A DNA stretch of 64,000 nt from a virus, in the IMG/VR virus record IMGVR_UViG_3300008266_000018, positions 1 through 64,000 of that record; one strand, given 5' to 3'. A program made the translations under genes and the position numbers. The notes under the pieces were generated by a model. That model worked only from the letters and a program-made list of their open reading frames with translations. It had not been told where the DNA came from and did not search any database. Each line of letters opens with the position of its first letter. Positions within the stretch are counted from its first letter, which is position 1. Below are positions 1-64,000 of the stretch, one piece after another.

Positions 1-1
1 T

Positions 2-1564
2 ATTAAAAATGCAGCCGGTGCGGATGTGTCAGGAACATCTGCAAATATTGCAGAAATGCTCAATTTAATAAATAATCCATCAGGATTTTATCATAATGAT
101 AATGCTTATATTGGAACAAATCAAGTTGTACATTTAGGAACAACAAGTGCGCCAAATTTAAGTATTGGCGGTAATGCTGCAAATGTTACAGGAACTGTGT
201 TAATTGCAAACGGAGGAACAGGAGCTATAACAGCGGCTCAGGCTAGAACTAATCTTGAAGCGACTACTCTTGGTTCTAACTTTTTTACATTAGCAAATCC
301 AGGAGCAGAAAGATATGTCAGAGTTAATGCCGCAAATACTGTTAGTTTATTAAGTGCTGCTGATTTTAAAACAGCCCTTGGAATTGGAGCTGGCTCAGGA
401 ACAGTAACAGGCGTAACTGGAACTGCTCCTATCGCAAGCTCTGAAGGAACTGCGCCTGTTATTTCTTTAAATAATAATGGAGTTACTTTTGCTAAAATGC
501 AACAAGTTACTGGTCCTGTCGCGATAGGAAGAACAACTGCATCTATTGGCGATATGACAACTTTGAGCGGCGCGGATCTTGCTGCAATTATTGGAGCCAA
601 TACAATCACAAATGCAACGAATGCTACAAGCGCGACAAGCGCCACGACAGCCACAACAGCTCAAAGGGTGGGTCAATGGGATGCGGGTACATTTAATACT
701 GGTTCAAATTCACTTGGATCTGGAACTAGAAATAATAGTTTAGCCCCAAATACATATGTAAAACAAATAAGTTTTGAATTTAAATATGATACATTTTCTC
801 CTGATCAGATTTTAGGAAATTATGGCGGTTTAATAACTATTGCTCCTTGGGACGGAACAGCAGTTAGTACAGGAGATCCAAATTATCAATTATTGTTTTC
901 TCCTGCCGCAGCAAATTCTACAAGTCCTCCTTCTCTTTATATGAGAGCAGGTATTGATACAGCTTGGGGAAGTTGGGTTACGCTTTTACATAGTAGTTCA
1001 AGTTTATCTACTTCAAATTTAAGTGGAACTGTTTCTGTAGGAAATGGTGGAACTGGAGCTACAACTTTTACTACTGGCAGAGTATTGTTAGGAAATGGTA
1101 CAACTGATATTACCACAAGTGCAAATTTATTTTATAATACTAGTACTAATAGATTAGGAGTAGGAACAACAACTCCAGGTTATACATTAGATGTTGGCGG
1201 CGCATGTCACGCTTCTTCATTTCCAACTTCTTCTGATGTAAGGTTTAAAAAGAATATACAACCTTTAACAAATGCCTTGCAAACTATTTTGTCTTTAAGA
1301 GGTGTAAAATATGAATGGAATAATTTTATTCATTCTGAAAGACCTGGATATGAATTAAATGCGCCAGTTATAGGAATGATAGCTCAAGAAGTTGAAGATG
1401 TTATTCCTGAAATTGTGGATAAATGGGTATTAAATGAAAATTTTCAAGACGCGAGAAGCCTTGAATATCAAAGAATTATTCCGTATTTAATCGAAGCAGT
1501 TAAAGAATTAGACAATAAAAATAAACTTTTAGAAGCTAGAATTTTAGCTTTAGAAAACAAATAA
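2..1564 (+). CDS. Tail fibre protein with C-terminal intramolecular chaperone (peptidase S74); 5'-truncated by the window
   Basis: The frame is open from the window edge (IKNAAGADVSG...). G/T/A-rich fibre repeats (NGGTGA, NATNATSATSATTATTA, RLGVGTTTPGYTLDVGG) precede the S74 signature SDVRFKKNI...LRGVKYEW...GMIAQEVE...Y..IIPYLIEAVKEL and a coiled-coil end. Confidence 0.9.
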   Translation: MKNAAGADVSGTSANIAEMLNLINNPSGFYHNDNAYIGTNQVVHLGTTSAPNLSIGGNAANVTGTVLIANGGTGAITAAQARTNLEATTLGSNFFTLANPGAERYVRVNAANTVSLLSAADFKTALGIGAGSGTVTGVTGTAPIASSEGTAPVISLNNNGVTFAKMQQVTGPVAIGRTTASIGDMTTLSGADLAAIIGANTITNATNATSATSATTATTAQRVGQWDAGTFNTGSNSLGSGTRNNSLAPNTYVKQISFEFKYDTFSPDQILGNYGGLITIAPWDGTAVSTGDPNYQLLFSPAAANSTSPPSLYMRAGIDTAWGSWVTLLHSSSSLSTSNLSGTVSVGNGGTGATTFTTGRVLLGNGTTDITTSANLFYNTSTNRLGVGTTTPGYTLDVGGACHASSFPTSSDVRFKKNIQPLTNALQTILSLRGVKYEWNNFIHSERPGYELNAPVIGMIAQEVEDVIPEIVDKWVLNENFQDARSLEYQRIIPYLIEAVKELDNKNKLLEARILALENK

Positions 1565-1576
1565 TATAATAAATAA

Positions 1577-2440
1577 ATGAAAACAATAGTATTAAGCGCA
1601 AATCCAACGCCAAACATGAATTTGGCTAAAATCAACATCGATAACGCTGGCTTTGATCCACATTGTGGACCTAGTTTTTGGGTTACTTTTTATAATCCAA
1701 CTGGCAACATTATTGATCGAATTACTCACAGCATGACTTTCGATCAATGGCAAGACTGGACATCAGAAAGCTCAGAAATTGCCGATTATAAATATATCGC
1801 TGATTCTATCACTGAAGATCTTGGTATTACATATACAAGCATGGATTATCCATTGCCTCCTGTGGCTCCAACGATTACAATTCAACCAGTTAGTCAATCA
1901 AATCAAGTTGGAAATAGCGCACTTTTTTCAGTAGGTTATATAGGTGACTCTCCATTTACTTTGCAATGGTATAAAAATGATGCGGCAATTCAAGGCCAAA
2001 CTAATTCATCTTTTTCCATTAGTTCAATTTCTGAATCTGACGCTGGATCTTATACAGTTAAAATTACAAATGCTGGTGGCTCAGTAACAAGCGCCGCAGC
2101 AGTTCTTACTGTAATTGTTCCAGTTGCTCCAACTATTACTACTCAACCTGAGAATAAAACTGTAGAAGTTGGCGGTAGCACTTCTCTTTCTGTACAAGCC
2201 GAAGGAACTCAGCCTTTAGTTTATACATGGTATAAAGATGGAGCAACTCTTCCAGCGTCTATGGGAAATATGCTTCCAATTATGAACGCTCAAACTTCAC
2301 ATGAGGGAATTTATTCTGTGAAGATTTCTAACATGGTTGGAACTGTAACAAGTAATGATGTTACTGTTACTGTAACTACTCCTGTTGTTCCTGAGCCAGT
2401 AAATCCTGAGCCAGTAAATCCTGAACCTGCCGCTCCATAA
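1577..2440 (+). CDS. Virion-associated protein with two Ig-like domains
   Basis: Two PTIT.QP...F/LSV...G..P....WYK.....G.Y.VKI.N..G.VTS....LTV repeats and a C-terminal PEPVN repeat. Confidence 0.85.
   Translation: MKTIVLSANPTPNMNLAKINIDNAGFDPHCGPSFWVTFYNPTGNIIDRITHSMTFDQWQDWTSESSEIADYKYIADSITEDLGITYTSMDYPLPPVAPTITIQPVSQSNQVGNSALFSVGYIGDSPFTLQWYKNDAAIQGQTNSSFSISSISESDAGSYTVKITNAGGSVTSAAAVLTVIVPVAPTITTQPENKTVEVGGSTSLSVQAEGTQPLVYTWYKDGATLPASMGNMLPIMNAQTSHEGIYSVKISNMVGTVTSNDVTVTVTTPVVPEPVNPEPVNPEPAAP
2391..2426 (+). repeat. 15-bp tandem repeat cctgagccagtaaat (x2 plus a partial copy) encoding PEPVN
   Basis: Seen directly in the sequence. Confidence 0.85.
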
Positions 2441-2507
2441 TTTTCTCTAAAAGTTTTTTAATTTTTCTAAGAAGCTGGTATAATATTTTAGAAATTAATT
2501 AATTATT

Positions 2508-2705
2508 ATGGAAAATCAGAATACACAAGCTCAGGCCGCGCAGCCACTAACTCCAGAAACAGCATTGCAAAATCTAGCATTTGCTGCTCGTCAAGCCCGT
2601 CTCACTTATCAGGAGCATTCCGTGATCGATGCGTCGATTAATGTTCTCGTAAAGCTGATTCAGGAAAACGCTTCTGGTCCAGCGCCGCTTGCGCCTGAAG
2701 TATAA
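2508..2705 (+). CDS. Hypothetical small protein
   Basis: ORF with TATAAT upstream and a terminator downstream. Confidence 0.7.
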   Translation: MENQNTQAQAAQPLTPETALQNLAFAARQARLTYQEHSVIDASINVLVKLIQENASGPAPLAPEV

Positions 2706-2724
2706 AAAAATAGAAAACTATTTT

Positions 2725-2753
2725 AACCCGTCCTGAAAAGGGCGGGTTTTTTT
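2725..2753 (+). terminator. Rho-independent terminator
   Basis: aacccgtcct-gaaa-agggcgggtt hairpin followed by a T run. Confidence 0.9.
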
Positions 2754-2760
2754 GTGTAAT
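2754..2760 (+). promoter_or_regulatory. GTGTAAT motif (putative phage promoter element)
   Basis: Recurs 12-28 nt upstream of start codons at 2754, 8204, 55941, 56762, 62620, 62919, 63949 (+) and 50551 (-). Confidence 0.6.
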
Positions 2761-2769
2761 TAAACATAT

Positions 2770-3300
2770 ATGCCAACAATTAATCAGATGGCTTCTGAAG
2801 TTATAGATGAATTAGGAATTACTGGTTCACCTACATCAGCTGCCGTAATACTTTGGTTTCGCACTAATTATGGCAAATTAAATAATGCTATCAGTAGAAA
2901 TTATGTCGTTTCAGATGACGGAGGAAGTCCAACTGTAATTTATTATCTTAAAGAAACTTTTGAAGATGGAACTATAGAAGAAATTGGATATGATGAAGCC
3001 GCAATTTATAAAAAGTTTTATTATTTGCAATATTATGATTCTGCAATAAGAAGCAATATGGGCGCGGCATCTATGGACGCAGTAGTTGAAGTTAATAGTG
3101 ACGGTATGACGGTAAGAAAAGTTAGCAAAACAGAAGTTGGTCGCAATCTTGCCACTTTCAAAAAGATGGAAATGGAAGAATTAAATTTAATGATAAGTAG
3201 ATATCAAGTTGCTAAATCTAAACCTCGTCAAGTTGCTGGTGACGATACCGTTGTTGGTTATTACATTGGTAAGAATTATCCATTAGGAATAACTCCATAA
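2770..3300 (+). CDS. Putative head-tail adaptor/neck protein
   Basis: Position at the start of the neck/tail operon and helical character; no diagnostic motif. Confidence 0.45.
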   Translation: MPTINQMASEVIDELGITGSPTSAAVILWFRTNYGKLNNAISRNYVVSDDGGSPTVIYYLKETFEDGTIEEIGYDEAAIYKKFYYLQYYDSAIRSNMGAASMDAVVEVNSDGMTVRKVSKTEVGRNLATFKKMEMEELNLMISRYQVAKSKPRQVAGDDTVVGYYIGKNYPLGITP

Positions 3301-3303
3301 TTT

Positions 3304-3765
3304 ATGGCAAGTTTAATTACCAATGACGAAAGAGTTTCTTTTACATCAAGTATCAACGATCATTTTGATACTTTTAAAAGAAGTATAACTATTTTTATTG
3401 AGCCAAAGCAAAATTTTAATAATGCTTCTCCTCAAAAGTATCTTCCCGGTTATCAAGCTTCAAGTACAGCAAATCCTGCGTTAACGATTATAAGCGCCGC
3501 TCATGACGCAATTGTAACTTATGGAGATTTTAATAGAACTGTATCTCCCGGTATTGGTAAAAATACAGATTCAGGATTAGTAAAAATCAAAGTAAAACAA
3601 GCTACTTACGATTACATTAAGAATAATAAGATAATTAAAATTACTATTGATGGAGATAGTTTTAATATTGCTTCTGTAGGTCGCCGCGCTAATTTCTTAA
3701 ATAAAAATCTTGGATCTACTTTTGGAGAAGTATTTTATATATTTGAATTAGAATATACCAAATAA
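3304..3765 (+). CDS. Putative head-closure protein
   Basis: Synteny, size, and a beta-rich C-terminus (KITIDGDSFNI). Confidence 0.4.
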   Translation: MASLITNDERVSFTSSINDHFDTFKRSITIFIEPKQNFNNASPQKYLPGYQASSTANPALTIISAAHDAIVTYGDFNRTVSPGIGKNTDSGLVKIKVKQATYDYIKNNKIIKITIDGDSFNIASVGRRANFLNKNLGSTFGEVFYIFELEYTK

Positions 3766-3766
3766 T

Positions 3767-4351
3767 ATGGGATATACTAAATTAGATATTGGTAAAATTA
3801 GAGGAAAAGCTTTGTCTAGTAAAAAAGCTAAAGATAAAGCTTTAGAAAAAGCCGAAAAAAAAGTTGGTGAAGAAAAAAGTATTTTAATTCAGGAATTTAA
3901 CAATCATGAAGTTACTAAAGAAATTGCGGCAGGACCAAAAGCTTCAAACACAAGCGGAACTTTAGGAGGATATGGAAATTTATTTAGCTTTATTGGTTTT
4001 GAAGCAAATTCTGATCCAATAACTCCAGTTAAAGAAATTTTAAATGAAATACAAGTAAAGAATATAAGATTTAATGGAGAAAGATATGAAGCTTCAGTTA
4101 AATATCCATCTCAAAATGAAATTAAAAAAGCAACTCCTTTGCCATTTGAAAATGGAAGAAGTTGGGCCGCAGGAATTGAAGATGGAATTAGTGGATTCAC
4201 GCAGTATATATATACTAAATTTTTAGATGGTAGATCTAAAGAAGGTGTTCAATCTGACAGAGCTAAAGGAGTTGGATCTTTTAAAAAACAAGACTATTTA
4301 AATTCACTATTACAAGATTTTATTAAGAATATAAGAGGTAACAAAAAATGA
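3767..4351 (+). CDS. Putative neck/tail-completion protein
   Basis: Basic protein with a GNL..I motif and WAAGIEDG, in the expected position. Confidence 0.4.
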   Translation: MGYTKLDIGKIRGKALSSKKAKDKALEKAEKKVGEEKSILIQEFNNHEVTKEIAAGPKASNTSGTLGGYGNLFSFIGFEANSDPITPVKEILNEIQVKNIRFNGERYEASVKYPSQNEIKKATPLPFENGRSWAAGIEDGISGFTQYIYTKFLDGRSKEGVQSDRAKGVGSFKKQDYLNSLLQDFIKNIRGNKK

Positions 4352-5217
4352 TAACGCAATTTGAAAATAAATTAGTATCAAGTTTTATACTGTATATTGA
4401 CAATCAAATACTCAAAAAAGGTCAAGCTTATACAGTTCAATCTGTTAACTTTAATAAAGTAGACGACGCTTTTCAAGTTAATGGAGTTGATTATTATACT
4501 TTTAATAGTCCATTTGATCAATTGGTATCAGACGTTTCAATACCTTCAGGAGGATTTAGCGGAATATCAATTAATGGGCAGAGTTTAAATTTAGGAACTA
4601 GTGGGTTTTATGGAATAAATTATGATGGGGGCCAAATTTATTTTACTGGAACTCAGTATACTGGATCAACAGTCGCCGCGACTGGATGCATTAAAGATTT
4701 TAATATCTATTTAAATAATTATACCGAAGAAGAATTATTGTTCGAAACTAAATTTGAAATTCGCGCAAAGTCTACTGATCAAGTTATAAATTCGTCTTCA
4801 TCATTAGGCTCAAAATATATTTCTTATCCAGCTATTTTTATAAGAATGGAAAGCGCAGAAGGAGAAGATTTTGCATTTGGCGGATTAGATAAAATGATAT
4901 CTAATTTTAGATGTTTAGTATTAGCTGAAAATACTTTTGCATTAGATGCAGCTTGTTCAATATTAAAAGATCTTAGAAAAACAGAATTCGGCATTATAGA
5001 TCCAACAGTTTTACCGTATTCTAATTTTGGCGCGATAACTGGTTCTGGATATAATTATGACACTCAAGTAAATAATCAAACTGATAAATCTTTGATTTGG
5101 GATGTTTCTGTGTCAAAAATATCATTTTCAGACAGCAGAATAAAACTAACAAATCCTCAAGTTTGTTCGGCAATTGTTGATTTTGAAGTGTATTCATTTA
5201 GAAATCCTAGATCTTAG
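4348..5217 (+). CDS. Putative tail terminator protein
   Basis: YPAIFI motif; immediately upstream of the tail tube gene. Confidence 0.5.
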   Translation: MITQFENKLVSSFILYIDNQILKKGQAYTVQSVNFNKVDDAFQVNGVDYYTFNSPFDQLVSDVSIPSGGFSGISINGQSLNLGTSGFYGINYDGGQIYFTGTQYTGSTVAATGCIKDFNIYLNNYTEEELLFETKFEIRAKSTDQVINSSSSLGSKYISYPAIFIRMESAEGEDFAFGGLDKMISNFRCLVLAENTFALDAACSILKDLRKTEFGIIDPTVLPYSNFGAITGSGYNYDTQVNNQTDKSLIWDVSVSKISFSDSRIKLTNPQVCSAIVDFEVYSFRNPRS

Positions 5218-5277
5218 GCTTTTAAATTTCACAAAGCAATTTTTTAAATGTAATTAATAAAAAAGGAATAATAACAT

Positions 5278-6168
5278 ATGGCTGCAATTAATAGAACAAT
5301 TTATACTCAAAGTGAAGTCAGAATTCTTTCTGGATCTGACGCTGGACCTTGGGCAGTAGTTTCTGGCGTACAAAACGCTTCAGTATCTTACAATAGCCCA
5401 AATCAAACCGTTAATGCCTTTGGAACAAAAGGAATTATTGATAACGTCCAATTAGAGCCAGAAACCGCAACAACTACATTTAGTTATATTTTACCATCTG
5501 GCACAGGAATTGGTCTTCATATTTCTCCATCAAAAATGAACGAATTGATGCAAAATTCTTTGTTAGACGTTCCAGTCCCAATGCATGTTACGGTAGCAGG
5601 AATTGGAAGAGTTATTAGCGGTTACTTATCTTCGCTTTCGGTTAATGCTTCTGTAGGAGATTTAGCTACTTGTGAAATGACTTTCGAAGGTGTTCCTTCT
5701 GGAGGAATAGCTGGAAATGATTCTGATGGAGAACGTCCAAATGCAATCTCATCTGTAGCTGCTGTTTCTTATCCCGTTTTAACTCCTGATAAAGTTAGCG
5801 GAATTGGCCCAGCAGTAGCTGAAGATGGAACTCCTGCTAGTAATCCTATTGGTGGATTTGGAGCATCTGCTCAAACTACTTCTTTCTCTTGGGAAATTCC
5901 TGTTGAAAGAGTTATGAGTTTAGGAACTTCAGTTTCTGATTCTACTACTTTCACAAATCCTCCTGGCACAGCCTCAATGACTGCCGAAGGCATGGATCTG
6001 CCTCTTGGAATTACAGGATTGGTTGTCGGTGGATTCACATTTGGACTTGGCGCTCAAGGAAGAGTATCTTCTAGAGAACATAATCTAGCTGTCGGAGATG
6101 TCGGGGCGACTTTCAGCGTTACAGTCGATTCTACCGCTGATTCTTGCACATGTGTTGCTACTGCTTAA
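5278..6168 (+). CDS. Major tail tube protein
   Basis: VQNASVSYN...VNAFG and LSSLSVNASVGDLATCEMTFEG beta-rich tube pattern; AAGGA RBS and its own terminator; lies upstream of the TMP. Confidence 0.7.
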   Translation: MAAINRTIYTQSEVRILSGSDAGPWAVVSGVQNASVSYNSPNQTVNAFGTKGIIDNVQLEPETATTTFSYILPSGTGIGLHISPSKMNELMQNSLLDVPVPMHVTVAGIGRVISGYLSSLSVNASVGDLATCEMTFEGVPSGGIAGNDSDGERPNAISSVAAVSYPVLTPDKVSGIGPAVAEDGTPASNPIGGFGASAQTTSFSWEIPVERVMSLGTSVSDSTTFTNPPGTASMTAEGMDLPLGITGLVVGGFTFGLGAQGRVSSREHNLAVGDVGATFSVTVDSTADSCTCVATA

Positions 6169-6189
6169 TAGTTAAATAAAATCCTTTTT

Positions 6190-6218
6190 ACCCCAAAGAG
6201 TAATCTTTGGGGTTTTTT
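6190..6218 (+). terminator. Rho-independent terminator
   Basis: accccaaaga-gtaa-tctttggggt hairpin followed by a T run. Confidence 0.9.
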
Positions 6219-6245
6219 CTTTTTTAATTATAATAATATAAGGCG

Positions 6246-6566
6246 ATGGATAAGAAAATAGTCGATACTATTTCTACAGATCAGTTTAAAGCTTTTCTAT
6301 TAGAACAAATTAAGCGTATTGTAAAAAAGGGCTATAAAACCCATTTGCGATCATTAGATGATTTACAGCAAAAACAATTAAAAATTGTATATGAAAATAA
6401 AGATAAAGTCGCGCCCGAAATTATTAAATCTTTAATACTACTAGACGAAGCTGCTTTTTCTAATAATCGCAAAGAGATATTAGATATTGGAAATAATATA
6501 ACAAGAGAGATAGAAAATTTATTTGAGAATCTAGTTATCAATATTAATAATAAAGAAGATTTATGA
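6246..6566 (+). CDS. Hypothetical protein
   Basis: ORF overlapping the next gene (ATGA). Confidence 0.7.
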   Translation: MDKKIVDTISTDQFKAFLLEQIKRIVKKGYKTHLRSLDDLQQKQLKIVYENKDKVAPEIIKSLILLDEAAFSNNRKEILDIGNNITREIENLFENLVININNKEDL

Positions 6567-7324
6567 TACCAGAAAAGTGGATTTACTCTTTTACTCTAGA
6601 TAAAGAAGTTAGCGTAGACAAAACCGAAGTCAGCAAAGATGAAACTGGCGCGGAAATTAGAATTACTAAATCAGTAAAAGAAAAGAAGCCTTTTGTATTT
6701 AAGATCAAGAAGCCAAGTCGAAAGCTTATTGAAGATGCTGATATATATTACGCCGCAAAAGTTGGTGAATATTTGAAAGCTGGATTATTGAGTAAGAATC
6801 TTATTGCTAAACGTCTTGAAAATGATGGCGGCGATCTAGGTGAAGAAACAAAAAAAGAATTTACTGAAGTTGCTAATAATTATTATAAAGCTCGGCTAGA
6901 AGTTGAAACTCTAGAATCAGAAGTTAAAGAAAAGAATCTTGATGCTGATAAAGAAAAGCTGCAAAAAGCTAAAGAAGATTTTGAAGATATTAGATTTAAG
7001 CTTACTGATCTTGAATATCGCAGAAATGCTATTTATGAACAAAGCGCCGAATCTAAAGCTCTTAACAAGCAAATTTTCTGGTATATTTTAAATACTACTT
7101 ATTGGAATAAGGGCGATGAAAAAGCTGATTTTACTTCTTATTTCGAAGGAAAGACTTTTGATGAAAAGTGCGATAGTTACGATTTAAAAGAAGATCAAGA
7201 ATCAGGAACTGAATTTTTTAATGAGCTTACTTCCAAGTTAGCTTTTTCTATTAGTTATTGGTTTAACTCTTCAAATAAAGCTACTCAAGAAGATATTGAC
7301 AAAGTATTGAGTGAGAATATCTAG
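6563..7324 (+). CDS. Putative tail assembly chaperone
   Basis: Charged coiled-coil protein located between the tail tube and TMP genes. Confidence 0.45.
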   Translation: MIPEKWIYSFTLDKEVSVDKTEVSKDETGAEIRITKSVKEKKPFVFKIKKPSRKLIEDADIYYAAKVGEYLKAGLLSKNLIAKRLENDGGDLGEETKKEFTEVANNYYKARLEVETLESEVKEKNLDADKEKLQKAKEDFEDIRFKLTDLEYRRNAIYEQSAESKALNKQIFWYILNTTYWNKGDEKADFTSYFEGKTFDEKCDSYDLKEDQESGTEFFNELTSKLAFSISYWFNSSNKATQEDIDKVLSENI

Positions 7325-8190
7325 TGAATGAAGCAGTTCTAGATCTTCAGAATATAGATTCTCAAGAAAAAGCTTTTTTGCTTTTTCGACACGTTATTCT
7401 CGGCGCGTCTTTTGATTATCATAATAATTTCTATGTAAAGCATAATTCTTTACTAGAAGCTACTTATATATCTGAATTTAATAAAACTTTAGAGTTTGAA
7501 TGCCAAGCTAAAGGATTATTGCCAGAAAAAGATAAGTTAAAAGTTCTATTCGAAAATACTTCTTGGTCAGAGCAGCAAGAAGGAGAATATCAAGAAAAAT
7601 TAAAAAGAATTCAAGATCTTGAAATTTCAAAGAAAAAACTAGTTATTCCTTTTCAAATTAAATCCGCTAAAGAGATTTTAAATAAAGAAATCGCCGCGCT
7701 ATCTCCATTGTTTATGGAGCGAGAAGATGCGATTGGTTTAACAGTAGAAAGTCATTGTAATAATAAAAATTATGAATATTATTTGCGGAACTTCTTTTTT
7801 AAAGATGAAAAACTAACTCGTCCACTTTTCTCTGAAGAAGAATTTGAAGATTTAGATGTCGTATTAATGAGGGAATATCATTCTTATTATAATGATTTTC
7901 AAAATGTATTTTCAGATAGAAATTTAAAAAAGATAGCTTGCGCTCCAATTGTTTATAATTCTTTCTTTTTATCTACATCTGCTAAAGATTTTTATGGTAA
8001 ACCTATTTGTGAACTTACCGTAAATCAAATAAGTTTGTATAGTAATTATATTTACTTTAAGAACGTGGGTTCATCTCCTGAATTTAAATCAGTTCCTCAA
8101 GAATATTATTCTGATTTAGGCAAAGTCGTAGATTATTACGATCAACAATGCAGTATTTTAAACAGTAAAAATAACTCTAAAAAGAGATAA
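7324..8190 (+). CDS. Putative tail assembly chaperone (GTG start)
   Basis: Immediately precedes the TMP; FYGKPICELT..Q motif. Confidence 0.45.
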   Translation: MNEAVLDLQNIDSQEKAFLLFRHVILGASFDYHNNFYVKHNSLLEATYISEFNKTLEFECQAKGLLPEKDKLKVLFENTSWSEQQEGEYQEKLKRIQDLEISKKKLVIPFQIKSAKEILNKEIAALSPLFMEREDAIGLTVESHCNNKNYEYYLRNFFFKDEKLTRPLFSEEEFEDLDVVLMREYHSYYNDFQNVFSDRNLKKIACAPIVYNSFFLSTSAKDFYGKPICELTVNQISLYSNYIYFKNVGSSPEFKSVPQEYYSDLGKVVDYYDQQCSILNSKNNSKKR

Positions 8191-8224
8191 ATCTTTCTTT
8201 TAAGTGTAATATTTAATAAGGCTT

Positions 8225-11200
8225 ATGGCAGATACAATTATTACGGTTGGAGGAGAGACGAGTCAATTGGAGAGAGATATCCAAAAAACTCTTTCTAAAG
8301 ACTTTAAGCTAACGGGGCTTGATACAAAGTCGTTCTCTCAGCCTCTTGGAAAAATAAAAGGGCAACTAGGAGAATTCGAAAAATCTCTAGAAGCTTCTAA
8401 TGCTCGCGTTGTTGCATTCGGCGCGTCTGCTGGTTCTATTTATTTATTAACTGATGCTTTTAAAAGCATGGTTAAATCTACAATTGATGTAGAAAAAACT
8501 CTTGCAGATATAAATACAGTAATTAATGCAAGCGAAAGCGATATAAAATCTTTTGGAAATACTATTTTTGATGTAGCTAATAAAACATCTCAATCTTTTG
8601 AAACTGCCGCAGAAGCTGCATTGGAATTTTCAAGACAAGGTTTAGGTCTTGAGCAAACTGCAAAACGCACCGCTGATGCATTAACATTAGCTAGATTATC
8701 TGGTCTTTCAGCCGCCGCTTCAGTAGAAGCTTTGACTGCCGCAGTAAATTCATTTAGCGATGCAGGTTTAAGCACAACTCAAGTTGTAAATAAATTGGCC
8801 GCAGTTGATGCTAAATATGCTGTTAGCTCCGCAGATCTAGCAGAAGCAATTAAGCGTGTTGGTAGCTCTGCTAGTGAAGCTGGAGTTAATATTGATCAAT
8901 TAGTAGCTTTAGTTACTTCTGCCCAGCAAACAACTGCTAGAGGCGGCGCAGTAATTGGTAACTCTTTCAAAACCATTTTTACAAGACTTCAAAGACCTAA
9001 AGTTCTTGAAGATTTGCAAGAAATAGGAATACAAACTACGAATGCTGCTGGTGAAACGTTGCCATTAATTCAAATATTAACTCAATTAGCTAGAACGTTT
9101 GATACGTTGGGTTCTGCTCAGAAAAGCCAAGTAGGAGAGCTTGTTGGCGGTGTTTATCAAATAAACATACTTAAAGCTGTATTGGGAGATTTAAGCAAAG
9201 GATATTCTACTTTTTCAGGAGCTTTAAAAGCTTCTTCTGGAGCTACAAATGAAGCGGAACAAAGAATAGGTAAATTGGGCGAAACTCTAGACAGTCAAAT
9301 TAATAGAGTTACAAATAATTTAAAACGAGCAGGATCTATTGTTGGAGAATTAACTATCGCCCCAGCTTTAGAAAAAGTTTTATCAAATGTAAATAGCGTT
9401 TTAGAAACTTTCGCTTTAGGTAAAGAGCCTGAAAGTCTTGGAGAAAAAGCTGCGACAGGATTTTTAAAAGGATTAGGTGGTTTTATTTCTGGTCCCGGCT
9501 TAATGCTTGCCGCTGTTGGTGCGTTTCAAATTTTTAAAAGATTGGCTGTATTCGTTCAAGACGCAGGAAAAACGGTTTTAGGTTTAGGTCAAGCTGCTCA
9601 ACAACAAGCTCAAATTCAAGCTCAGATACTTCAATTATTACAAAAAAATCCCCAAGTATATTCTCAGATTGAATCTGGAGCAATTTCGGTTCAATCTGCC
9701 GCTCAAGGTTATTTAAATATTGTTAATGCTACAAACGCAGCATTAGAAAGACAGAAAGCTATTGCTGCTCAAATGACTAGAGCAGTAGTGGGTGGAGGTG
9801 CGCCTATTATTCCAACTTCTGGAAGAGGAGGCAAACGTGGTCGCGCAGCAGGATATATGCCAAGCATTTCCGATCAAAAGAGAATGGAGGAAAATGACGC
9901 TCGTAATCTTGGCGCACCATCTGGAGTTCGCGCCCATTTCGGAAAAGGAACAATCGGCGGCAAAAAATTCTTGATGAATAATCATGAAATTGAAATTCCT
10001 AATTATGGAGCAAATGGAGATTCTGCTGTTATTCCTAAATATGCAGTTGGAAATGCTGTCGAGAATCCTATTAGGGATTTATCTCAAACTAAAAAAGGTC
10101 TAAAATATCTTTATGATCTTAACAATCCTGTTGATACTTATATAGATCCTGTAGCAGGAGCGATAGGAAGAATTCCTTTACCTAAAACTGCAAAACAGTA
10201 TGATGATGCGGCGCTAAGAAAAATTAATGAATCTCTTGCTATCGATAAAAAAGGTAATCCATTAAAAGGCAAAACTCCTACGCCTGTAGCAGATTTAAAA
10301 TATAGAGGCGTTAAACTTTCTGGTTATTTATCTCCTAAATTTGATCCATCTACGTTATCAAGCACAAATGTAGAGACAAGAAGAGGTAATATTAGCAATA
10401 TAAAAGGAGCTTTAGCAGAAATAGATACTTTTAAACATTTAAATAAATTAAGACTTGATCCTAAAAAATTAGATTCTATTTACGGAATAGATTTTAGCGC
10501 AAAAAATAATGATTTATATGAGACAAAAGCTACTAAAGATTATGTCGCAGATGATGTAATATTAGCTAAGGCTTTGACATATATTGGAGAAAAAGACAAA
10601 AAAGCTGGAAAACCTCATATAGGTAATGGTAAGGATAGAATACAACTTCCTCCATTAACGGTGTTCCAATCAAAAGGTTTAGCGTCTGGATATATTCCTA
10701 GATTTGCCGCTGGAGATGGCAGTATGTCTCTAAAAGACTACATGATGATGAAATATGGAGAAGTTAAAGATACTTCTTCATTAGGCGGCGCGGCTTTAAA
10801 TGCTGCTTATGGTAAAGGCGTTTCTTTAGATGAGCTTAGAGCCACTTCTCCTAAATGGGCTAATTGGACTCCCGGTGGAGCAACTTCTGCCATGCTCCAA
10901 GGTAGAAAAGAAGCTAAAAAACAAACTCAAATAAATCGCGCTAATAAATATGGTTATAGAAAAATTATTCTTCCTTGGAGTAAATCTGTAGCTGATTTCG
11001 GCGGCGATCCTAATGAATTTGGTGATGCTTATGAAAATCTTGTTGCTCAAAAATTTGGCGCAAAAAGAGGCGATAGGTTTAAACGCGCAAACGATTATCC
11101 AGGAATTGCAGGAAGAACTCCTCAATCTAAATATAATTATACCGATGTTGATTTTATTGTCCCTAAAAATCCAAATGATTTATCAGCAGGAGGATCTTTA

Positions 11201-13930
11201 ATTGAAGCAAGAGGTGGAGATAAAAAGAATTATAACGCAAGTGATATATCTAAGAAGTTTGATAATTTCTTTAAGAATAATCCTTCTTATGACGCTGCAA
11301 AATGGAAGAAAATATTAGTATCTCGTAATGCTTCTGGATATATTCCAAGATTTGCTAAAGGAAAAGGCAAAAGAGCTAGAAGACCTTTTAATGATAGGGT
11401 AAATCCAGATGATTATGAACAGCTTTTGGCGGAATTTGAATTAACTAGGCCAACTGTAACAGAAGACATGTTAGAAGTTGCTCCTACTATTACACGCCCT
11501 GTAAGTGGTAAAAAATCATATTCTGCCCCTATTGGGGGTAGATCAATGCCTTCTAGTTTAACTCCTAAATCTACAGCCTTTAAAACAAGCGCGTCTTCTT
11601 TCTCTCAAAAATTTTATCAGCCAGCGACTCCAGTTTCTGAAAATTTAGCATCTGTTGACACAAAAAGAAGATCTGCATTTTTTGCTCCTCAAGAAACGGA
11701 GATAGAAAAATTAAATGCTACTCAAAAAGCTTTGGACAGAAGAGAGAGAAAATTAGCAAAGCGTAAAGGCGCTTTTACCGCACCAGCTTCTGTTTCGTCT
11801 ACAAGAGCTGCTATGCCTTCTAGAGGTGGAGGAAGATCAGGAGGTGGAAGCGGGACAGGAGGCGGCGGAAAAGGTTCCACTAAAGGTGGAGGAGCATTGG
11901 GTGGAGGAGTATCTTCTAAAGGAGGAGGAATGTTTGGCGGAGAAAAAGGTGGAATGGGTGGCTCTATGCTGAAAAGTCTTATGGCGCATCAGCTTCTTAG
12001 TCAAGCTGGATCATTCGGAATGATTGGAGAAGAAGGAATGAACGTAGGAAGTCAAGCTTTAGCAGCTTACGATCAATTTCAAATGATAAAAGGTTTGCAA
12101 CAAGAATATTTTCCTAAAGGAGGAAAAGGAGGAAAAATTACAGGAGCGGCAGGAAAATTGTTAAACACTAAGATTGGTGGAAAAATGGGCGGCGTTGGAA
12201 AAGGTTTGATGGGAAGACTAGGAAAAAGCTCTATTGGAAAAGGAGTTGCAAGTTTGGCTTCGAAAGGTTCTGGATTGTTGGCAAGGTCTGGAATTGGATC
12301 TCTTGCAGGTGGTCTCGCTAGATTTGCGGGTCCAATAGGTTTAGCTTATACGGCTGGACAAGCTGGATCGGCAGCTATTGATTATTTTGGAGGAGGAGAG
12401 ATGTTAGGTGGAGCAAGTTTTGGTCAAAGACAAATTAATAAAGAACAAGAGCAAGCAGCTAAAGAAATGGAAAGATTTAAAACTAGAGAAGGACAATCTC
12501 TTTCCGCTTACTCTTCTGCGGCAAGTAGCAAATATGGATTTGGAAATGAAGATATTGCAGGATTAAGAGGTGGGGCAGTTTCTGGAGCTATAGAAGGATT
12601 AGGAGGAATAAAAAATGCAAAATCAATAGTAGATAAATTTGGCGGAGTAGGAGTAAAAGGACAAGGCTCTCAAGGAAAATTAGATAATATTACCGAAGAA
12701 ATTTTTAATAAATTAAAAGCAGCAGGTAAAGAAACTGGAGGTTTAAATTTTGAAACAGCAAATTTTAAAGAATTGCAAAAAAGAGATAAAGAAGCTCAAG
12801 CTGGTTTACCTGGAGTAAAAGCTTTAAATGAAGAAGAAAAGAAGTTATTAGAAACTTATAAAACTGCTAAAGATGTCGCCGCTGGATTAGTAAAAGAAGT
12901 CGCTGGCTTTGAAAGGGCTACTGCTGCTCAAAAAGCTTTCTCTTCTATTGCTAAACAAATGGGAGAAATGCAAGCGAAGGGAACATCGATGCTTAGTGTT
13001 TATAAGCAAATAACCGCTTCAGAAGAGCAAAGAAAAAAAACATTAGCTGATAATCTTGGCGGAGGAGTAGATGCATTTTTAGATCCTACTAAATCTGCTG
13101 ATAGCATGTCTAAAATACAAAGATCTTTAAGAACACTTAACGATCCAAGATTAGCTGGAAATGCTGTTGAAAGAGGAAGAGCGGCAAATGCTTATATGGC
13201 TGGAACAACAGAAATGGGTATTGATATTGATCCTCGGATAAGAAGCGGACTAAGTAGAGTTCAAGATCAAGGATTGCAGACATTCCAAGCGCAAAATTTT
13301 AATGCCTTAAATAGAATGGCTGGTGGTTTTAGAAATCAATACGGCCTTTCTCAAGGTATAAATCAAGGAATTTATAACGCTGGAGAAGCTGCTAAGAAAA
13401 GAGGAATGACTATTCAAGAAGCTCAATTTACAAATGATGCTGGATCTGTACAAGGAGGCTATCTTTCTTCATTGCAAGGAAAAGCTCTTGGTTTATCTCC
13501 TGAAACTGTAAGAGGAATGGAAGAAGCTTCAAGAAAATTGCAAGAATCTATAGAAAAATTTGCTAAAGTCGCAGAAGCTTATGCTGGAGGAAAAATAAGT
13601 GAAGCTGACTTTAATAGAATTCAATCAAGCGTAGAAGGTGCAGTTAAATCGGGCGCTAATTCTACAAGTCCAAATGCTCAAGCAGAAATGGCATCTACTA
13701 TAGAAAGAGCTTTTGCGTCATTAGATGCGGCGACTAAAGCTATAATTGATACTAAATCAACTCCATCTTCTGTTACTGTTGGTGGAGAAATAGGTTTAAC
13801 TGAAGAAGCTAGAAGGTATTTAACTATTGGAGAAAGCTTTGCTAAGATGCAAGGAGATCAAGCTAAAAAATCTAATACTCCTCCTAGCACTATACCACAA
13901 AGAGTGCCAATTAATCAACAAAAACCGTAA
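8225..13930 (+). CDS. Tape measure protein (TP901-type N-domain) with inserted modules
   Basis: 1901 aa; TMP core (VNKLAAVDAKYAVSSADLAEAIKRVGSSA...IGNSFKTIFTRL), a hydrophobic segment, and an A/G/K-rich C-terminal half. Confidence 0.9.
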   Translation: MADTIITVGGETSQLERDIQKTLSKDFKLTGLDTKSFSQPLGKIKGQLGEFEKSLEASNARVVAFGASAGSIYLLTDAFKSMVKSTIDVEKTLADINTVINASESDIKSFGNTIFDVANKTSQSFETAAEAALEFSRQGLGLEQTAKRTADALTLARLSGLSAAASVEALTAAVNSFSDAGLSTTQVVNKLAAVDAKYAVSSADLAEAIKRVGSSASEAGVNIDQLVALVTSAQQTTARGGAVIGNSFKTIFTRLQRPKVLEDLQEIGIQTTNAAGETLPLIQILTQLARTFDTLGSAQKSQVGELVGGVYQINILKAVLGDLSKGYSTFSGALKASSGATNEAEQRIGKLGETLDSQINRVTNNLKRAGSIVGELTIAPALEKVLSNVNSVLETFALGKEPESLGEKAATGFLKGLGGFISGPGLMLAAVGAFQIFKRLAVFVQDAGKTVLGLGQAAQQQAQIQAQILQLLQKNPQVYSQIESGAISVQSAAQGYLNIVNATNAALERQKAIAAQMTRAVVGGGAPIIPTSGRGGKRGRAAGYMPSISDQKRMEENDARNLGAPSGVRAHFGKGTIGGKKFLMNNHEIEIPNYGANGDSAVIPKYAVGNAVENPIRDLSQTKKGLKYLYDLNNPVDTYIDPVAGAIGRIPLPKTAKQYDDAALRKINESLAIDKKGNPLKGKTPTPVADLKYRGVKLSGYLSPKFDPSTLSSTNVETRRGNISNIKGALAEIDTFKHLNKLRLDPKKLDSIYGIDFSAKNNDLYETKATKDYVADDVILAKALTYIGEKDKKAGKPHIGNGKDRIQLPPLTVFQSKGLASGYIPRFAAGDGSMSLKDYMMMKYGEVKDTSSLGGAALNAAYGKGVSLDELRATSPKWANWTPGGATSAMLQGRKEAKKQTQINRANKYGYRKIILPWSKSVADFGGDPNEFGDAYENLVAQKFGAKRGDRFKRANDYPGIAGRTPQSKYNYTDVDFIVPKNPNDLSAGGSLIEARGGDKKNYNASDISKKFDNFFKNNPSYDAAKWKKILVSRNASGYIPRFAKGKGKRARRPFNDRVNPDDYEQLLAEFELTRPTVTEDMLEVAPTITRPVSGKKSYSAPIGGRSMPSSLTPKSTAFKTSASSFSQKFYQPATPVSENLASVDTKRRSAFFAPQETEIEKLNATQKALDRRERKLAKRKGAFTAPASVSSTRAAMPSRGGGRSGGGSGTGGGGKGSTKGGGALGGGVSSKGGGMFGGEKGGMGGSMLKSLMAHQLLSQAGSFGMIGEEGMNVGSQALAAYDQFQMIKGLQQEYFPKGGKGGKITGAAGKLLNTKIGGKMGGVGKGLMGRLGKSSIGKGVASLASKGSGLLARSGIGSLAGGLARFAGPIGLAYTAGQAGSAAIDYFGGGEMLGGASFGQRQINKEQEQAAKEMERFKTREGQSLSAYSSAASSKYGFGNEDIAGLRGGAVSGAIEGLGGIKNAKSIVDKFGGVGVKGQGSQGKLDNITEEIFNKLKAAGKETGGLNFETANFKELQKRDKEAQAGLPGVKALNEEEKKLLETYKTAKDVAAGLVKEVAGFERATAAQKAFSSIAKQMGEMQAKGTSMLSVYKQITASEEQRKKTLADNLGGGVDAFLDPTKSADSMSKIQRSLRTLNDPRLAGNAVERGRAANAYMAGTTEMGIDIDPRIRSGLSRVQDQGLQTFQAQNFNALNRMAGGFRNQYGLSQGINQGIYNAGEAAKKRGMTIQEAQFTNDAGSVQGGYLSSLQGKALGLSPETVRGMEEASRKLQESIEKFAKVAEAYAGGKISEADFNRIQSSVEGAVKSGANSTSPNAQAEMASTIERAFASLDAATKAIIDTKSTPSSVTVGGEIGLTEEARRYLTIGESFAKMQGDQAKKSNTPPSTIPQRVPINQQKP
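10682..11355 (+). repeat. 26-bp direct repeat gc(g/t)tctggatatattcc(t/a)agatttgc at 10682-10707 and 11330-11355, encoding ASGYIPRFA
   Basis: 24/26 identity read directly from the sequence. Confidence 0.9.
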
Positions 13931-13944
13931 TAAGTGTTTGAATT

Positions 13945-15720
13945 ATGCCTAATTTTAATATAACTACAATATTAAGTTATTCTTTAAAAAAAGAATATAT
14001 AGGAACTATGAACTACAGAAATGTAGTTACTATAGTAGTAGAAACTATTCATAAAACAGATTCTACAAACGCTTATGATTCTACATTAACAATTCCTAAT
14101 GATTATAGTTATGCTGAAGTATATCAAAAATCATTAACACCAATATCTTTAAATGGAAATGGATTTGGCCTTGGAAGAGTAATTTCTATATCAGAACCAA
14201 GAAGCGTTAATTTTGATGAAAATGGATTAGTGTTTTGGAAAAGAAATATAACTATTGAATTATATGAAAATGGAGATAATACAAATACTCCAAATGATGC
14301 GGCGAATACATTTTACGCAAGATTAAAAGATAATTTATTTGATAGTAGAATAAGGGAAATATCTGAAGATTTTAATTTCACGGATGATGAAGAAGGGAAT
14401 CTTGGATATACTCATACAGTTTCAGTGTCTTGCGACGATTTCGTAGCTTCTGGAAGCCCTAACAATAGTACTCAAACAGGCGTTTATCTTGCTAAACAAA
14501 AAGCTCAATCTTTAATAGAAAGTGAAGTAAATTTTGGTTATCTAGGTAGTTTAGCTAATTTGTATGGTAAAGCTGGTAAAAAAACTTTCTCTACAGATAT
14601 TGACGTAATAAATGGAACTGTTTCTATAACTAAAACTTTTACTTCTTTTCTTGTTAAATATCCAGCTACATATTCTTTTGCAGTTCAAGATGATGGATCT
14701 ATTAATATCTCAGAATCAATAACTTTTAAAAATAAAGATTTAGCGACAAAAGTTGATTCAATTGGCAGTATTGTTTCTATATTAGATAATGTTAAAGCTA
14801 ACGCTTTTGCAAGATGTCAAGGATATTTTAATGTATATAAACTTTTTATTACTAATGATCAAGCTGTTGATAGTTTATCCGCTAGTGCTATATCATTACT
14901 TTCGATAAATAGAACTTTTAATGAAGAGTCTCAAGAGTATAGTCAACAAATGGTTTTTTCTAATGCCAGAAATTTAAGAAATAATTTTACTTTAGAAATT
15001 GATCAAAATATAAGTTCTGATGGCAAAGGAATAACAACTATAACTGAAAACGCTAATTTCGTATCAAAATTAAAAAAACAAAATGGAGTTTCTCAGCCTT
15101 CTATAAATTCTACAATAAGAGGATATATAGATTCCGAACAAGCAAATAGTTTAAGCAGAGCAGTTAATTTATATAATAAATATTATAAATTAGCTATTTC
15201 AGCGCCGTTAAAATTAATTAATTCAACCAGAACATTAAGTTCTAATGGAAAAGCTTTTGGATATTCTGTAATATTTAATAATGATCCAAGTTTCGTAAGA
15301 GATGGAGTTATAAATACAATTAATAGCAAAATAAATTCTACTATACCAAAGAAGATCGTAAAAACATATATTGTGCCGGGATATCTTAATAGTAAAAATA
15401 TTTTTTCGCAAGAAAATGAACAATCTTCTCCCGGTTCTTTAAGTGTTACTCAATCAGTTGTATTAAAAAGAAATGATAGTAATAAAACTCCAGATTTAGT
15501 AAGTAAACCAACTGCCGCTATTAATTCAGTATACAATAGATGTCTGCTTACAATATTCAATAGATTAACTGGTTTTGGTTTAGGAGATCCAAAAAATTTT
15601 ATTATAAACTCTGCGTCGTTTTCTTATAATTCTTCTAGAAGCTTGGAGATGACTGTATCTATTACTTATTTTATAGCTGCAAATAAATTCGGCCCCAAAA
15701 CAACTTTATATACTAATTAA
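13945..15720 (+). CDS. Putative tail/baseplate protein
   Basis: Follows the TMP; beta-rich with repeated DDG.I.ISE-like units. Confidence 0.5.
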   Translation: MPNFNITTILSYSLKKEYIGTMNYRNVVTIVVETIHKTDSTNAYDSTLTIPNDYSYAEVYQKSLTPISLNGNGFGLGRVISISEPRSVNFDENGLVFWKRNITIELYENGDNTNTPNDAANTFYARLKDNLFDSRIREISEDFNFTDDEEGNLGYTHTVSVSCDDFVASGSPNNSTQTGVYLAKQKAQSLIESEVNFGYLGSLANLYGKAGKKTFSTDIDVINGTVSITKTFTSFLVKYPATYSFAVQDDGSINISESITFKNKDLATKVDSIGSIVSILDNVKANAFARCQGYFNVYKLFITNDQAVDSLSASAISLLSINRTFNEESQEYSQQMVFSNARNLRNNFTLEIDQNISSDGKGITTITENANFVSKLKKQNGVSQPSINSTIRGYIDSEQANSLSRAVNLYNKYYKLAISAPLKLINSTRTLSSNGKAFGYSVIFNNDPSFVRDGVINTINSKINSTIPKKIVKTYIVPGYLNSKNIFSQENEQSSPGSLSVTQSVVLKRNDSNKTPDLVSKPTAAINSVYNRCLLTIFNRLTGFGLGDPKNFIINSASFSYNSSRSLEMTVSITYFIAANKFGPKTTLYTN

Positions 15721-15721
15721 T

Positions 15722-17641
15722 ATGCCTTTTATCGCGACATATAGTGGATTAAATTCTAATTCATCACCAAAAAGTCCTTGGGCTGATATAATTCCATATG
15801 TTTCTGTAGATAATAATAGAACTTGGACATCTTCAAAGATATCTAAAGAAGAATCTGTTTCTTTAAATGGTCAATTAACTTTAAGTGGATTTAACGCTTT
15901 AGGAAGCAGCCCAACGACTTATGGGTATGCATCTTCTCCATCTCCAATCGAAGGATTAACTTTTGCTTCTGGATATATAAAAATAATTAAAGATGCATTT
16001 TCTAGAAGTTATGGAGAATTAATAATAGCAAATAGTGAAAATGAAAAAATAGTTTCTGGTATTTATTATGTTGATTCAATTCAATTTGATTCTCAAAATT
16101 ATATAGGAGTAATTGATTATTCAGTTAGTTTATCAAGAATAAATGAATTAACTTATAGTGGGTTAAATCCTTCTGAAACTATTTCTGCATCAGAAGATGG
16201 TAATGGAATTATTAACATAACTCATAATATCTCCGCAGAAGGTGTTGGTTTTGCTTTTAATGGTAACAATCCAGTTGCTTTTGATTCAGTAAAAACATTT
16301 GTACAAAACTCAACTGGAGCGGCAAGAATTAAAAGTTTATCTTTTGACTCTGGATATTTGCCTACTGGCAGCGGCGCTTCTGGTGTTTATTTTTCTGGCG
16401 GTAATTCAAGTAATTTAATACTAGTATCTCAGACTGAATCTATAAATAGAATTGAAAATAAATACGCTATTGAAGAGATTTTTAAAATAGATAATATTTA
16501 CAATGGAGAATATGGAACAAAAAGATTTTCTGTTGATTTTAATTCTGGCATTACAGATGAATATAGCGTAGTTAATGTAACTTGCAATATACAAGGAGCA
16601 AAAGATAAAGCATTTAGCGGAGTTACAGGAATGCTGGATAATATTACTGGTCAAATGTATAATGCTGCGACTGGTATTTTTGGAAGTACTACAGAATTAT
16701 GTCCAATTCCTATCGCTTTTAATATAGATACAACTAGAATAATAACTGGGCATTTAGATGGAACAAATATTCTTGGAGTTGATGGATCTTCATCTATCAC
16801 TGTTAATTGTTCTTTTGATAACAGTTTAAATGGAACATTTTTCGATTACGATATATCATTTTCTTCTGACGAACAATCTAATACTACGTCTTTAGATATA
16901 AATGGAGTTATAAAAGGAAGAGGTTTGCATACTGCTCAAAAGTTTGTTGATGCTTCTGGACATTTATTTACTACGTTATTAAGCAATCAACCTGACGTTA
17001 AAACCATGCTTTTTAATAAAGCAGTTTCTGGATTTAATGCATCTGCTCCAACAGCAAATACTAATTTATGTTTTGGAGTTATTGGCGAAAGAGGCGGTCA
17101 ATCTTTTGGATTTGTTAAAGATAAAGGCCAGTCTAGTATCGATATGAATACTAATAAAGGAGAAATTACTTTATCAGCTTCTTTCTCTGATGAGGCCGCA
17201 GTGTCTGGATATGATAATTTTTCTTGGTCTACATCTGCTGAAGTTGGGATGCCATTGCTTGTAGCAAAGCCTTCTTACAAAGTAAATGGATTTAATCTAG
17301 TTCAAGATATAGGTGTAAATCAAAAAACTTCTTATACTTTTGATGGGTCTTTTGAATTTGCTACTGGATCTCAAGGAGGAATACAGATTCTTTCTGAATC
17401 ATCTCAACCTCATACTGGAATATTAAGAAAGATGGTCGAAGCAGAAACAATTCCTTTATCAGAAGTATCTAATAATATCGACGGAGATGTCGGCGTTGTT
17501 TTAGAAAATTATAACAAGAGTTTTGATTTCGTAAGTGGATCAAATTCTAATAGTTCTGATTATTTGGGATCTGGATTTAATGTTAATTTGTCAACTCCAA
17601 AACAACCATTGATAATATATTCGACATATACAGTAAAATAA
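15722..17641 (+). CDS. Putative tail/baseplate protein (possibly a paralog of 13945-15720)
   Basis: Similar unit (EDGNGIINITHNISAEG versus DEEGNLGYTHTVSVSC); SG/TG-rich. Confidence 0.5.
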   Translation: MPFIATYSGLNSNSSPKSPWADIIPYVSVDNNRTWTSSKISKEESVSLNGQLTLSGFNALGSSPTTYGYASSPSPIEGLTFASGYIKIIKDAFSRSYGELIIANSENEKIVSGIYYVDSIQFDSQNYIGVIDYSVSLSRINELTYSGLNPSETISASEDGNGIINITHNISAEGVGFAFNGNNPVAFDSVKTFVQNSTGAARIKSLSFDSGYLPTGSGASGVYFSGGNSSNLILVSQTESINRIENKYAIEEIFKIDNIYNGEYGTKRFSVDFNSGITDEYSVVNVTCNIQGAKDKAFSGVTGMLDNITGQMYNAATGIFGSTTELCPIPIAFNIDTTRIITGHLDGTNILGVDGSSSITVNCSFDNSLNGTFFDYDISFSSDEQSNTTSLDINGVIKGRGLHTAQKFVDASGHLFTTLLSNQPDVKTMLFNKAVSGFNASAPTANTNLCFGVIGERGGQSFGFVKDKGQSSIDMNTNKGEITLSASFSDEAAVSGYDNFSWSTSAEVGMPLLVAKPSYKVNGFNLVQDIGVNQKTSYTFDGSFEFATGSQGGIQILSESSQPHTGILRKMVEAETIPLSEVSNNIDGDVGVVLENYNKSFDFVSGSNSNSSDYLGSGFNVNLSTPKQPLIIYSTYTVK

Positions 17642-17642
17642 T

Positions 17643-19757
17643 ATGAATAAATCAGCTTTACAAGCTTATCTAAATAATAATAATCTTCAAGAAGATGGAG
17701 TTTATGGGTATTATGAATTTAATACTGGGCATAAAAATTTCTTGTATAATAATTATTATAGCGGCGAAAATTATGTTTTGTTGTCTGTAACAGGAATTAA
17801 TGTAATTAGTGGAGGTGGAGGATATCTTGATACGTCTACGACAAGTAATAGTGGAGATTTAATTTCGATAAGCGGAGAACAAAAAAACATTCCTTTTAAA
17901 ATAGACGCTACTAATGGATTGGTTGTATCGGCTTTTATCGATGCTGGAAATGTAGGAGGAAATGTTGGCGGAAACGTAGCTGGAAATCCAGCTAATTATA
18001 CTGGTCTTTATTATCAAACTCCATCTTATGTAATTTCTAATACAACTGGAACGGGATTAGTTCTTGAATTAAAAACAGTTCAAAATATAAATTCTGGAAC
18101 TAGATATGATTTAAACCCATTGATAGCAAGAGGTACTTCTGGGATGATTAAATCAGCTATCGAAATTGATTCTATTAGTTTAGGATCTGGACATTTTTCG
18201 GGAAATGGTAGTTTAGAATTCTCTTCAGGATTTAATGATTCTAATTGGACAATGTTTATTGATTGTAATGTTCCTTCGGAATTTGCAGTTGGAAGATCAA
18301 AAGTCCTTCTTACGTCTTATTATGGTTGGGCTTCGCAAAGTGGATTTGCAGTTACTATTGATGATAGCAGGGATTTAAATTTTGAATATAGAATAACTGG
18401 AAATCAAGTTAATTCTTATTCTACGCATTTGCCAATCGAAGAAAATAATTTAATTTCTATATCTAAAGACGAAGCCAATAGCTCCATTATAATAGGAAAA
18501 CATGATTTATCTGAAAATAAACATGAATTTGAAAAGTTTCAAGCTGTTTATACTAAGGGTGATCGTTTATATATAGGAGGAATTAGGTCTAGTTTTTATC
18601 TTAACTCTGGATATACAGGATTTAGCGGATATATAAATGAAATATTGTTTTTAAATCAAAGTTGCAATTCGGAGCAGTTAACAGAATTGTCTAATTTATT
18701 TGCTATTACAGGATATTCTCCAGCTACTACAGGATCGGTTATTACAACTTATCCATTGGTTACAGGAGTAGATTCCGCCGCATTAATTACTACTGGATCT
18801 GGAAATATTGGTTATGAGTTGTATTATGATGCTGATGGCAATGCTTATTATCCTTCAGGTGTAAGTGGCGCGATAAATCAAACTGGTATTTTAATTTATT
18901 ATGATCCTGTAAATTCAGGGCAACTTGAAGAAGTGGTAAATATTGATGAAGTTTTTCTCATTGATTCAGGATTAAGAACTAAATACGCGCCAAAATATTT
19001 ATCTTTTAATACTCAAATAGAAAATACAGATTCAATGGAAATTTATTATTACTCTTCCTTTGATTCTTCTAAAACTTCTAGTTTGCAGCCTAATTTTTCA
19101 GCAACTCCAGGAAAATTATATTTTGATACAGGAGTATCTGATATTAAATTTAATTTATATGATAATGGAATTCGCCAAGTTTCAGGAGTAGATTATGATT
19201 ATGCGGCGAATAATAGCGTTATAGATTCTAATTCTTATACTTCTTATTCAAATAATATTGATGATAATGTCTTTATATCTTCTTTGCCTGAATCTGTGTC
19301 GGTAATTTCTGGATTTACTTTTACTCCAACTCAAGGATCAGATTTCACATATTCTTCTTTCCCATTTTCATTAGCAAATGATTCTGGCTATTTGTTATAT
19401 TTAAATGGACAAAAATTAATTCAAGGATCTAGTTTTGATTATACTATAGCTGGTAACACATTAACGATTAATAATTCAACTTCTAATTATGAAACTGGCA
19501 ATATCGATATAGCAAATATAAGATCAGGATCTCCAAGAGCTTATATTAATTCTTATGGAGTCGTAGGGGCTAATTTTTACACAACTGGAATTAATAATAT
19601 AGTAATTGATGAAAATATTTTCTTAAATGGTCAAAGATTAACGAGAGATATAGATTATGTTAAAGTATCTTCTGGAGATTTAAGAATTAGAAATGCAATT
19701 ATATCAGATCAATCTTTTCCTTTTTTCACGGGAGAAACGGGATTTTTTAATGTATAA
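17643..19757 (+). CDS. Virion protein with a LamG/concanavalin-like domain and three xNGxxxxxxxDY repeats
   Basis: LYIGG...FSGYINEILF LamG-like signature; LYDNGIRQVSGVDY, LYLNGQKLIQGSSFDY and IFLNGQRLTRDIDY. Confidence 0.6.
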   Translation: MNKSALQAYLNNNNLQEDGVYGYYEFNTGHKNFLYNNYYSGENYVLLSVTGINVISGGGGYLDTSTTSNSGDLISISGEQKNIPFKIDATNGLVVSAFIDAGNVGGNVGGNVAGNPANYTGLYYQTPSYVISNTTGTGLVLELKTVQNINSGTRYDLNPLIARGTSGMIKSAIEIDSISLGSGHFSGNGSLEFSSGFNDSNWTMFIDCNVPSEFAVGRSKVLLTSYYGWASQSGFAVTIDDSRDLNFEYRITGNQVNSYSTHLPIEENNLISISKDEANSSIIIGKHDLSENKHEFEKFQAVYTKGDRLYIGGIRSSFYLNSGYTGFSGYINEILFLNQSCNSEQLTELSNLFAITGYSPATTGSVITTYPLVTGVDSAALITTGSGNIGYELYYDADGNAYYPSGVSGAINQTGILIYYDPVNSGQLEEVVNIDEVFLIDSGLRTKYAPKYLSFNTQIENTDSMEIYYYSSFDSSKTSSLQPNFSATPGKLYFDTGVSDIKFNLYDNGIRQVSGVDYDYAANNSVIDSNSYTSYSNNIDDNVFISSLPESVSVISGFTFTPTQGSDFTYSSFPFSLANDSGYLLYLNGQKLIQGSSFDYTIAGNTLTINNSTSNYETGNIDIANIRSGSPRAYINSYGVVGANFYTTGINNIVIDENIFLNGQRLTRDIDYVKVSSGDLRIRNAIISDQSFPFFTGETGFFNV

Positions 19758-19771
19758 TAAATAAAGGCTTT

Positions 19772-22567
19772 ATGGCGACAGCAGCTTCATCTACAAATAC
19801 AAATATAGAGAAAATTGGATCTATAAAGGTTCTTTCTTCCACCAGCCCGACTGCTAGTGAAAAAAGTGGGCTTATTTTTGGAGGATATGGTTATTCTTCT
19901 GATGTACAGGCTAATAATGGAGATGGGTATTCTATATCTATTAAGGTTATTAGTAAAGATGGTAAATATAAAATATCTTCTACAGATTTAAACGTCAAGA
20001 AAGATGGAGCTAAAAATATAATTGTTGGAAACTTTACTTTTTATGATTTTTATTTAGTGTCTTATTCTATTGATAAAGAAGTTGAAAATTCTATATTAAC
20101 TTTAACTTATAAAGATAAATCTATATTTATGGATAAAGTTTTTATAGGTTTGTTTACTCATCATTATGGTAATGCTTTTGATACAAATGGTAAATTTGTG
20201 CAAAAGCCGGGGATTTTAAATTCTGAAGAAACTGTCGCAACTTTTAAATATAAATGTGATGATTCATCAACTGGTATTAAAAATGCCTTTTTAAGAAGAT
20301 ATTTAAATAGAGTTCAAACTATCAACGCTTCAAAAACTTTGTTGAATAAAAATTTAATTAAATTTCCTGCTTCTTTACCAAGCTTTCTTTCTTCTGACGC
20401 TTTTTTTAGTCGGTATTATTATAATACAAATGGAGTAAATGGTGGTTTTATTATTTTAGGAAGAGAAGAAATAAATGAAGAAAATTGCTCTCTTCCAGAG
20501 GTTAGTTATTGTTTTAAAGATTTGACATCAGCTTTAGCTTATTCTGATATTCCTGGAATAGTAGATTTTAATCTAGGCGATGATAATGAAATATATAGAA
20601 TTTTAAGAAGAAAGTACTTTGGGTCTTTAAGAAGTGTGTTAGATCAATGGGGTGGTGATTTTGGTTTTAAATTTTACTATCAACCAAAAATAGATTTTTA
20701 TAGTAAAAATTATGGAACTCCTAATATTGCTCCAGTAAAAGTAACTATTAATGAAGGAATTAAATTAATTAATCTTACTTCTACTTCTACAACTTTAAAG
20801 AATTTAAATTCTGTTTTTAATGATTTGGATATTCAGAAAGTAGTTGAAAATTTATCTGAAACAGCAACACTTGAAGGAACTAGAAAAACAAATGTCGTTA
20901 CGCCGATAAGAAGAGAGGCTAGAAGCTTTACTTCTTCATCATCTACTGTAGTAAATAATACCGCGCAAGTTTTGACATTAGATTTTCTGCCGTATTTTTA
21001 TGGAAATAATCCAGCTAGTGATGCTACGGTTATAGGAGGAACTTTATCTCTTTATGATCCAGCGCTAAGAGATATATATCATCTTTCTAAAGGAAATATT
21101 TTAGCAATGGGAATGCAATATGTTTATCCGATATTAGCTGATTCAAATATTGTTTCTCGTTTAGACTTTTTATTATTATTTGGTCCCGGTCTTGGAGATT
21201 CTCCTTCAGCAATATTAGATGATTACGTCGTTTATTTAGGTATTTACGATGAAGCAAAGCATAATTTAATTAAAGAATGGGAAAAAGCCGTAATGAGTGA
21301 TTATTATGGAAAATATTATATGCTTCCAAATGCTAATAAAGATTCATCTTATTGTGATGGCGCGACTTCTTATTCTATTACATATTCTACAGTTCCTCAA
21401 TCTGAATCTTATATAGCGAATGAGCTTCCTTTTGCAAATTTATTATTTGGAAACTTTGGAGACAATACAGCTTCAGAACAAAGTAAACGCTTTCCTGAAA
21501 ATTTTGGAGGAAGAAAATATAATCCTATTTTTAAAGCAGAAAATCCATTTGATGCTAATAACGAATCAAATTATAAAACTTTTTCAGAAAGCATTCTTGA
21601 TTATGAATCAAGCAAAGCGATGAGAGTAATTAATCTTAAAGAAGATCCAAGAGCTAAAATGGCTTTGTTTAATTGTTTCGCTGCTGGGTCTGATAATAAG
21701 ACGCTTGACAATTTAATTACATTTATAGAGCAAAACAACGCTTCTCTGATTATATGTAAAAAATTTAAATCTGCTGGAGTTTATGAAGCAAATAAAACAG
21801 CTATAGCTGATATTACAATTTCAAACGCAACTTCTGTAAACTCATCAGTAAGATTAAGGGGTCAATCTGGAGAATCAACTGGAGATTTATCTACTTGCAA
21901 AACTTTTTGCGAGCAAACTTTAGCTGAAGCGATTTGTGGAGATACTACTTCAATAAATGCATCTAAACAAGCTGATACTGGATTTACTCAAAATTTTGCT
22001 AGAGAGGTGACTATTACATCTACTCTTATAGGTGGATTGACTAAAACTTGCTCATTAATTCTTCCAGCTACAAGTAATTATAGATATTGTGAAACTAGAG
22101 ATAATAATAATACTATTACATTAGCGGGAGCGTCTTATGTAATTGGATCTCCTCCAATTTATGAGGGAGTAGATAATGTAATGTCTTATGAAGTTATAGA
22201 TAATGTTGTTCCAGAAATATTAGCTCAATCAACTACTTCTACTGGCGTAATAGATCAAGTGGTTACGTTTGATGAAACTGGAAAAAATCAACGCGTTTTA
22301 TCCGCTAAAGATTATCACGATAGAGTTAGTAAAAATTTAAATAACTCTGTTCCTGATGCTTTTGAGCAAAAAAAAGTATCTTTAACTTCTACTTATATTC
22401 CACATCAGTTGGTTAGTTATATTTTTAGCAGTCCAATTTTAAATTCTATTAACTTTTCTTTTAACGAGTCTGGATTTAATACTACTTTAGATTTCTCTAG
22501 TAGGCCAAAACAACCGAAACAAAAAGACTCTTTATTCTTAACTGAAAGATTTTTAAGAAAGCTTTAA
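19772..22567 (+). CDS. Putative baseplate hub/tail protein
   Basis: GSLRSVLDQWGGDFGFKFYY hub-like motif; C-terminal SINFSFNESGFNTTLDF strand pair. Confidence 0.55.
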   Translation: MATAASSTNTNIEKIGSIKVLSSTSPTASEKSGLIFGGYGYSSDVQANNGDGYSISIKVISKDGKYKISSTDLNVKKDGAKNIIVGNFTFYDFYLVSYSIDKEVENSILTLTYKDKSIFMDKVFIGLFTHHYGNAFDTNGKFVQKPGILNSEETVATFKYKCDDSSTGIKNAFLRRYLNRVQTINASKTLLNKNLIKFPASLPSFLSSDAFFSRYYYNTNGVNGGFIILGREEINEENCSLPEVSYCFKDLTSALAYSDIPGIVDFNLGDDNEIYRILRRKYFGSLRSVLDQWGGDFGFKFYYQPKIDFYSKNYGTPNIAPVKVTINEGIKLINLTSTSTTLKNLNSVFNDLDIQKVVENLSETATLEGTRKTNVVTPIRREARSFTSSSSTVVNNTAQVLTLDFLPYFYGNNPASDATVIGGTLSLYDPALRDIYHLSKGNILAMGMQYVYPILADSNIVSRLDFLLLFGPGLGDSPSAILDDYVVYLGIYDEAKHNLIKEWEKAVMSDYYGKYYMLPNANKDSSYCDGATSYSITYSTVPQSESYIANELPFANLLFGNFGDNTASEQSKRFPENFGGRKYNPIFKAENPFDANNESNYKTFSESILDYESSKAMRVINLKEDPRAKMALFNCFAAGSDNKTLDNLITFIEQNNASLIICKKFKSAGVYEANKTAIADITISNATSVNSSVRLRGQSGESTGDLSTCKTFCEQTLAEAICGDTTSINASKQADTGFTQNFAREVTITSTLIGGLTKTCSLILPATSNYRYCETRDNNNTITLAGASYVIGSPPIYEGVDNVMSYEVIDNVVPEILAQSTTSTGVIDQVVTFDETGKNQRVLSAKDYHDRVSKNLNNSVPDAFEQKKVSLTSTYIPHQLVSYIFSSPILNSINFSFNESGFNTTLDFSSRPKQPKQKDSLFLTERFLRKL

Positions 22568-22568
22568 T

Positions 22569-23252
22569 ATGGTATTTACAGGAATAAATTATAGATCACT
22601 GCCTTCAGCTAAAACTTTTTCTGCTGATTTTATTTTCTCAAATATTTTATATTCTGGAGAATTATATGATGGGGCATTATCTTCTGGAGTTCATTTTGGA
22701 TTTTCAGGAGCTTCAGATAATGTTTCGTTTTTAATGCGTAGCGGCAAAATATATGATCCACAAAATAAAGTCGTTTATAGCTATTCTGATACCGCAGGTT
22801 TTTCTTTGCATTTGGCTTTTAATGATACTAATTATACTTATTCATTTGACGAAGAAGAGTTTTGCACAAATGGAGTTAAAGGTAATTTTGCAATAGATAA
22901 ATTTTTCTTTAATTCAAATGGTCTTACTTGCGATGTAACTGCAAATATTTATGGCCCAGAAATAAATTATTCTATAACTTTTCCTGAAACATATTCATCT
23001 TCTAGTTTGACGGGAACATTTATAAATTCAAGCGCCTTTAATATAAAGATTTTTTCCGCAGAAATTACAACTGGAAATTCTAGTTATTATTCTACTTCTG
23101 GGATAAGCAATATATCTGTTACCGCAAATTCATCTAACAGCATAACTTTAACTGATTTATATAATATTGTAGGAGCGTCTCAAACATTTACTTTAACTTT
23201 ATATACTAATTTTGGCAAAATAAATAAAGTAGTTAATTCTTATAGACTATGA
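22569..23252 (+). CDS. Putative virion structural protein
   Basis: Beta-rich and SG/TG-rich; within the tail operon. Confidence 0.5.
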   Translation: MVFTGINYRSLPSAKTFSADFIFSNILYSGELYDGALSSGVHFGFSGASDNVSFLMRSGKIYDPQNKVVYSYSDTAGFSLHLAFNDTNYTYSFDEEEFCTNGVKGNFAIDKFFFNSNGLTCDVTANIYGPEINYSITFPETYSSSSLTGTFINSSAFNIKIFSAEITTGNSSYYSTSGISNISVTANSSNSITLTDLYNIVGASQTFTLTLYTNFGKINKVVNSYRL

Positions 23253-23788
23253 GTGTAAATAAAAATATAAAAAATGGAGATTTTAGAGAGATTTTTACTT
23301 ATCCTGACCAGAATGATGATAACAAGCCAAAATTATTAAAAGATTTAGTAAATACAGACGCATCAATTAAAAATAAAGTTATTGCTAGTATTTTTTTGAG
23401 ATGCGTAAAATCTAATGTACCTGTTAACGGAGATCCAAAAGCTAATACTGAAACATTTTTAGTTTTAAAACCTAAGTGTTTATGGCTTAAAACTTCAGGA
23501 GGAGCTATAGTTGATGAATCTGGAAATGCAAGAACAAGCATATCAATGTTTCAAGATTATTTAGAATATGAAAAATTTAAAGTTTCTTTTTTACAAAGAC
23601 CTTATACTCCAGAAGAAATTCTTATAGCTCAAGGAGTTAATACAGAAGCTATTGGTGGAGCTAATAATATTAAAGATATTTGGGGGCTAAAGTATGTTTT
23701 TACTTACGATATAAATGAAGCTAATAGAACTAGAAGCGCATCAATTTCTACTTCTGGAAATACAGCTTTAAATTGCGTTTGGTTATAA
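23249..23788 (+). CDS. Hypothetical protein (tail operon)
   Basis: Start overlaps the stop of the previous gene. Confidence 0.6.
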   Translation: MSVNKNIKNGDFREIFTYPDQNDDNKPKLLKDLVNTDASIKNKVIASIFLRCVKSNVPVNGDPKANTETFLVLKPKCLWLKTSGGAIVDESGNARTSISMFQDYLEYEKFKVSFLQRPYTPEEILIAQGVNTEAIGGANNIKDIWGLKYVFTYDINEANRTRSASISTSGNTALNCVWL

Positions 23789-23791
23789 TTT

Positions 23792-26700
23792 ATGACTCCA
23801 GTAACTCAAGCAATAATCCCTCAACTAGATGAAACAATAAAATCTAGTCATTTATATTCTTTTGCGGAAGCTTTTAATACGAGAATTTTAAATGGCGCTG
23901 GAGACTCTCATTGGCGCATTCCTTATTATATATATAGCGCGTATTTTAGAAAGCCTCGTCTTGACGACGATATGTTATACGCTCCAGAAAGCGAATTTTT
24001 TGATTTTTATCAATTCGTTAATCCTGGAAATGGAGATACTTGGCCTGTTGCAAGCCCTCAAACTCCAGAAGGAGCAAATCTTCAAACTAACTTTTTGAAT
24101 AGGTTCATTTTTGGAATGAACTATAATAAGAAAGATCCTTCTTCAGGAGCTTGGCTTTACGAAAGAGAAGATGTAAGAGTCCAAAAAGCTCAAAATCTTT
24201 TAAGATCAAGTGAATCTTATTTATTTAGAGGTAGGACTTTTAATGGATTCACTTCTATTGGAACAGATACTGGAACTGGTTTAGAATATACAGCTTTTGG
24301 ATTAGCTAATGAAATTCATAATTATGGCTATATAAGTGGAAATCCAACAAATCCAGCAGGAAATAGTTATGGAGGATTTTATGGATTAAATCCATTAATT
24401 ACAAAGAAAGATGGATGTGGAGAAGATGCTGAAAAATTTTATCCTTCATCTGTTAGTTCATTAGTTCCAATAGACGGATATCTAGGAACTGAAAAAACTT
24501 TTACTATTTGCAATGAAGGAACATCGGCGGCTTTTGATGCAGCTTTTACAGAATATTCAATAATAAGTAATGGAAATTTAAATAATTTTTTCGCTTTTAA
24601 AATTCAAGGAAATAATTTAATTTCTGCTGAATTGTATCCTAAAAATAGATGGCATTTAACTCAAAATCAATCAACAGTTTTTCTAGGAAGAGAGCAGAAA
24701 AATCACATTTATAGACTTTTATATAATTTTATTACATACGCAAAAGGTTTCGATTTTGATTGGTTTTTTAATAATCAATATTGTTTTGCTCCTGAGATAG
24801 GTTCTTTTTCGAGAATAACAGCCACATATTCTGTTAATAATCCTCAATTATATAATAGAAAAGATTTGATGGACAGTGAAATACAGTTTGATCAAGCTAG
24901 ATTAGTATTAAGAAATAATAAACTGTCTAATTCAAGAAAATTGAATGGAACTTTCACTCAAGCAGGATATGTAGTAACAATAACTTTTACTACGCAACAT
25001 GGATACAATGTTGATGATTGGGTAGATATTTATTTATATTATGCTGGTAGCTCTACTCCATTTCCAAATGATAATTATAATCGTTTTAAAGTAATTTCAA
25101 AAACGGCTCTTTCTTTTAATATTGATATATCTGGAATGATTGGAAGCGTTTCTGGAACTTTTAATGGAAATGCTGAAATAAGAACATTTTTATATATTAC
25201 AGAAGGTATAGATTATAAAACAATACCAAATACTTCTTATATAGAAATTAAAACTCCATCTGATTCAGTTCAGTATAATGGAGTAGATAATTATGTAAAG
25301 CCTTATTTATATAATAATGATTATCTTAGTACTTATGATTTAAAAGAATATCTTTACGAGCTTCGTTCGGTTACTGATGGAGCAGTTTTGAGTAATACAA
25401 TTGATCCAACGACTTCTGATTATGGACAATTAGTTACTGTCCCAAATGGATTTACTTTACAAAGTTTGGAAGTTTTATCTACTAATGTCAAAAAATGTAC
25501 GATTTTTGTGCATTATACAAAAATAACAGTCGTTGATAAATTAAAATTTGAACAGTCTGATGTGAAAGTATTTAATTTTAGCCCTAGTGTAGATAAAGTT
25601 GCATTAGCAATTTCTTCTAATTTATATTTATCTACAGACGCTAATTATACTTGCTTGGTTAGATTTGAAGTTAAAGATATTTCTTATTTTGATGATAATG
25701 TAAATGGTGGGCTTATTTTATATCCAATATTTTTATATACTTATCAACCTAAAATAGAAGATGCTTATGCTTTATTAAGAGCATGTGCTTATTATGGATT
25801 AGAAGACGCTAATTTTGATAATCCTAATCATCCTTTTAAAATTGTAGATGAAAACAATCCCGGCGCGAAATATTTCTCTGATCAATTAAAAAAGTTTGGG
25901 ACTTTAGGTGGCGGAGATATTAGAAATTATTCTATTAATGGCGCTCATGATTCAAATAATGTTGAATTAAATACTAATGCTGTTTTTGAAGCATCAAGAA
26001 GGTTAAGTCTTTTTACTAGAATTTTAGGCCCTAATAACATACAAGCTATAGTTAATGAAAATACTTTAAGATTTGATAGATTTGCTAGGCAAAGTGGGCG
26101 TTTAACTAAATTTAAAGACCAAAAATATTTAGCTACACAAAGTACATTTACTATAGCTTCTAAAAATTTTGAAACTGTTCAACAAAATTTTGCTCAAGGC
26201 CATGATATGGCTTGGTGGGATGCTAATCTTAAATATTTTGCAGATTTATTTTATTCTTTTTATAGTGAAAGCATGTCGCCTTCACCTACAAATGATGCAG
26301 AAATAACATATCCTTACTATACTGGCTTTGATCATTATGTATTTGATGCAATTACTGAATCTAAACTTTATACAAAATTAGATTATGATATAGTTACAAC
26401 TTTAAATTCAAAAGGTATACCTACCCAGATAAACTTAAATACAGTAGAATTTCAACCAGCAGAATTTTTAGTTAATTATGATTCATTTATAGTATCAAGA
26501 CCAAAAAGTTCAATACAGTCGTCTGATAATAATTTTTATAAACAAATTAGCGACACTGGTTATATTTATTATCAATTTGAAGATAAGTATGGCGAAAAAT
26601 ATTTTAGATTTGATAATAGCGGAAATAAAGTTTATCAAGTTAGAAGATTCGATAATTTCACACCTCTTCCTAGTGTTCCTAATGTAATTGGAGTAGGAAA

Positions 26701-29700
26701 ATTTGAAATGCAAGATCTTGATAGCGAAGGGTTTATAACTATAACAAATTCAGACAGATTGTATTATCTAGATGGTCTTTCAATTTTTACATTTAAAAGA
26801 GCGCCAAAAGCTATACAGGAAATTTTTAGTTTAGCAAATCCGGGTCGTTTCTTTTATTTTATAGATAAAAATGGATCTTTTATTTTTAGAGAAACTACTG
26901 CTACTTGGAAGTATAATTATTCAGGTCGTATAGCTGTTAAAGATGGAAATCTAGATAATTCAGAAATGAATCAAAATTATAAATATGATGATTATTCAGC
27001 ATATTATTTAGGTATTATTGGCCCAATTGCTTCAATGTATACATTAGACGTAGAAGAATATATTTTAAATCTTGATACTTTAATGTTATTAGCAAATAAT
27101 ATATATTCAAATTATAATTTAAATAAAATTAGATTAGATACAGGAACAGGAAATCTTGCTTTTGATGAATCGATAAATGCTATAGAGTTTGTAGAATTTA
27201 CTACTTTCACCAAAGAAGATTATAATAAATATTTAGCTGGGCATAAATTATTAATTTCTTATTTTGAAAATCATTTTGGTGATTCTAAACAAGCTTATGA
27301 TACTTCTAAGCCTATTTTAAATAAAAGCGAATCAGTCAGAATAACTGTTTTAAATTCTAGTAACGTTGAAATAGATTTATCTTCGGTTGCTATAGGGTCA
27401 GAATTTGAGCTTCCAACATGGAGTTCATCTTGGAATAATACGGTGCAGTTTAAATTTTATGTAGATGTAAATAATAGAGAGAAAAAAGATATTCTTCCTC
27501 CTAGTGAAATAGTTAATATTCCAATTTATATATCAATTAAAATTTCTATTCCTTATAATACAAATCCTATTTTAGAGCCTTTGATTAGAAATGGAGCAGT
27601 TCTAATTAAAAGAACTGGAAACGCTATTGATACATCACAAGATGCTCCAACTGAAAGAGACGTATTCCAAGGCATTGCTCCTGATATTAATACTACTTTA
27701 AGTGGATCTTTATTAATTGGGCGGCAATATAAAGTTTCTGGCGGCTCTATTTTTCATTCAGGAGTTGAATATACTAATAGTCAATTATTTACCGCTTCAA
27801 ATACTCAGTACACTCCAAGCAGTGGAACTCCAATAATTACTCCTACTAATGGAATTATGGAAATAGCTTTTCCATCTAATTTTAGTAATGAATGGGCTTT
27901 TTGGATAAACTTTTTACCATTTAGTTCGTTTAATTCTTCTATATTTAAAAGAGAAGTGTATGGAGATACAAATAGTCCATTTATTGATAGATGTCATGTT
28001 AATTCTGATTTGCTTCCTAAAAGCGCAGAAAATAAACATATAAATTCTGGATTACCAAGAGCGTATGCTCCAGAAGCTCCACCTTCTTATAGATATCTGC
28101 CATTGATATTGCCTAATCAAATAAATTATGCTTTCCAAAATTTAGCAGTTCCATTGCTTTCCAATGGTTCAAATAAGAATACAATTGGTCGACAATTGCA
28201 AGAAAAATTTTATACTAGTTGTCAAGCTTTTAAAGCTCCATATAAAATAGTTAGAGCTTATATAGATTCGGCGCATCCAGATTCTGTTTTTATACAATTG
28301 AATAGAAAAATAGATGGATATGATGCGTATAATACAGATAGTCAAACTCCAGGAGAAACAGCTAGAACTGATTATAATGGGTTAAAAGATTGGCTATCTG
28401 GAATAAATCCTTCAAGTTTTAGAATTGGAGATGCGTCTATAACTAATGAATTTGGACTTTTTCAATCTACTAGCGTTACTTCTAATCAATATCTTGGCTC
28501 TTATTACCCAAGATTTTTCTTCGTTAAATTAATACCAAGACCTTATTCTGATGGAAACGTTGATGGTCAACTTTCTGATTCTCCTACTAATCATGAAATG
28601 ATTAAACAAGCAGAATTATATTTAGAAGCTATGAGAGAAGGCTTTACGGCTAATTCTCAAGGAGCAACAGGAAGATTAGGATGCGAAAATATTAAAGGTC
28701 ATTTAACTCCTCCAGATTTAAAATATGATCAGCTTTTTATGAATGCGACAAAGTTTTCTGGTATTGGAACGACGGTAAGAGGTTGGTTTGGAAATAAGTA
28801 TCCTTCTTTATTGCCATCTTCACTTAATTTTAATTTAAGAGCGACATCTATTATACAAGGATATAGATTTGGCAAATCTTCAGTAAAAAGATATAAAGAT
28901 AATCCAAGAGGCTTTGGCGCTATTCCTTATGTAGCAACATATCTTGAATCTTATGCTTCAATAGCTAAATCTATTAATTCTTTAATTTATTTTAGAGTTC
29001 CATTTCCATTAGATTACGAAGAAACAATAAGAAGCTATTCGTCTGTAGAAGATTTGCCGGGAACTTTAATACCTCAATCTTTAGGAAATTCAGGTTCTAC
29101 ATTTTCAACTGTATCTGGGCCGACAAGCGTATCAGATATTAAAAATACTGGCATCAAAACATTAGAAGCTACTTATAGTTTAAGGAATTTAAACGGCTCT
29201 TTAAGAGGAAGCAGCGTCAATCAAGGTTACTCTATAACTGGAAATCAAAATTCTACTACTGGACAACTCACAACTAATATAAAAATAGAAAAATATTATC
29301 AAGAAGTCGATCTAAAATTAACTGGAATTGATGTTAATTTAGCAGATACTGCTTACGCTAATATAACAAAACTTTTACCATCTAATCCATCGTCATTTGC
29401 AACAAGAATTATATCTCAAGAATCTACTACAACTAGACAAGCTAAAGCTGATGACGTTTATTATCATGGATCTGGTACTAAATTAGAAGCTCTTACGATA
29501 GGTGATATTTTAAATACTCCTTCAGAAGGAGAATGTATTCCTGGTGTAAGTATGCAGCTTCTGCCTCCACCTTTGCTTTCAAGCCCTTTATTTTATAATT
29601 ATAATATAGTTGGTTCAAATCTTAACGGTCTTTGGACTAGATCTTCTTATAGCTCGTCAAGCCTTGGTATAAGTTTAATAGAAACTGGATTTCAAATAGT

Positions 29701-29740
29701 TAGATTAGAAACTCAATCTCCGCAGGTAATAATAAATTAA
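23792..29740 (+). CDS. Very large putative virion (tail/receptor-binding) protein, 1982 aa
   Basis: At the end of the tail operon; contains a VVTITFTTQHGYNVDDWVDI module of the kind seen in phage tail proteins. Confidence 0.55.
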   Translation: MTPVTQAIIPQLDETIKSSHLYSFAEAFNTRILNGAGDSHWRIPYYIYSAYFRKPRLDDDMLYAPESEFFDFYQFVNPGNGDTWPVASPQTPEGANLQTNFLNRFIFGMNYNKKDPSSGAWLYEREDVRVQKAQNLLRSSESYLFRGRTFNGFTSIGTDTGTGLEYTAFGLANEIHNYGYISGNPTNPAGNSYGGFYGLNPLITKKDGCGEDAEKFYPSSVSSLVPIDGYLGTEKTFTICNEGTSAAFDAAFTEYSIISNGNLNNFFAFKIQGNNLISAELYPKNRWHLTQNQSTVFLGREQKNHIYRLLYNFITYAKGFDFDWFFNNQYCFAPEIGSFSRITATYSVNNPQLYNRKDLMDSEIQFDQARLVLRNNKLSNSRKLNGTFTQAGYVVTITFTTQHGYNVDDWVDIYLYYAGSSTPFPNDNYNRFKVISKTALSFNIDISGMIGSVSGTFNGNAEIRTFLYITEGIDYKTIPNTSYIEIKTPSDSVQYNGVDNYVKPYLYNNDYLSTYDLKEYLYELRSVTDGAVLSNTIDPTTSDYGQLVTVPNGFTLQSLEVLSTNVKKCTIFVHYTKITVVDKLKFEQSDVKVFNFSPSVDKVALAISSNLYLSTDANYTCLVRFEVKDISYFDDNVNGGLILYPIFLYTYQPKIEDAYALLRACAYYGLEDANFDNPNHPFKIVDENNPGAKYFSDQLKKFGTLGGGDIRNYSINGAHDSNNVELNTNAVFEASRRLSLFTRILGPNNIQAIVNENTLRFDRFARQSGRLTKFKDQKYLATQSTFTIASKNFETVQQNFAQGHDMAWWDANLKYFADLFYSFYSESMSPSPTNDAEITYPYYTGFDHYVFDAITESKLYTKLDYDIVTTLNSKGIPTQINLNTVEFQPAEFLVNYDSFIVSRPKSSIQSSDNNFYKQISDTGYIYYQFEDKYGEKYFRFDNSGNKVYQVRRFDNFTPLPSVPNVIGVGKFEMQDLDSEGFITITNSDRLYYLDGLSIFTFKRAPKAIQEIFSLANPGRFFYFIDKNGSFIFRETTATWKYNYSGRIAVKDGNLDNSEMNQNYKYDDYSAYYLGIIGPIASMYTLDVEEYILNLDTLMLLANNIYSNYNLNKIRLDTGTGNLAFDESINAIEFVEFTTFTKEDYNKYLAGHKLLISYFENHFGDSKQAYDTSKPILNKSESVRITVLNSSNVEIDLSSVAIGSEFELPTWSSSWNNTVQFKFYVDVNNREKKDILPPSEIVNIPIYISIKISIPYNTNPILEPLIRNGAVLIKRTGNAIDTSQDAPTERDVFQGIAPDINTTLSGSLLIGRQYKVSGGSIFHSGVEYTNSQLFTASNTQYTPSSGTPIITPTNGIMEIAFPSNFSNEWAFWINFLPFSSFNSSIFKREVYGDTNSPFIDRCHVNSDLLPKSAENKHINSGLPRAYAPEAPPSYRYLPLILPNQINYAFQNLAVPLLSNGSNKNTIGRQLQEKFYTSCQAFKAPYKIVRAYIDSAHPDSVFIQLNRKIDGYDAYNTDSQTPGETARTDYNGLKDWLSGINPSSFRIGDASITNEFGLFQSTSVTSNQYLGSYYPRFFFVKLIPRPYSDGNVDGQLSDSPTNHEMIKQAELYLEAMREGFTANSQGATGRLGCENIKGHLTPPDLKYDQLFMNATKFSGIGTTVRGWFGNKYPSLLPSSLNFNLRATSIIQGYRFGKSSVKRYKDNPRGFGAIPYVATYLESYASIAKSINSLIYFRVPFPLDYEETIRSYSSVEDLPGTLIPQSLGNSGSTFSTVSGPTSVSDIKNTGIKTLEATYSLRNLNGSLRGSSVNQGYSITGNQNSTTGQLTTNIKIEKYYQEVDLKLTGIDVNLADTAYANITKLLPSNPSSFATRIISQESTTTRQAKADDVYYHGSGTKLEALTIGDILNTPSEGECIPGVSMQLLPPPLLSSPLFYNYNIVGSNLNGLWTRSSYSSSSLGISLIETGFQIVRLETQSPQVIIN

Positions 29741-29741
29741 T

Positions 29742-29978
29742 ATGAGTGTATATTTAACTTGGGGAGAAAATCAAACTACTTTTCATAGAGAAGACTTAAT
29801 TAGATATTTAATTAATAAAGATAAAATTGCTACATCTAAATTATGCGGCGAATGTAAAATATTTGATAATCATAAAGAAAAATGCACCCATCCATCGTTT
29901 GGGTGCGAAAGCAATCCCATAAGGTTTAGACCTTGGGAAAGTGAAGCTATATGTCCTAAGAAAATTAAGCCTTCGTAA
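29742..29978 (+). CDS. Small Cys-rich protein
   Basis: CGEC...C...C...C; abuts the upstream gene. Confidence 0.6.
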   Translation: MSVYLTWGENQTTFHREDLIRYLINKDKIATSKLCGECKIFDNHKEKCTHPSFGCESNPIRFRPWESEAICPKKIKPS

Positions 29979-30660
29979 TTCTATCTAGTAACTCAAAAAT
30001 CTTAATCTTTGGAATCTCATATATAGATGTCAAATTTTCGGCATCTGGATAATTCTCTTTAATAAGGCGCTTCTTAACAACTTCAAAAGAGATGTTCTTG
30101 TCTTTCATAACCTTCTCAAGCAGAGATGAAGGTTCAAAGACGTTCTTCTCTTCATCCTTGGACTTGCCAAGCTCTTCCTGAGCAACAATGTTAATCTTTA
30201 AGAAGTTGCGAACGCAGCGGCAGAAAGCGCGATTTTCAGCTATTGGGCCAAGATAGTTCTTGGCGAAATCCTTTGTATTGTATGGAGAAGCGTCTCCAAT
30301 AGCGGAGAAAGTGACTTCTCTACCACCAGTCTCATAATTTGGAATAAATGAGATTGAACATACTGCCGCGACATAATCTTGATTTGGTGCAGAGACTGCA
30401 TAAGATACGTTTGTGTATCCACGAATTTGAGCTAGTTCTTTAATTCCTCCAAGAAGAATAATAAGATCTTTATCTTCTAGCTTTGTTACGTCTGTTTCCT
30501 TTGTGCGCTCTTTGTTGGAGACAAGGAATTCCTTGCGAACCATTGAACGCCAATCGATAGATCCATCTTCATTGAAGCTATATGGAACTGTTGGTTTGGT
30601 TAAGAGACCGTTTTCGTCTCGCTTGAAGTTTTCGATTATCTTTAATTCACTCACGGACAT
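29965..30660 (-). CDS. Rad52/Sak-like single-strand annealing protein (true start possibly the GTG at 30654)
   Basis: V.FSAIGDA...AENRAFCRCVRNFLKI resembles the Rad52-fold SSAP motif. Confidence 0.5.
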   Translation of the reverse strand: MSVSELKIIENFKRDENGLLTKPTVPYSFNEDGSIDWRSMVRKEFLVSNKERTKETDVTKLEDKDLIILLGGIKELAQIRGYTNVSYAVSAPNQDYVAAVCSISFIPNYETGGREVTFSAIGDASPYNTKDFAKNYLGPIAENRAFCRCVRNFLKINIVAQEELGKSKDEEKNVFEPSSLLEKVMKDKNISFEVVKKRLIKENYPDAENLTSIYEIPKIKIFELLDRITKA

Positions 30661-30688
30661 ATCTTATCGTTTACTTGCTGTTTGTCAA
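30661..30688 (-). promoter_or_regulatory. sigma70-type promoter TTGACA-N16-TAAGAT
   Basis: Read on the minus strand. Confidence 0.65.
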
Positions 30689-31828
30689 GTCTCTGACGAT
30701 TAAAACGTTAGAAAAACTTTCAGAAAGATTAAACGAAGAAACTCTATTGAACTTATTTGGATCGTAAAAATTATTATTTATAATATCATCCTTTGAAATA
30801 TAAAGTTGATTTTTATAAAGAATAACTTCATCGCATTTAAAGAATAAATCTTTGTCGTTTAAATTAAAATTAACGATTGGAGTAGTCGTCTTTTGAAAAT
30901 TAATAGGCTCTACATCCAAATATTGCATCTTTCAATCATCGCAAACTTCTTCATCTAAAAACGAGAATAACAATAATTCAACTTTAGCTTTCTTGACATA
31001 CTTAATAAATGTCGCGAAGTTTTCTCTATTTTTAATTTCTAAATCAATGCCAGCTATCTTGTCAGCATATTTTTGAATTATAGATTCTGGAATTTCTTTA
31101 TTTGTCCTAATTCTGCATTTTTTATTTTTTAAATGCTTTTCTAGAAACTCTAAATCAAAATGATAATCAAGTCTTATAATCGGTTCTGGTATTTGACTTA
31201 AATCATAAACGTAATCTTTAATTGGATATACGTTAATCTCAAAGAAATTCTCTTTATAATATTCGCCGCGATATAAAGTATCGTAAGGTTTATGAAATTC
31301 TAATCCAAGAAGATTTAATATTTTTGCCGCAATATCTTCGGGCTTAATTTCATTCAATAAACCCTTTGAAGTTTTAGAATCAAATAATGGAAGATTGTTA
31401 TTCTTAGAGTAATTGTTAATTACAATTTGTTTATCTTTATTTGATAAGAATGGGCAGATTATCTTTTCATAAGCTATAGAATTAAGAATTAAGCTTTTTG
31501 TATTAACAGAAGAGCATAAATCAAAAAGTATAGAGTATTCTCCAAAATGAAGAAGGGAATTTCTAAGTATATAACTTGCAGATCCATAGTCCTTAACCTT
31601 AGAAACAGATAGAATTTTTGGATAATTTGTGCCGCCGATTTGAACGATATCGATTGCATAGCTTTTTAAAACAGGTTGAATTAAATTTAATACCTCTTGA
31701 TATTGATCGTAATGTATCTTGTGAAAAGATATATATTGATTTGATCCGACAGGAGTAAATCTTTCGTATAATCTTTGATTAGTTAATTTAGCTCCAGATG
31801 CTAAAGCGAAACTTTCGGCTATGTGCAT
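30671..31828 (-). pseudogene. Glycosyltransferase-like (degenerate GT9-type) gene interrupted by an in-frame TGA at 30932-30934
   Basis: ORFs 30932-31828 and 30671-30928 are in the same frame, separated by TGA-AAG (EVCDD*KMQYLD). The DIVQIGG...YILRNSLLHFG segment resembles GT9 C-domains. Confidence 0.5.
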
Positions 31829-33732
31829 AATAGATCAAAGTTTATTATATCTTCAGAATTTCTAATATACGAATAATTAGGAAATATATCTGATAATTGA
31901 ATTACTACGTCGCAATATTTTATTTCATCTCCTTTCCCTTCTAAAAAGAAAGGAGTGGACATTTTGTCTATATAATCAATTACATAATCAAGATTTTCAT
32001 TACCTTCAAAAATGTGGAAAAGATCATTTTTTGTCGCTACGATGATTTTAAAATCTTTATAGATTTCTTTTAGATTCTTTAATAAGCAGTTAGCATAAAA
32101 AGCTTCTCGCTCGCCGCTCTTTACTATTAACAATGCTTTCTTTTCTTTTATTGATTTTAAAAGTTCTAAAGTTTTATTTGGAGATTTTTTTTGCTCTTCT
32201 TTTAAAGCTACTTTTCTAAAGAAGTTTTCAACTGATTGTCTATTCTCTCCTTTGTTTAATCTATCTACCCAATGAAACAATCCTTCATCATCATCATTAA
32301 CTTGGCAATTTAAAATATTTGAATATAGAGTTTTTATCCAAGTGGCATTATCTTCTATTTTAGGAATTGCTGCGTATGGATACTTAGGAGAAACTATCTC
32401 TTTGTAATCAAATTTTTTATTGCATTCCTCATCTATGAATTTCTCTATTTTCTTACATGTAGATTCAATAGAGTAATTTTTATAAGCCCATTCTCTAGAA
32501 ATAATGCCGCGATCTTTTCTTTCTTCTTTACTCATTAAGTAGACTTTTCTAAGTTCATCCGCAATACTTGCAGCAGAAGTCGCCGCCTTAATAAATTGTG
32601 TTCCCGGCTCTCTATACTCTTCCCATTTTAAAGGAAATGATCCTGAATCTTTAGCGCAATTATCTTCTCCGCAGCTATAATTAGTAACAAGAGTAATTAA
32701 CTCTGCAAATTTAGCTTCTTGAATTGGCATTTCTTGTCCACCACTAGTGAATGGATGGCAATAAACATCCATTAGATTGTAGACATCGTTCAATTCTTCT
32801 TCATCAATGCCATTGCTTGGAGAAGTAGTTACGAAAGTATCTTTTTCGCATTTGGCGCATTTCTTTTGCTTTGAAGTGGGATGTTCTACTCTAAAGTAGC
32901 CACATGATTTACAAACAAAAGTAGTTAATACGTCTTCATCTTGTAATGAAAACTCTTTCATGAACTTCTTTATGTCCCAACTTTCATCCCAACTCGTATG
33001 AAGTAGAACTTTGGCATTAGCTTCGGGATGATATTGTTTAAATAAATAGAGTCCTTTAAGAAGAGCGAAGACAGATTTCCTTAATTGATTTCTAAATACA
33101 AATCCTACAATAAAATCATTCTGATTAATACCATGCTTTTCTCTTAAAGAAAGTTTTTCTTCGTCTGATTTTCTGTAAAATTTACTGTCATCAATCGCGC
33201 CATGATATGTTTTGACATGGGTATGGCCCATCTTATGAAGTTCTCTTTCAGCGAACTCACTCCATACCCAGAAGTTTTTAGTCTTTTTAGCCGCTTTAAC
33301 TGCACTTTCGAGAATGGGAGTTGAATCTAAAGTGGTCCACAGTATAGAGTCTATTTTAGAAAACCAATGCCGATCAATGGCAAAGTCTATACCCCAAATA
33401 TCTTGAACAGCAAAATATACATCAGGCTTTTCTTTTTCTATTACTGAGTCTAATAAAGCTTCTCCATAGCCAAAAAGCTTCTTTCTATTCTCAGCTTCTT
33501 GAGGCTCAAGGTTTTCTAAAAGTTTTGGTATATTAGCTTCTAATGGAAAAGTTCCATATCCTTTCCAAGGAAGACGTTTAAGAACAGCGTCGTCTTCTTT
33601 TTGTGAAACGCAATATTGCGCCAAATCATACTTACCAGTTTTATATAAGTAAGAAAGAACGGCCTTAGCATTTCTGCCAAAGCCGGTCTTAGAAGTGGCG
33701 CAGTCGCTTTGAAAGAGTATCTTCTTTTTCAA
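31819..33732 (-). CDS. Multidomain GT-B (GT4-like) glycosyltransferase with Zn-ribbon and DUF4214-like domains
   Basis: TGFGR, RNQLRK and YNLMDVYCHPFTSGGQEMPIQEA motifs; CKSC...CAKC; WIKTLYSNIL...EGLFHWVDRLNKGENRQSVENFF. Confidence 0.8.
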   Translation of the reverse strand: MKKKILFQSDCATSKTGFGRNAKAVLSYLYKTGKYDLAQYCVSQKEDDAVLKRLPWKGYGTFPLEANIPKLLENLEPQEAENRKKLFGYGEALLDSVIEKEKPDVYFAVQDIWGIDFAIDRHWFSKIDSILWTTLDSTPILESAVKAAKKTKNFWVWSEFAERELHKMGHTHVKTYHGAIDDSKFYRKSDEEKLSLREKHGINQNDFIVGFVFRNQLRKSVFALLKGLYLFKQYHPEANAKVLLHTSWDESWDIKKFMKEFSLQDEDVLTTFVCKSCGYFRVEHPTSKQKKCAKCEKDTFVTTSPSNGIDEEELNDVYNLMDVYCHPFTSGGQEMPIQEAKFAELITLVTNYSCGEDNCAKDSGSFPLKWEEYREPGTQFIKAATSAASIADELRKVYLMSKEERKDRGIISREWAYKNYSIESTCKKIEKFIDEECNKKFDYKEIVSPKYPYAAIPKIEDNATWIKTLYSNILNCQVNDDDEGLFHWVDRLNKGENRQSVENFFRKVALKEEQKKSPNKTLELLKSIKEKKALLIVKSGEREAFYANCLLKNLKEIYKDFKIIVATKNDLFHIFEGNENLDYVIDYIDKMSTPFFLEGKGDEIKYCDVVIQLSDIFPNYSYIRNSEDIINFDLLCT

Positions 33733-34292
33733 AAGTCGATATCGTCTCCGCTTGATTGTTGAGGAGGCTTAGGAGTTGGAGCGGGAGTTTCTGTTGCGGC
33801 TTCTTCTCCTGAAGATTCAGATTCTGCATTCTGCTTAATTGGGTTAGCGAATGAATCATGAATAATATAAATCATATACTCTCTTAGTAGGCGAGCCTCC
33901 TTGAAAGTAAGACCGATGATAAAAGAAAGCTTTTCTTGAGAGTCCTTTCCAGTCTTATTTACTGAAAGCGAAAATCCCTTTCTTTCATTTGTATTCTTAT
34001 CTACATAAGGAGCAAATCGAATCTGAATAGATTGATTTTGACTATTGTGATATTCCTTGAACTCTACATCCTTATCAACTGCTTCAAGAATACCTGCGGC
34101 TTCAGCTAAAGATAGCTTTACCTTTACGTTTCCTTTTGGATCTGTCTTGTTCTTCTGAAATGAACCAGTCTTTCTGGATTCATCCCAAGAAGCTTGCTTG
34201 ATGATGCTGAACATGATGGCTCCGTCACGGGTCTTGTAGAATGAACATGCGGAACCAGAATTGCGGGGATTTGGCTTGTAGAATTGAACCAT
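33729..34292 (-). CDS. Putative ssDNA-binding protein, Whirly/PC4-like fold, with acidic tail
   Basis: FYK...KLSLAEAAGIL...YH...GFSLSV...IGLTFKEARLL, then a Pro-rich linker and a DDIDF terminus. Confidence 0.55.
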   Translation of the reverse strand: MVQFYKPNPRNSGSACSFYKTRDGAIMFSIIKQASWDESRKTGSFQKNKTDPKGNVKVKLSLAEAAGILEAVDKDVEFKEYHNSQNQSIQIRFAPYVDKNTNERKGFSLSVNKTGKDSQEKLSFIIGLTFKEARLLREYMIYIIHDSFANPIKQNAESESSGEEAATETPAPTPKPPQQSSGDDIDF

Positions 34293-34340
34293 ATTTCAAT
34301 TTATTATACTGTTTCTTCGAAGAAATTCGATACTTTTTCT

Positions 34341-35006
34341 TCAATCAACTGTATCTAATTCTTTGACATTATAATTAGGTTCTATCCTAGATCCATCTTT
34401 TCTTAAACTATAAAATACAGCTTTTGTTCTTTGTACCATTATTTTTTTGTCTATTATAGACCAAGCTAAAAATGTTTCTGGATGAAACATGCCTTTTATA
34501 TCTATGTATTGGTCTAACCTTTGAAATCTTGTAAAATATATTTTCATGTTTTCATAATTGCCAAAAGCAAATCTATCATTCAATCCATGATAATTAGAAA
34601 ATTTAGGTATAAAAATATGATTAAGATTTTGTTCCGTTATTGTTTCTGGATTTTCAGGAAGAGTGGAAAATAAAGTATCTGGCCTCCATCTGATAACTAC
34701 ATCATGTTTGTCGCCATATTTTTCATAAACATTCCAAACTTTTTCGAGACCCCAAAGCTGCTTTAATACTCTTTGAACCCCATGACATCCTCTAGATATA
34801 TTCCAAGAATATTCCAATCTTTCAGGCATTTCATGTTGAGGTTCAGCAATTAAGACTTTGGGCTTTAGCAAGAACGCTTTTTCAGTATCTTCGTCTAATA
34901 CAGAGTGAACGTAAAAATCAGCATTTGGATAAATTGATTTAACTTGATCGTAAGTCTTATCAAGAGTTCTCATCTGGCCGCATACTAAAACTGCAACTTT
35001 TCTCAT
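34341..35006 (-). CDS. Putative glycosyltransferase-like protein
   Basis: KVAVLVCGQMR...DVVIRWRPD...NDRFAFG...HPE pattern; lies in the sugar-gene cluster. Confidence 0.6.
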   Translation of the reverse strand: MRKVAVLVCGQMRTLDKTYDQVKSIYPNADFYVHSVLDEDTEKAFLLKPKVLIAEPQHEMPERLEYSWNISRGCHGVQRVLKQLWGLEKVWNVYEKYGDKHDVVIRWRPDTLFSTLPENPETITEQNLNHIFIPKFSNYHGLNDRFAFGNYENMKIYFTRFQRLDQYIDIKGMFHPETFLAWSIIDKKIMVQRTKAVFYSLRKDGSRIEPNYNVKELDTVD

Positions 35007-36022
35007 TTACAAAGTTCCTTATAAATATCAGTCAAAGATTTTTTATTATTCCAGTTATAAGCTTTTTTAAACTTATTCATATCTGAAATATACCATCTGT
35101 GATCGCCGGTTCTAGAGGTTGGATTATAATTCAATTTAGCTTTTTTGTCTAATAGATTTTCTAATGCTGAAACTGCTTCTATTATAGAGCAAGATAATTG
35201 TCTGCCGCCAGTATTATAAATTTCTCCAGATTTAGGATTATTTAAAAATGTAATACAAGCATCTACTAAATCGTCAGCGTGAATATTGCATCTTACTTGT
35301 TTTCCTTCGTATCCAATAACTGTATATTCAATATTATTTTTTATACATTTTGCAAGATATGATAAAAATCCATGAAGTGGAACTCCAGCATGATCAGATC
35401 CAGTTACACATCCAGGTCTAAAAATACCAATTTTTAATCCAAAGTGGCGACCATATTCTTGAGCGTATAAATCTCCAGCAACTTTGCTGCAACCAAAGAA
35501 GCTATGAAGACAATTATCTATTGAAAAATCTTCTTTTAATCCATTAAATAAATTGTGATCAGAAGGCAAATCTAATCTGTTTCCAAGATCTTCTAAAGGA
35601 AGTCTGTTTGGATTGTCTCCATATACTTTACTTGTTGAAATATGAGCAATAGGAGCGGTTTTATTAAATTTAAATACAGCATTAAAAATATTAATAGATC
35701 CAACCGCGTTTATTTCAAAATCTCTATGAATATTATTTGTCGCCCAATCATGAGATGGTTGTGCTGCGGTATGAATAACTCTATCAAATCCTTCATTGAA
35801 CACCTTATCTATACTATTTTTATCTGCAATATCTACGGCATAATGTTTATAATTAGCATAACTAGAAAGAGTATTTAATTTACTATTAGTAGATCCTTCT
35901 TTACCAAAGAATTCTTCTCTTGCATTGCAGTCAATTCCAACTACTTCATGGCCTTCTTCAAGAAGACGCTTGCATGAAGCTAGGCCAACTAAGCCCAAAG
36001 ATCCAGTAACTATATATTTCAT
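35003..36022 (-). CDS. NAD-dependent nucleotide-sugar epimerase (CDP-paratose 2-epimerase/RfbE-like)
   Basis: VTGSLGLVG Rossmann motif, HTAAQPSHDWA, STSKVYGD, FGCSK. Confidence 0.85.
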   Translation of the reverse strand: MKYIVTGSLGLVGLASCKRLLEEGHEVVGIDCNAREEFFGKEGSTNSKLNTLSSYANYKHYAVDIADKNSIDKVFNEGFDRVIHTAAQPSHDWATNNIHRDFEINAVGSINIFNAVFKFNKTAPIAHISTSKVYGDNPNRLPLEDLGNRLDLPSDHNLFNGLKEDFSIDNCLHSFFGCSKVAGDLYAQEYGRHFGLKIGIFRPGCVTGSDHAGVPLHGFLSYLAKCIKNNIEYTVIGYEGKQVRCNIHADDLVDACITFLNNPKSGEIYNTGGRQLSCSIIEAVSALENLLDKKAKLNYNPTSRTGDHRWYISDMNKFKKAYNWNNKKSLTDIYKELCK

Positions 36023-36023
36023 A

Positions 36024-37361
36024 TTAATTATCTTTCAAGTGTTTAGCTAGATTTCTGGCTTTTAATCCTCCATCATGCTCAGGCTTGTATTCTTCATTTA
36101 TTTCTGCTCCTGAATACTTTTCTAGTTTTCCTTCTTTCTTTAAGTTAGAAAGCGGTGTTCCTTCGATTTCTGCTGTCCCACTTAATTGATGAGAATCAAA
36201 TGGCAAACTATTTATATAATTCAAAGTGTCTTGAACTTGCTCTTTTGTTTCTCCCGGCAATCCCATAGTAAATGTTCCATGAACAGTCATTCCTATTTCT
36301 TTTAGGTATTTAACAACTTCTGCCGCTTCTTTTAAATCTAGATGTTTATTAACTATATTATCTACAACGTATTGATTTCCACTTTCAAATCCGAGCTTAA
36401 CGCCAAAGCATCCAGATTCTTTCATTACGCGCCAAGTATCTTTTTGAATGGTATCAGCGCGACACATAGCCGACCAAGGAAGACCAACTTCCTTCATCAA
36501 CTCGCACATTTCAAGAGTATGTTTATTTCCTAGATTAAATGTATCGTCATCAAAATAAATAGACTTATAATCATATCTACTCAATAGATTTTCGATATAT
36601 CTGCCCATGTATTCTTTTGTATAATGGCGTACAGTTCTCTTAGATTTACCAAGAGGATCATTTCCTGTCATTACAGCAGGCCATACACAGAAGATGCACT
36701 TATATGGACATCCTCTGCTACTCCAAATATGTGCGTGAGGAAATACTTGCCCTCTTGGATTGCAATCATTATAACGCCACCATGTTTCATCGTTTAAATC
36801 AGGAAATGGAGCAGAGTTCATTTCCTCTAATGTCAAAAGATCATGCTGAATAATTCCTCTTTGACCATTTAAAACTTTGACGACATTTTTTTCGTATTCA
36901 CCTTTAATTAATGCGATTATACTTTCGTTCTTTAGAATCTCTTGCTCTTGATCTGCACTTGAAATCGTTCCAGTAAGAATTATTTTAAGATTTTTAAAAT
37001 TCTTATTGATATAAGCTATTACTTTCTTATCGTGATCCCAACTTGGAGTAGCTGTTTCAATAACTATATAGTCAGGCTTAAATTGATTTAAATAATTAAA
37101 ATAGCTTTGATAAGATTCAGAAAGAGCGATTGAATCTCTCAAAACTACTTCGTATCCAGTTTTCTCTCTGCACCATGAAGCGGCATATCCCATAAAGAAT
37201 GGATATGGAAGATATTCTCCAAATTGATATCTATCTGGGATGCATAAATATCTTTTACCTGTATGAGGCCAGCGGCTTCCAGCGCGGACTCCACGAACGA
37301 AATCATTAGAATTATCTGGATCGACATCCCACCAAGGAGGATTAGAAAATAAAACCTTCAT
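36024..37361 (-). CDS. B12-binding radical SAM protein (HpnJ-like)
   Basis: SRGCPYKCIFCVWP (CxxxCxxC), FDDDTFN, GFESG, GLPGET, and an N-terminal B12-binding-like domain. Confidence 0.85.
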   Translation of the reverse strand: MKVLFSNPPWWDVDPDNSNDFVRGVRAGSRWPHTGKRYLCIPDRYQFGEYLPYPFFMGYAASWCREKTGYEVVLRDSIALSESYQSYFNYLNQFKPDYIVIETATPSWDHDKKVIAYINKNFKNLKIILTGTISSADQEQEILKNESIIALIKGEYEKNVVKVLNGQRGIIQHDLLTLEEMNSAPFPDLNDETWWRYNDCNPRGQVFPHAHIWSSRGCPYKCIFCVWPAVMTGNDPLGKSKRTVRHYTKEYMGRYIENLLSRYDYKSIYFDDDTFNLGNKHTLEMCELMKEVGLPWSAMCRADTIQKDTWRVMKESGCFGVKLGFESGNQYVVDNIVNKHLDLKEAAEVVKYLKEIGMTVHGTFTMGLPGETKEQVQDTLNYINSLPFDSHQLSGTAEIEGTPLSNLKKEGKLEKYSGAEINEEYKPEHDGGLKARNLAKHLKDN

Positions 37362-37387
37362 ATTGAATTATATTTGAATAAATAAAA

Positions 37388-37990
37388 TTATAAAATTTTA
37401 GATAAAAGAACTTGATTGTCTTGAAAATTAATAATTTTCCATCCTTTACTCATCATATAAGGAATAGATAAAGCTCCTTTGCCAGAAAAATTAGCATCAA
37501 GGATATCATCAAGAAGAACTATCGAGTTTTCTTCTAGATTTTTTTCGCAAGCCTGAAACTCTTTTAATTGATGTTCCGCCGCCGCTCTCTTATTATTTTC
37601 ATCTCCGCAATAATCAAAGCTATCTAAGAAAAGCAAATTTATCTTCATAAATGAAGGAAAGTTTTGTAAATAAGCTACTGAGTCGCTGAAGACGTAATTA
37701 ACATAAGGAGATAATCCTATTACATTTTTAGCAATATTTAAATGATATTGGTTTATATCTATAGAATAAATTATACTATTTGTTTTAGTGGCCCAGTGAA
37801 TCCAAGATAGCGTTCCCCATCCGTCTCCTTTTTTGTATATTTCACTTGGATTTCTAATACATCCAGTTTCAACAATTGTTATTGGATTAAATCCAAAACG
37901 TTTATATAGTTCTTCAAATACAAAAATTTGAGAATTATTTCGTCCAGTTTGATTTTTATTTTCTATTAGATTTTGAAGTTCTGTATTCAT
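37388..37990 (-). CDS. Class I SAM-dependent methyltransferase
   Basis: IVETG, YSIDIN, DSV, LLFLDS and VLLDD motifs. Confidence 0.75.
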   Translation of the reverse strand: MNTELQNLIENKNQTGRNNSQIFVFEELYKRFGFNPITIVETGCIRNPSEIYKKGDGWGTLSWIHWATKTNSIIYSIDINQYHLNIAKNVIGLSPYVNYVFSDSVAYLQNFPSFMKINLLFLDSFDYCGDENNKRAAAEHQLKEFQACEKNLEENSIVLLDDILDANFSGKGALSIPYMMSKGWKIINFQDNQVLLSKIL

Positions 37991-38613
37991 TTAGTGTTTT
38001 TTGATTTGTATAAAGCAAAATAATGAGTTTCGTCATTTAATATATTTATTTTGTCGTTAGAAAAAGAAATCGGCTCCCAACAATTAGTCGCCATTATTAA
38101 ATGATACATATTTACTCCTCCTGTATTATTTTTAAAATTTCTAAAAAAATCATTATAGCTTCTTGTACGCGAAAAGTAATATTTTGTTCTATAAGATAAA
38201 TAAGTTAAATAAAATATAACTTCATCAGGAGGCATATGTTGAAAAACTGTTGTCTCATATAATAATGAATAATTATTGTCGAATTCAGAAACGTCATGAA
38301 TTAATTTATCGTCTTTTGAAGCGGTCTTTTTATATCTTTCAATCATTTCGGGAAGGTCAAAACCGTGAACTTCATTGAAAATTGATTTTAAATATTGTTG
38401 ATTTCTTCCTAGACCAACTCCGAAATCTACAACTTTATTTAATTCTACATTTTCTTTTATGTAATTAAGATAAGGTTCTGGAATTCTTGTTGGCCTTGAA
38501 TAGCTTTTACTATTTTCATCCCAAGAACTATTTAAATCTCTAGCTAACATATCTTCTTGAGAAGAAGTTATGAAAGATTTCCAATAATCTTTTTGATATT
38601 TTAAATTATTCAT
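37987..38613 (-). CDS. Class I SAM-dependent methyltransferase
   Basis: VVDFGVGLGRN, HGFD and VFQH motifs. Confidence 0.8.
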   Translation of the reverse strand: MNNLKYQKDYWKSFITSSQEDMLARDLNSSWDENSKSYSRPTRIPEPYLNYIKENVELNKVVDFGVGLGRNQQYLKSIFNEVHGFDLPEMIERYKKTASKDDKLIHDVSEFDNNYSLLYETTVFQHMPPDEVIFYLTYLSYRTKYYFSRTRSYNDFFRNFKNNTGGVNMYHLIMATNCWEPISFSNDKINILNDETHYFALYKSKNTK

Positions 38614-41143
38614 CTTTCTTTATTTCTGATAGTTTTGTATAAATTTTATTTGTTTGCACTGCTATTACGTCGGCAAACACGCATCCATCTTTCTTTTTGC
38701 CACGAATAACAACAATGTCGCCTTTCTTAGGAGTCTTTTTATTTATATCAAGAAAATCTTCAAGTTTCTTATTGAACATTTTCACGTTTATTATATTACT
38801 TTCATCAAAAATATCCATCGTCATGTATTTATTACCAGCTTTAGATGTGCGCGTTTCAGAATCGTCAGAAAGTCTTCCGATAAATCGCACTTCATAGTTT
38901 TCTGGCAGTCCGTTAATATCATCTATCAATTCCAAGATGACATCTGATTGATCCATGACGATATCCTTTAAATTAGAGCCATAAGTATAACCAAGTAGTT
39001 TATTCTCATAAAACCAATTAGCGAACTTCTCGGACTTCTTGTTCTTATCGTAAATCTCCGCATATCTTTGAGACTTATTTTTGATAGTTTCAATTCTTGA
39101 AGGTTTGATTAAAAGCTTTCCTTTTTCATCTACTTTCTCACAAATATACTTCATTGTTTTGACAAGATCATAATCAAATCCCGCGCCATAATTAATGCAA
39201 TATCTCTTTTCCTTCTCAGTAAGAGTATTCCAAAGTTGAGCTTCATAGACGACCTTGGTTCTAGTCTGCTTAAAGCCTTCCAATGCTCCAGCTTGAATTA
39301 AAGCGCACAATATGCCAAGATTCAATCCAGCTTCATTTGCAGTGTTAAAGATCTCAAACTTATTTTGAAATATGCCGATAAAGTTATTAAGCTTCTCAAT
39401 AGATTTATCTGAAATGCCTTTGATAGAAAGAAGACCAAATCGAATATTGTCTCCTTGAATACTAAAGTCTTTTTGAGATTTAAGTAGATGAGGGGGCAGT
39501 AATTCAATATTAAAATGCCGCATCTCTTTGTGAATTTTAGAAATCTCAGAAATCGGATCAGGTTCATGTCGAGTCATCTTCAACAACGACAAGAAGAACT
39601 GCTGCGGATATTTAAATTTAAGATATACTGTAATTGCAGCTAGAGCGGCATAACAAGCTGAATGCGATTTGTTGAAAGAGTAGTTCGCAGAGTCTTCAAG
39701 AACTTTCCATAGAATATCGCCAGCTTCTTGAGGAAGCTTATTTTCAACTATCTTATCTTGAATCTTCTGCTTCCACTTCTTAACCTCTTCGACTTTCTTT
39801 TTACCTACAATGCGGCGAAGAATTTCTGCTTCGTCCAAAGAGAAACCAATCTTTGTAGACATTTTCATCAACTGCTCTTGATATAGAGCAACGCCGCCAG
39901 TCACCTTTAGAACGTCATCAAAGAGAGAGTGAATGCTCTCGTATGTTTCTGTATTGGTATAAAGAGCGTACTTATCGACGAATTGAAGCGCACCGGGACG
40001 CGCAAGAGCCAGAACGCCGCTAAGTTCTTCCAGATTCTTAGGCTTTACCTTCTTTAATACTTTAAAGTTAGTATCAGCTTCAATTTGGAATAATCCATGA
40101 GGAGTTCTCAGGTCTTGAAGACTCTGATAAATACAAGAATCATTTACATCGATATCTAGCAGATTAATACCGATATTCTTGCATACGTCATCTACAACTG
40201 AAACGCCACGAAGACCTAGAATATCAAGTTTGATATTAAATAATGTAACCCAGTTCATGTCAAATGATGACACGATGCTTCCGTCAGAAGATCTTTCTGT
40301 TGGGCAAGATTCTAGGATATTATCATAACAAAGTAGAACTCCAGAAGGATGTGCGCCTTTATTTTTAATTAGATCTTTTAACTTCCTAGAAACAGAATAT
40401 ATTCTAGGATTTTCGTCGCACCAGTTCTTGAATTCCTCTACTTCGGCATAAGCTTCTTCGACATCTTTGACCTGACCAAAGACTTTAGGAATCAAACCTG
40501 AAACTACTGTCATTTCAGATTCAGGCTTCTCGTCGATAACCTTGCCGCATTCTTTAATTAGAAGTTTACTGCTAAGAGTGTTTAGAGTTAAGATTTTGGC
40601 GGTTTTGTTTTCGAACTTCTTTTCGAGGTACTCCAAAACTCTATGCCGCTGATAGTAACATATATCAAGATCAACGTCACACATAAGAGAACCGTCGAGA
40701 TAGGTGATACCATTGACAACATTTTTCTTTGCGCGAAATCTTGAAATAAAACGTTCAAAAAATAGTCCATATTTAAGAGGATCGATTTGAGTTACTCCAC
40801 ATGCGAATAGAATTAAACTTCCTGCGGCAGATCCACGACCTACGCCAGTGGGAATGCTATTATCTTTACAGAAGTTGATTACATCCCAAACCAGTAGTAG
40901 ATAATCCGTAAAGCTGAGTTCCTCTACGATTTCTAGCTCATAATTTAATCTATTTATATATTCTTGAGAGAATAGATTTTTTTCTTTTAGTCCGTATTCG
41001 CATAAAGACTTTAAGAATGAAAGATTGGAGCAATCAAGATCTGCGCCAATTTTGTTCTTAAACTTATCTTCAATTTTAAATGAAGGTAGTCTTACGCCAT
41101 GTAGCTCAAGCTTTAAATCAGAAAAATTATCGTAAAAATTCAT
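38606..41143 (-). CDS. dnaE: DNA polymerase III alpha (family C) catalytic portion, lacking the PHP domain
   Basis: GRGSAAGS, FERF, DVDLD, HPSG, KLDILGL, YQEQLM, YSFNKSH and a C-terminal OB fold. Confidence 0.93.
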   Translation of the reverse strand: MNFYDNFSDLKLELHGVRLPSFKIEDKFKNKIGADLDCSNLSFLKSLCEYGLKEKNLFSQEYINRLNYELEIVEELSFTDYLLLVWDVINFCKDNSIPTGVGRGSAAGSLILFACGVTQIDPLKYGLFFERFISRFRAKKNVVNGITYLDGSLMCDVDLDICYYQRHRVLEYLEKKFENKTAKILTLNTLSSKLLIKECGKVIDEKPESEMTVVSGLIPKVFGQVKDVEEAYAEVEEFKNWCDENPRIYSVSRKLKDLIKNKGAHPSGVLLCYDNILESCPTERSSDGSIVSSFDMNWVTLFNIKLDILGLRGVSVVDDVCKNIGINLLDIDVNDSCIYQSLQDLRTPHGLFQIEADTNFKVLKKVKPKNLEELSGVLALARPGALQFVDKYALYTNTETYESIHSLFDDVLKVTGGVALYQEQLMKMSTKIGFSLDEAEILRRIVGKKKVEEVKKWKQKIQDKIVENKLPQEAGDILWKVLEDSANYSFNKSHSACYAALAAITVYLKFKYPQQFFLSLLKMTRHEPDPISEISKIHKEMRHFNIELLPPHLLKSQKDFSIQGDNIRFGLLSIKGISDKSIEKLNNFIGIFQNKFEIFNTANEAGLNLGILCALIQAGALEGFKQTRTKVVYEAQLWNTLTEKEKRYCINYGAGFDYDLVKTMKYICEKVDEKGKLLIKPSRIETIKNKSQRYAEIYDKNKKSEKFANWFYENKLLGYTYGSNLKDIVMDQSDVILELIDDINGLPENYEVRFIGRLSDDSETRTSKAGNKYMTMDIFDESNIINVKMFNKKLEDFLDINKKTPKKGDIVVIRGKKKDGCVFADVIAVQTNKIYTKLSEIKKDE

Positions 41144-41778
41144 AGGTCAATCATATACTTAAGTTTGTTCCATACTTTCAAGTTCAGCTTCAAGTCGATG
41201 ATAGCGTCATGTAATCTATCATATTCATGCTCAATAGAGAACTCTTTACCCAATGCGGTCAGATTGGTCTTTATGCCCTTTCTTGGAGAATTTGCAAGCC
41301 TATATTGATATTCAGTTAAATTATCATCCTTCTTGGGAAGTTCTCCGTACTTGATACCTCTTGCAACGCAGTTTGTATCAATCATTTTATCTACATAATG
41401 CCGCCAAGGTTTACCGAATTTCTCGCAAACTCCTTTAATTAAATAAATATCAAAGTTCAAAACATTATGACCAATGATCTTGTATGAAGAGTCAAGCCAT
41501 TCAACCATTGTTTCAACGGCAATTTTAGGGTCTATGCCAAGCCTTTCAAGCTTTGCAGGGTCAAATCTTGTGATTTCCGCAGCACCTTTACTAATCTTAA
41601 GATGAGTATCCCATTTTACATACATGTCTTTATAGTCAATAATTTCATTTCCAACTACTTTAAGCATTGAAATTTGCCAAGGTAGATTATTACAGGTGTT
41701 CAGACACAGATTAAATGTCTCAAGATCGATAAAGACAAGTTCGTCTTTATTATTAAATCGTAGTAAATGGCCGTCCAT
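41140..41778 (-). CDS. DEDDh 3'-5' exonuclease (DnaQ-like)
   Basis: FIDLET, GHNVLNFD, IDT and HDAIID motifs. Confidence 0.85.
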   Translation of the reverse strand: MDGHLLRFNNKDELVFIDLETFNLCLNTCNNLPWQISMLKVVGNEIIDYKDMYVKWDTHLKISKGAAEITRFDPAKLERLGIDPKIAVETMVEWLDSSYKIIGHNVLNFDIYLIKGVCEKFGKPWRHYVDKMIDTNCVARGIKYGELPKKDDNLTEYQYRLANSPRKGIKTNLTALGKEFSIEHEYDRLHDAIIDLKLNLKVWNKLKYMIDL

Positions 41779-41779
41779 A

Positions 41780-42532
41780 TTATTGAGCGTTTAGATAGCT
41801 TTCGAAGCAAAAAGTGTCGCTACTCATGTGTTCAAGATTTGGTTTATTCAAATTAGTTCTATTGTTAATGCATCTAAAAGTTAAGTAAGCTAAGAAATCC
41901 TCTCTTTCGTAATAAAAGACGCTTTGAGTTTTTTGAATCTCATATTTGTCTTTAGCGTATAAGTTAACTTTATCTAAAATGATATGATCGAAAGGAAGAG
42001 AATTTTCTTCTACAAAGAATACAGGCTTGAAAAAAGATAAATCAGGAACGCAAAGATGACCATATAATGAATTATTAAATAGAAAGCTATCGTAGAATGG
42101 AATAGCAATCATTAAATTATCATCAAAGTTGTCTTTCAAAGTAGTATAATCTAACCTAGGAACATAATAAAATCCTGTAGAGGAAGCAATTGTAGACAGC
42201 TTAATGAGCTTTTTATATCCAGCATTGTTCTTGGGGAAGATGATTATCTTCGACTCCTTCTTTAAAGAAGCTTCACTTTTATCAGAAATATCTTCCGTAA
42301 TCGTAACACGAAGACCAAAAATAAGCTTAATTCCCATATCTTTAGCATACGAGTAAGCTTGAATAAAGCCAGATATAGAATCTTCTACAAGAGTAATCTC
42401 TTTCAGTCCATGCTTTTTAGCAATTGAAAAAATAGAAATCGGACTAGAATCAGTAATTTCTGCGGCCTTCTCTAAAGTTAGAATAGACTTTCCAACAGAG
42501 TAATGACTCTTGAACAATGGAATGATGCTCAC
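41780..42532 (-). CDS. Stand-alone PHP domain of DNA polymerase III alpha
   Basis: SHYSVGKSIL, KLIFG, KNNAGYKKLIKLST and FYYVPRLD match the DnaE N-terminus. Confidence 0.85.
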   Translation of the reverse strand: MSIIPLFKSHYSVGKSILTLEKAAEITDSSPISIFSIAKKHGLKEITLVEDSISGFIQAYSYAKDMGIKLIFGLRVTITEDISDKSEASLKKESKIIIFPKNNAGYKKLIKLSTIASSTGFYYVPRLDYTTLKDNFDDNLMIAIPFYDSFLFNNSLYGHLCVPDLSFFKPVFFVEENSLPFDHIILDKVNLYAKDKYEIQKTQSVFYYEREDFLAYLTFRCINNRTNLNKPNLEHMSSDTFCFESYLNAQ

Positions 42533-42538
42533 TTATAC

Positions 42539-42566
42539 ATGATACATCGCTTCAGCGCAAAGTCAA
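42539..42566 (-). promoter_or_regulatory. sigma70-type promoter TTGACT-N16-TATCAT
   Basis: The -10 box ends 6 nt before the GTG start of the PHP gene. Confidence 0.65.
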
Positions 42567-42567
42567 C

Positions 42568-43548
42568 TCAAAAGTCGAAGGCATCTTGGCTTTTCTTCGG
42601 CTTGTTATGAGCGGGGCATCCATCGTACTGCTTTATTTTTTTAGTGTATCCTTCTGGAAGTTTTGAAGGAAGATTATCTAGAAAATAAGTTTTCTTTAAA
42701 TTACCGCTTTCATCGTAAACTTCGTAATATTTATATGGATGATAATACGGGCAAACCCAAGTTTTGCCAGCTTTGCACAACCATTTCTTTTCTTCAGAGT
42801 TCGCGGCGAAATTTGAAACAGAAGTTTTAGCATCAAACTTAGAAGCTACATTATATATGTACTCTAAATACCTTTCATATCCATTCAACTGCTCTTCGGT
42901 TATTTCAACTTCTTGAACAGGTTGTTTAGGAAATCTAAGGAAAATAAATTGAGTAATTACTCTTTTAATTTTGCCAGATACTTCTTTAAATTTATTAGAC
43001 TTCTTTGTAGCAAGAGTGTATGTAAGAGCTTGGATATTTGCGGTTAACTCATCATCTTTGAACTTAGCTTTACTGCTCTTGTAATCGACGATTTTAAATA
43101 GATTATCTTTTGGATAATATCCATTTTTATCGATAAAGCCTTTAATTTTATATTTTGGACTTTCGCTATCAATTAAAAACTCTTGTTCAGCTTCTCCAAG
43201 TTTTGCGTTTTCTAAATAGAAGTCTTGACCAAGACCAACTACAATCATTTTATCAACCATCTCGTAATTTTCATCTGTATAAATATCAAGCTTTTTCATG
43301 TGCTTGATTACTAGACGATTAATTGCTTTGCTGGCCTTGATTGAAGCTTGCTTTTGAATTTTAGTATAATGACTCTTATGTTTTTTGTTTAACAAGAGTT
43401 CAAATACAAGGTGGCAAACTGTGCCACGATTTGCGCCGTCATTAGATTTATCTGGAAGCTTAAGGTGATAATTGCACCAGTAAGTCCAAGAACAAGTTTC
43501 CAGAGTTTTGATTCTGGAAGCTGATAGTATTAAATCTTTTTTCTCCAC
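42568..43548 (-). CDS. PD-(D/E)xK exonuclease, Cas4/AddB-like
   Basis: LSASRI..LETC, GTVCH, GFID, IVDYKSS, QALTY; one N-terminal and three C-terminal Cys. Confidence 0.85.
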   Translation of the reverse strand: MEKKDLILSASRIKTLETCSWTYWCNYHLKLPDKSNDGANRGTVCHLVFELLLNKKHKSHYTKIQKQASIKASKAINRLVIKHMKKLDIYTDENYEMVDKMIVVGLGQDFYLENAKLGEAEQEFLIDSESPKYKIKGFIDKNGYYPKDNLFKIVDYKSSKAKFKDDELTANIQALTYTLATKKSNKFKEVSGKIKRVITQFIFLRFPKQPVQEVEITEEQLNGYERYLEYIYNVASKFDAKTSVSNFAANSEEKKWLCKAGKTWVCPYYHPYKYYEVYDESGNLKKTYFLDNLPSKLPEGYTKKIKQYDGCPAHNKPKKSQDAFDF

Positions 43549-44429
43549 TCGGTTATTTCTTCGGCATTCATTTCTCCAAAGTCTTTTTTGGAAGGTAAAT
43601 TTATGACGACTTGGTTTCGATCAAAGAATTTAGTTAGTTTTTCATAACCCTTTTCAGCCGCATTGTTGCCAGCAAATTTATTCTCGGAATCGTTGTTAAA
43701 ACATATTCTAATGGTAGTTACATCCAATTTCAATAAAAAGTTGATTATTGAAGTAGATATTTCAAGACCAAAAGAAACAATTACATTTTTAACGCCAGCA
43801 GAATATAAAGACAATGCGTCTCCAATGCTCTCGACAATAAAAACTTCTTTAGTTTCTTTAATGATTTTAGAATTCTTTTTAGCTGGAAATACCCAAGTAG
43901 ATTTGCCGCCAATGTGTTTCCATTTTGGCGCATCTTTTCTACTCAAGATATCTCTTCCTGAAAATCCAACAATTTGATCTACGCTGTTGAAGATAGGAAA
44001 AACATACCGTCCAGCCATCTTTCCTGATCCAGCAACTCCGCCTTCAAACTCTACAAGAATTTCTTCTGGGACTCCTCTTTGAATCCAATAAGAATGATCT
44101 TTCTTTAATTTAAAAAGCATATCTTTTTCATATACTTTTTGAGTAATAATTTTTGGTTTGGCTTCTTCTCTTCGTTCTAAAGAGATGTTTTTATTAGAAA
44201 TCCAAGTTTTGACTTCTTCTACATTCTTAAGGTTTAACGATAACTTAATTAAGTCTTCGATAGATCCAGTAATTCCTTTGCTAAAATCAATAAATCTACC
44301 AGAATCTTTCTTTACTGAAAGAACGGTGTTGTTATCTGAATCCCTATAAATAGGGCGCATTCTATATTCTTTTGGGCCTTCTGAAATGTTAGAGTAGCCC
44401 AAATCAATCAAAATATCTTTAACGTTCAT
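43530..44429 (-). CDS. DNA primase (TOPRIM)
   Basis: RYVFPI, GFSGR, PKW, IVESIGDA, CFNND, KDFGE; adjacent to the helicase. Confidence 0.85.
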   Translation of the reverse strand: MNVKDILIDLGYSNISEGPKEYRMRPIYRDSDNNTVLSVKKDSGRFIDFSKGITGSIEDLIKLSLNLKNVEEVKTWISNKNISLERREEAKPKIITQKVYEKDMLFKLKKDHSYWIQRGVPEEILVEFEGGVAGSGKMAGRYVFPIFNSVDQIVGFSGRDILSRKDAPKWKHIGGKSTWVFPAKKNSKIIKETKEVFIVESIGDALSLYSAGVKNVIVSFGLEISTSIINFLLKLDVTTIRICFNNDSENKFAGNNAAEKGYEKLTKFFDRNQVVINLPSKKDFGEMNAEEITEWRKKI

Positions 44430-45907
44430 AGAGTTCCACTATCTTCTTTTTCTTGATCTTTCAATTCAAATTGTTCATTTTCAATCTTAACGATATCGTC
44501 AAGAGATCCTTTTTCTTCCACATTAAAACTATTTACATTAAAATTAAGGAAGTTATTCTGATAAGAGATTTCTCCTTGTTCGTTCCTACGTTTAACCAGA
44601 TCGTGATGTCCAGCGGCATCTTTGCCTTGGAATCTTGTTTTGATTGGAACCAGTTTATGAGTTCCGAAGTTTTCTCCATCAACTGCGATTTCATCAACAG
44701 TCTTACGACGGAAGATTGCTACGAACGAAGCGAACCATTGCAGACGATCAGAAAGAGCGATTGCAGAGCTATCATCAACTACTGCTGCGCCTTTACGGTT
44801 AAAATTCTCACCACTTCGATTCATTTGCATCGCAGTGATAATAGGACAGCTAATCTCTTCAGATAGTCTTTTTAGTTTATCAATCTTTTCACCAATAACT
44901 TGATGTTCTGCCCAATTTTGACCAATCTTTTCGCCAGTTAGTTTTACATAGTCATAAGCTACAATACATTGATTGCCGCGCCCAACCTCCTTGTAATACC
45001 AACGTTTTACTAACGAGCAGATTTCATCAATATTTTTACTGCCTACTCTATAATGATAATACTTATAATCTACGACTTTCTTTAGAGCTTCTCTGACCTT
45101 TTTTGTCATTTCAGCATTTCTGCGCCAATTTCCGGTTTCTACATACCACATTGGAACTCCTGAGACTGAAGAAATCATGCGAAACTGCATTTCTTCTGCG
45201 CTCATTTCAGTATCAAGAATTAGAGCTTTAACGTTATTCTTTAGAGAAGTCTTTAAACAGATATCATTGATCCAAGTTGTTTTACCCTGACCGGGACGAG
45301 AAACAATTGCATAAATGTTACCGGGACGAAGACCGCCATACAGACGATTGAATTCTGGATAAGGAGTTACTAATCCAGTATCGTCTTTGATATTATTGCC
45401 ACGTTCTTCTACTTTCTCAGCAATAGTTTCAAACAGATTGCATGGCTTTTCATCTATTTCAATGCTAGATACTTTATCTGCGTAGATTTTATCACAACTA
45501 AGAATAAAATCATTTAAAGATTCGTCGCCTAGTTTTTGAGCGGTATTTTGTATCTTAACTCCTGTATGATACATTTCTCGACGAACGCGAAGTTTAATTA
45601 ATTCTTTCGCCGCTTCAATTGTAGCTTTTTCATTTAATTGAGCGAAAGTGATACTTTCTACATAATCAAATATATTAACTTCATCCTTAAAAGAGACTCC
45701 AAGGTCTTTGATTTTTTGAGCTACAAGAACTTTATCGATTTCCTGTTTGTTTAGATATAAATTCTTACAAACAAGAAAGATTGTTGAGTGAACTTCGTTG
45801 TAGAAGTCTTTTTCTGATACAAAGTTTACAAGCTCGCAAAGAATGTCTTTATTCTTGAAGATGCCAGCAATAACGTGTTTTTCTACTTGTAATGAGTAAA
45901 TTGTCAT
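44426..45907 (-). CDS. dnaB: Replicative DNA helicase
   Basis: RPGQGKT Walker A, TEMS, YDYV, QMNR and KTR motifs. Confidence 0.92.
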   Translation of the reverse strand: MTIYSLQVEKHVIAGIFKNKDILCELVNFVSEKDFYNEVHSTIFLVCKNLYLNKQEIDKVLVAQKIKDLGVSFKDEVNIFDYVESITFAQLNEKATIEAAKELIKLRVRREMYHTGVKIQNTAQKLGDESLNDFILSCDKIYADKVSSIEIDEKPCNLFETIAEKVEERGNNIKDDTGLVTPYPEFNRLYGGLRPGNIYAIVSRPGQGKTTWINDICLKTSLKNNVKALILDTEMSAEEMQFRMISSVSGVPMWYVETGNWRRNAEMTKKVREALKKVVDYKYYHYRVGSKNIDEICSLVKRWYYKEVGRGNQCIVAYDYVKLTGEKIGQNWAEHQVIGEKIDKLKRLSEEISCPIITAMQMNRSGENFNRKGAAVVDDSSAIALSDRLQWFASFVAIFRRKTVDEIAVDGENFGTHKLVPIKTRFQGKDAAGHHDLVKRRNEQGEISYQNNFLNFNVNSFNVEEKGSLDDIVKIENEQFELKDQEKEDSGTL

Positions 45908-46320
45908 ATTTCAATACCGAATTTCTGAAAAATAAAATCTGCTGAAAGCTCTTTCATATCTCCTTGCTCAAGCTCAATGAATTTATAATTGTTTTTCATA
46001 AGCCATTCATATTTTTCATAATCTCTACGGATAGACGAAAGATATTTTGCGCGAGAGTTTTGATGAAAGAATTTATTAAAAGAGGTATGTTGTGCGCCAT
46101 TCACCTCTACGGCTATCTTACGAGTCGCGTTGAGAAAGTCAACCTTCATTCTGCTTCCATATACGGGGAATTCTTCGTAAACGATATGATTTTCCCAGTG
46201 TTGAAGCAAAAATTGTTTAACTTCAAATTGAATATTTGACCGAGATTTTTTATCCCAATCTATTCTATATTTGCTGACATTCTTGCTGACAAGTTTTCCT
46301 GATAATGAAAATAATCTCAT
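45904..46320 (-). CDS. Vsr/DUF559-like endonuclease
   Basis: VDF...IAVEVNGAQH...RD..K motif. Confidence 0.7.
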   Translation of the reverse strand: MRLFSLSGKLVSKNVSKYRIDWDKKSRSNIQFEVKQFLLQHWENHIVYEEFPVYGSRMKVDFLNATRKIAVEVNGAQHTSFNKFFHQNSRAKYLSSIRRDYEKYEWLMKNNYKFIELEQGDMKELSADFIFQKFGIEI

Positions 46321-47417
46321 TTCTTGAAAACTCGGATAAATTTTTCAAATAGATAAGAAGTTAGCTTTTGATCTTCTTCAAGAAGCTTGCGGAAATTATC
46401 CATTCCTTGAATCTGCTTAGGAACAGTAAATCCATTTTCAGTAAGCTCCTTCAATAGATCATCGCATACAGTAATCCAAGCGGTCTTAGCTTCGATCATT
46501 TCCCAAGCTTTCAACTGTTCGATAACTTCATATTCTATCCAAATACTATTGCCATTATCGCGACCATATTTAATTGGATATTTAACTTCTACTCCAGTCT
46601 TTTCATTAGGAGTCTTTCGGAACATGATCTTACACCAATGTCCAATTGGAGTCTTGTTATCAGGTCCGCCAAAGATAATATCCTTTTGAAAACGCTGTTG
46701 GAATTCAAGAATCCAATCAGAATAATGTAGAGCGGCATTTCCACCACTTGCGTTCGTAACCTTTGGATCGCCCTTTTCGTAAGGATTAATCTTAATGGTG
46801 GAACGGACTTGAGAAATCAAGAAACAGATATGCCCCTTGGTAGAGAAATAATTAGCCATCTTCCTCAAGAAGTTTGATGTAAGAAGTGCGCCACCAGCAG
46901 TTCGATCAGCTTCACTTGCGCCCTTTGCCATGTCATTTCTTGGAACGAGAGAATCAAGAGAATCAATGACGAACATGTAATAATGATCATCAGGATTTAG
47001 CTTGGTAACATCCCTGATCATATCAATTACGAATTCAAAATCATTCGTAGGAATAACTTTCCATCGCTTGGGATCAGTATCAACACCAGATCGCGAAATG
47101 ATTTCTTTAGAAAGTCGCCCTTCAGCCTTGATATAAACTACAACGCCATTGTCAGGATGAACCTTCTGAAAGTTTCTAGCGAAAGCAAGAGCGTTTGATG
47201 TTTTGCCGCCTTCTGTAATACCTGTAGAACGAACAACACCGGGGCGAATTCCGCCGCCCATTTCCATATCAAGAACCAAGCTTCCGCTGCTAACTGTATA
47301 TTCAACAGGATTATCGAAAGCAAAATGGTGTTCTGAATTATCTTTTAGATACTTATCTAGTGATGAAAGCTTTGAAGCTACTGTATTTGTGTCTTGGTTT
47401 TTTGGAGGTCTAGCCAT
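46317..47417 (-). CDS. recA: RecA/UvsX-like recombinase
   Basis: SGSLVLD..MGGG, GITEGGKT, VIDSLDSL, ISQVR and SGGNAALHYS motifs. Confidence 0.88.
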   Translation of the reverse strand: MARPPKNQDTNTVASKLSSLDKYLKDNSEHHFAFDNPVEYTVSSGSLVLDMEMGGGIRPGVVRSTGITEGGKTSNALAFARNFQKVHPDNGVVVYIKAEGRLSKEIISRSGVDTDPKRWKVIPTNDFEFVIDMIRDVTKLNPDDHYYMFVIDSLDSLVPRNDMAKGASEADRTAGGALLTSNFLRKMANYFSTKGHICFLISQVRSTIKINPYEKGDPKVTNASGGNAALHYSDWILEFQQRFQKDIIFGGPDNKTPIGHWCKIMFRKTPNEKTGVEVKYPIKYGRDNGNSIWIEYEVIEQLKAWEMIEAKTAWITVCDDLLKELTENGFTVPKQIQGMDNFRKLLEEDQKLTSYLFEKFIRVFKK

Positions 47418-47844
47418 AATTAATAAAATCTTTTAATGATAAAATAGGCTTCTTTATTTTAATATCTTCGCCTACTTTAGTTTCAGAGAGTATGACATCT
47501 TGCTTTGAGAAGTCAAGAGTCTTTTTCTTAGTTTTCACAAATTCTGCCCATTCATTTTTAACGAACAGATCATGCTGATACTTTATTATATCTTGATTTT
47601 CCTTCTTTATAAAGAAGCTTAAAGAAGATACTTTATCATTGGGAAGAGATTCCCAGAACTTTTGATCTAAACATATTTTACCAAGAGTGTTTGCTATCTT
47701 CATCTCTCTTGGATAATTAATAGTTTTTTTATCAGCTATAAATAAATCAATTAAATAAGTCGCGAAGCTTTGAAAGATTATTTCTTCGCCATTAACTGTT
47801 TTTGTATACTTCTTTTTCGATGAATTCAATAATTTCTTTGTCAT
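47410..47844 (-). CDS. Hypothetical protein
   Basis: ORF within the operon; contains a TTGACT-N16-CATACT promoter-like site (47489-47516) pointing at recA. Confidence 0.6.
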   Translation of the reverse strand: MTKKLLNSSKKKYTKTVNGEEIIFQSFATYLIDLFIADKKTINYPREMKIANTLGKICLDQKFWESLPNDKVSSLSFFIKKENQDIIKYQHDLFVKNEWAEFVKTKKKTLDFSKQDVILSETKVGEDIKIKKPILSLKDFINYG

Positions 47845-48583
47845 TCTTTTTAGGATCTTTAGTCCAGAAAACTTGCAAATATTCTGAGTCTAAGTAAGGA
47901 TTAATGAAAAATTTATCTCTAGTTTCATCAGGAAAATCTCCTACAATTAAATAAGTAGGTATTTTTTTAACTAGAGCCATTGTTTTAATTGAACTGTCAA
48001 CAGCAATTACTTTTTTACAAAGCTGAATATGACTTAAGCTAACCCAAATATCAGGGTGAGCTACAAGGCATACATTAGGCAACTCTTTGAGATTGTCAAA
48101 CTCTAAAACTTCTTTCTCGCTGCCAAAAATTAAATAATTTTTATTAGGCTTTATTATTTTCTCAACGCATTCTTTAGAAATTCTTTTTTCAGGAAAATTA
48201 AGCTGGTTGTATGCGTTTTTAGCAAATCCACTGCCAAATGGATGTATTCCAATTATTTCGTTATCGTTATCAAAAGGAGACTGCACCTCGTAAGGAAATG
48301 CAGTCTCCATAAACTTTGTTCTTGGGCAAATAGTTAAATTAGATTTATTTAAAGAAGAAGAAGCTTCTGAATAAGAAGATAAATCATCGAAGTAAATAAA
48401 TTCATAATTTTTAGTATCACAAAAAGGCGCAAAGAACTTTTCCGCGCCTTTAAAGTGAGTCATTACAATAACTTTGAAAGAAGAAGGAAGACAAACTGCA
48501 ACGTCAAGACATTGCAGAAAGTCTCCAATTCCGCCAGATATTAATATACTATTTACCTGATTGGACATGCACCAGAAGAGCAT
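47792..48583 (-). CDS. GT9 (heptosyltransferase-like) glycosyltransferase; start probably 48568
   Basis: GGIGD, IGIHP and IAVDSS motifs. Confidence 0.7.
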   Translation of the reverse strand: MLFWCMSNQVNSILISGGIGDFLQCLDVAVCLPSSFKVIVMTHFKGAEKFFAPFCDTKNYEFIYFDDLSSYSEASSSLNKSNLTICPRTKFMETAFPYEVQSPFDNDNEIIGIHPFGSGFAKNAYNQLNFPEKRISKECVEKIIKPNKNYLIFGSEKEVLEFDNLKELPNVCLVAHPDIWVSLSHIQLCKKVIAVDSSIKTMALVKKIPTYLIVGDFPDETRDKFFINPYLDSEYLQVFWTKDPKKNDKEIIEFIEKEVYKNS

Positions 48584-50529
48584 TCTGCCATATCTAGCAT
48601 TTCATTGCTATTGATGGTCATATTTGACAAAGGCTTGACCTTGCTGCTTGCAGCAAGATATGTGGCTTCGTCAATTTCTTGATATGGAGCTTGCTTGAAG
48701 CCGTGATCCTTGAATAGAAGGAAGCTAACACTCTTAACGTTATGCTCGTAATTATCTTTTAGCCAAGTCTTTAGAGACTCAAGTTCTTCAGGCTTGTAAT
48801 AAGCAGTTACAGAAACAGCGTTGTCAGACCAAATTGTTTGAAGCTTCTTTACCATATCCAACTGCTTCAATACGTCCATATCCTTTGTAAGAATAGATCC
48901 TTCAGGAGTTTTGCACGGGAAGTAGACTACAACAGTATCACGATTTTCAGTACCATCAAAGTTTACAAGGAATTCAACGTGATATCCCATGTCTTTGCAT
49001 GTTTGAACGAGAGCGTCAGAACTAGACATACGAACAGTACGCATGTAATACTTGCTGAACGCTGGATGAACGCCGGGAGTTGCTCCTCCTAGAAGACTCA
49101 ACGTACCAGAAGGCTTGATAGTCGTGAGTTTAATGCTTTCGGGCCAGCCGCGAAGCTTGCTCCAAGACTTGTCAAAATCACGCAAAGCGATATAACAATC
49201 GTCAAGCCAATCAAGCTTATCAAGAGACTGACAAACGCCAGTAACACCAAGACCAAGCCGCATGTTCTTGTGAACAATTTTATTAGTTTCTTCATGAATG
49301 AATGGAAGAGCAGCGATAGCCTTTTGAGTCTTATAAAGAAGCTTTGTGCAGTCGATTAGCTCTTCTTTCGAAGTAATGTTATTTAGATAAAGTTCAGAAA
49401 GATTGCAGCACTCGTAATTAGAAAGACTAATTTCGGCGCAAGGATTGGTCATTTCGCAATTATCTGCATCTGTTGGATACATTGAATTGTCTGAAATAGG
49501 ACCATCCTTAATTCGCCCAAACTTTTGGGATAGAGGTAGATTAAAGAAACCATAAGGCTCGCCATTTGCATAGCCAGAATCCTTGTTGATTTCATATCCA
49601 TTCTTCCAAAGTTCTTCAAGCACATGATCGTAGCTATCTGCGTAGATAGTATTGTTACTCATTGCTCGCCAATTTGGAACGTTACCAGAACCCCAGTTCT
49701 TGGCGCGAAGATAAAGAATATCGTCAGGATCACCTAGAGCGATTTCAGCACTTCGACGAACATTGCCAGCAACAACAACGCTGCCAATAATGTTGCAGAT
49801 ATCAAGAACGTCAATTGAACGAAGTTTCTTGTTTTCTCTTGACTGAAAGATTTTTGTGATTTTATCGATTCCGTCAATAAGGATTTGTGGGCCACTAGCC
49901 TTTCCGCCAAAACCCTTGATTGGCTCTCCGTATCCTCTGATGAGGATAGTCGAGTAAGAAAACGATTTACCTGTGACGTAAAAAGCGTCCAATACCTTCG
50001 AAAGTAGATTAACCCAACCTTCGCGTTTATCTGGAACAATATAATCAGCGTCTTTAGTTGCTTCATGAATGACATTTACACCTTTCTTAATCTTGGGAAG
50101 TTCGTGTACATCTTCGCGGCGAATGCTGTAACCAACTCCGCCGCCAAGCATTAGATTTTCAAACAAGAAAAGAAATGCCTTTGGCTCGCGCATTGCTGTT
50201 GCCCAGCAATTGAGAAGAGAATTTGCGCCAAAGCGATCTACGGTAGAAGTGCCAAGCTGCCAAAGCATTCGGCCAGCAAAGTTGCACTTTAAATTAAAAA
50301 CGTAATCATAAATACGTTCTGCTTCTTCTGGAGTGTATTGAGCGCCAATCTTTTGTGCGCCTTCAATGCATCGTTGAACGGTCTCATACCATTCCTCTGT
50401 CTTGCCGTTATCCTTTAGACGCGCATAAGTACGCTTATAAACGATATAACCTAGACCATTAAAACCCCAGTTGGGTTGTTTATTTTTATATTTAGATACA
50501 AAACTTTCAGTTAAAATTAATTCACTCAT
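48553..50529 (-). CDS. nrdJ: Class II (adenosylcobalamin-dependent) ribonucleotide reductase
   Basis: NVRRSAEI, TNPCAEI, KPSGTLS and a C-terminal CSSGACPIR; no beta-subunit gene nearby. Confidence 0.92.
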   Translation of the reverse strand: MSELILTESFVSKYKNKQPNWGFNGLGYIVYKRTYARLKDNGKTEEWYETVQRCIEGAQKIGAQYTPEEAERIYDYVFNLKCNFAGRMLWQLGTSTVDRFGANSLLNCWATAMREPKAFLFLFENLMLGGGVGYSIRREDVHELPKIKKGVNVIHEATKDADYIVPDKREGWVNLLSKVLDAFYVTGKSFSYSTILIRGYGEPIKGFGGKASGPQILIDGIDKITKIFQSRENKKLRSIDVLDICNIIGSVVVAGNVRRSAEIALGDPDDILYLRAKNWGSGNVPNWRAMSNNTIYADSYDHVLEELWKNGYEINKDSGYANGEPYGFFNLPLSQKFGRIKDGPISDNSMYPTDADNCEMTNPCAEISLSNYECCNLSELYLNNITSKEELIDCTKLLYKTQKAIAALPFIHEETNKIVHKNMRLGLGVTGVCQSLDKLDWLDDCYIALRDFDKSWSKLRGWPESIKLTTIKPSGTLSLLGGATPGVHPAFSKYYMRTVRMSSSDALVQTCKDMGYHVEFLVNFDGTENRDTVVVYFPCKTPEGSILTKDMDVLKQLDMVKKLQTIWSDNAVSVTAYYKPEELESLKTWLKDNYEHNVKSVSFLLFKDHGFKQAPYQEIDEATYLAASSKVKPLSNMTINSNEMLDMAECSSGACPIR

Positions 50530-50545
50530 AATAATGGGTTATATA

Positions 50546-51607
50546 TTACACTGACTTTTGGAAATTGTCAATATCAAACTTTACCATTTTTTCTACGAGC
50601 TTGTCAAAAGAAACCTTTGGCTTCCAACCTAATTCTCTTCTTGCGAGATCTGAATTTCCAAGTAGAATTTCTACTTCCGCTGGTCTATAGAATTTAGGGT
50701 TAATTTTAACTAAAACAGAAGACTGAGCTTCTCCAAGAGACAATAAATTAGTTTGAATACTTAATTCTTTATGTTCGCCTTCTCCATGCCAAGCGCAAGG
50801 AATATCAGCATAAACGAAAGCAAGATTTACAAATTCTTTGATTGTATGAGTTTCATTAGATGAAAGAACGTAATCTTTAGGAGTTTTTTGATTTAACATC
50901 TTCCATACGCCATCAACAAAGTCTTCTGAATCTGACCAGTCTCTTTTCGAATCTAAATTTCCTAATTCAATCGGAGCAAAAGGCTGATTATTTTTAATTG
51001 CGTTATGAATTCGCGCAACGCCTAGAGAAATCTTTCTGGTTACAAACTCAGGGCCGCGCTTGGTTCCTTCGTGATTAAATAAAATGCCATGAACAGCATA
51101 TAAATTATACGATTCACGATATACTTTTACTAGTTGATGAGCAGCAACTTTAGATGCTCCATACGGACTTCTTGCCCTCATTGGGTGTTTCTCGTCTTGT
51201 GGAGAGTAAACAACGTCGCCAAATTCTTCGCTGCTTCCAGCAGAATAAAATCTGCACTTTGGATGATATTGACGAATCGCTTCAAGGCATCTAGCAACTC
51301 CAGTAGCGTTAATATCAAATGTTTGAAGAGGAATATCCCAACTACAACCAACAAAACTTTGTGCGCCAAAATTAATAAAATAATCAGGCTTAATATCTTG
51401 AACTAAACTTGGAACACTTACACTGTCGCACAAATCTCCATAAACTAAATCTACTCTAGGATTATGAATAAAAGATTTACAGTTAACTAGATTCGGATTT
51501 GATGTCCTCCGAATCATGCCATAAATTTTAGCGTCAGTATTCTTTAGCAAATATTCCGCCATATTTGCGCCGTCTTGACCTAGTATTCCAGTTAATAAAA
51601 TTTTCAT
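50546..51607 (-). CDS. gmd: GDP-mannose 4,6-dehydratase
   Basis: TGILGQDG, AQSFV, SSEEFG, SPYGASK, LFNHE, FVTRKI and YRPAEV motifs. Confidence 0.93.
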   Translation of the reverse strand: MKILLTGILGQDGANMAEYLLKNTDAKIYGMIRRTSNPNLVNCKSFIHNPRVDLVYGDLCDSVSVPSLVQDIKPDYFINFGAQSFVGCSWDIPLQTFDINATGVARCLEAIRQYHPKCRFYSAGSSEEFGDVVYSPQDEKHPMRARSPYGASKVAAHQLVKVYRESYNLYAVHGILFNHEGTKRGPEFVTRKISLGVARIHNAIKNNQPFAPIELGNLDSKRDWSDSEDFVDGVWKMLNQKTPKDYVLSSNETHTIKEFVNLAFVYADIPCAWHGEGEHKELSIQTNLLSLGEAQSSVLVKINPKFYRPAEVEILLGNSDLARRELGWKPKVSFDKLVEKMVKFDIDNFQKSV

Positions 51608-51984
51608 TCGATTGAGAACATTTTTTTATTATATTTGACTTCGCGAGAAGGATCTTTAGGGTGCTTCTTGCCTTTACGAGTTTTACTGTAATCTTCGAAG
51701 AACTTCTTTTGTACAGGATCTTCTCCAGCGATATCCTTGCGTTTTTCAGAAAGCTCTTTTGATCTATCCATCAAATCTCCAAGAGTTTCTTTTTTATTAG
51801 AAGTTTTATCTCTAAATCCTGTTTCACTAAAAGCGTCGATATGAGTGTCTATTGAAGCTTGTGGAATAGTAAAAATTCTTTCCCAATCAACTCCTTCTTC
51901 AGAATAAACATGATTCTCACTCATTCTCTGAAGAATTTCTTTAATCTTGCCTGTTTTAGGATTTTTAAATAAATAAATAGGCAT
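51604..51984 (-). CDS. FmdB-like protein without Cys ligands
   Basis: MPIYLFKNPKTG..KE..Q.M...RIFT.P pattern. Confidence 0.55.
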   Translation of the reverse strand: MPIYLFKNPKTGKIKEILQRMSENHVYSEEGVDWERIFTIPQASIDTHIDAFSETGFRDKTSNKKETLGDLMDRSKELSEKRKDIAGEDPVQKKFFEDYSKTRKGKKHPKDPSREVKYNKKMFSIE

Positions 51985-51985
51985 A

Positions 51986-53062
51986 TTAAATTAATGCTAA
52001 AAGTTGATCTACTGTTTTTTCATAAGTAAATTCAGTTTGGAGCTTTAATCCTTCTTCATTTACTCTGTTTTTTTCTACTCTTTTAATTACCTCTTCGCAA
52101 CCAGCAATAAATTCATCTTCATTATAATTAAAATATTGACCTTGATTTATTTCTATTCCTTTCTTGAAGAATAGATTATCGTAGCAATCAATCTTATCTT
52201 TACTAGGATTAATTAATACCGAGTTCTTTTCATTTGCCCAAGTTGAATGAGCATGAGCATTTAATATAACAGCATGTTTTCCAATCGCGACAGAAGAGAA
52301 TTCAGGAATAGACCATCCTTCGCCGCTAGACATGCCAATAACTACATCGGCAGAATTAAGAAATTCATTGTAAGTCTTATTCTTTTCTATCCATTCAATG
52401 TTGTTATAATTAAAATATCTATTTCCTTCAAGTGCGTCATTTATGATTTTAGCATTTAACTCTTTAGAAATAAAAGAATTATAGCAGCAAGATTGAAGTG
52501 AGTATTTTTTATTATTACCAAACTTTTTAACCCAACTCTTAATTACTCTAACTTGATTCTTTCTGCGTTCGATTTTTCCGCAAACATTAAAAGTAATTCT
52601 TCCATCATCAAAAAACGTCTTGTTTAGATTTGAAAAAGTATTTGTATCAAATCCAAGAGGAACGAAATGAGTTTCTACGCCATGATTGTCGAAAACTTCT
52701 TTAGTGTATTTATTTGTAAAGACAGTTATATTTCCTTTAGCGACATTTTTCTCGTAGGTAGTTGGAGAGTCTAATTCATAGAATGAAATCAATATCTGCT
52801 TTTTAGATATAGATTCATGACTTCCATTAAGATGCCAAAGTTTAATTACGGGAATATCTCTTGTATGAGATTCCTTATATTTAGAAATACATTTATTGAT
52901 CCATTCTAAAAACTGTGGATCATCTTCACAAGAAGAAACGTTGACGTTTCCAATTGGAAGTAAAGAAGGGGCCAGCCCCCTTCGGTAGATCTCTCTAAGA
53001 ATTGCTAGAGATACTTGACCGAAGGAGACTGGATTAATTGGGATGTTAAGAGCGAAATCCAT
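51986..53062 (-). CDS. GT-B (GT4-like) glycosyltransferase
   Basis: VPLGFD, GKIERRKN and SSGEGWSIP motifs. Confidence 0.8.
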   Translation of the reverse strand: MDFALNIPINPVSFGQVSLAILREIYRRGLAPSLLPIGNVNVSSCEDDPQFLEWINKCISKYKESHTRDIPVIKLWHLNGSHESISKKQILISFYELDSPTTYEKNVAKGNITVFTNKYTKEVFDNHGVETHFVPLGFDTNTFSNLNKTFFDDGRITFNVCGKIERRKNQVRVIKSWVKKFGNNKKYSLQSCCYNSFISKELNAKIINDALEGNRYFNYNNIEWIEKNKTYNEFLNSADVVIGMSSGEGWSIPEFSSVAIGKHAVILNAHAHSTWANEKNSVLINPSKDKIDCYDNLFFKKGIEINQGQYFNYNEDEFIAGCEEVIKRVEKNRVNEEGLKLQTEFTYEKTVDQLLALI

Positions 53063-53406
53063 TACAGGAGTCCGTCATCATCTTCCTGAACAGCATAAGT
53101 CTTCTTTACGGATGGCTTATTTCCATAAGCTGGAGCCTTTGCTGTTGGAGCCGCCTTTTGAGGTGCGCTTGTTGTTGCGGTTGCAGGTCGTCCTTCCATA
53201 GGAAGCGACTCATAGATTCGAAAATCAGGTTGATTTTCAGACTTCTTATCTTTAGAAGAGAAGACTACAATCTTTACCTTCTCGCCATTTGCCTTGTTAA
53301 TGTAACCAGTCAAGTATGTCTGGTTCTTACCTTGGCGTTTCCATAGAGCGCCGAGTTCTTCGCGTTTAGACTTATTAGCTGTATCGTTTGCGTTTGTATC
53401 ACTCAT
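53062..53406 (-). CDS. DUF736-like protein with acidic tail (possible second SSB)
   Basis: LGALW...YLTG...QPDFRIY, an Ala/Pro linker and an EDDDGLL end. Confidence 0.55.
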   Translation of the reverse strand: MSDTNANDTANKSKREELGALWKRQGKNQTYLTGYINKANGEKVKIVVFSSKDKKSENQPDFRIYESLPMEGRPATATTSAPQKAAPTAKAPAYGNKPSVKKTYAVQEDDDGLL

Positions 53407-54001
53407 ATATTTCTAATTTACGGTTCTTTATCTTTCTTTTAAGAAGACTTATTCCTTTTTTGTGAAGATTCAAAACTGTTTGCGTTGTAACTCCGAGTTC
53501 TTCCGCAATGTTTTTCCACTTCACTTTATAATCAGAATACTTCCTCTTGAAAACGTATGAAATTCTATCATCAGAGACATCTGAAAATGCAGTTAAAATA
53601 TTTTCTAAATTTACTTTAACAGGCTTTTTTCGATAAGCCTCCATTGAGATTTCAGAATCTATGATAGGGGAAATTTCCTCATTGTCAACAAAGAATTTGT
53701 TTTTCGTGTTCGAAATCCTGTTCAGGCAATGGAATCTAGCTTGGTTCGCGAGCCAAGTAGAAAACTTAACATTTTTATCAGCGTCGAAAGAAGACAATGA
53801 ATTATAAAATACGAACATCTTATCAGATAAAATATCTTCACTTGATACTCCTGATCTCTTTAGTCCGTTCATATATCCATGACACACTTTATAATACAAG
53901 TTTTCGTGCCTTGAAACCAGTTCGCAAAATGCATCGTTGCAAGTTTCTTCGTTTATTAGCTTGATTAACTCTACGTCTGATAACTTATTTAAGTTTTTCA
54001 T
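53399..54001 (-). CDS. Phage-encoded sigma70-family factor
   Basis: Region 2 (FDADKNVKFSTWL) and a region 4 HTH (WKNIAEELGVTTQTVLNLHKKGI). Confidence 0.8.
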   Translation of the reverse strand: MKNLNKLSDVELIKLINEETCNDAFCELVSRHENLYYKVCHGYMNGLKRSGVSSEDILSDKMFVFYNSLSSFDADKNVKFSTWLANQARFHCLNRISNTKNKFFVDNEEISPIIDSEISMEAYRKKPVKVNLENILTAFSDVSDDRISYVFKRKYSDYKVKWKNIAEELGVTTQTVLNLHKKGISLLKRKIKNRKLEIYE

Positions 54002-54591
54002 TTTAAATGTAAATCAAGGATGCACTGATTTACAAATAAGTCAAGCACTTTAATATCAGAAACTTTGGGCCAAATTACATAGTAATCAGCATCTTCTCTA
54101 ACTTTAGGATAATGAAACGATTCTTCTTCGTTTGGTGGCTGAACTTTTACGCCATTTTTTGGATTATAACATGAAACATCAATCAAGCGACCTTTTAAAA
54201 CGTGCTTCAACCAAAATACTTCATCTTTAGAAAAATAGTTATGACGTATATCGGTTATGCAAATGTATTGAGACTTAGATTCCAAGATCTTCTTAGTTAT
54301 AATATCTGTCCAAAACTTTCCATACGATTCCAATCTCTTTTGCTTCGCAAAAAGAACGAGATCGTTTCTAACCAAGTCCTTCTCTTCTCGCGTACAATTC
54401 AAAATGTCAACATTGTATTTTTTAATAAGGTCTTCCCTTAGAAGAATTTTCAATTCATCTGCTAGGGCGAATCTTTCGAACGGTAGTTTCTGCGATAGCA
54501 GAGAGAAGAACGTATCCTTTCCACTACTGGCTACGCCAGACAATCCAAGGATTGTACGAGAACCGAGATTTGATTTATTAAGTTTTGACAT
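53998..54591 (-). CDS. Deoxynucleoside monophosphate kinase-like protein
   Basis: GLSGVASSGKDT P-loop, ALADELK, ITDIR; start at 54591 or 54618. Confidence 0.75.
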   Translation of the reverse strand: MSKLNKSNLGSRTILGLSGVASSGKDTFFSLLSQKLPFERFALADELKILLREDLIKKYNVDILNCTREEKDLVRNDLVLFAKQKRLESYGKFWTDIITKKILESKSQYICITDIRHNYFSKDEVFWLKHVLKGRLIDVSCYNPKNGVKVQPPNEEESFHYPKVREDADYYVIWPKVSDIKVLDLFVNQCILDLHLK

Positions 54592-54653
54592 GCAACCAAC
54601 GCTGGAAAAGGAATCCATCTCTAATATGTATTTATATTAGATCATAAACGACA

Positions 54654-54935
54654 TTATTCAAGCCAAATCAGTTCTTCGCAACCTATTTCGTAGGCTTTCG
54701 ACCCTATTTCGTAGAGCCTAGCTAATGACTTGAATAAATATTTACCGCCAAAATCCGATTGAACTTTTTTTATTGCTCGCCTCACCGACTAGGTGAGTCT
54801 ATCGATCTCGTCTTACGAACGCCGCTTTTTCCCGAAATAACGTTGAAGTTCTTAGCTTCACTTGATCGATGCCTTTCTACGGGCCTGATGTCTCTTACGG
54901 TTCACGCTGGATTCCCAGCAAGCTAGTAATCGGTT
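54654..54935 (-). ncRNA. Putative structured non-coding RNA of unknown family
   Basis: ORF-free, GC-elevated interval with nested stems, G-U pairs on the minus strand only, and an upstream promoter. Confidence 0.6.
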
Positions 54936-54941
54936 GTCGTG

Positions 54942-54970
54942 ACCTTAGTCCTCCTTAGAAGATTTGTCAA
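54942..54970 (-). promoter_or_regulatory. sigma70-type promoter TTGACA-N17-TAAGGT driving the putative ncRNA
   Basis: -35 at 54970-54965 and -10 at 54947-54942. Confidence 0.65.
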
Positions 54971-55367
54971 CCTCTTTTTTCAAAAAATCTAAAATGTGCA
55001 AAATGTTCCACAAATCCTTGGGTTTTAGCTCTTTTGGATCGCACGTTTCCGAGTCGTCCTTGATGACTTCTTGGCAGAACCAATTTACTCTGTCCGCGAT
55101 ATTGCAAGCAAGTGCGCCATTAATTTTAATATCTTGCTCCATCTGCTCCAACTTTCTATTTAAAAAATAAATCTTCTCTCCGTCAGGATTAGATTCGCAA
55201 GCTACAAAATTTTCAGACAATAAATTATTCAACGCGCAAACAACTGGGTATTTGTCGTTGTCATCCTCATGGATAACCAAAAGTTTATTTAAATCCTTCG
55301 GGTAATTAAAATAATCGTTTTCAGAAAACCAGTTAATTAGTTTTAAAGATGCTTCTAAAGTAGTCAT
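54945..55367 (-). CDS. Hypothetical protein
   Basis: 140-aa ORF with ATG start. Confidence 0.65.
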   Translation of the reverse strand: MTTLEASLKLINWFSENDYFNYPKDLNKLLVIHEDDNDKYPVVCALNNLLSENFVACESNPDGEKIYFLNRKLEQMEQDIKINGALACNIADRVNWFCQEVIKDDSETCDPKELKPKDLWNILHILDFLKKEVDKSSKED

Positions 55368-55376
55368 AATAGTAAA

Positions 55377-55694
55377 ATGAATTTAATATTGATATCTATA
55401 GTTATCGGTTATTTAACTTTTATCTGGTTAAAAACAAACGCTATATACGATTATACAAGCTGGATATTAAAGAAGACTAATATTTTTAAAGAATACGAAG
55501 ACTTTATTGAACAAAAACAAATGAATTTAAGTTTGCCTGATTATTTATTATTAAAGAAGAAATCTTTCTTTTTTAAATTAATCACATGCCCTATATGCTG
55601 CTCGTTTTGGATGAGCATGATATATTACAGGTCAATCGAAGGAGTTTGCGCCGCATGTTTTTCTTATTTAATTTATAAACTTTTAATTAAATGA
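55377..55694 (+). CDS. Membrane protein, DUF1360-like
   Basis: TM helices and an LITCPICCSFW motif. Confidence 0.6.
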   Translation: MNLILISIVIGYLTFIWLKTNAIYDYTSWILKKTNIFKEYEDFIEQKQMNLSLPDYLLLKKKSFFFKLITCPICCSFWMSMIYYRSIEGVCAACFSYLIYKLLIK

Positions 55695-55978
55695 AAATTA
55701 AATTAGACTATTTTTTTAATTTCGTAAAGAATAATCCAGCACACTTTTCAGTGTTAGACCCTGAGATTGCAAAACTATACGACATGAACATATCATCATG
55801 CAATTGTGCAACTCCAAAAGGGCAACTAACAACAGCATTTGAACAATTCAAAAAAGTGCTATGTATTGAAAATTGTAGGAACAAAATTCTTGACAAATCA
55901 AAGGAGTTATTAGATGATTCTATACAGATAGAAGATTTCAGTGTAAATACTTGTGGTGAAAACTTTCAAAATAAATAA
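55691..55978 (+). CDS. Hypothetical protein
   Basis: ATGA overlap with the previous gene; CNC motif. Confidence 0.6.
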   Translation: MKIKLDYFFNFVKNNPAHFSVLDPEIAKLYDMNISSCNCATPKGQLTTAFEQFKKVLCIENCRNKILDKSKELLDDSIQIEDFSVNTCGENFQNK

Positions 55979-56138
55979 TTTAAAAATGAAAGTAACTGGT
56001 CAGAAGCTTGTCATTTATGATTCTTTAAATGACGTTTCTGACGAAGAAGTTTTATTAATTGCCAATTATCTTTACAACGAAGGATTCTTTAAAACCAAAA
56101 AAATAGATGTACGAGTCCAAGGTGATAGAAAAAATTAA
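55953..56138 (+). CDS. Hypothetical protein
   Basis: YLYNEGF motif; preceded by GTGTAAAT. Confidence 0.55.
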   Translation: MVKTFKINNLKMKVTGQKLVIYDSLNDVSDEEVLLIANYLYNEGFFKTKKIDVRVQGDRKN

Positions 56139-56322
56139 TTATTTCTACGAAGAATTAGATAGCTTAAATCAAAGCTTAGATTGGCTAGAGAAAAAAATAG
56201 AAGTAACAACTTCTGAAGAAGATTTATTATATTTATATACTCAAGTAGTAGAAGAACAAAAAAAGCATGAACTGTTAACTAGAGAATTTATGGCACACTT
56301 AGCCATATTGTCTCAGCAGTGA
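56107..56322 (+). CDS. Hypothetical coiled-coil protein
   Basis: ORF track. Confidence 0.5.
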   Translation: MYESKVIEKINYFYEELDSLNQSLDWLEKKIEVTTSEEDLLYLYTQVVEEQKKHELLTREFMAHLAILSQQ

Positions 56323-56374
56323 GTCAGATAGTCTCAAATAAAGCGTCTAAATATGAAATATAACCATGAAAAAG

Positions 56375-56391
56375 TTGGCATGAATCTTGCT
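56375..56391 (+). promoter_or_regulatory. sigma54 (-24/-12) promoter TTGGCATGAATCTTGCT
   Basis: GG-N10-GC spacing with one mismatch to YTGGCACG-N4-TTGCW; an AAGGA RBS and ATG at 56419 follow. Confidence 0.75.
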
Positions 56392-56418
56392 ATAGAAATA
56401 AATAACAAGGAAAACAAT

Positions 56419-56730
56419 ATGGTATTAAATTATTATTACGACGCAACAAAAAACTACTACTTCAAACAAGATGGATCAGACTATGTAGTCTCCATTGATG
56501 TGCCGGGAATTAAAAAATCAGAATTATCAATCACGATAAATAAAGAAGAACAAGATAATCTTCTGTCTATTAAAACGCAAAATAAAGACAGAGATTACAG
56601 TCAAAATTTTAGAGTGTCTGGCAAGTTTGATGAAAAATCAGTGAAGGCATCACTTTCTGAAGGAGTATTAAAAATAAAAATGAAGCTGAAAGAGGAAGCT
56701 TCAACGAAACATAAAATAGAAATTGAATAA
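56419..56730 (+). CDS. Small heat-shock protein (Hsp20)
   Basis: DVPGIKKSEL...VKASLSEGVLKI alpha-crystallin motif; start reassigned from the RBS and promoter. Confidence 0.85.
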   Translation: MVLNYYYDATKNYYFKQDGSDYVVSIDVPGIKKSELSITINKEEQDNLLSIKTQNKDRDYSQNFRVSGKFDEKSVKASLSEGVLKIKMKLKEEASTKHKIEIE

Positions 56731-56735
56731 AAAAT

Positions 56736-56761
56736 AACCCTCGCCAAACGGCGGGGGTTTT
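56736..56761 (+). terminator. Rho-independent terminator
   Basis: aaccctcgcc-aaac-ggcgggggtt hairpin followed by T residues. Confidence 0.8.
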
Positions 56762-56775
56762 GTGTAATATTTTGT

Positions 56776-56991
56776 ATGCCTATTCCTAAACCGTCAAAGA
56801 AAAACCAAAACGAAGACAAGTATATTGGCGACTGTATGGGGGATTCAAGTATGTTAAAAGAATTCCCCAATCAGAAGCAAAGATATGCTGTATGCAAAAC
56901 TACTTTTGATCGCGCCAAGAAAGCTAAAGCTTCAGAAGATGAAGATATAAATTGGGTTGACAATCAAGAAAAGGGTTATATATTGTATTGA
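56776..56991 (+). CDS. Small phage protein
   Basis: MPIPKP...CM....KEFP..KQRYAVC; preceded by GTGTAAT. Confidence 0.7.
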   Translation: MPIPKPSKKNQNEDKYIGDCMGDSSMLKEFPNQKQRYAVCKTTFDRAKKAKASEDEDINWVDNQEKGYILY

Positions 56992-57605
56992 TGCTGCTTA
57001 CGAGCAAAGTCTTTACTCTGTGCCTTAATAAAAGCTGGATTCCCATCGGGACAAAGTGCGTTTCTGAAGCAGTATCTTGCCTGTATTCAGGAGATTATCA
57101 AGCGCTTTATATTCAAGAAAACGGTAACGAACCGATCTTCGAAGTTTTATCTTGGGAAGATTGGGTGAGAATTCCTGTCTCTGAAAATGACATAACTATC
57201 TCATCTGTAAAACTCACCATCAAAGTTCCTACAATTATTATTTGTAAAAATTACAATGCAATTCCTATGCTTGAAGTTAAGCTGAACAGCGATAGGATTG
57301 CAGAGAGAGATAATTATACTTGTCAATATTCTGGGCGCAAATTTACTCCAGAAGAAGTCAAAAAGAAAGCTTCAATTGATCACATTATTCCAAGATCAAG
57401 AGGAGGAAAAGATTCTTGGGATAATTTAGTTCTTTGCGATAAAGAAATTAATTCAATGAAGTCTAATAAGACTCCAGAAGAAGCGGGGCTTAAATTAATT
57501 AGAAAGCCTTCTTTAAAGCCGTACAAAGTTCCATATCAATCTTCTATTAGAAATATTAACCATTACTCATGGAAGCATTTTATAATAGAAAAGAATGAAC
57601 AATAA
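56988..57605 (+). CDS. HNH endonuclease
   Basis: RDNYTCQYSG...IDHIIPRSRGG..SWDNLV....N..KSNKTPEEA. Confidence 0.9.
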   Translation: MMLLTSKVFTLCLNKSWIPIGTKCVSEAVSCLYSGDYQALYIQENGNEPIFEVLSWEDWVRIPVSENDITISSVKLTIKVPTIIICKNYNAIPMLEVKLNSDRIAERDNYTCQYSGRKFTPEEVKKKASIDHIIPRSRGGKDSWDNLVLCDKEINSMKSNKTPEEAGLKLIRKPSLKPYKVPYQSSIRNINHYSWKHFIIEKNEQ

Positions 57606-57888
57606 ATCTCAAGAGAGATCCCATAAGCAAATAATGAAGTGCGTCAAAGAGCTTTCAGAAAGTTACGACACAGTTCAGATTTTTTTAACAAGACACGTTG
57701 ATGTAAGTAAAAATATTGAAGATACTGAATCTCTTTATTTTGGGATAGGAAATAAATTTGCAATTTACGGCCAAGTTAGAAATTGGTTGTTGACAGAAGA
57801 GAAAAAGATGCTAAACATAGCTGACCTAGAATTCGACTCTGAATTTGGAGGAGAAGACGAGGACGACGGAACAGAAGAAAAAGAATAA
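57595..57888 (+). CDS. Hypothetical protein with acidic C-terminus
   Basis: ORF track; G.GN.FA..GQV..W. Confidence 0.65.
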   Translation: MNNKSQERSHKQIMKCVKELSESYDTVQIFLTRHVDVSKNIEDTESLYFGIGNKFAIYGQVRNWLLTEEKKMLNIADLEFDSEFGGEDEDDGTEEKE

Positions 57889-57889
57889 T

Positions 57890-58315
57890 ATGAACATTCA
57901 AATTAAGAAATTGTCTGATAAAGCTAAGATTCCAACTCAAGGATCAAAGTATGCTGCTGGTTATGATTTGTATGCAGCAGAAGAAGTTCTTGTAAATACA
58001 ATGGGAAGAAAGTTGGTAAAAACCAATATTTCTATTTCAATTCCTGAAGGATATTATGGGCGCATTGCTCCTCGTTCAGGTCTAGCTTATAAGAATGGAA
58101 TCGATGTTTTGGCTGGAGTTATCGATTCTGATTATCGCGGCGATATTGGAGTTATTCTTTTTAATACAGATCATAATCTTGATTTTGAAGTTAATGTTGG
58201 CGACAGAATCGCGCAAATTATTATTGAAAAGTGTCATTCTGCAAATTGGGAAACTGTTGAGACTCTTGATGCCACCGTTCGATCTGAAGGTGGATTTGGA
58301 AGCTCAGGAGTTTAA
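57890..58315 (+). CDS. dut: Trimeric dUTPase
   Basis: AGYDL, PRSGLA, GVIDSDYRG, GDRIAQ and RSEGGFGSSG motifs. Confidence 0.95.
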   Translation: MNIQIKKLSDKAKIPTQGSKYAAGYDLYAAEEVLVNTMGRKLVKTNISISIPEGYYGRIAPRSGLAYKNGIDVLAGVIDSDYRGDIGVILFNTDHNLDFEVNVGDRIAQIIIEKCHSANWETVETLDATVRSEGGFGSSGV

Positions 58316-58318
58316 AAT

Positions 58319-58861
58319 ATGTCAAGGCATGCTAATCTTCCATTTCATCTTTACGTCAAAGTAAGCAATAAATATCTTGGCGCGGAAATGCCAGATGGTT
58401 ATACAGAAGCTATTTGGCACGGAGTTTTTGGAAGATTTAATCAGGTTTTATCCTGCCATGTCTTGTTAGAAAGTGGAGCGCATTGGAGCGGCTTGCCAAT
58501 TCAAGCAATATCTACAAAAAATAATTATTCTCATTCTTCTAACATTTTAATGCCTTGGGCAACTATGGGAGAAGAAATAGACTGCATTCATTTTAAATAC
58601 TTAGAAGGTATTGAGTGCGAAACTAGAGAAGTAATAAAAACTCCAGCTAGACATACAGGAATAATCATAGACTGGAAAGATGGTTTTAGTAGATATCCGC
58701 AAGAACACAAGCCGCTCAATTTGATTGAATTAGAAAATGGTCAATTTGCTTTATACCCAAATAACTATCTTTATTTCAAAGACGCTCATTTTATTTCAGA
58801 TGAAGCTAAAAGTAATTTAAAATTTTACAAGCGAAACGAAGAAATATACTGGGGAAATTAA
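58319..58861 (+). CDS. Hypothetical phage protein
   Basis: Intact ORF within the operon. Confidence 0.7.
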   Translation: MSRHANLPFHLYVKVSNKYLGAEMPDGYTEAIWHGVFGRFNQVLSCHVLLESGAHWSGLPIQAISTKNNYSHSSNILMPWATMGEEIDCIHFKYLEGIECETREVIKTPARHTGIIIDWKDGFSRYPQEHKPLNLIELENGQFALYPNNYLYFKDAHFISDEAKSNLKFYKRNEEIYWGN

Positions 58862-58862
58862 A

Positions 58863-59246
58863 ATGCTTAGAATAAAAACAAAATTAGATAAAAGCCAAAT
58901 CGCTGGAATTGGAGTTTTCACTGACGAAGATATTCATGAAGGACAAATTATATGGAGTATGAATAATCTTTCTGTCTTTAGAATAACTTCCGAAGATTAT
59001 AAATCTCTTTCCGAAGAAGAAAAAAATTTTATAGAAGAAAAAGATTACTATTGGATCGACAGCGATGGAAGCTATATGATTCCATTAGATGACAGCAGAT
59101 TTATAAATCATTCTGAAAGTCCAAATGTTATAGATAAAAATGATTATTTAACTATTGCAGCTAGAAATATTAAAAAAGGCGAAGAGTTAACTATGAATTA
59201 TAGGACATTAGTTAGTGAAGAATATTGGAAACCTTATTTTAAATGA
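58863..59246 (+). CDS. SET-domain protein
   Basis: GIGVF, RFINHS..PN, A.RNI.KGEELT.NY. Confidence 0.9.
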   Translation: MLRIKTKLDKSQIAGIGVFTDEDIHEGQIIWSMNNLSVFRITSEDYKSLSEEEKNFIEEKDYYWIDSDGSYMIPLDDSRFINHSESPNVIDKNDYLTIAARNIKKGEELTMNYRTLVSEEYWKPYFK

Positions 59247-59743
59247 GACTTAATAAAATTGAATATGGTTTTTATCTTGCTCTTGCGTCTAGGGCAAGAT
59301 CTGAAGATCGTCAAACTCAGACAGGATGCGTACTTTTTGATGAAAACTGGCGCACAATTGGCACTGGTTTCAACGGATTCGCGCCAAAATTCGTTCCAAC
59401 CGAAGATGTTTTTGAAGATCGCTCTTTCAAATCTGAAATTATTTGTCACGCAGAAATTAATGCTATTCTTAATAGCTCAAAAAACGCTAAGTATTTATTT
59501 TCAGTATTAAGTCCATGCGTATCTTGCGCCAAAACAATTGCCGCCACATCAATCAAAGAAGTTTATTTTATTAAACAATATCATAAAGCTGGCGCAGAAG
59601 CTGACATGAAGTACGCCAAAATCTTTGATTTATATGGAATAAAAGTTTTTCAAATTTCTAAAGATAGTCTTTCAAATATAGAAAAAGTAATGAAACAAGA
59701 AGTAGAAAATATTAAAAATTTATCTTTGGATCTTGAGTATTAA
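59243..59743 (+). CDS. dCMP deaminase
   Basis: RSED, GFNG, HAEINA and PCVSC motifs. Confidence 0.88.
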   Translation: MRLNKIEYGFYLALASRARSEDRQTQTGCVLFDENWRTIGTGFNGFAPKFVPTEDVFEDRSFKSEIICHAEINAILNSSKNAKYLFSVLSPCVSCAKTIAATSIKEVYFIKQYHKAGAEADMKYAKIFDLYGIKVFQISKDSLSNIEKVMKQEVENIKNLSLDLEY

Positions 59744-59758
59744 AACGTAATATATTAC

Positions 59759-60043
59759 ATGAAGGATCAAAGGAAAGATGATTCGCTTCTTAACCTTTGT
59801 AAGGTACTAGATACTGATTACATAGATTATGGAGGCAAAATCACTCGTTGGCTTGATCCTGATGCTGACTACAATGACTGTAGCGACGGGTGTAAGTATT
59901 TTATTCCTTTACACAATGAGTCGTATAAAGGAGCAGATTTGGATTTCGGAGTATGCACAAATCCAAAAAGTAAAAGGTGCGGATTGCTTACAAATGAACA
60001 TCAAGCAGGATATGGATGTTTTGAAATAGAAAAATTAAAATAG
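59759..60043 (+). CDS. Cys-rich hypothetical protein
   Basis: DCSDGCKYF...DFGVC.NPKS.R.GLLT.EH..GC. Confidence 0.65.
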   Translation: MKDQRKDDSLLNLCKVLDTDYIDYGGKITRWLDPDADYNDCSDGCKYFIPLHNESYKGADLDFGVCTNPKSKRCGLLTNEHQAGYGCFEIEKLK

Positions 60044-60048
60044 ATTTT

Positions 60049-60122
60049 GAGAGTATAGCTTAATGGTAAAGCGCGATTTTTCCAAATTCGACATGGATGT
60101 TCGATTCAACCTACTCTCTCCA
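60049..60122 (+). tRNA. tRNA-Gly(TCC), atypical
   Basis: Acceptor gagagta/tactctc, D-arm gctt/aagc, anticodon loop tt-tcc-aa, TTCGA, encoded T-CCA; one mismatch each in the anticodon and T stems. Confidence 0.75.
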
Positions 60123-60149
60123 TCTTCTAAAAATAAACATCTAATTTAT

Positions 60150-60225
60150 TGGGGGTTCGTATAATGGATCATTACTGTCGCCTTTGAAGCGATAAATGGG
60201 GTTTCGATCACCTCACCCCCAACCA
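60150..60225 (+). tRNA. tRNA-Gln(TTG)
   Basis: Acceptor tgggggt/accccca (U1-A72), gtcgc-ct-ttg-aa-gcgat anticodon arm, TTCGA, encoded CCA. Confidence 0.88.
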
Positions 60226-60233
60226 ATTTTAAA

Positions 60234-60428
60234 ATGCAAGAACACGAAATTATACTAAAAGAACTAATTGAAAAGCTGAAAACAGTTGATGTAAATAAGA
60301 CCGCTCCATACCTAGTCAAAGAAATAGATAAACACGTTCAAGAAGCTTACTCTCAAATTTATAAAGCTAGAGAGCAAAAAACAGTGTATAATCCTCTAGT
60401 TTATGATAAAAAAGGACACTGCTGCTAA
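60234..60428 (+). CDS. Hypothetical protein
   Basis: ORF track. Confidence 0.55.
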   Translation: MQEHEIILKELIEKLKTVDVNKTAPYLVKEIDKHVQEAYSQIYKAREQKTVYNPLVYDKKGHCC

Positions 60429-60591
60429 AATATCCACGCCATGTACAAAGCAATGCCGTTTAGTAGGAGCAATTAGATGTTATGGATGCGGAAGAACTTG
60501 GCAGCAAATTAAAAACTGGTCATTCTACTCTGAAGAAGAACGTATTGAAATAATAAAAAATTTGAAAAAGCCAGTTTTCGACGATATATAA
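60403..60591 (+). CDS. DUF1289-like Cys-rich protein
   Basis: TPCTKQC...CYGCGRT...I..W......R..I. Confidence 0.8.
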   Translation: MIKKDTAAKISTPCTKQCRLVGAIRCYGCGRTWQQIKNWSFYSEEERIEIIKNLKKPVFDDI

Positions 60592-60596
60592 AATAT

Positions 60597-60731
60597 ATGT
60601 CAGCAGGTAAAGGCGATAAACCCAGAAATTGTTTTAGTAGTAAATATAAAAATAATTACGACGACATAAATTGGGGTGATAAAAATAAGACTTTAAAAAA
60701 GAAGAAAAATTCTAATAATAAAGTCAAATGA
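60597..60731 (+). CDS. 44-aa basic protein missing from the ORF track (MSAGKGDKPRNCFSSKYKNNYDDINWG...)
   Basis: Fills the gap exactly, with an ATGA overlap into the next gene. Confidence 0.7.
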   Translation: MSAGKGDKPRNCFSSKYKNNYDDINWGDKNKTLKKKKNSNNKVK

Positions 60732-62086
60732 AGAATCTTTCAATTATTTTTATCTCACTTCTTGTAGCTTTTACAGCTATAAGCATTAAAGCCAAAAGTC
60801 AATCTAAAGCTCAAACTAAGTTTCCAGACTTCGGCTTTATGGTTCCGCCCAGCGAAGTCACAAATGTTAATGAAGTTTTTAAACTAAGTCAGGATTACCC
60901 GAAGAGCCTTCCAAAGAACAAGCTTCCTAAATTTTACAGCATAGATTATAAAACTAATTGGCGCGAATATCTACTTTCTGTACGAGATTACTGTTTTGAA
61001 GGAAATACAAATGTAGATTTTCGAGTTGAGAATAATAAGGCTCGAAATTGGTATCACATGCCTTTCCAACATTATTCTGCAAATGGCCGAGAAGGGTTTC
61101 ACGGATTAACCAAGGAAGCGCCAGTTAAGGCGCATCAACTCGCTATTTCGCAAGAATACGCCACATCTGGCGCGTGGGCAGTAGGCTTCTTTAATGACGT
61201 AGCTGGATATACAATTGGTCAAGTTTGGGCTGATCATGAAAACCCAGATGTCACCCTTATGAAGGGAGGATTTAAACATGGTGCAGTATTGTTTAAGCTA
61301 TTGTTTACTTCTATTCCAAAAGACGTAGCTGAAGCCACAGTTCCATTTTTCCGCAACGGAATTTGGTGGGACGCTTATGCAACATATAATTTTAATAGTT
61401 CAGACCGTTCAAAAATTCAAGTTGTATTAACCCAAATGGACATTATGGTTCGTGATGATAATGCTCCTAACGGTTGGGTATTTGGCAATTTCCAATATAA
61501 TGGCGCAGTAAATAATCCTATTAAGTGGAATAATCTAGTTCCAGTAGGTTTGATGTGGGGCCAAGATCCTACAAATAATGTAGATTTCTCTAATCCATAT
61601 CCAACAAACACGATTATTAATACAGCTTTGAAGGAAACTATTATTAATCCTGATAGAAACGAGCTTCCTCCTACGCATCTTGGCTGGAATGGTCGTTTAA
61701 ATGGCCCTCTTGATAACTCTATGAGTTCTTGTTATAGCTGCCATTCAACGGCTGAATATCCTCAAGGATCTCCTATCAGTCCATTGTTTGATCCAGTTCT
61801 TTCTAAGAAATATCCCCCCGGCAGCGATGGTTGGATGCTTTGGTTTAGAAATCTAAAGTGCGCTCAGTCTTTTGATAAGTCAACTTACGCTAAACCTCAT
61901 TATTCAACTGACTTCTGTTTACAAATGTCAGAAGCTCTTGAGAATTTCGTAAATTGGAAAGCTGCACAAGGCGGTCTTTATCGCAAGGATTATGATAAAT
62001 CTTCAAATAATTTCCTTGAACTTCGAAATGGAGAGATTAACCTTAGAGAAGGTAAGATCTACCCTGTAGATCGTCGAAATAAATGA
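60728..62086 (+). CDS. Secreted protein with one CxxCH heme-binding motif (putative c-type cytochrome)
   Basis: N-terminal signal peptide; CYSCH at 61730-61744. Confidence 0.65.
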   Translation: MKNLSIIFISLLVAFTAISIKAKSQSKAQTKFPDFGFMVPPSEVTNVNEVFKLSQDYPKSLPKNKLPKFYSIDYKTNWREYLLSVRDYCFEGNTNVDFRVENNKARNWYHMPFQHYSANGREGFHGLTKEAPVKAHQLAISQEYATSGAWAVGFFNDVAGYTIGQVWADHENPDVTLMKGGFKHGAVLFKLLFTSIPKDVAEATVPFFRNGIWWDAYATYNFNSSDRSKIQVVLTQMDIMVRDDNAPNGWVFGNFQYNGAVNNPIKWNNLVPVGLMWGQDPTNNVDFSNPYPTNTIINTALKETIINPDRNELPPTHLGWNGRLNGPLDNSMSSCYSCHSTAEYPQGSPISPLFDPVLSKKYPPGSDGWMLWFRNLKCAQSFDKSTYAKPHYSTDFCLQMSEALENFVNWKAAQGGLYRKDYDKSSNNFLELRNGEINLREGKIYPVDRRNK

Positions 62087-62625
62087 AAGACAAAGACGGA
62101 TATCTCCTAGTCGAAAAAGAGTTTACTCTTCGCGGTTATAAATTTAAATTCATCAAGCAATTAAAAAATGATTGGTGCATTTATGAGAAAATCAAAAAAG
62201 AAGAAGCAGGAGTAAAAAGCAGAACCAAGCACATTCATAAAAAGTATGAGCTTGTAAAATTACGGCGGCAAGAATCTTATGTATTTAATGATAAGAAGAT
62301 TGAAGCTAAATGGCTGTATCCAAGCGATAACGCTTTTGGAAAACTTGGTTTTGACTGCATTTCTTTAGATGCGGCGCAAAATCGATACGAAGAAATCGTT
62401 AAAGCTGGAGAGAAAAAAGAAATAGAAGAAGAGCTTAAGAATGAAGAAGTAAGAATTCCTACAAAGGATTTTACTATCAAAGACTTTATTAAAGCTAATC
62501 CAAAGCTAAATTATTCAATAGCTTATCAAAAGATTAAGGAATTAATCTCAAATAAGGGCATTAGACTCGCAGGAGAAAAGAAAAATAAACGAGGTAAAGC
62601 TAGTAATCTTTATAAAAAGGTGTAA
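62083..62625 (+). CDS. Hypothetical protein with a C-terminal winged-helix-like segment
   Basis: FTIKDF...YQKIKELI...G....RGK...LY. Confidence 0.55.
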   Translation: MKDKDGYLLVEKEFTLRGYKFKFIKQLKNDWCIYEKIKKEEAGVKSRTKHIHKKYELVKLRRQESYVFNDKKIEAKWLYPSDNAFGKLGFDCISLDAAQNRYEEIVKAGEKKEIEEELKNEEVRIPTKDFTIKDFIKANPKLNYSIAYQKIKELISNKGIRLAGEKKNKRGKASNLYKKV

Positions 62626-62634
62626 TAAAAGACT

Positions 62635-62883
62635 ATGGAAGAATACATAGGAGATATTAAATTATTCGCAGGAACTTATTGTCCACAATACTTTATGTAC
62701 TGCGATGGTCAAACATTACAAATTCAATACAATCAAGCGTTATTTGCTGTTATTGGATTTCAATATGGAGGAGACAATAAAACATTATTTGCTCTTCCTA
62801 ATTTAAATAAAAACCCGATTATACAAGGCACAAGTTTGAAATATATAATTTGTACAGAGGGAATTTTCCCAACTAGACCATAA
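62635..62883 (+). CDS. Stand-alone phage tail collar domain protein
   Basis: IGDIKLFAG...CDGQ.L....NQALFAVIG..YGGD...FALPNL...YIIC.EGIFP.R. Confidence 0.88.
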   Translation: MEEYIGDIKLFAGTYCPQYFMYCDGQTLQIQYNQALFAVIGFQYGGDNKTLFALPNLNKNPIIQGTSLKYIICTEGIFPTRP

Positions 62884-62893
62884 TAAAAACAAC

Positions 62894-62918
62894 AAGCCGC
62901 CGAAAGGCGGCTTTTTTT
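62894..62918 (+). terminator. Rho-independent terminator
   Basis: aagccgcc-gaaa-ggcggctt hairpin followed by a T run. Confidence 0.9.
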
Positions 62919-62932
62919 GTGTAAATAAAGAT

Positions 62933-63892
62933 ATGAATTTTAAAAAAATTTTTGCCGTATTTTGTTTATTTTTATTTACAGGATGCTTTTCTACAATAAA
63001 GCCAGCAAAACAAATTGACGACAATCAAAAAATTATTGCCAAAGAAGAGAAGAAGGTAGACAACACTCTTGTAGAAATAGAAAAAAACGACAAAGGTAAG
63101 AAAATACAAACCTCTGGTCTTTCTATTGGTATTCAGCATTCTTTAAATCAAGTTACTAATGCTCCTGTACAAGTAGACACGGCGTTAAAATTGAATGAAA
63201 GAGTTATTTCTATTGTAGGTTCACCTCATATAGATGAAACAAAAAGAATTAAAGCTACAGTAGATTTATTAAATTCTGCTTTAGTTGAAGAGCGTAAGAA
63301 AGGCGAAGAACTTCTCGCTCAACGTGACGATTTAATTAATAAACTTCAAAAAGAAAAATCAGAGCTTAATCAAAAATATGATGACCAACTCTGGCAATTA
63401 ACCGACAAAGCTAAAGAAGTCGCCAAAGAAGCTGACCAAAACAAAGCTGTATTAGATTCAATGAGCGGAATGTTCGGATTAAACGCCGTGTTTTGGGGCT
63501 TAAAGAAGTTTGTTGTTAGTGCATTAACTACAATAGTAGTATTTGTTATAGTATTTGTTCTTCTTCGTTTATTGGCTACGGTTCATCCCGCTGCCGCCGC
63601 CGCATTCTCAATATTTAACATGTTGGGATCTGCAATAATATCTATTCTTAAAGCTCTTACTCCCAAAGCTTTTGAAATGTGTGATTTCGCAACAAAAGAA
63701 AAAGTTGATGAATTTAAATCTCCTCTTGTTAAAATTATAGATGTTATTCAAGAACTAAAAGAAAAACAAAAAGAATCTCCTGATAGAGTATATCCATTAA
63801 ATGAATTACTAAAACGTTTCGAGAAAGAAATGGATAGTGATGAAAAAGATTTAATAGATGATATATTAAGAGAACAAAAGTGGATCAAATAA
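62933..63892 (+). CDS. Lipoprotein with a long coiled coil and C-proximal TM segments
   Basis: Lipobox FTG-C18, a ~150-aa coiled coil, and hydrophobic segments at about aa 190-240. Confidence 0.7.
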   Translation: MNFKKIFAVFCLFLFTGCFSTIKPAKQIDDNQKIIAKEEKKVDNTLVEIEKNDKGKKIQTSGLSIGIQHSLNQVTNAPVQVDTALKLNERVISIVGSPHIDETKRIKATVDLLNSALVEERKKGEELLAQRDDLINKLQKEKSELNQKYDDQLWQLTDKAKEVAKEADQNKAVLDSMSGMFGLNAVFWGLKKFVVSALTTIVVFVIVFVLLRLLATVHPAAAAAFSIFNMLGSAIISILKALTPKAFEMCDFATKEKVDEFKSPLVKIIDVIQELKEKQKESPDRVYPLNELLKRFEKEMDSDEKDLIDDILREQKWIK

Positions 63893-63976
63893 CCGACAAT
63901 ATACCATAAAACACCGGATAACTTAAAAAATCTATTTTATTTATTTTAGTGTAATCAGTTATACGCAACTGATTAT

Positions 63977-64000
63977 ATGAACACAAACGACGTTAATATT
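63977..64000 (+). CDS. Start of a gene truncated by the window end
   Basis: ATG downstream of GTGTAAT at 63949; only 8 codons are visible. Confidence 0.4.

Follow-up and report, generated by a model that had tools for sequence, protein, structure and literature searches.

A candidate cassette bay of nuclease-like modules between junction motifs in a siphophage tape measure protein

Introduction

What do two dissimilar blocks, set between copies of one short peptide, do inside the tape measure protein (TMP) from the tail of an uncultured phage? The question is raised by IMG/VR virus record IMGVR_UViG_3300008266_000018, of which positions 1 to 64,000 were analyzed (the window; all features below lie on its + strand). 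A sequence-only reading had described this TMP as a polyprotein that delivers modular nuclease-like effectors, with the repeated peptide as a protease cut site or a linker. To our knowledge, enzymes fused to TMPs are known only as isolated cases, namely cell-wall hydrolases and one RNA polymerase. In contrast, an entire family of TMPs, which counts more than 470 relatives in IMG/VR, has a bay set aside for modules and bounded by the motif; these modules are unrelated and mostly nuclease-like, with a turnover that matches shuffled labels on the backbone tree. As an explanation of the whole, we lean towards a cassette bay in the TMP with swappable nuclease-like modules that would act in the host.

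Organization of the tape measure protein

The open reading frame at 8225–13930 (1901 aa) encodes a TP901-type siphophage TMP. In Pfam, residues 118–304 (8576–9136) match PF10145 (PhageMin_Tail) with an E-value of 1.9e-25 and a score of 90.3 bits, where the gathering threshold is 33.2. Fourteen PHROG TMP families also match the frame, and tail-fibre-like and Ig-like tail genes lie upstream of it in the tail gene block, as do two putative chaperone genes (6563–8190). The PF10145 core is contained in a conserved N-terminal backbone (residues 1–540), which is 85–98% identical among close relatives. A single hydrophobic, transmembrane-like segment (residues 413–444, 9461–9556) was detected by a Kyte-Doolittle scan upstream of the cassette array.

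At residue 541 stands AAGYMPS (9845–9865), a degenerate first junction motif and the positional homologue of KAAGYIPNFA in relatives. It is followed by a conserved "start" mini-module (residues 548–609, 9866–10051), which ends in VIPKYAVG and has a pLDDT of 30–45 in the AF2 model. Cassette 1 (block 1; residues 610–819, 210 aa, 10052–10681) comprises an N-terminal subdomain and a predicted restriction-endonuclease-like (REase-like) core at approximately residues 716–815. Junction motif copy A, ASGYIPRFAAG (residue 820, 10682–10714), separates it from cassette 2 (block 2; residues 831–1035, 205 aa, 10715–11329), in which a helical N-terminal part precedes a predicted REase-like core. Copy B, ASGYIPRFAKG (residue 1036, 11330–11362), leads into the Gly-rich, basic C-terminal part (11363–13927), which shares 28% to 97% identity with relatives.

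The coordinates of the motifs and blocks given by the sequence-only reading are exact, and the signatures KGALAE/GIDF/LYETK and FGDAYE/DVDF/LIEAR stand where it had placed them. It had also counted four related motif copies. Three of them, AAGYMPS and copies A and B, are retained, but the fourth, IPKYAVG (residue 603, 10031), is not a junction copy; it is the conserved "VIPxY" end of the mini-module. After this end, relatives carry a canonical junction motif, which the present phage has lost. The layout of the bay is a mini-module of about 60 residues followed by independently folding modules, which are separated by the peptide (K/Y)A(S/A)G(F/Y)(I/V)P(N/R)FA.

The family and its cassette repertoire

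The family comprises at least 471 IMG/VR relatives. All of its 158 representative clusters are long TMPs, and no free-standing homologue was found among them. The mini-module is the most widespread element (cluster c2, 70 members), and most of the 158 matches cover only this part. The motif fences at least 78 cassette families, and several disparate enzyme domains occur in the family: besides REase-like cassettes, Pfam identified an SNase in the same slot of relative P0042 and GNAT and PcfJ cassettes elsewhere. Of 156 family TMPs, 143 carry at least one cassette whose signature is of the E..D..(D/E)xK type; for the commonest cassette family, c1, and for family c4, the putative nuclease-like status comes from sequence signatures and hhalign. 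Searches of INPHARED phages by blastn and tblastn gave no match, and literature searches on the motif and on nuclease cassettes in TMPs yielded no paper about this system.

Exchange of cassettes among close relatives

Between this TMP and its relatives from metagenomes, DNA homology breaks off and resumes precisely at the motifs. The blastn breakpoints are at 10046–10052, at 10685–10686, where homology resumes within copy A, and at 11350–11362, where that of several relatives ends within copy B. Block 1 is replaced or absent in close relatives; P0039–41 and P0044 lack slot 1 altogether, and TMP length varies with cassette content. The modularity proposed from the sequence is borne out in that the number and identity of the blocks vary between motifs while the flanking backbone stays 90–98% identical. 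The slot-1 cassette family requires 17 changes on a backbone tree of 40 tips, against a shuffled mean of 16.2; it is as scattered over these 40 close relatives as shuffled labels would be. The breakpoints coincide with a sequence of approximately 21–26 nt that is conserved within the clade. Such junction-coding DNA, nearly identical within a clade, may provide crossover points for swapping. We hold the cassette architecture and its exchange to be highly probable.

A similar pattern might be left by selfish elements, if the cassettes were in-frame homing-type nuclease insertions that cut junction DNA lacking a cassette and in this way moved from one co-infecting phage to another. The TMP would then only tolerate them, and the junction peptide would keep it functional. 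TMP genes often house homing endonuclease genes (HEGs), and the set of HEGs may differ where the flanks are the same (10.1101/2023.03.23.533998). The presence, absence, and replacement of cassettes between near-identical backbones, with breakpoints at the clade-conserved sequence, would agree with such an origin, as would the nuclease-like appearance of most cassettes and the occurrence of I-Ssp6803I, a PD-(D/E)xK homing enzyme, among the block 1 VIA-align matches listed. However, the target sequence is intact on both sides of every cassette; therefore, a homing element would cut its own genome. Moreover, the cassettes are always in frame within one ORF, those of the SNase, GNAT, and PcfJ types are not homing enzymes, and family-wide the DNA of the motif shows no more conservation than codon bias would give. 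Neither an intron nor intein splice residues were seen: no Rfam match to a group I/II intron was obtained in 9300–11900 at E-values up to 1, and the cassette ends, which read ...FA|AGDGS and ...SRNASGYIPRFA, lack the splice-junction residues of inteins (N-terminal Cys/Ser; C-terminal His-Asn plus Cys/Ser/Thr). An intron or intein was rejected on these grounds, and a selfish origin of the cassettes appears very improbable.

Junction motif

Copies A and B are identical at 10 of 11 residues, and no further copy was found elsewhere in the six-frame translation of the window. The same motif occurs in 608 copies in 201 related TMPs and in 329 copies in 88 IMG/VR TMP ORFs; therefore, its presence in this TMP is not due to chance. 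The form G(F/Y)(I/V)P(N/R)FA is found 0–9 times per TMP across more than 280 related TMPs, and its position is always exactly between modules. A single uninterrupted ORF holds every copy of the motif in 87 of 89 loci, and a search for split-gene forms of the array found none. Codon choice within the 329 copies equals background usage. The motif is thus kept as a peptide and not as DNA, under selection at the peptide level, and a pure DNA recombination handle was rejected because the synonymous codons match the background.

The motif has a low pLDDT in the AF2 models of both blocks, consistent with a disordered and exposed peptide. At motif position 5, 203 TMPs have only Asn, 33 have only Arg, and one is mixed. 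This phage has Arg in place of the usual Asn; therefore, self-cleavage by Asn cyclization at PN|F is ruled out for it.

These properties bear on whether a protease cuts the TMP at the junction peptide and so sets nuclease effectors free, either within the virion or once the protein has been ejected. The predicted disorder and exposure, the conservation as a peptide regardless of codon choice, and the invariable placement between modules all agree with cutting. The uniformity of Asn or Arg within each protein would also follow if a single partner had to fit every copy, but recombination between copies explains it equally well. We know of no cleavage site that the motif resembles. Searches of the TMP and the neighbouring genes by Pfam and PHROGs revealed no protease domain, and the change from Asn to Arg in this clade excludes the Asn-mediated route. 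In addition, cutting at every junction would split the ruler into N- and C-terminal halves. Polyvalent virion proteins have been proposed to be processed after delivery (PMC5512222); the zincin peptidase that forms their hub is absent here. Release of free effectors in this manner seems unlikely, and proteolytic cutting at the motif itself is equally doubtful. Disorder and peptide-level selection suit a processing site and a docking or linker element equally well, and the earlier polyprotein reading is, as a whole, partly supported.

Predicted structures of the cassettes

The two cassettes are unrelated to each other, and each ends in a predicted REase-like core. Comparison of block 1 with block 2 or with any other cassette family by hhalign gave no link. 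Sequence searches did not assign the blocks: no Pfam match was obtained for the isolated blocks at E-values up to 10, and searches of the PDB by sequence and by profile gave nothing meaningful for either. Block 1 had no match in the ESM Atlas; block 2 had only a sub-threshold lead there (0.82), to Tox-REase-7. Block 2 alone had no relatives in IMG/VR, and hhalign linked it to cassette family c4 (95%).

The structural models point to a common fold. VIA-align was used to search 48,161 PDB chains, and 50 rows were listed per block, most of which are, judged by their PDB titles and families, nucleases of the PD-(D/E)xK kind. The matches listed include FAN1 VRR-NUC, Hjc/Hje, PspGI, HindIII, Cas4, NucC, and LlaBIII, and a CdiA-CT toxin is among those of block 2. 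Within these best 50 rows, FAN1 and Hjc matched block 1 with Z-scores of 5.5 and 4.5 (in a range of only 3.3–5.5) and block 2 with 5.9 and 5.3; the scores for both blocks (3.3–5.9) are weak, being under the tool's stated best-match background of 7–8. Foldseek gave no match with an E-value below 0.1 in the PDB or BFVD for either block; the top rows for both blocks, at 0.26 or worse for block 1, are likewise PD-(D/E)xK-type nucleases. Both blocks were modelled as restriction-endonuclease-like, and the residues named from the sequence fall at canonical positions as judged by AF2, VIA-align, and conservation. The REase-like fold of both blocks is predicted with good confidence. In the AF2 models, the Glu lies in helix α1, the Asp at the start of β2, and the ExK of block 1 or the ExR of block 2 in β3.

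The core of block 1 was modelled with a pLDDT of approximately 90, and DSSP gives the order α-β-β-β-α-β (model numbering: H176–201, a two-residue bridge, E217–219, E223–228, H236–253, and E271–275). The catalytic set is complete, E/D...D-x9-ExK, and consists of Glu732 (10418), Asp734, Asp756 (10490), Glu766 (10520), and Lys768 (10526), which are invariant across 16 homologues at 37–96% identity. Invariance of the full set at 37% identity is hard to explain without catalysis, and an active nuclease is, by a small margin, the likelier state of the modelled cassette 1.

Block 2 was modelled with a mean pLDDT of 78, and the order of the REase-like core is present. Its corresponding residues are Glu937 (11033), which is invariant, and Asp976 (11150), Glu994 (11204), and Arg996 (11210), each at least 90% conserved. 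The triad reads Glu994-Ala-Arg996; ExK is found only in the distant relative P0065, and the triad is lost in two distant relatives, P0068 and P0070, which lack the Glu. The activity of cassette 2 is uncertain because Arg stands for the catalytic Lys. The dN/dS values (0.25–0.36 for cassette 1 and 0.03–0.37 for cassette 2) indicate purifying selection on both coding sequences.

The missing Lys of cassette 2 would also suit modules that are non-catalytic or self-directed tail parts rather than effectors aimed at the host; possible tasks are to bind the end of the phage DNA or keep it in place, to block the lumen, or to determine tail length. Both cassettes are strongly basic (+11 and +12), TMP length tracks cassette content, and the E..D..(D/E)xK-type cassette is so nearly universal that it looks like a core feature. 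On the other hand, cassette 1 keeps its full catalytic set unchanged at low identity, some close relatives dispense with slot 1, and the slot turns over as fast as shuffled labels among unrelated enzyme types, which is typical of conflict genes rather than structural parts. A purely structural role is improbable in our view, slightly less so than a selfish origin.

Possible role of the cassettes

In every case, the cassettes are translated as one chain with the virion protein that is the first to leave the tail; from this fusion, we infer that they ride in the tail and would attack nucleic acid once a new cell is infected. The target might be DNA of the host or of a competitor, or else a defence system. 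The junction peptide may serve as a flexible joint with an added function at the protein level, either processing or docking. Against delivery, a folded domain of approximately 23 kDa would have to fit into and travel through the tail tube, in a system known here from sequences and models, and a nuclease-like cassette so nearly universal may point to a core task in structure or DNA handling rather than to accessory effectors. We rate the chance that the cassettes are delivered into the host as functional cargo as about even. A further step is more speculative and, in our judgement, unlikely: the junction would be a dedicated release or processing signal, and the TMP of these aquatic phages a reloadable injector whose shuffled enzymes are carried in the tail lumen and freed ahead of the DNA. 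If true, polymorphic toxin systems would have an equivalent in phage tails.

If the modules are delivered, siphophages would have a general and evolvable route for bringing first-strike enzymes into the cell, which would matter for defence and counter-defence, for how phages compete, and for the travel of folded cargo in the tail tube. A large set of Pfam-dark domains gains a context and a testable function, and the junction peptide provides a clean handle both for finding more such arrays and for experiments.

Comparison with known systems

Some TMPs carry cell-wall hydrolase motifs, such as the Rpf-like motif of mycobacteriophage TM4 and the peptidase of T5 Pb2. As in the present TMP, catalytic domains are inserted in a tail-borne TMP; however, those are fixed features acting on peptidoglycan, whereas the predicted folds here are those of nucleic-acid enzymes and are swapped at a junction motif. 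In Thermus phage P23-45, the giant TMP gp96 includes a virion RNA polymerase as a fused domain (Chaban et al. 2024, PMC10770324); a function in the host has been proposed for this enzyme, upon ejection of the TMP before the DNA. That protein resembles the present one in the translational fusion of an enzyme domain to a TMP. It differs in having one fixed N-terminal polymerase, no junction peptide, and no nuclease folds, where the present TMP has interchangeable modules arrayed between motifs; the P23-45 case has been shown experimentally, whereas our system is known from sequence and models.

Polyvalent proteins are large virion-associated proteins with disparate enzyme domains, including GNAT and nucleases, and early action and processing have been proposed for them (Iyer et al. 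2017, PMC5512222). Tape measure proteins are mentioned nowhere in that work (0 occurrences), and no single repeated junction peptide is described there. The likeness, at the level of the family, is that a single virion-associated protein combines enzyme domains of several unrelated types. Unlike polyvalent proteins, the TMP and 51 related TMPs or arrays lack the zincin-like metallopeptidase hub and MuF/ArdC-N in Pfam.

In polymorphic toxins, short peptides, VENN in CdiA and DPxGL in Rhs, mark the borders of recombining nuclease-type modules. A short conserved peptide at the exchange border is shared with the bay, and REase-fold toxins are frequent cargo of those systems, as REase-like cores are predicted here. 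The toxin modules form the C-terminal tip and have immunity genes beside them, whereas the cassettes are internal and multiple in a phage structural protein. No immunity-like gene was found near the TMP; the cassettes are internal to one ORF, and no small co-oriented ORF follows them.

VRR-NUC and Hjc nucleases were the best structural matches for both blocks. The blocks differ from them in an extra N-terminal subdomain in each and in the ExR of block 2, and no sequence-level relationship was detected; the modelled core topology and the placement of the acidic residues and Lys are the same.

Exchange of cassettes in the tape measure protein

The ORF at 8225–13930 (+ strand) was identified as the tape measure protein (TMP, 1901 residues) because it matches Pfam PF10145 (residues 118–304, E 1.9e-25) and 14 PHROG tape-measure families. 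A sequence-only reading had described four related motifs in this protein, the last three enclosing two blocks. The motif coordinates are exact (AAGYMPS, residue 541; IPKYAVG, 603; ASGYIPRFAAG, 820; ASGYIPRFAKG, 1036), the blocks span 210 residues (block 1, 10052–10681) and 205 residues (block 2, 10715–11329) between motifs, and all six short residue strings read as nuclease signatures are in place.

Each module of the window TMP was compared with 58 relatives using BLAST. The backbone, the conserved N-terminal part of the protein, is 85–98% identical in the close relatives P0003–P0046, block 2 is 57–100% identical, and approximately 25 of these relatives carry unrelated sequence in place of block 1. 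In P0017, the backbone (98%), block 2 (98%), and the C-terminus (97%) are nearly identical to the window, and block 1 has no match. Four relatives (P0039–41 and P0044) have no block 1 at all, and in P0043, P0045, and P0046 block 2 is found elsewhere in the order of cassettes. Block identity therefore varies between conserved flanks, as the sequence-only reading would lead one to expect. At the DNA level, homology of 87–97% with the related loci L003, L004, L005, L008, and L009 stops at 10046–10052, restarts at 10685–10686 in L003, L004, L005, and L009, and stops again at 11350–11362 in L003, L004, and L005. To within a few bases, these breakpoints coincide with the three borders of the cassettes.

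The backbones of 40 close relatives were used for a maximum-likelihood tree, leaving out P0002 (identical to the window), P0037 (N-terminally truncated), and P0042, P0043, P0045, and P0046, which are without the mini-module preceding block 1. The cassette family in slot 1, the place of block 1, requires 17 changes on this tree versus a shuffled mean of 16.2; therefore, cassette content is uncoupled from the backbone. Well-supported branches force at least seven of the changes. The blocks can thus be regarded as exchangeable cassettes. A rival to the cargo reading given below is that they are selfish in-frame nuclease insertions; genes for TMPs are known to harbour homing endonucleases (10.1101/2023.03.23.533998). 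A HMMER scan of 1.84 billion representatives gave 158 matches, every one a long TMP or a fragment; homologues of the two blocks never stood alone.

The junction motif and the mini-modules

The junction motif belongs to a whole protein family and is no chance occurrence. A word-indexed search using residues 541–1046 retrieved 59 metagenomic TMPs, and 201 related TMPs contain 608 instances of the pattern G[YFW][IVLM]Px[FYW] (0–9 copies per protein), with distances between copies clustering at 60–80 and 180–300 residues. The family consensus is (K/Y)A(S/A)G(F/Y)(I/V)PNFA. At least 471 more relatives occur in IMG/VR (contigs of approximately 12–210 kb among 80 of these), and in 87 of 89 loci the motif is restricted to a single uninterrupted TMP ORF. 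Six-frame translation of the window revealed no further copies. An alignment of the junction region upholds the proposed kinship of the four motifs for AAGYMPS, which is homologous by position to the first canonical copy in relatives, and not for IPKYAVG, the conserved "VIPxY" stretch with which a ~60-residue mini-module ends; the canonical copy that follows this module in relatives is lost in the window TMP.

Within the array, conservation is highest in the mini-module (9866–10051, residues 548–609), which is the only part that most of the 158 representative TMPs match. It consists of a helix (E..A..LGA), a hairpin (GTIGGKKF.MNN.E), and two or three short "IPx(F/Y)" elements approximately 10 residues apart, with an AlphaFold2 pLDDT of 30–45. 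A second, different mini-module, c0 (RE..AG.P...NP.GLGV.N.RDEP), is the last element of the array in most relatives and is missing in the window TMP.

The window's clade has Arg at the motif position where the family has Asn. Among 238 TMPs with at least two copies, 203 have only Asn, 33 only Arg, and one is mixed; this uniformity would be compatible with a shared partner as well as with homogenisation by recombination. Both window copies (10688–10708 and 11336–11356) use AGA versus the family's AAT, a two-base change, and AGA occupies both copies throughout the clade (P0003–P0041). Copying between junctions would explain this more easily than two independent double substitutions. Some TMPs of 2800–3700 residues (P0198, P0196, P0130, L088, and others) have a second motif group near the C-terminus, for example around residues 2900–3100, and may thus hold a cassette bay at two places in one protein.

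AlphaFold confidence is low at the junction peptide on both ends of both block models, as expected for a flexible joint. Synonymous codons inside the motif match the background usage of the genes (329 copies in 88 IMG/VR TMPs); therefore, selection acts on the peptide rather than the DNA. Among members of the window's clade, the motif-coding DNA is nearly identical and so supplies the crossover points seen at the breakpoints. A rival explanation, included in the sequence-only reading, is that the TMP is a true polyprotein processed at the motif. Searches with Pfam and PHROGs revealed no protease in the TMP or in neighbouring genes. Asn-cyclisation chemistry at the motif is ruled out in this phage by the Arg replacing Asn.

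Predicted structures of the two blocks

AlphaFold2 models based on family alignments have a confident core in block 1 (pLDDT ~90 over residues 646–820) and a mean pLDDT of 78 in block 2. Both end in an alpha-beta-beta-beta-alpha-beta unit. In the block 1 model, Glu732 and Asp734 lie in the first helix, Asp756 starts the second strand, and Glu766-x-Lys768 is in the third strand; Glu937, Asp976, and Glu994-x-Arg996 are at the equivalent places of block 2. The models thus reproduce the proposed order of helix-E, D, and ExK (ExR in block 2). Foldseek gave no match below E 0.1 for either block, and its top rows were HindIII, Hjc, tRNA-splicing endonucleases, VRR-NUC, and HincII. VIA-align against 48,161 chains gave Z values that are low by the tool's own yardstick (FAN1 VRR-NUC, 5.5 for block 1 and 5.9 for block 2; Hjc, 4.5 and 5.3). 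Judged by their PDB titles and the families these name, most of the 50 listed rows per block are nucleases of the PD-(D/E)xK kind. The case for the predicted restriction-endonuclease-like (REase-like) fold of both blocks is a combined one, made by matches that are uniformly of one kind, by the topology, and by the residues.

None of the five block 1 residues varies among 16 homologues, the most distant of which is 37% identical. Block 2 has an invariant Glu937, and its Asp976, Glu994, and Arg996 are each at least 90% conserved; the distant homologue P0065 has ExK, and the Glu is lost from two others. Purifying selection acts on both blocks (dN/dS 0.25–0.36 for block 1, 0.03–0.37 for block 2, and 0.04–0.12 for the backbone), and both are basic (net charge +11 and +12). 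They had been called dissimilar, and hhalign indeed detected no kinship between them.

Cassette repertoire and possible function

Grouping of the 455 blocks bounded by motifs gave 78 families, of which 43 have a single member. By hhalign, an alternative slot-1 cassette of ~157 residues, c4, is related to block 2 across the nuclease core (95%, E 2e-8); it has a canonical signature (YE...D...LLEvK). Slot 1 of P0042 contains a Pfam staphylococcal nuclease domain (PF00565, 22.8 bits versus a cut-off of 21, full profile length), and other arrays of the family carry GNAT acetyltransferase and PcfJ-like domains. The commonest large cassette, c1 with its hhalign relatives, has one invariant Glu, two invariant Lys, and an Asp that at least 90% of sequences share, ordered E...D...DxK. 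Judged by cassette family, at least one cassette with such an E...D...(D/E)xK-type signature is present in 143 of 156 TMPs.

The cassette architecture and its evolution are well supported. The simplest reading of the cassettes' function, which we infer, is tail-borne cargo: they would ride in the tail as part of the TMP and act on nucleic acid at an early stage of infection. This reading rests on their enzyme-like character, their conservation, their fast exchange, and their obligate fusion to the protein that is first to leave the tail. That a TMP-fused enzyme can work in this way is exemplified by P23-45 gp96 (PMC10770324). A structural or DNA-end-handling role is a rival to the cargo reading. 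Polyvalent proteins are the nearest general framework for a cassette-bearing TMP; the paper describing them (PMC5512222) does not mention tape measure proteins, and their hub peptidase is absent from the window TMP. We found no paper on the junction motif or on nuclease cassettes in TMPs. Motif codon usage, the tree-based exchange count, and the Pfam staphylococcal nuclease in slot 1 are new tests of this motif-fenced system. The special points of the window are the Arg variant, a degenerate left border, two side-by-side REase-like cassettes, and very clean DNA breakpoints.

Genomic surroundings

The window (GC content 28–39%) has a long run of structural genes on the + strand, and its phage lineage is very poorly annotated. 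Ten ORFs around the TMP (2770–8190 and 13945–17641) have no significant Pfam match, and the eight scanned have no PHROG match; two of them, of 253 and 288 residues within 2770–8190, are in the position of tail assembly chaperones. The only host hint is an unverified NCBI label, 'Candidatus Nanopelagicales' MAG, on P0042, whose backbone is 82% identical. Two ORFs lie upstream of the TMP: one is tail-fibre-like (26–1564; PHROG tail fibre or baseplate-wedge families, with E values reaching 6e-26), and the other is an Ig-like Hoc or major-tail-like ORF (1577–2440); siphophage tail modules are not usually arranged in this order. Another giant ORF (1982 residues, 23792–29740) closes the structural block, and the strand switches directly after it, at ~29.8 kb.

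Follow-up and report, generated by a model that had tools for sequence, protein, structure and literature searches.

A new class of pseudoknotted structured RNA, a possible leader, at the head of a phage sigma-factor and replication operon

Introduction

Large RNAs with intricate conserved folds are rare, and nearly all that have been understood turned out to be ribozymes, riboswitches or cores of RNA-protein machines. Among phages, the put RNAs of HK022 and the nut sites of lambda are promoter-proximal antitermination RNAs at the head of long early operons, put being about 70 nt with two stem-loops and nut a short boxA/boxB pair. Riboswitch and T-box type leaders include two-subdomain aptamers joined by a pseudoknot, such as ZTP. 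The phage-associated 'ornate' RNAs GOLLD and ROOL are large and of unknown function, the raiA/OLE-type ncRNAs are also large, and structured transcripts next to replication genes are represented by ColE1 RNA II and the T4 origin transcripts (oriF/oriG).

Here, we analysed the minus strand upstream of the replication operon of an uncultured phage. The window, which is the whole stretch of DNA analysed, covers positions 1 to 64,000 (64,000 nucleotides) of IMG/VR record IMGVR_UViG_3300008266_000018. A preliminary description, made from the sequence alone, had proposed a novel phage ncRNA or a long regulatory leader on the minus strand, with a structured origin as an alternative. We show that the roughly 320 bases between a promoter-like element and the operon encode an RNA with a conserved two-domain, pseudoknotted fold that matches no Rfam 15 family. 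The proposal is therefore supported, and the RNA may control the operon, although this function is inferred and the choice between a leader and a free-standing RNA is still open.

Like the put and nut RNAs, this RNA would be transcribed first from an early promoter at the head of a long phage operon, but it is about 310 nt with two domains and pseudoknots and has no sequence similarity to them. By eye, the enlarged P6 module of other members of the class has a CUUAA-type motif followed by a small hairpin, which loosely recalls boxA plus boxB, and the window's own RNA lacks this boxA-like module. As in riboswitch and T-box type leaders, it sits in a 5' leader position and has invariant nucleotides in junctions, variable peripheral hairpins and two subdomains docked by a pseudoknot. 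It is, however, larger than most known riboswitch aptamers, and its first downstream gene varies between kinase, glycosyltransferase and sigma factor. Like the ornate and raiA/OLE-type RNAs it is large, complex-folded, of unknown function and found mainly in uncultured phages and metagenomes. It matches none of those Rfam models, is smaller (about 310 nt in the window, about 400-450 nt in long forms), and holds a fixed position at the head of a sigma-factor operon, not next to tRNA genes.

Results

Genomic setting and the predicted promoter

The element fills the gap between a 140-aa ORF of no known family (54945-55367, minus strand) and a dNMP-kinase-like gene. Downstream on the same strand come a sigma-70-family sigma factor, a 114-aa ORF, glycosyltransferases and a GDP-mannose 4,6-dehydratase, ribonucleotide reductase, a UvsX-like recombinase, a DnaB-like helicase, an exonuclease and a DnaE-type polymerase, so that the earlier placement of the element upstream of the replication operon is right. 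The polymerase has no relative above 28% identity among cultured phages.

The promoter (54942-54970) consists of a -35 TTGACA (54970-65), a 17-nt spacer and a -10 TAAGGT (54947-42), is preceded by an A-rich tract, and overlaps the end of the 140-aa ORF, whose stop TAA lies at 54945-47. The predicted transcription start is about 54935. A consensus promoter scan does not list this promoter because TAAGGT matches only 3 of 6 positions of the -10 consensus. The -35 is nevertheless invariant in all 7 window-type relatives. In most other lineages an A-rich tract, a TTGAC/TTGC-type -35 and a TAnnn(T/C)-like -10 lie a few tens of nt upstream of the first paired strand despite different upstream genes, which lends indirect support to the predicted start. 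In one lineage, L108 (L numbers denote the related loci collected here), the -10 is poor.

Relatives of the RNA

Relatives were collected from viral and metagenome contigs by protein-guided scans with the flanking proteins, by a metagenome scan with a kinase alignment (148 relatives found, 80 kept), by three DNA-pattern scans of IMG/VR, and by a model search of whole viral records. A looser pattern added one true member, L108, and 14 chance hits in coding DNA. Together these gave 14 sequences of the same RNA, about 9 distinct lineages, which we call class A. Six are close to the window (L001, L005, L007, L008, L009 and L087), and the others fall into six further lineages: L025/L033/L092, L095, L096, L097, L108, and L094, which shares only the core. 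In the close set the non-coding DNA is 94-95% identical, while the flanking proteins are only 79-81% identical.

A conserved two-domain fold

Every main stem listed in the preliminary description is present on the minus strand. Thermodynamics alone does not separate the element from chance, as the MFE z-score is -2.0 on the minus strand and -2.2 on the plus strand, and what lifts it above chance is conservation and covariation. We wrote one structure, including two pseudoknots, onto the seven window-type sequences, and 98.5% of 472 pair cells are standard pairs, against 31-42% when the 3' partners are slid by 1-3 columns. Twelve pairs change on both sides, against 0-3 in the slid controls, and none of 500 shuffles reach the observed covariation score. 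In distant members whole helices are rebuilt from different sequence. The alignments are small and the distant-lineage comparisons were anchored on conserved motifs and partly read by eye, and RNAduplex with wide windows was too noisy to serve as a cross-lineage control.

The 5' domain is closed by the long-range helix P2, whose 5' strand (AACCGAUU, 54928-54935) pairs with 54754-54760 (AAUCGG plus one base). Partner sequences are CCGAUU/AAUCGG in the window, UCGAUU/AAUCGA extended to 9 bp in L087, GCAGUG/CACUGC in L095, and GCGGUG/CACCGC in L096, L097 and L108. In the window itself the outermost pair (54935 with 54754) is an A-A mismatch. In L095-L097 and L108, P2 is extended by a second helix formed with the very 5' end of the transcript, for example UUCUUUUAA/UUAAAAGAA. 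The P3 hairpin (UGCUGG-GAAU-CCAGCG, 54905-54920) is 100% paired, with 2 pairs changed on both sides and 3 on one side (L087, L008).

The core domain (54801-54870) contains P4 (54870-64 / 54807-01), the P5 hairpin (54860-56 / 54848-44, loop CYAAnAA), the invariant junctions ACGUUAYUnCGGGA and GGCGUU, and an invariant 3-bp P4a (54843-41 / 54821-19). P4 partner sequences are AUCGAUC/GAUCGAU, CCAAUC/GAUUGG, UGCAUUC/GAAUGCA, UCUAAUC/GAUUAGA and CUGAUU/AAUCAG. In P5 all 4 pairs covary and 100% are paired. P4 shows only 63% pairing in the automatic alignment because MAFFT and the covariance model of the core, R1, both misalign its 3' strand in the window clade, which has a 7-8-nt insertion, and the anchored comparison gives 6-7 of 7. 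What had been described as a GUAA-loop hairpin is really UCGU-AAG-ACGA (54818-08), an insertion found only in the window's own clade. Model R1 finds exactly one copy in the window and in each record, at 79-100 bits, and none in loci that carry the other RNA classes described below. The P6 hairpin (CUCACC-UAGUC-GGUGAG, 54781-54797) is 100% paired with 3 pairs changed on both sides, and in other lineages it is enlarged into a module with an inner hairpin.

The 3' domain (54654-54737) is closed by P7 (54737-26 / 54665-54) and contains the P8 hairpin (54718-12 / 54706-00), the P9 hairpin (54694-91 / 54685-82), and the conserved junction strands AGCUAGG and UGCGAA. P7, 12 bp in the window, is 100% paired with G-U intermediates, and is made of different sequence in L097 (a perfect 14 bp), L096 (13 of 14), L095, L025 and L108. 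The fourth pair of P8 is U-G, A-U or G-C. A companion to the preliminary description needs correcting on one detail, as the twin CGAAA hairpins are not a conserved feature of the class: P8 is present in all but one lineage (not identified in L097) and its loop varies, while P9 is optional.

Three other pairings were not supported. The outer half of a long-range RNAalifold stem, CGUAAGAGACAU/AUGUCGUUUAUG, is broken in L007 and L008, with no counterpart seen in other lineages, a 5'-terminal stem UCAC/GUGA is not kept in L087 at the aligned columns, and in a GCC/GGC hairpin around GUAAAAA the 3' side reads GAC or GGG in other members.

A pseudoknot joins the two domains

We also found a new 5-bp pseudoknot. 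The five bases directly 5' of the P2 3' strand (AGUUC, 54765-61) pair with GAACU (54674-70) in the junction of the 3' domain, and a perfect complement sits at that place in every lineage. The pseudoknot covaries at four of its five positions: AGUUC/GAACU, AGUCC/GGACU (L095), AGUCA/UGACU (L096) and AACCC/GGGUU (L108). It ties the two domains together and probably stacks on P2. A second possible pseudoknot, across P4, is inferred only: CCCG (54880-54883), inside the invariant run GCCCGUAnAAAG, may pair with CGGG at 54831-54834, and since both tetramers are invariant in all 15 sequences there is no covariation for or against it.

Strand, coding potential and the 3' end

The earlier argument that G-U pairs favour a minus-strand RNA holds, as 36 of 370 helix cells are G-U and would be C-A mismatches on the other strand. 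The two ORFs that overlap the element are interrupted by stops or frameshifts in close relatives.

The P10 hairpin (UCUAAUAU-N6-AUAUUAGA, 54620-54641) ends 1 nt before ATG1 (54618-16), which is conserved in all seven window-type sequences. In these sequences the stem is invariant and the loop varies, and by eye a hairpin of different sequence follows P7 in L025, L095 and L108. The 5' arm also reads as a weak -10 (TAATAT), so part of its conservation could act at the DNA level. The conserved kinase start is the second ATG, ATG2 (54591-89). ATG1 is in frame with the kinase only in the window, L007 and L008, whereas in L001, L005, L009 and L087 it opens a 4-10 codon upstream ORF that ends at or just before the kinase start. 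The stretch without a conserved reading frame is therefore 54592-54944.

No terminator-like site lies between the RNA and the first ORF in the five class A lineages scanned (the window, L097, L025, L108 and L095), and a promoter-like site appears there only in L097, at chance level. Terminator-like sites in the 20-kb operon are not significantly enriched (15 found against 9.8 +/- 3.3 expected). A competing 15-16-bp pairing of the P2 3' strand plus linker against the 3' junction strand exists in the window-type sequences but is not kept in L087.

No match to known RNA families

In Rfam 15 (4227 models), the whole window at gathering threshold gives only two tRNAs, and positions 54300-55300 at E up to 10 give only a chance snoRNA hit at E = 4. 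Gathering and permissive searches of 29 related loci likewise gave nothing on the element. The models do work on these phages, since a genuine tmRNA (127 bits) lies about 500 nt upstream of the class A RNA in L113. ARAGORN finds two tRNAs elsewhere in the window and no tmRNA. There is no match to the 6S models, whose RNA is a long rod with a central bubble, and the fold supported here is multi-branched with pseudoknots. A blastn search of 1 kb against 50,697 GenBank phage records found no match, and the core pattern has no hit in one genome each of 185,579 prokaryote species. A 2023 survey of candidate structured RNAs in IMG/VR reports motifs of 29-151 nt, overlap with which could not be excluded, and a 2026 preprint on ncRNA mining describes unrelated RNAs associated with reverse transcriptases.

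Synteny and two other RNA classes at the same locus

In most lineages the RNA heads the same operon even when its first gene differs. The order is RNA-kinase-sigma in the window, RNA-glycosyltransferase(s)-kinase-sigma in L097 and L108, and RNA-sigma-like-x-glycosyltransferase in L096. The exception is L094/L115, a phage of about 40 kb, where only the core is shared and the next gene converges on it.

Upstream regions of the kinase gene in other phages fall into two further sequence classes of about 350-450 nt, class B (marine, for example L004:2606-2982) and class C (for example L014:1998-2506). A quick MAFFT/RNAalifold analysis shows many compensatory changes in both, 22 of 44 predicted pairs in class B and 25 of 41 in class C, and neither matches Rfam. 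With nhmmer profiles, 36 of 52 related kinase loci with at least 1.2 kb of upstream flank carry a class A, B or C RNA upstream, on the same strand in all but L055, where the class C RNA points away from the kinase. Class C units have a promoter, the RNA, an intrinsic terminator and then a second promoter before the kinase, and look like separate genes.

Discussion

We are highly confident that this is a real, previously undescribed class of structured RNA, read from the minus strand from about 54935 to about 54620. How it works is inferred, and only tentatively do we favour a cis-acting regulatory leader. In this model, host sigma-70 RNA polymerase starts at the TTGACA-N17-TAAGGT promoter, and the RNA is the 5' untranslated leader of the early transcript carrying the dNMP kinase, the phage's own sigma factor, glycosyltransferases and the replication genes. 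We propose that the invariant core would bind a factor, either a protein or a small molecule, and that docking of the two domains through P2 and the pseudoknot would set how much polymerase or ribosome proceeds into the operon, which in turn would time the switch to the phage sigma factor. If so, it would be a new way for a phage to time its developmental switch. The model is suggested by the leader geometry, the start codon abutting P10, the absence of a terminator-like site in the class A lineages scanned and the operon linkage. The transcription start and read-through into the operon are both inferred without transcript data, no expression platform was identified (neither a regulated terminator nor a clear sequestering of a ribosome-binding site), and an RNA of about 300 nt with pseudoknots is larger than most cis-regulatory leaders. 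In addition, a weak TTGAAT-N16-TAATAT promoter could start the kinase mRNA inside P7/P10.

It is also quite possible, and only somewhat less likely, that the RNA is free-standing and acts in trans, being made early from the strong promoter and released by processing or termination. Its target would be a host or phage component such as RNA polymerase, the ribosome or a defence system, or it would be a ribozyme, and its place upstream of the operon would reflect inherited gene order. Its size, invariant junctions and two pseudoknot-type contacts resemble ribozymes and large ornate RNAs more than simple leaders, and there is exactly one copy per record. In L094/L115 the core has no co-directional downstream gene and cannot be a leader, and the class C transcription units and the opposite orientation in L055 point the same way. 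On the other hand, the absence of a terminator-like site in the five class A lineages scanned, the start codon abutting P10, and the position of the RNA on the same strand at the head of the sigma-factor operon in most class A lineages, with L094 as the exception, argue against it.

Two other readings are very unlikely. A replication-origin element, in which the transcript forms a primer or R-loop in the manner of ColE1 RNA II or the T4 origin transcripts, or in which repeats act as DNA sites, is suggested by the promoter, by the position at the head of the replication block, by a 12-nt direct repeat at 54682-93 and 54703-14, and by an A-rich tract between P6 and the pseudoknot. However, the two copies of the repeat differ in close relatives and P9 is absent from L025 and L096, the G-U-only substitutions and the covarying pseudoknot point to selection on a folded RNA and not on duplex DNA, and there is no evidence for an RNA-DNA hybrid or an origin here, albeit without a base-composition or skew analysis. 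A very diverged known ribozyme, for example a group-I-like one, is suggested only by a loose topological resemblance seen by eye, in that a pseudoknot strand lies directly 5' of the 3' strand of a long-range helix, as P7 and P3 appear to do in group I introns, following a P4-P5-P6-like domain reached through A-rich joiners. There is no match to Intron_gpI (RF00028) in a 1-kb search at E up to 10 or in other members, and no splice-site features were identified. The element lies between a stop codon and a start codon directly after a promoter, not inside a gene, and the upstream context differs between lineages (the upstream gene is on the same strand in the window but on the opposite strand in L095 and L108), so there are no conserved exons. 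The 3' strand of the pseudoknot also lies inside the P7 multiloop, unlike in group I introns.

More speculatively, and unlikely on present evidence, the three sequence-unrelated classes A, B and C would be functional analogues, or unrecognisably diverged homologues, of one unknown RNA device used by a widespread group of uncultured marine and freshwater phages. Such a device could be a ribozyme or an RNA acting on host RNA polymerase or the ribosome, and would time the hand-over from host sigma-70 to the phage sigma factor.

In marine relatives, a second large RNA of about 380 nt (class B), unrelated in sequence to the class A RNA of the window, lies between an A-tract/TTGACA promoter and the kinase gene. 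It is found at L004:2606-2982, at L003:1247-1643 and at about 19 further loci, and it has no Rfam match. Inspection by eye suggests that class B has a 5' pseudoknot, in which a hairpin loop pairs with a downstream GGUGGnnnG segment and covaries with it (CAUCC/GGAUG, CGCCC/GGGCG, CUGACC/GGUCAG). A third large RNA of about 400-450 nt (class C) lies at the same locus in L014:1998-2506, L027:2012-2512 and about 20 further loci. Its layout is a promoter, the RNA, a canonical intrinsic terminator (CCCCC-loop-GGGGG followed by a U-run) and then a second promoter just before the kinase start, and it looks like a separate ncRNA gene. Class C also has no Rfam match. In the window, a weak promoter-like TTGAAT-N16-TAATAT is embedded in the P7 3' strand and the P10 5' strand (54633-54660, minus strand). 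It could give the kinase a transcript with almost no leader, as the second promoter does in class C loci.

The first ATG of the kinase ORF in the window (54618; region 54589-54618, minus strand), although it has the look of an annotated start, is probably not the universal one. In L001, L005, L009 and L087, which are sequences close to that of the window, it opens an upstream ORF of 4-10 codons. In L001 the stop of this ORF overlaps the kinase ATG (AUGGUAA), which suggests translational coupling.

In the long-form class A RNAs of the lineages L095, L096, L097, L025 and L108, P6 is enlarged into a module that consists of an outer stem, a CUUAA-type motif, an inner hairpin and a GGAAA-rich strand. 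A second copy of that module lies after the 3' domain, just upstream of the first ORF. Within a genome the 3' halves of the two copies are nearly identical, but they differ between genomes. The RNA of the window has only a simple P6 hairpin and no second copy. A similar GUCUUA...CUAAGGAAA motif follows the terminator of class C RNAs. The P2 3' strand together with the U-rich linker (window 54745-54760, minus strand; AAUCGG-UUUUUUGGCG in L001) is complementary over 15-16 bp to the 3' junction strand (CGCGAAGAACUGAUU; window 54668-54683, minus strand). Since this pairing excludes P2 and PK, the pseudoknot joining the two domains, a conformational switch is possible, but the pairing is not kept in L087.

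A divergent RNA at L115:1100-1650 (minus strand) shares only the P4/P5 core of class A. It occurs in a different phage of about 40 kb (CheckV completeness 86%), where it lies between a convergent HTH-like gene and a small-terminase-like gene. In L113, the record that holds L097, a phage-encoded tmRNA (Rfam RF00023, 127 bits) is located at 606-1022, about 500 nt upstream of the class A RNA. In the window, the operon at 30900-54620 (minus strand) combines a dNMP kinase, several glycosyltransferases and a GDP-mannose 4,6-dehydratase with a DnaE-type polymerase. This combination suggests sugar-modified DNA in a phage lineage with no cultured relative, the polymerase being at most 28% identical.
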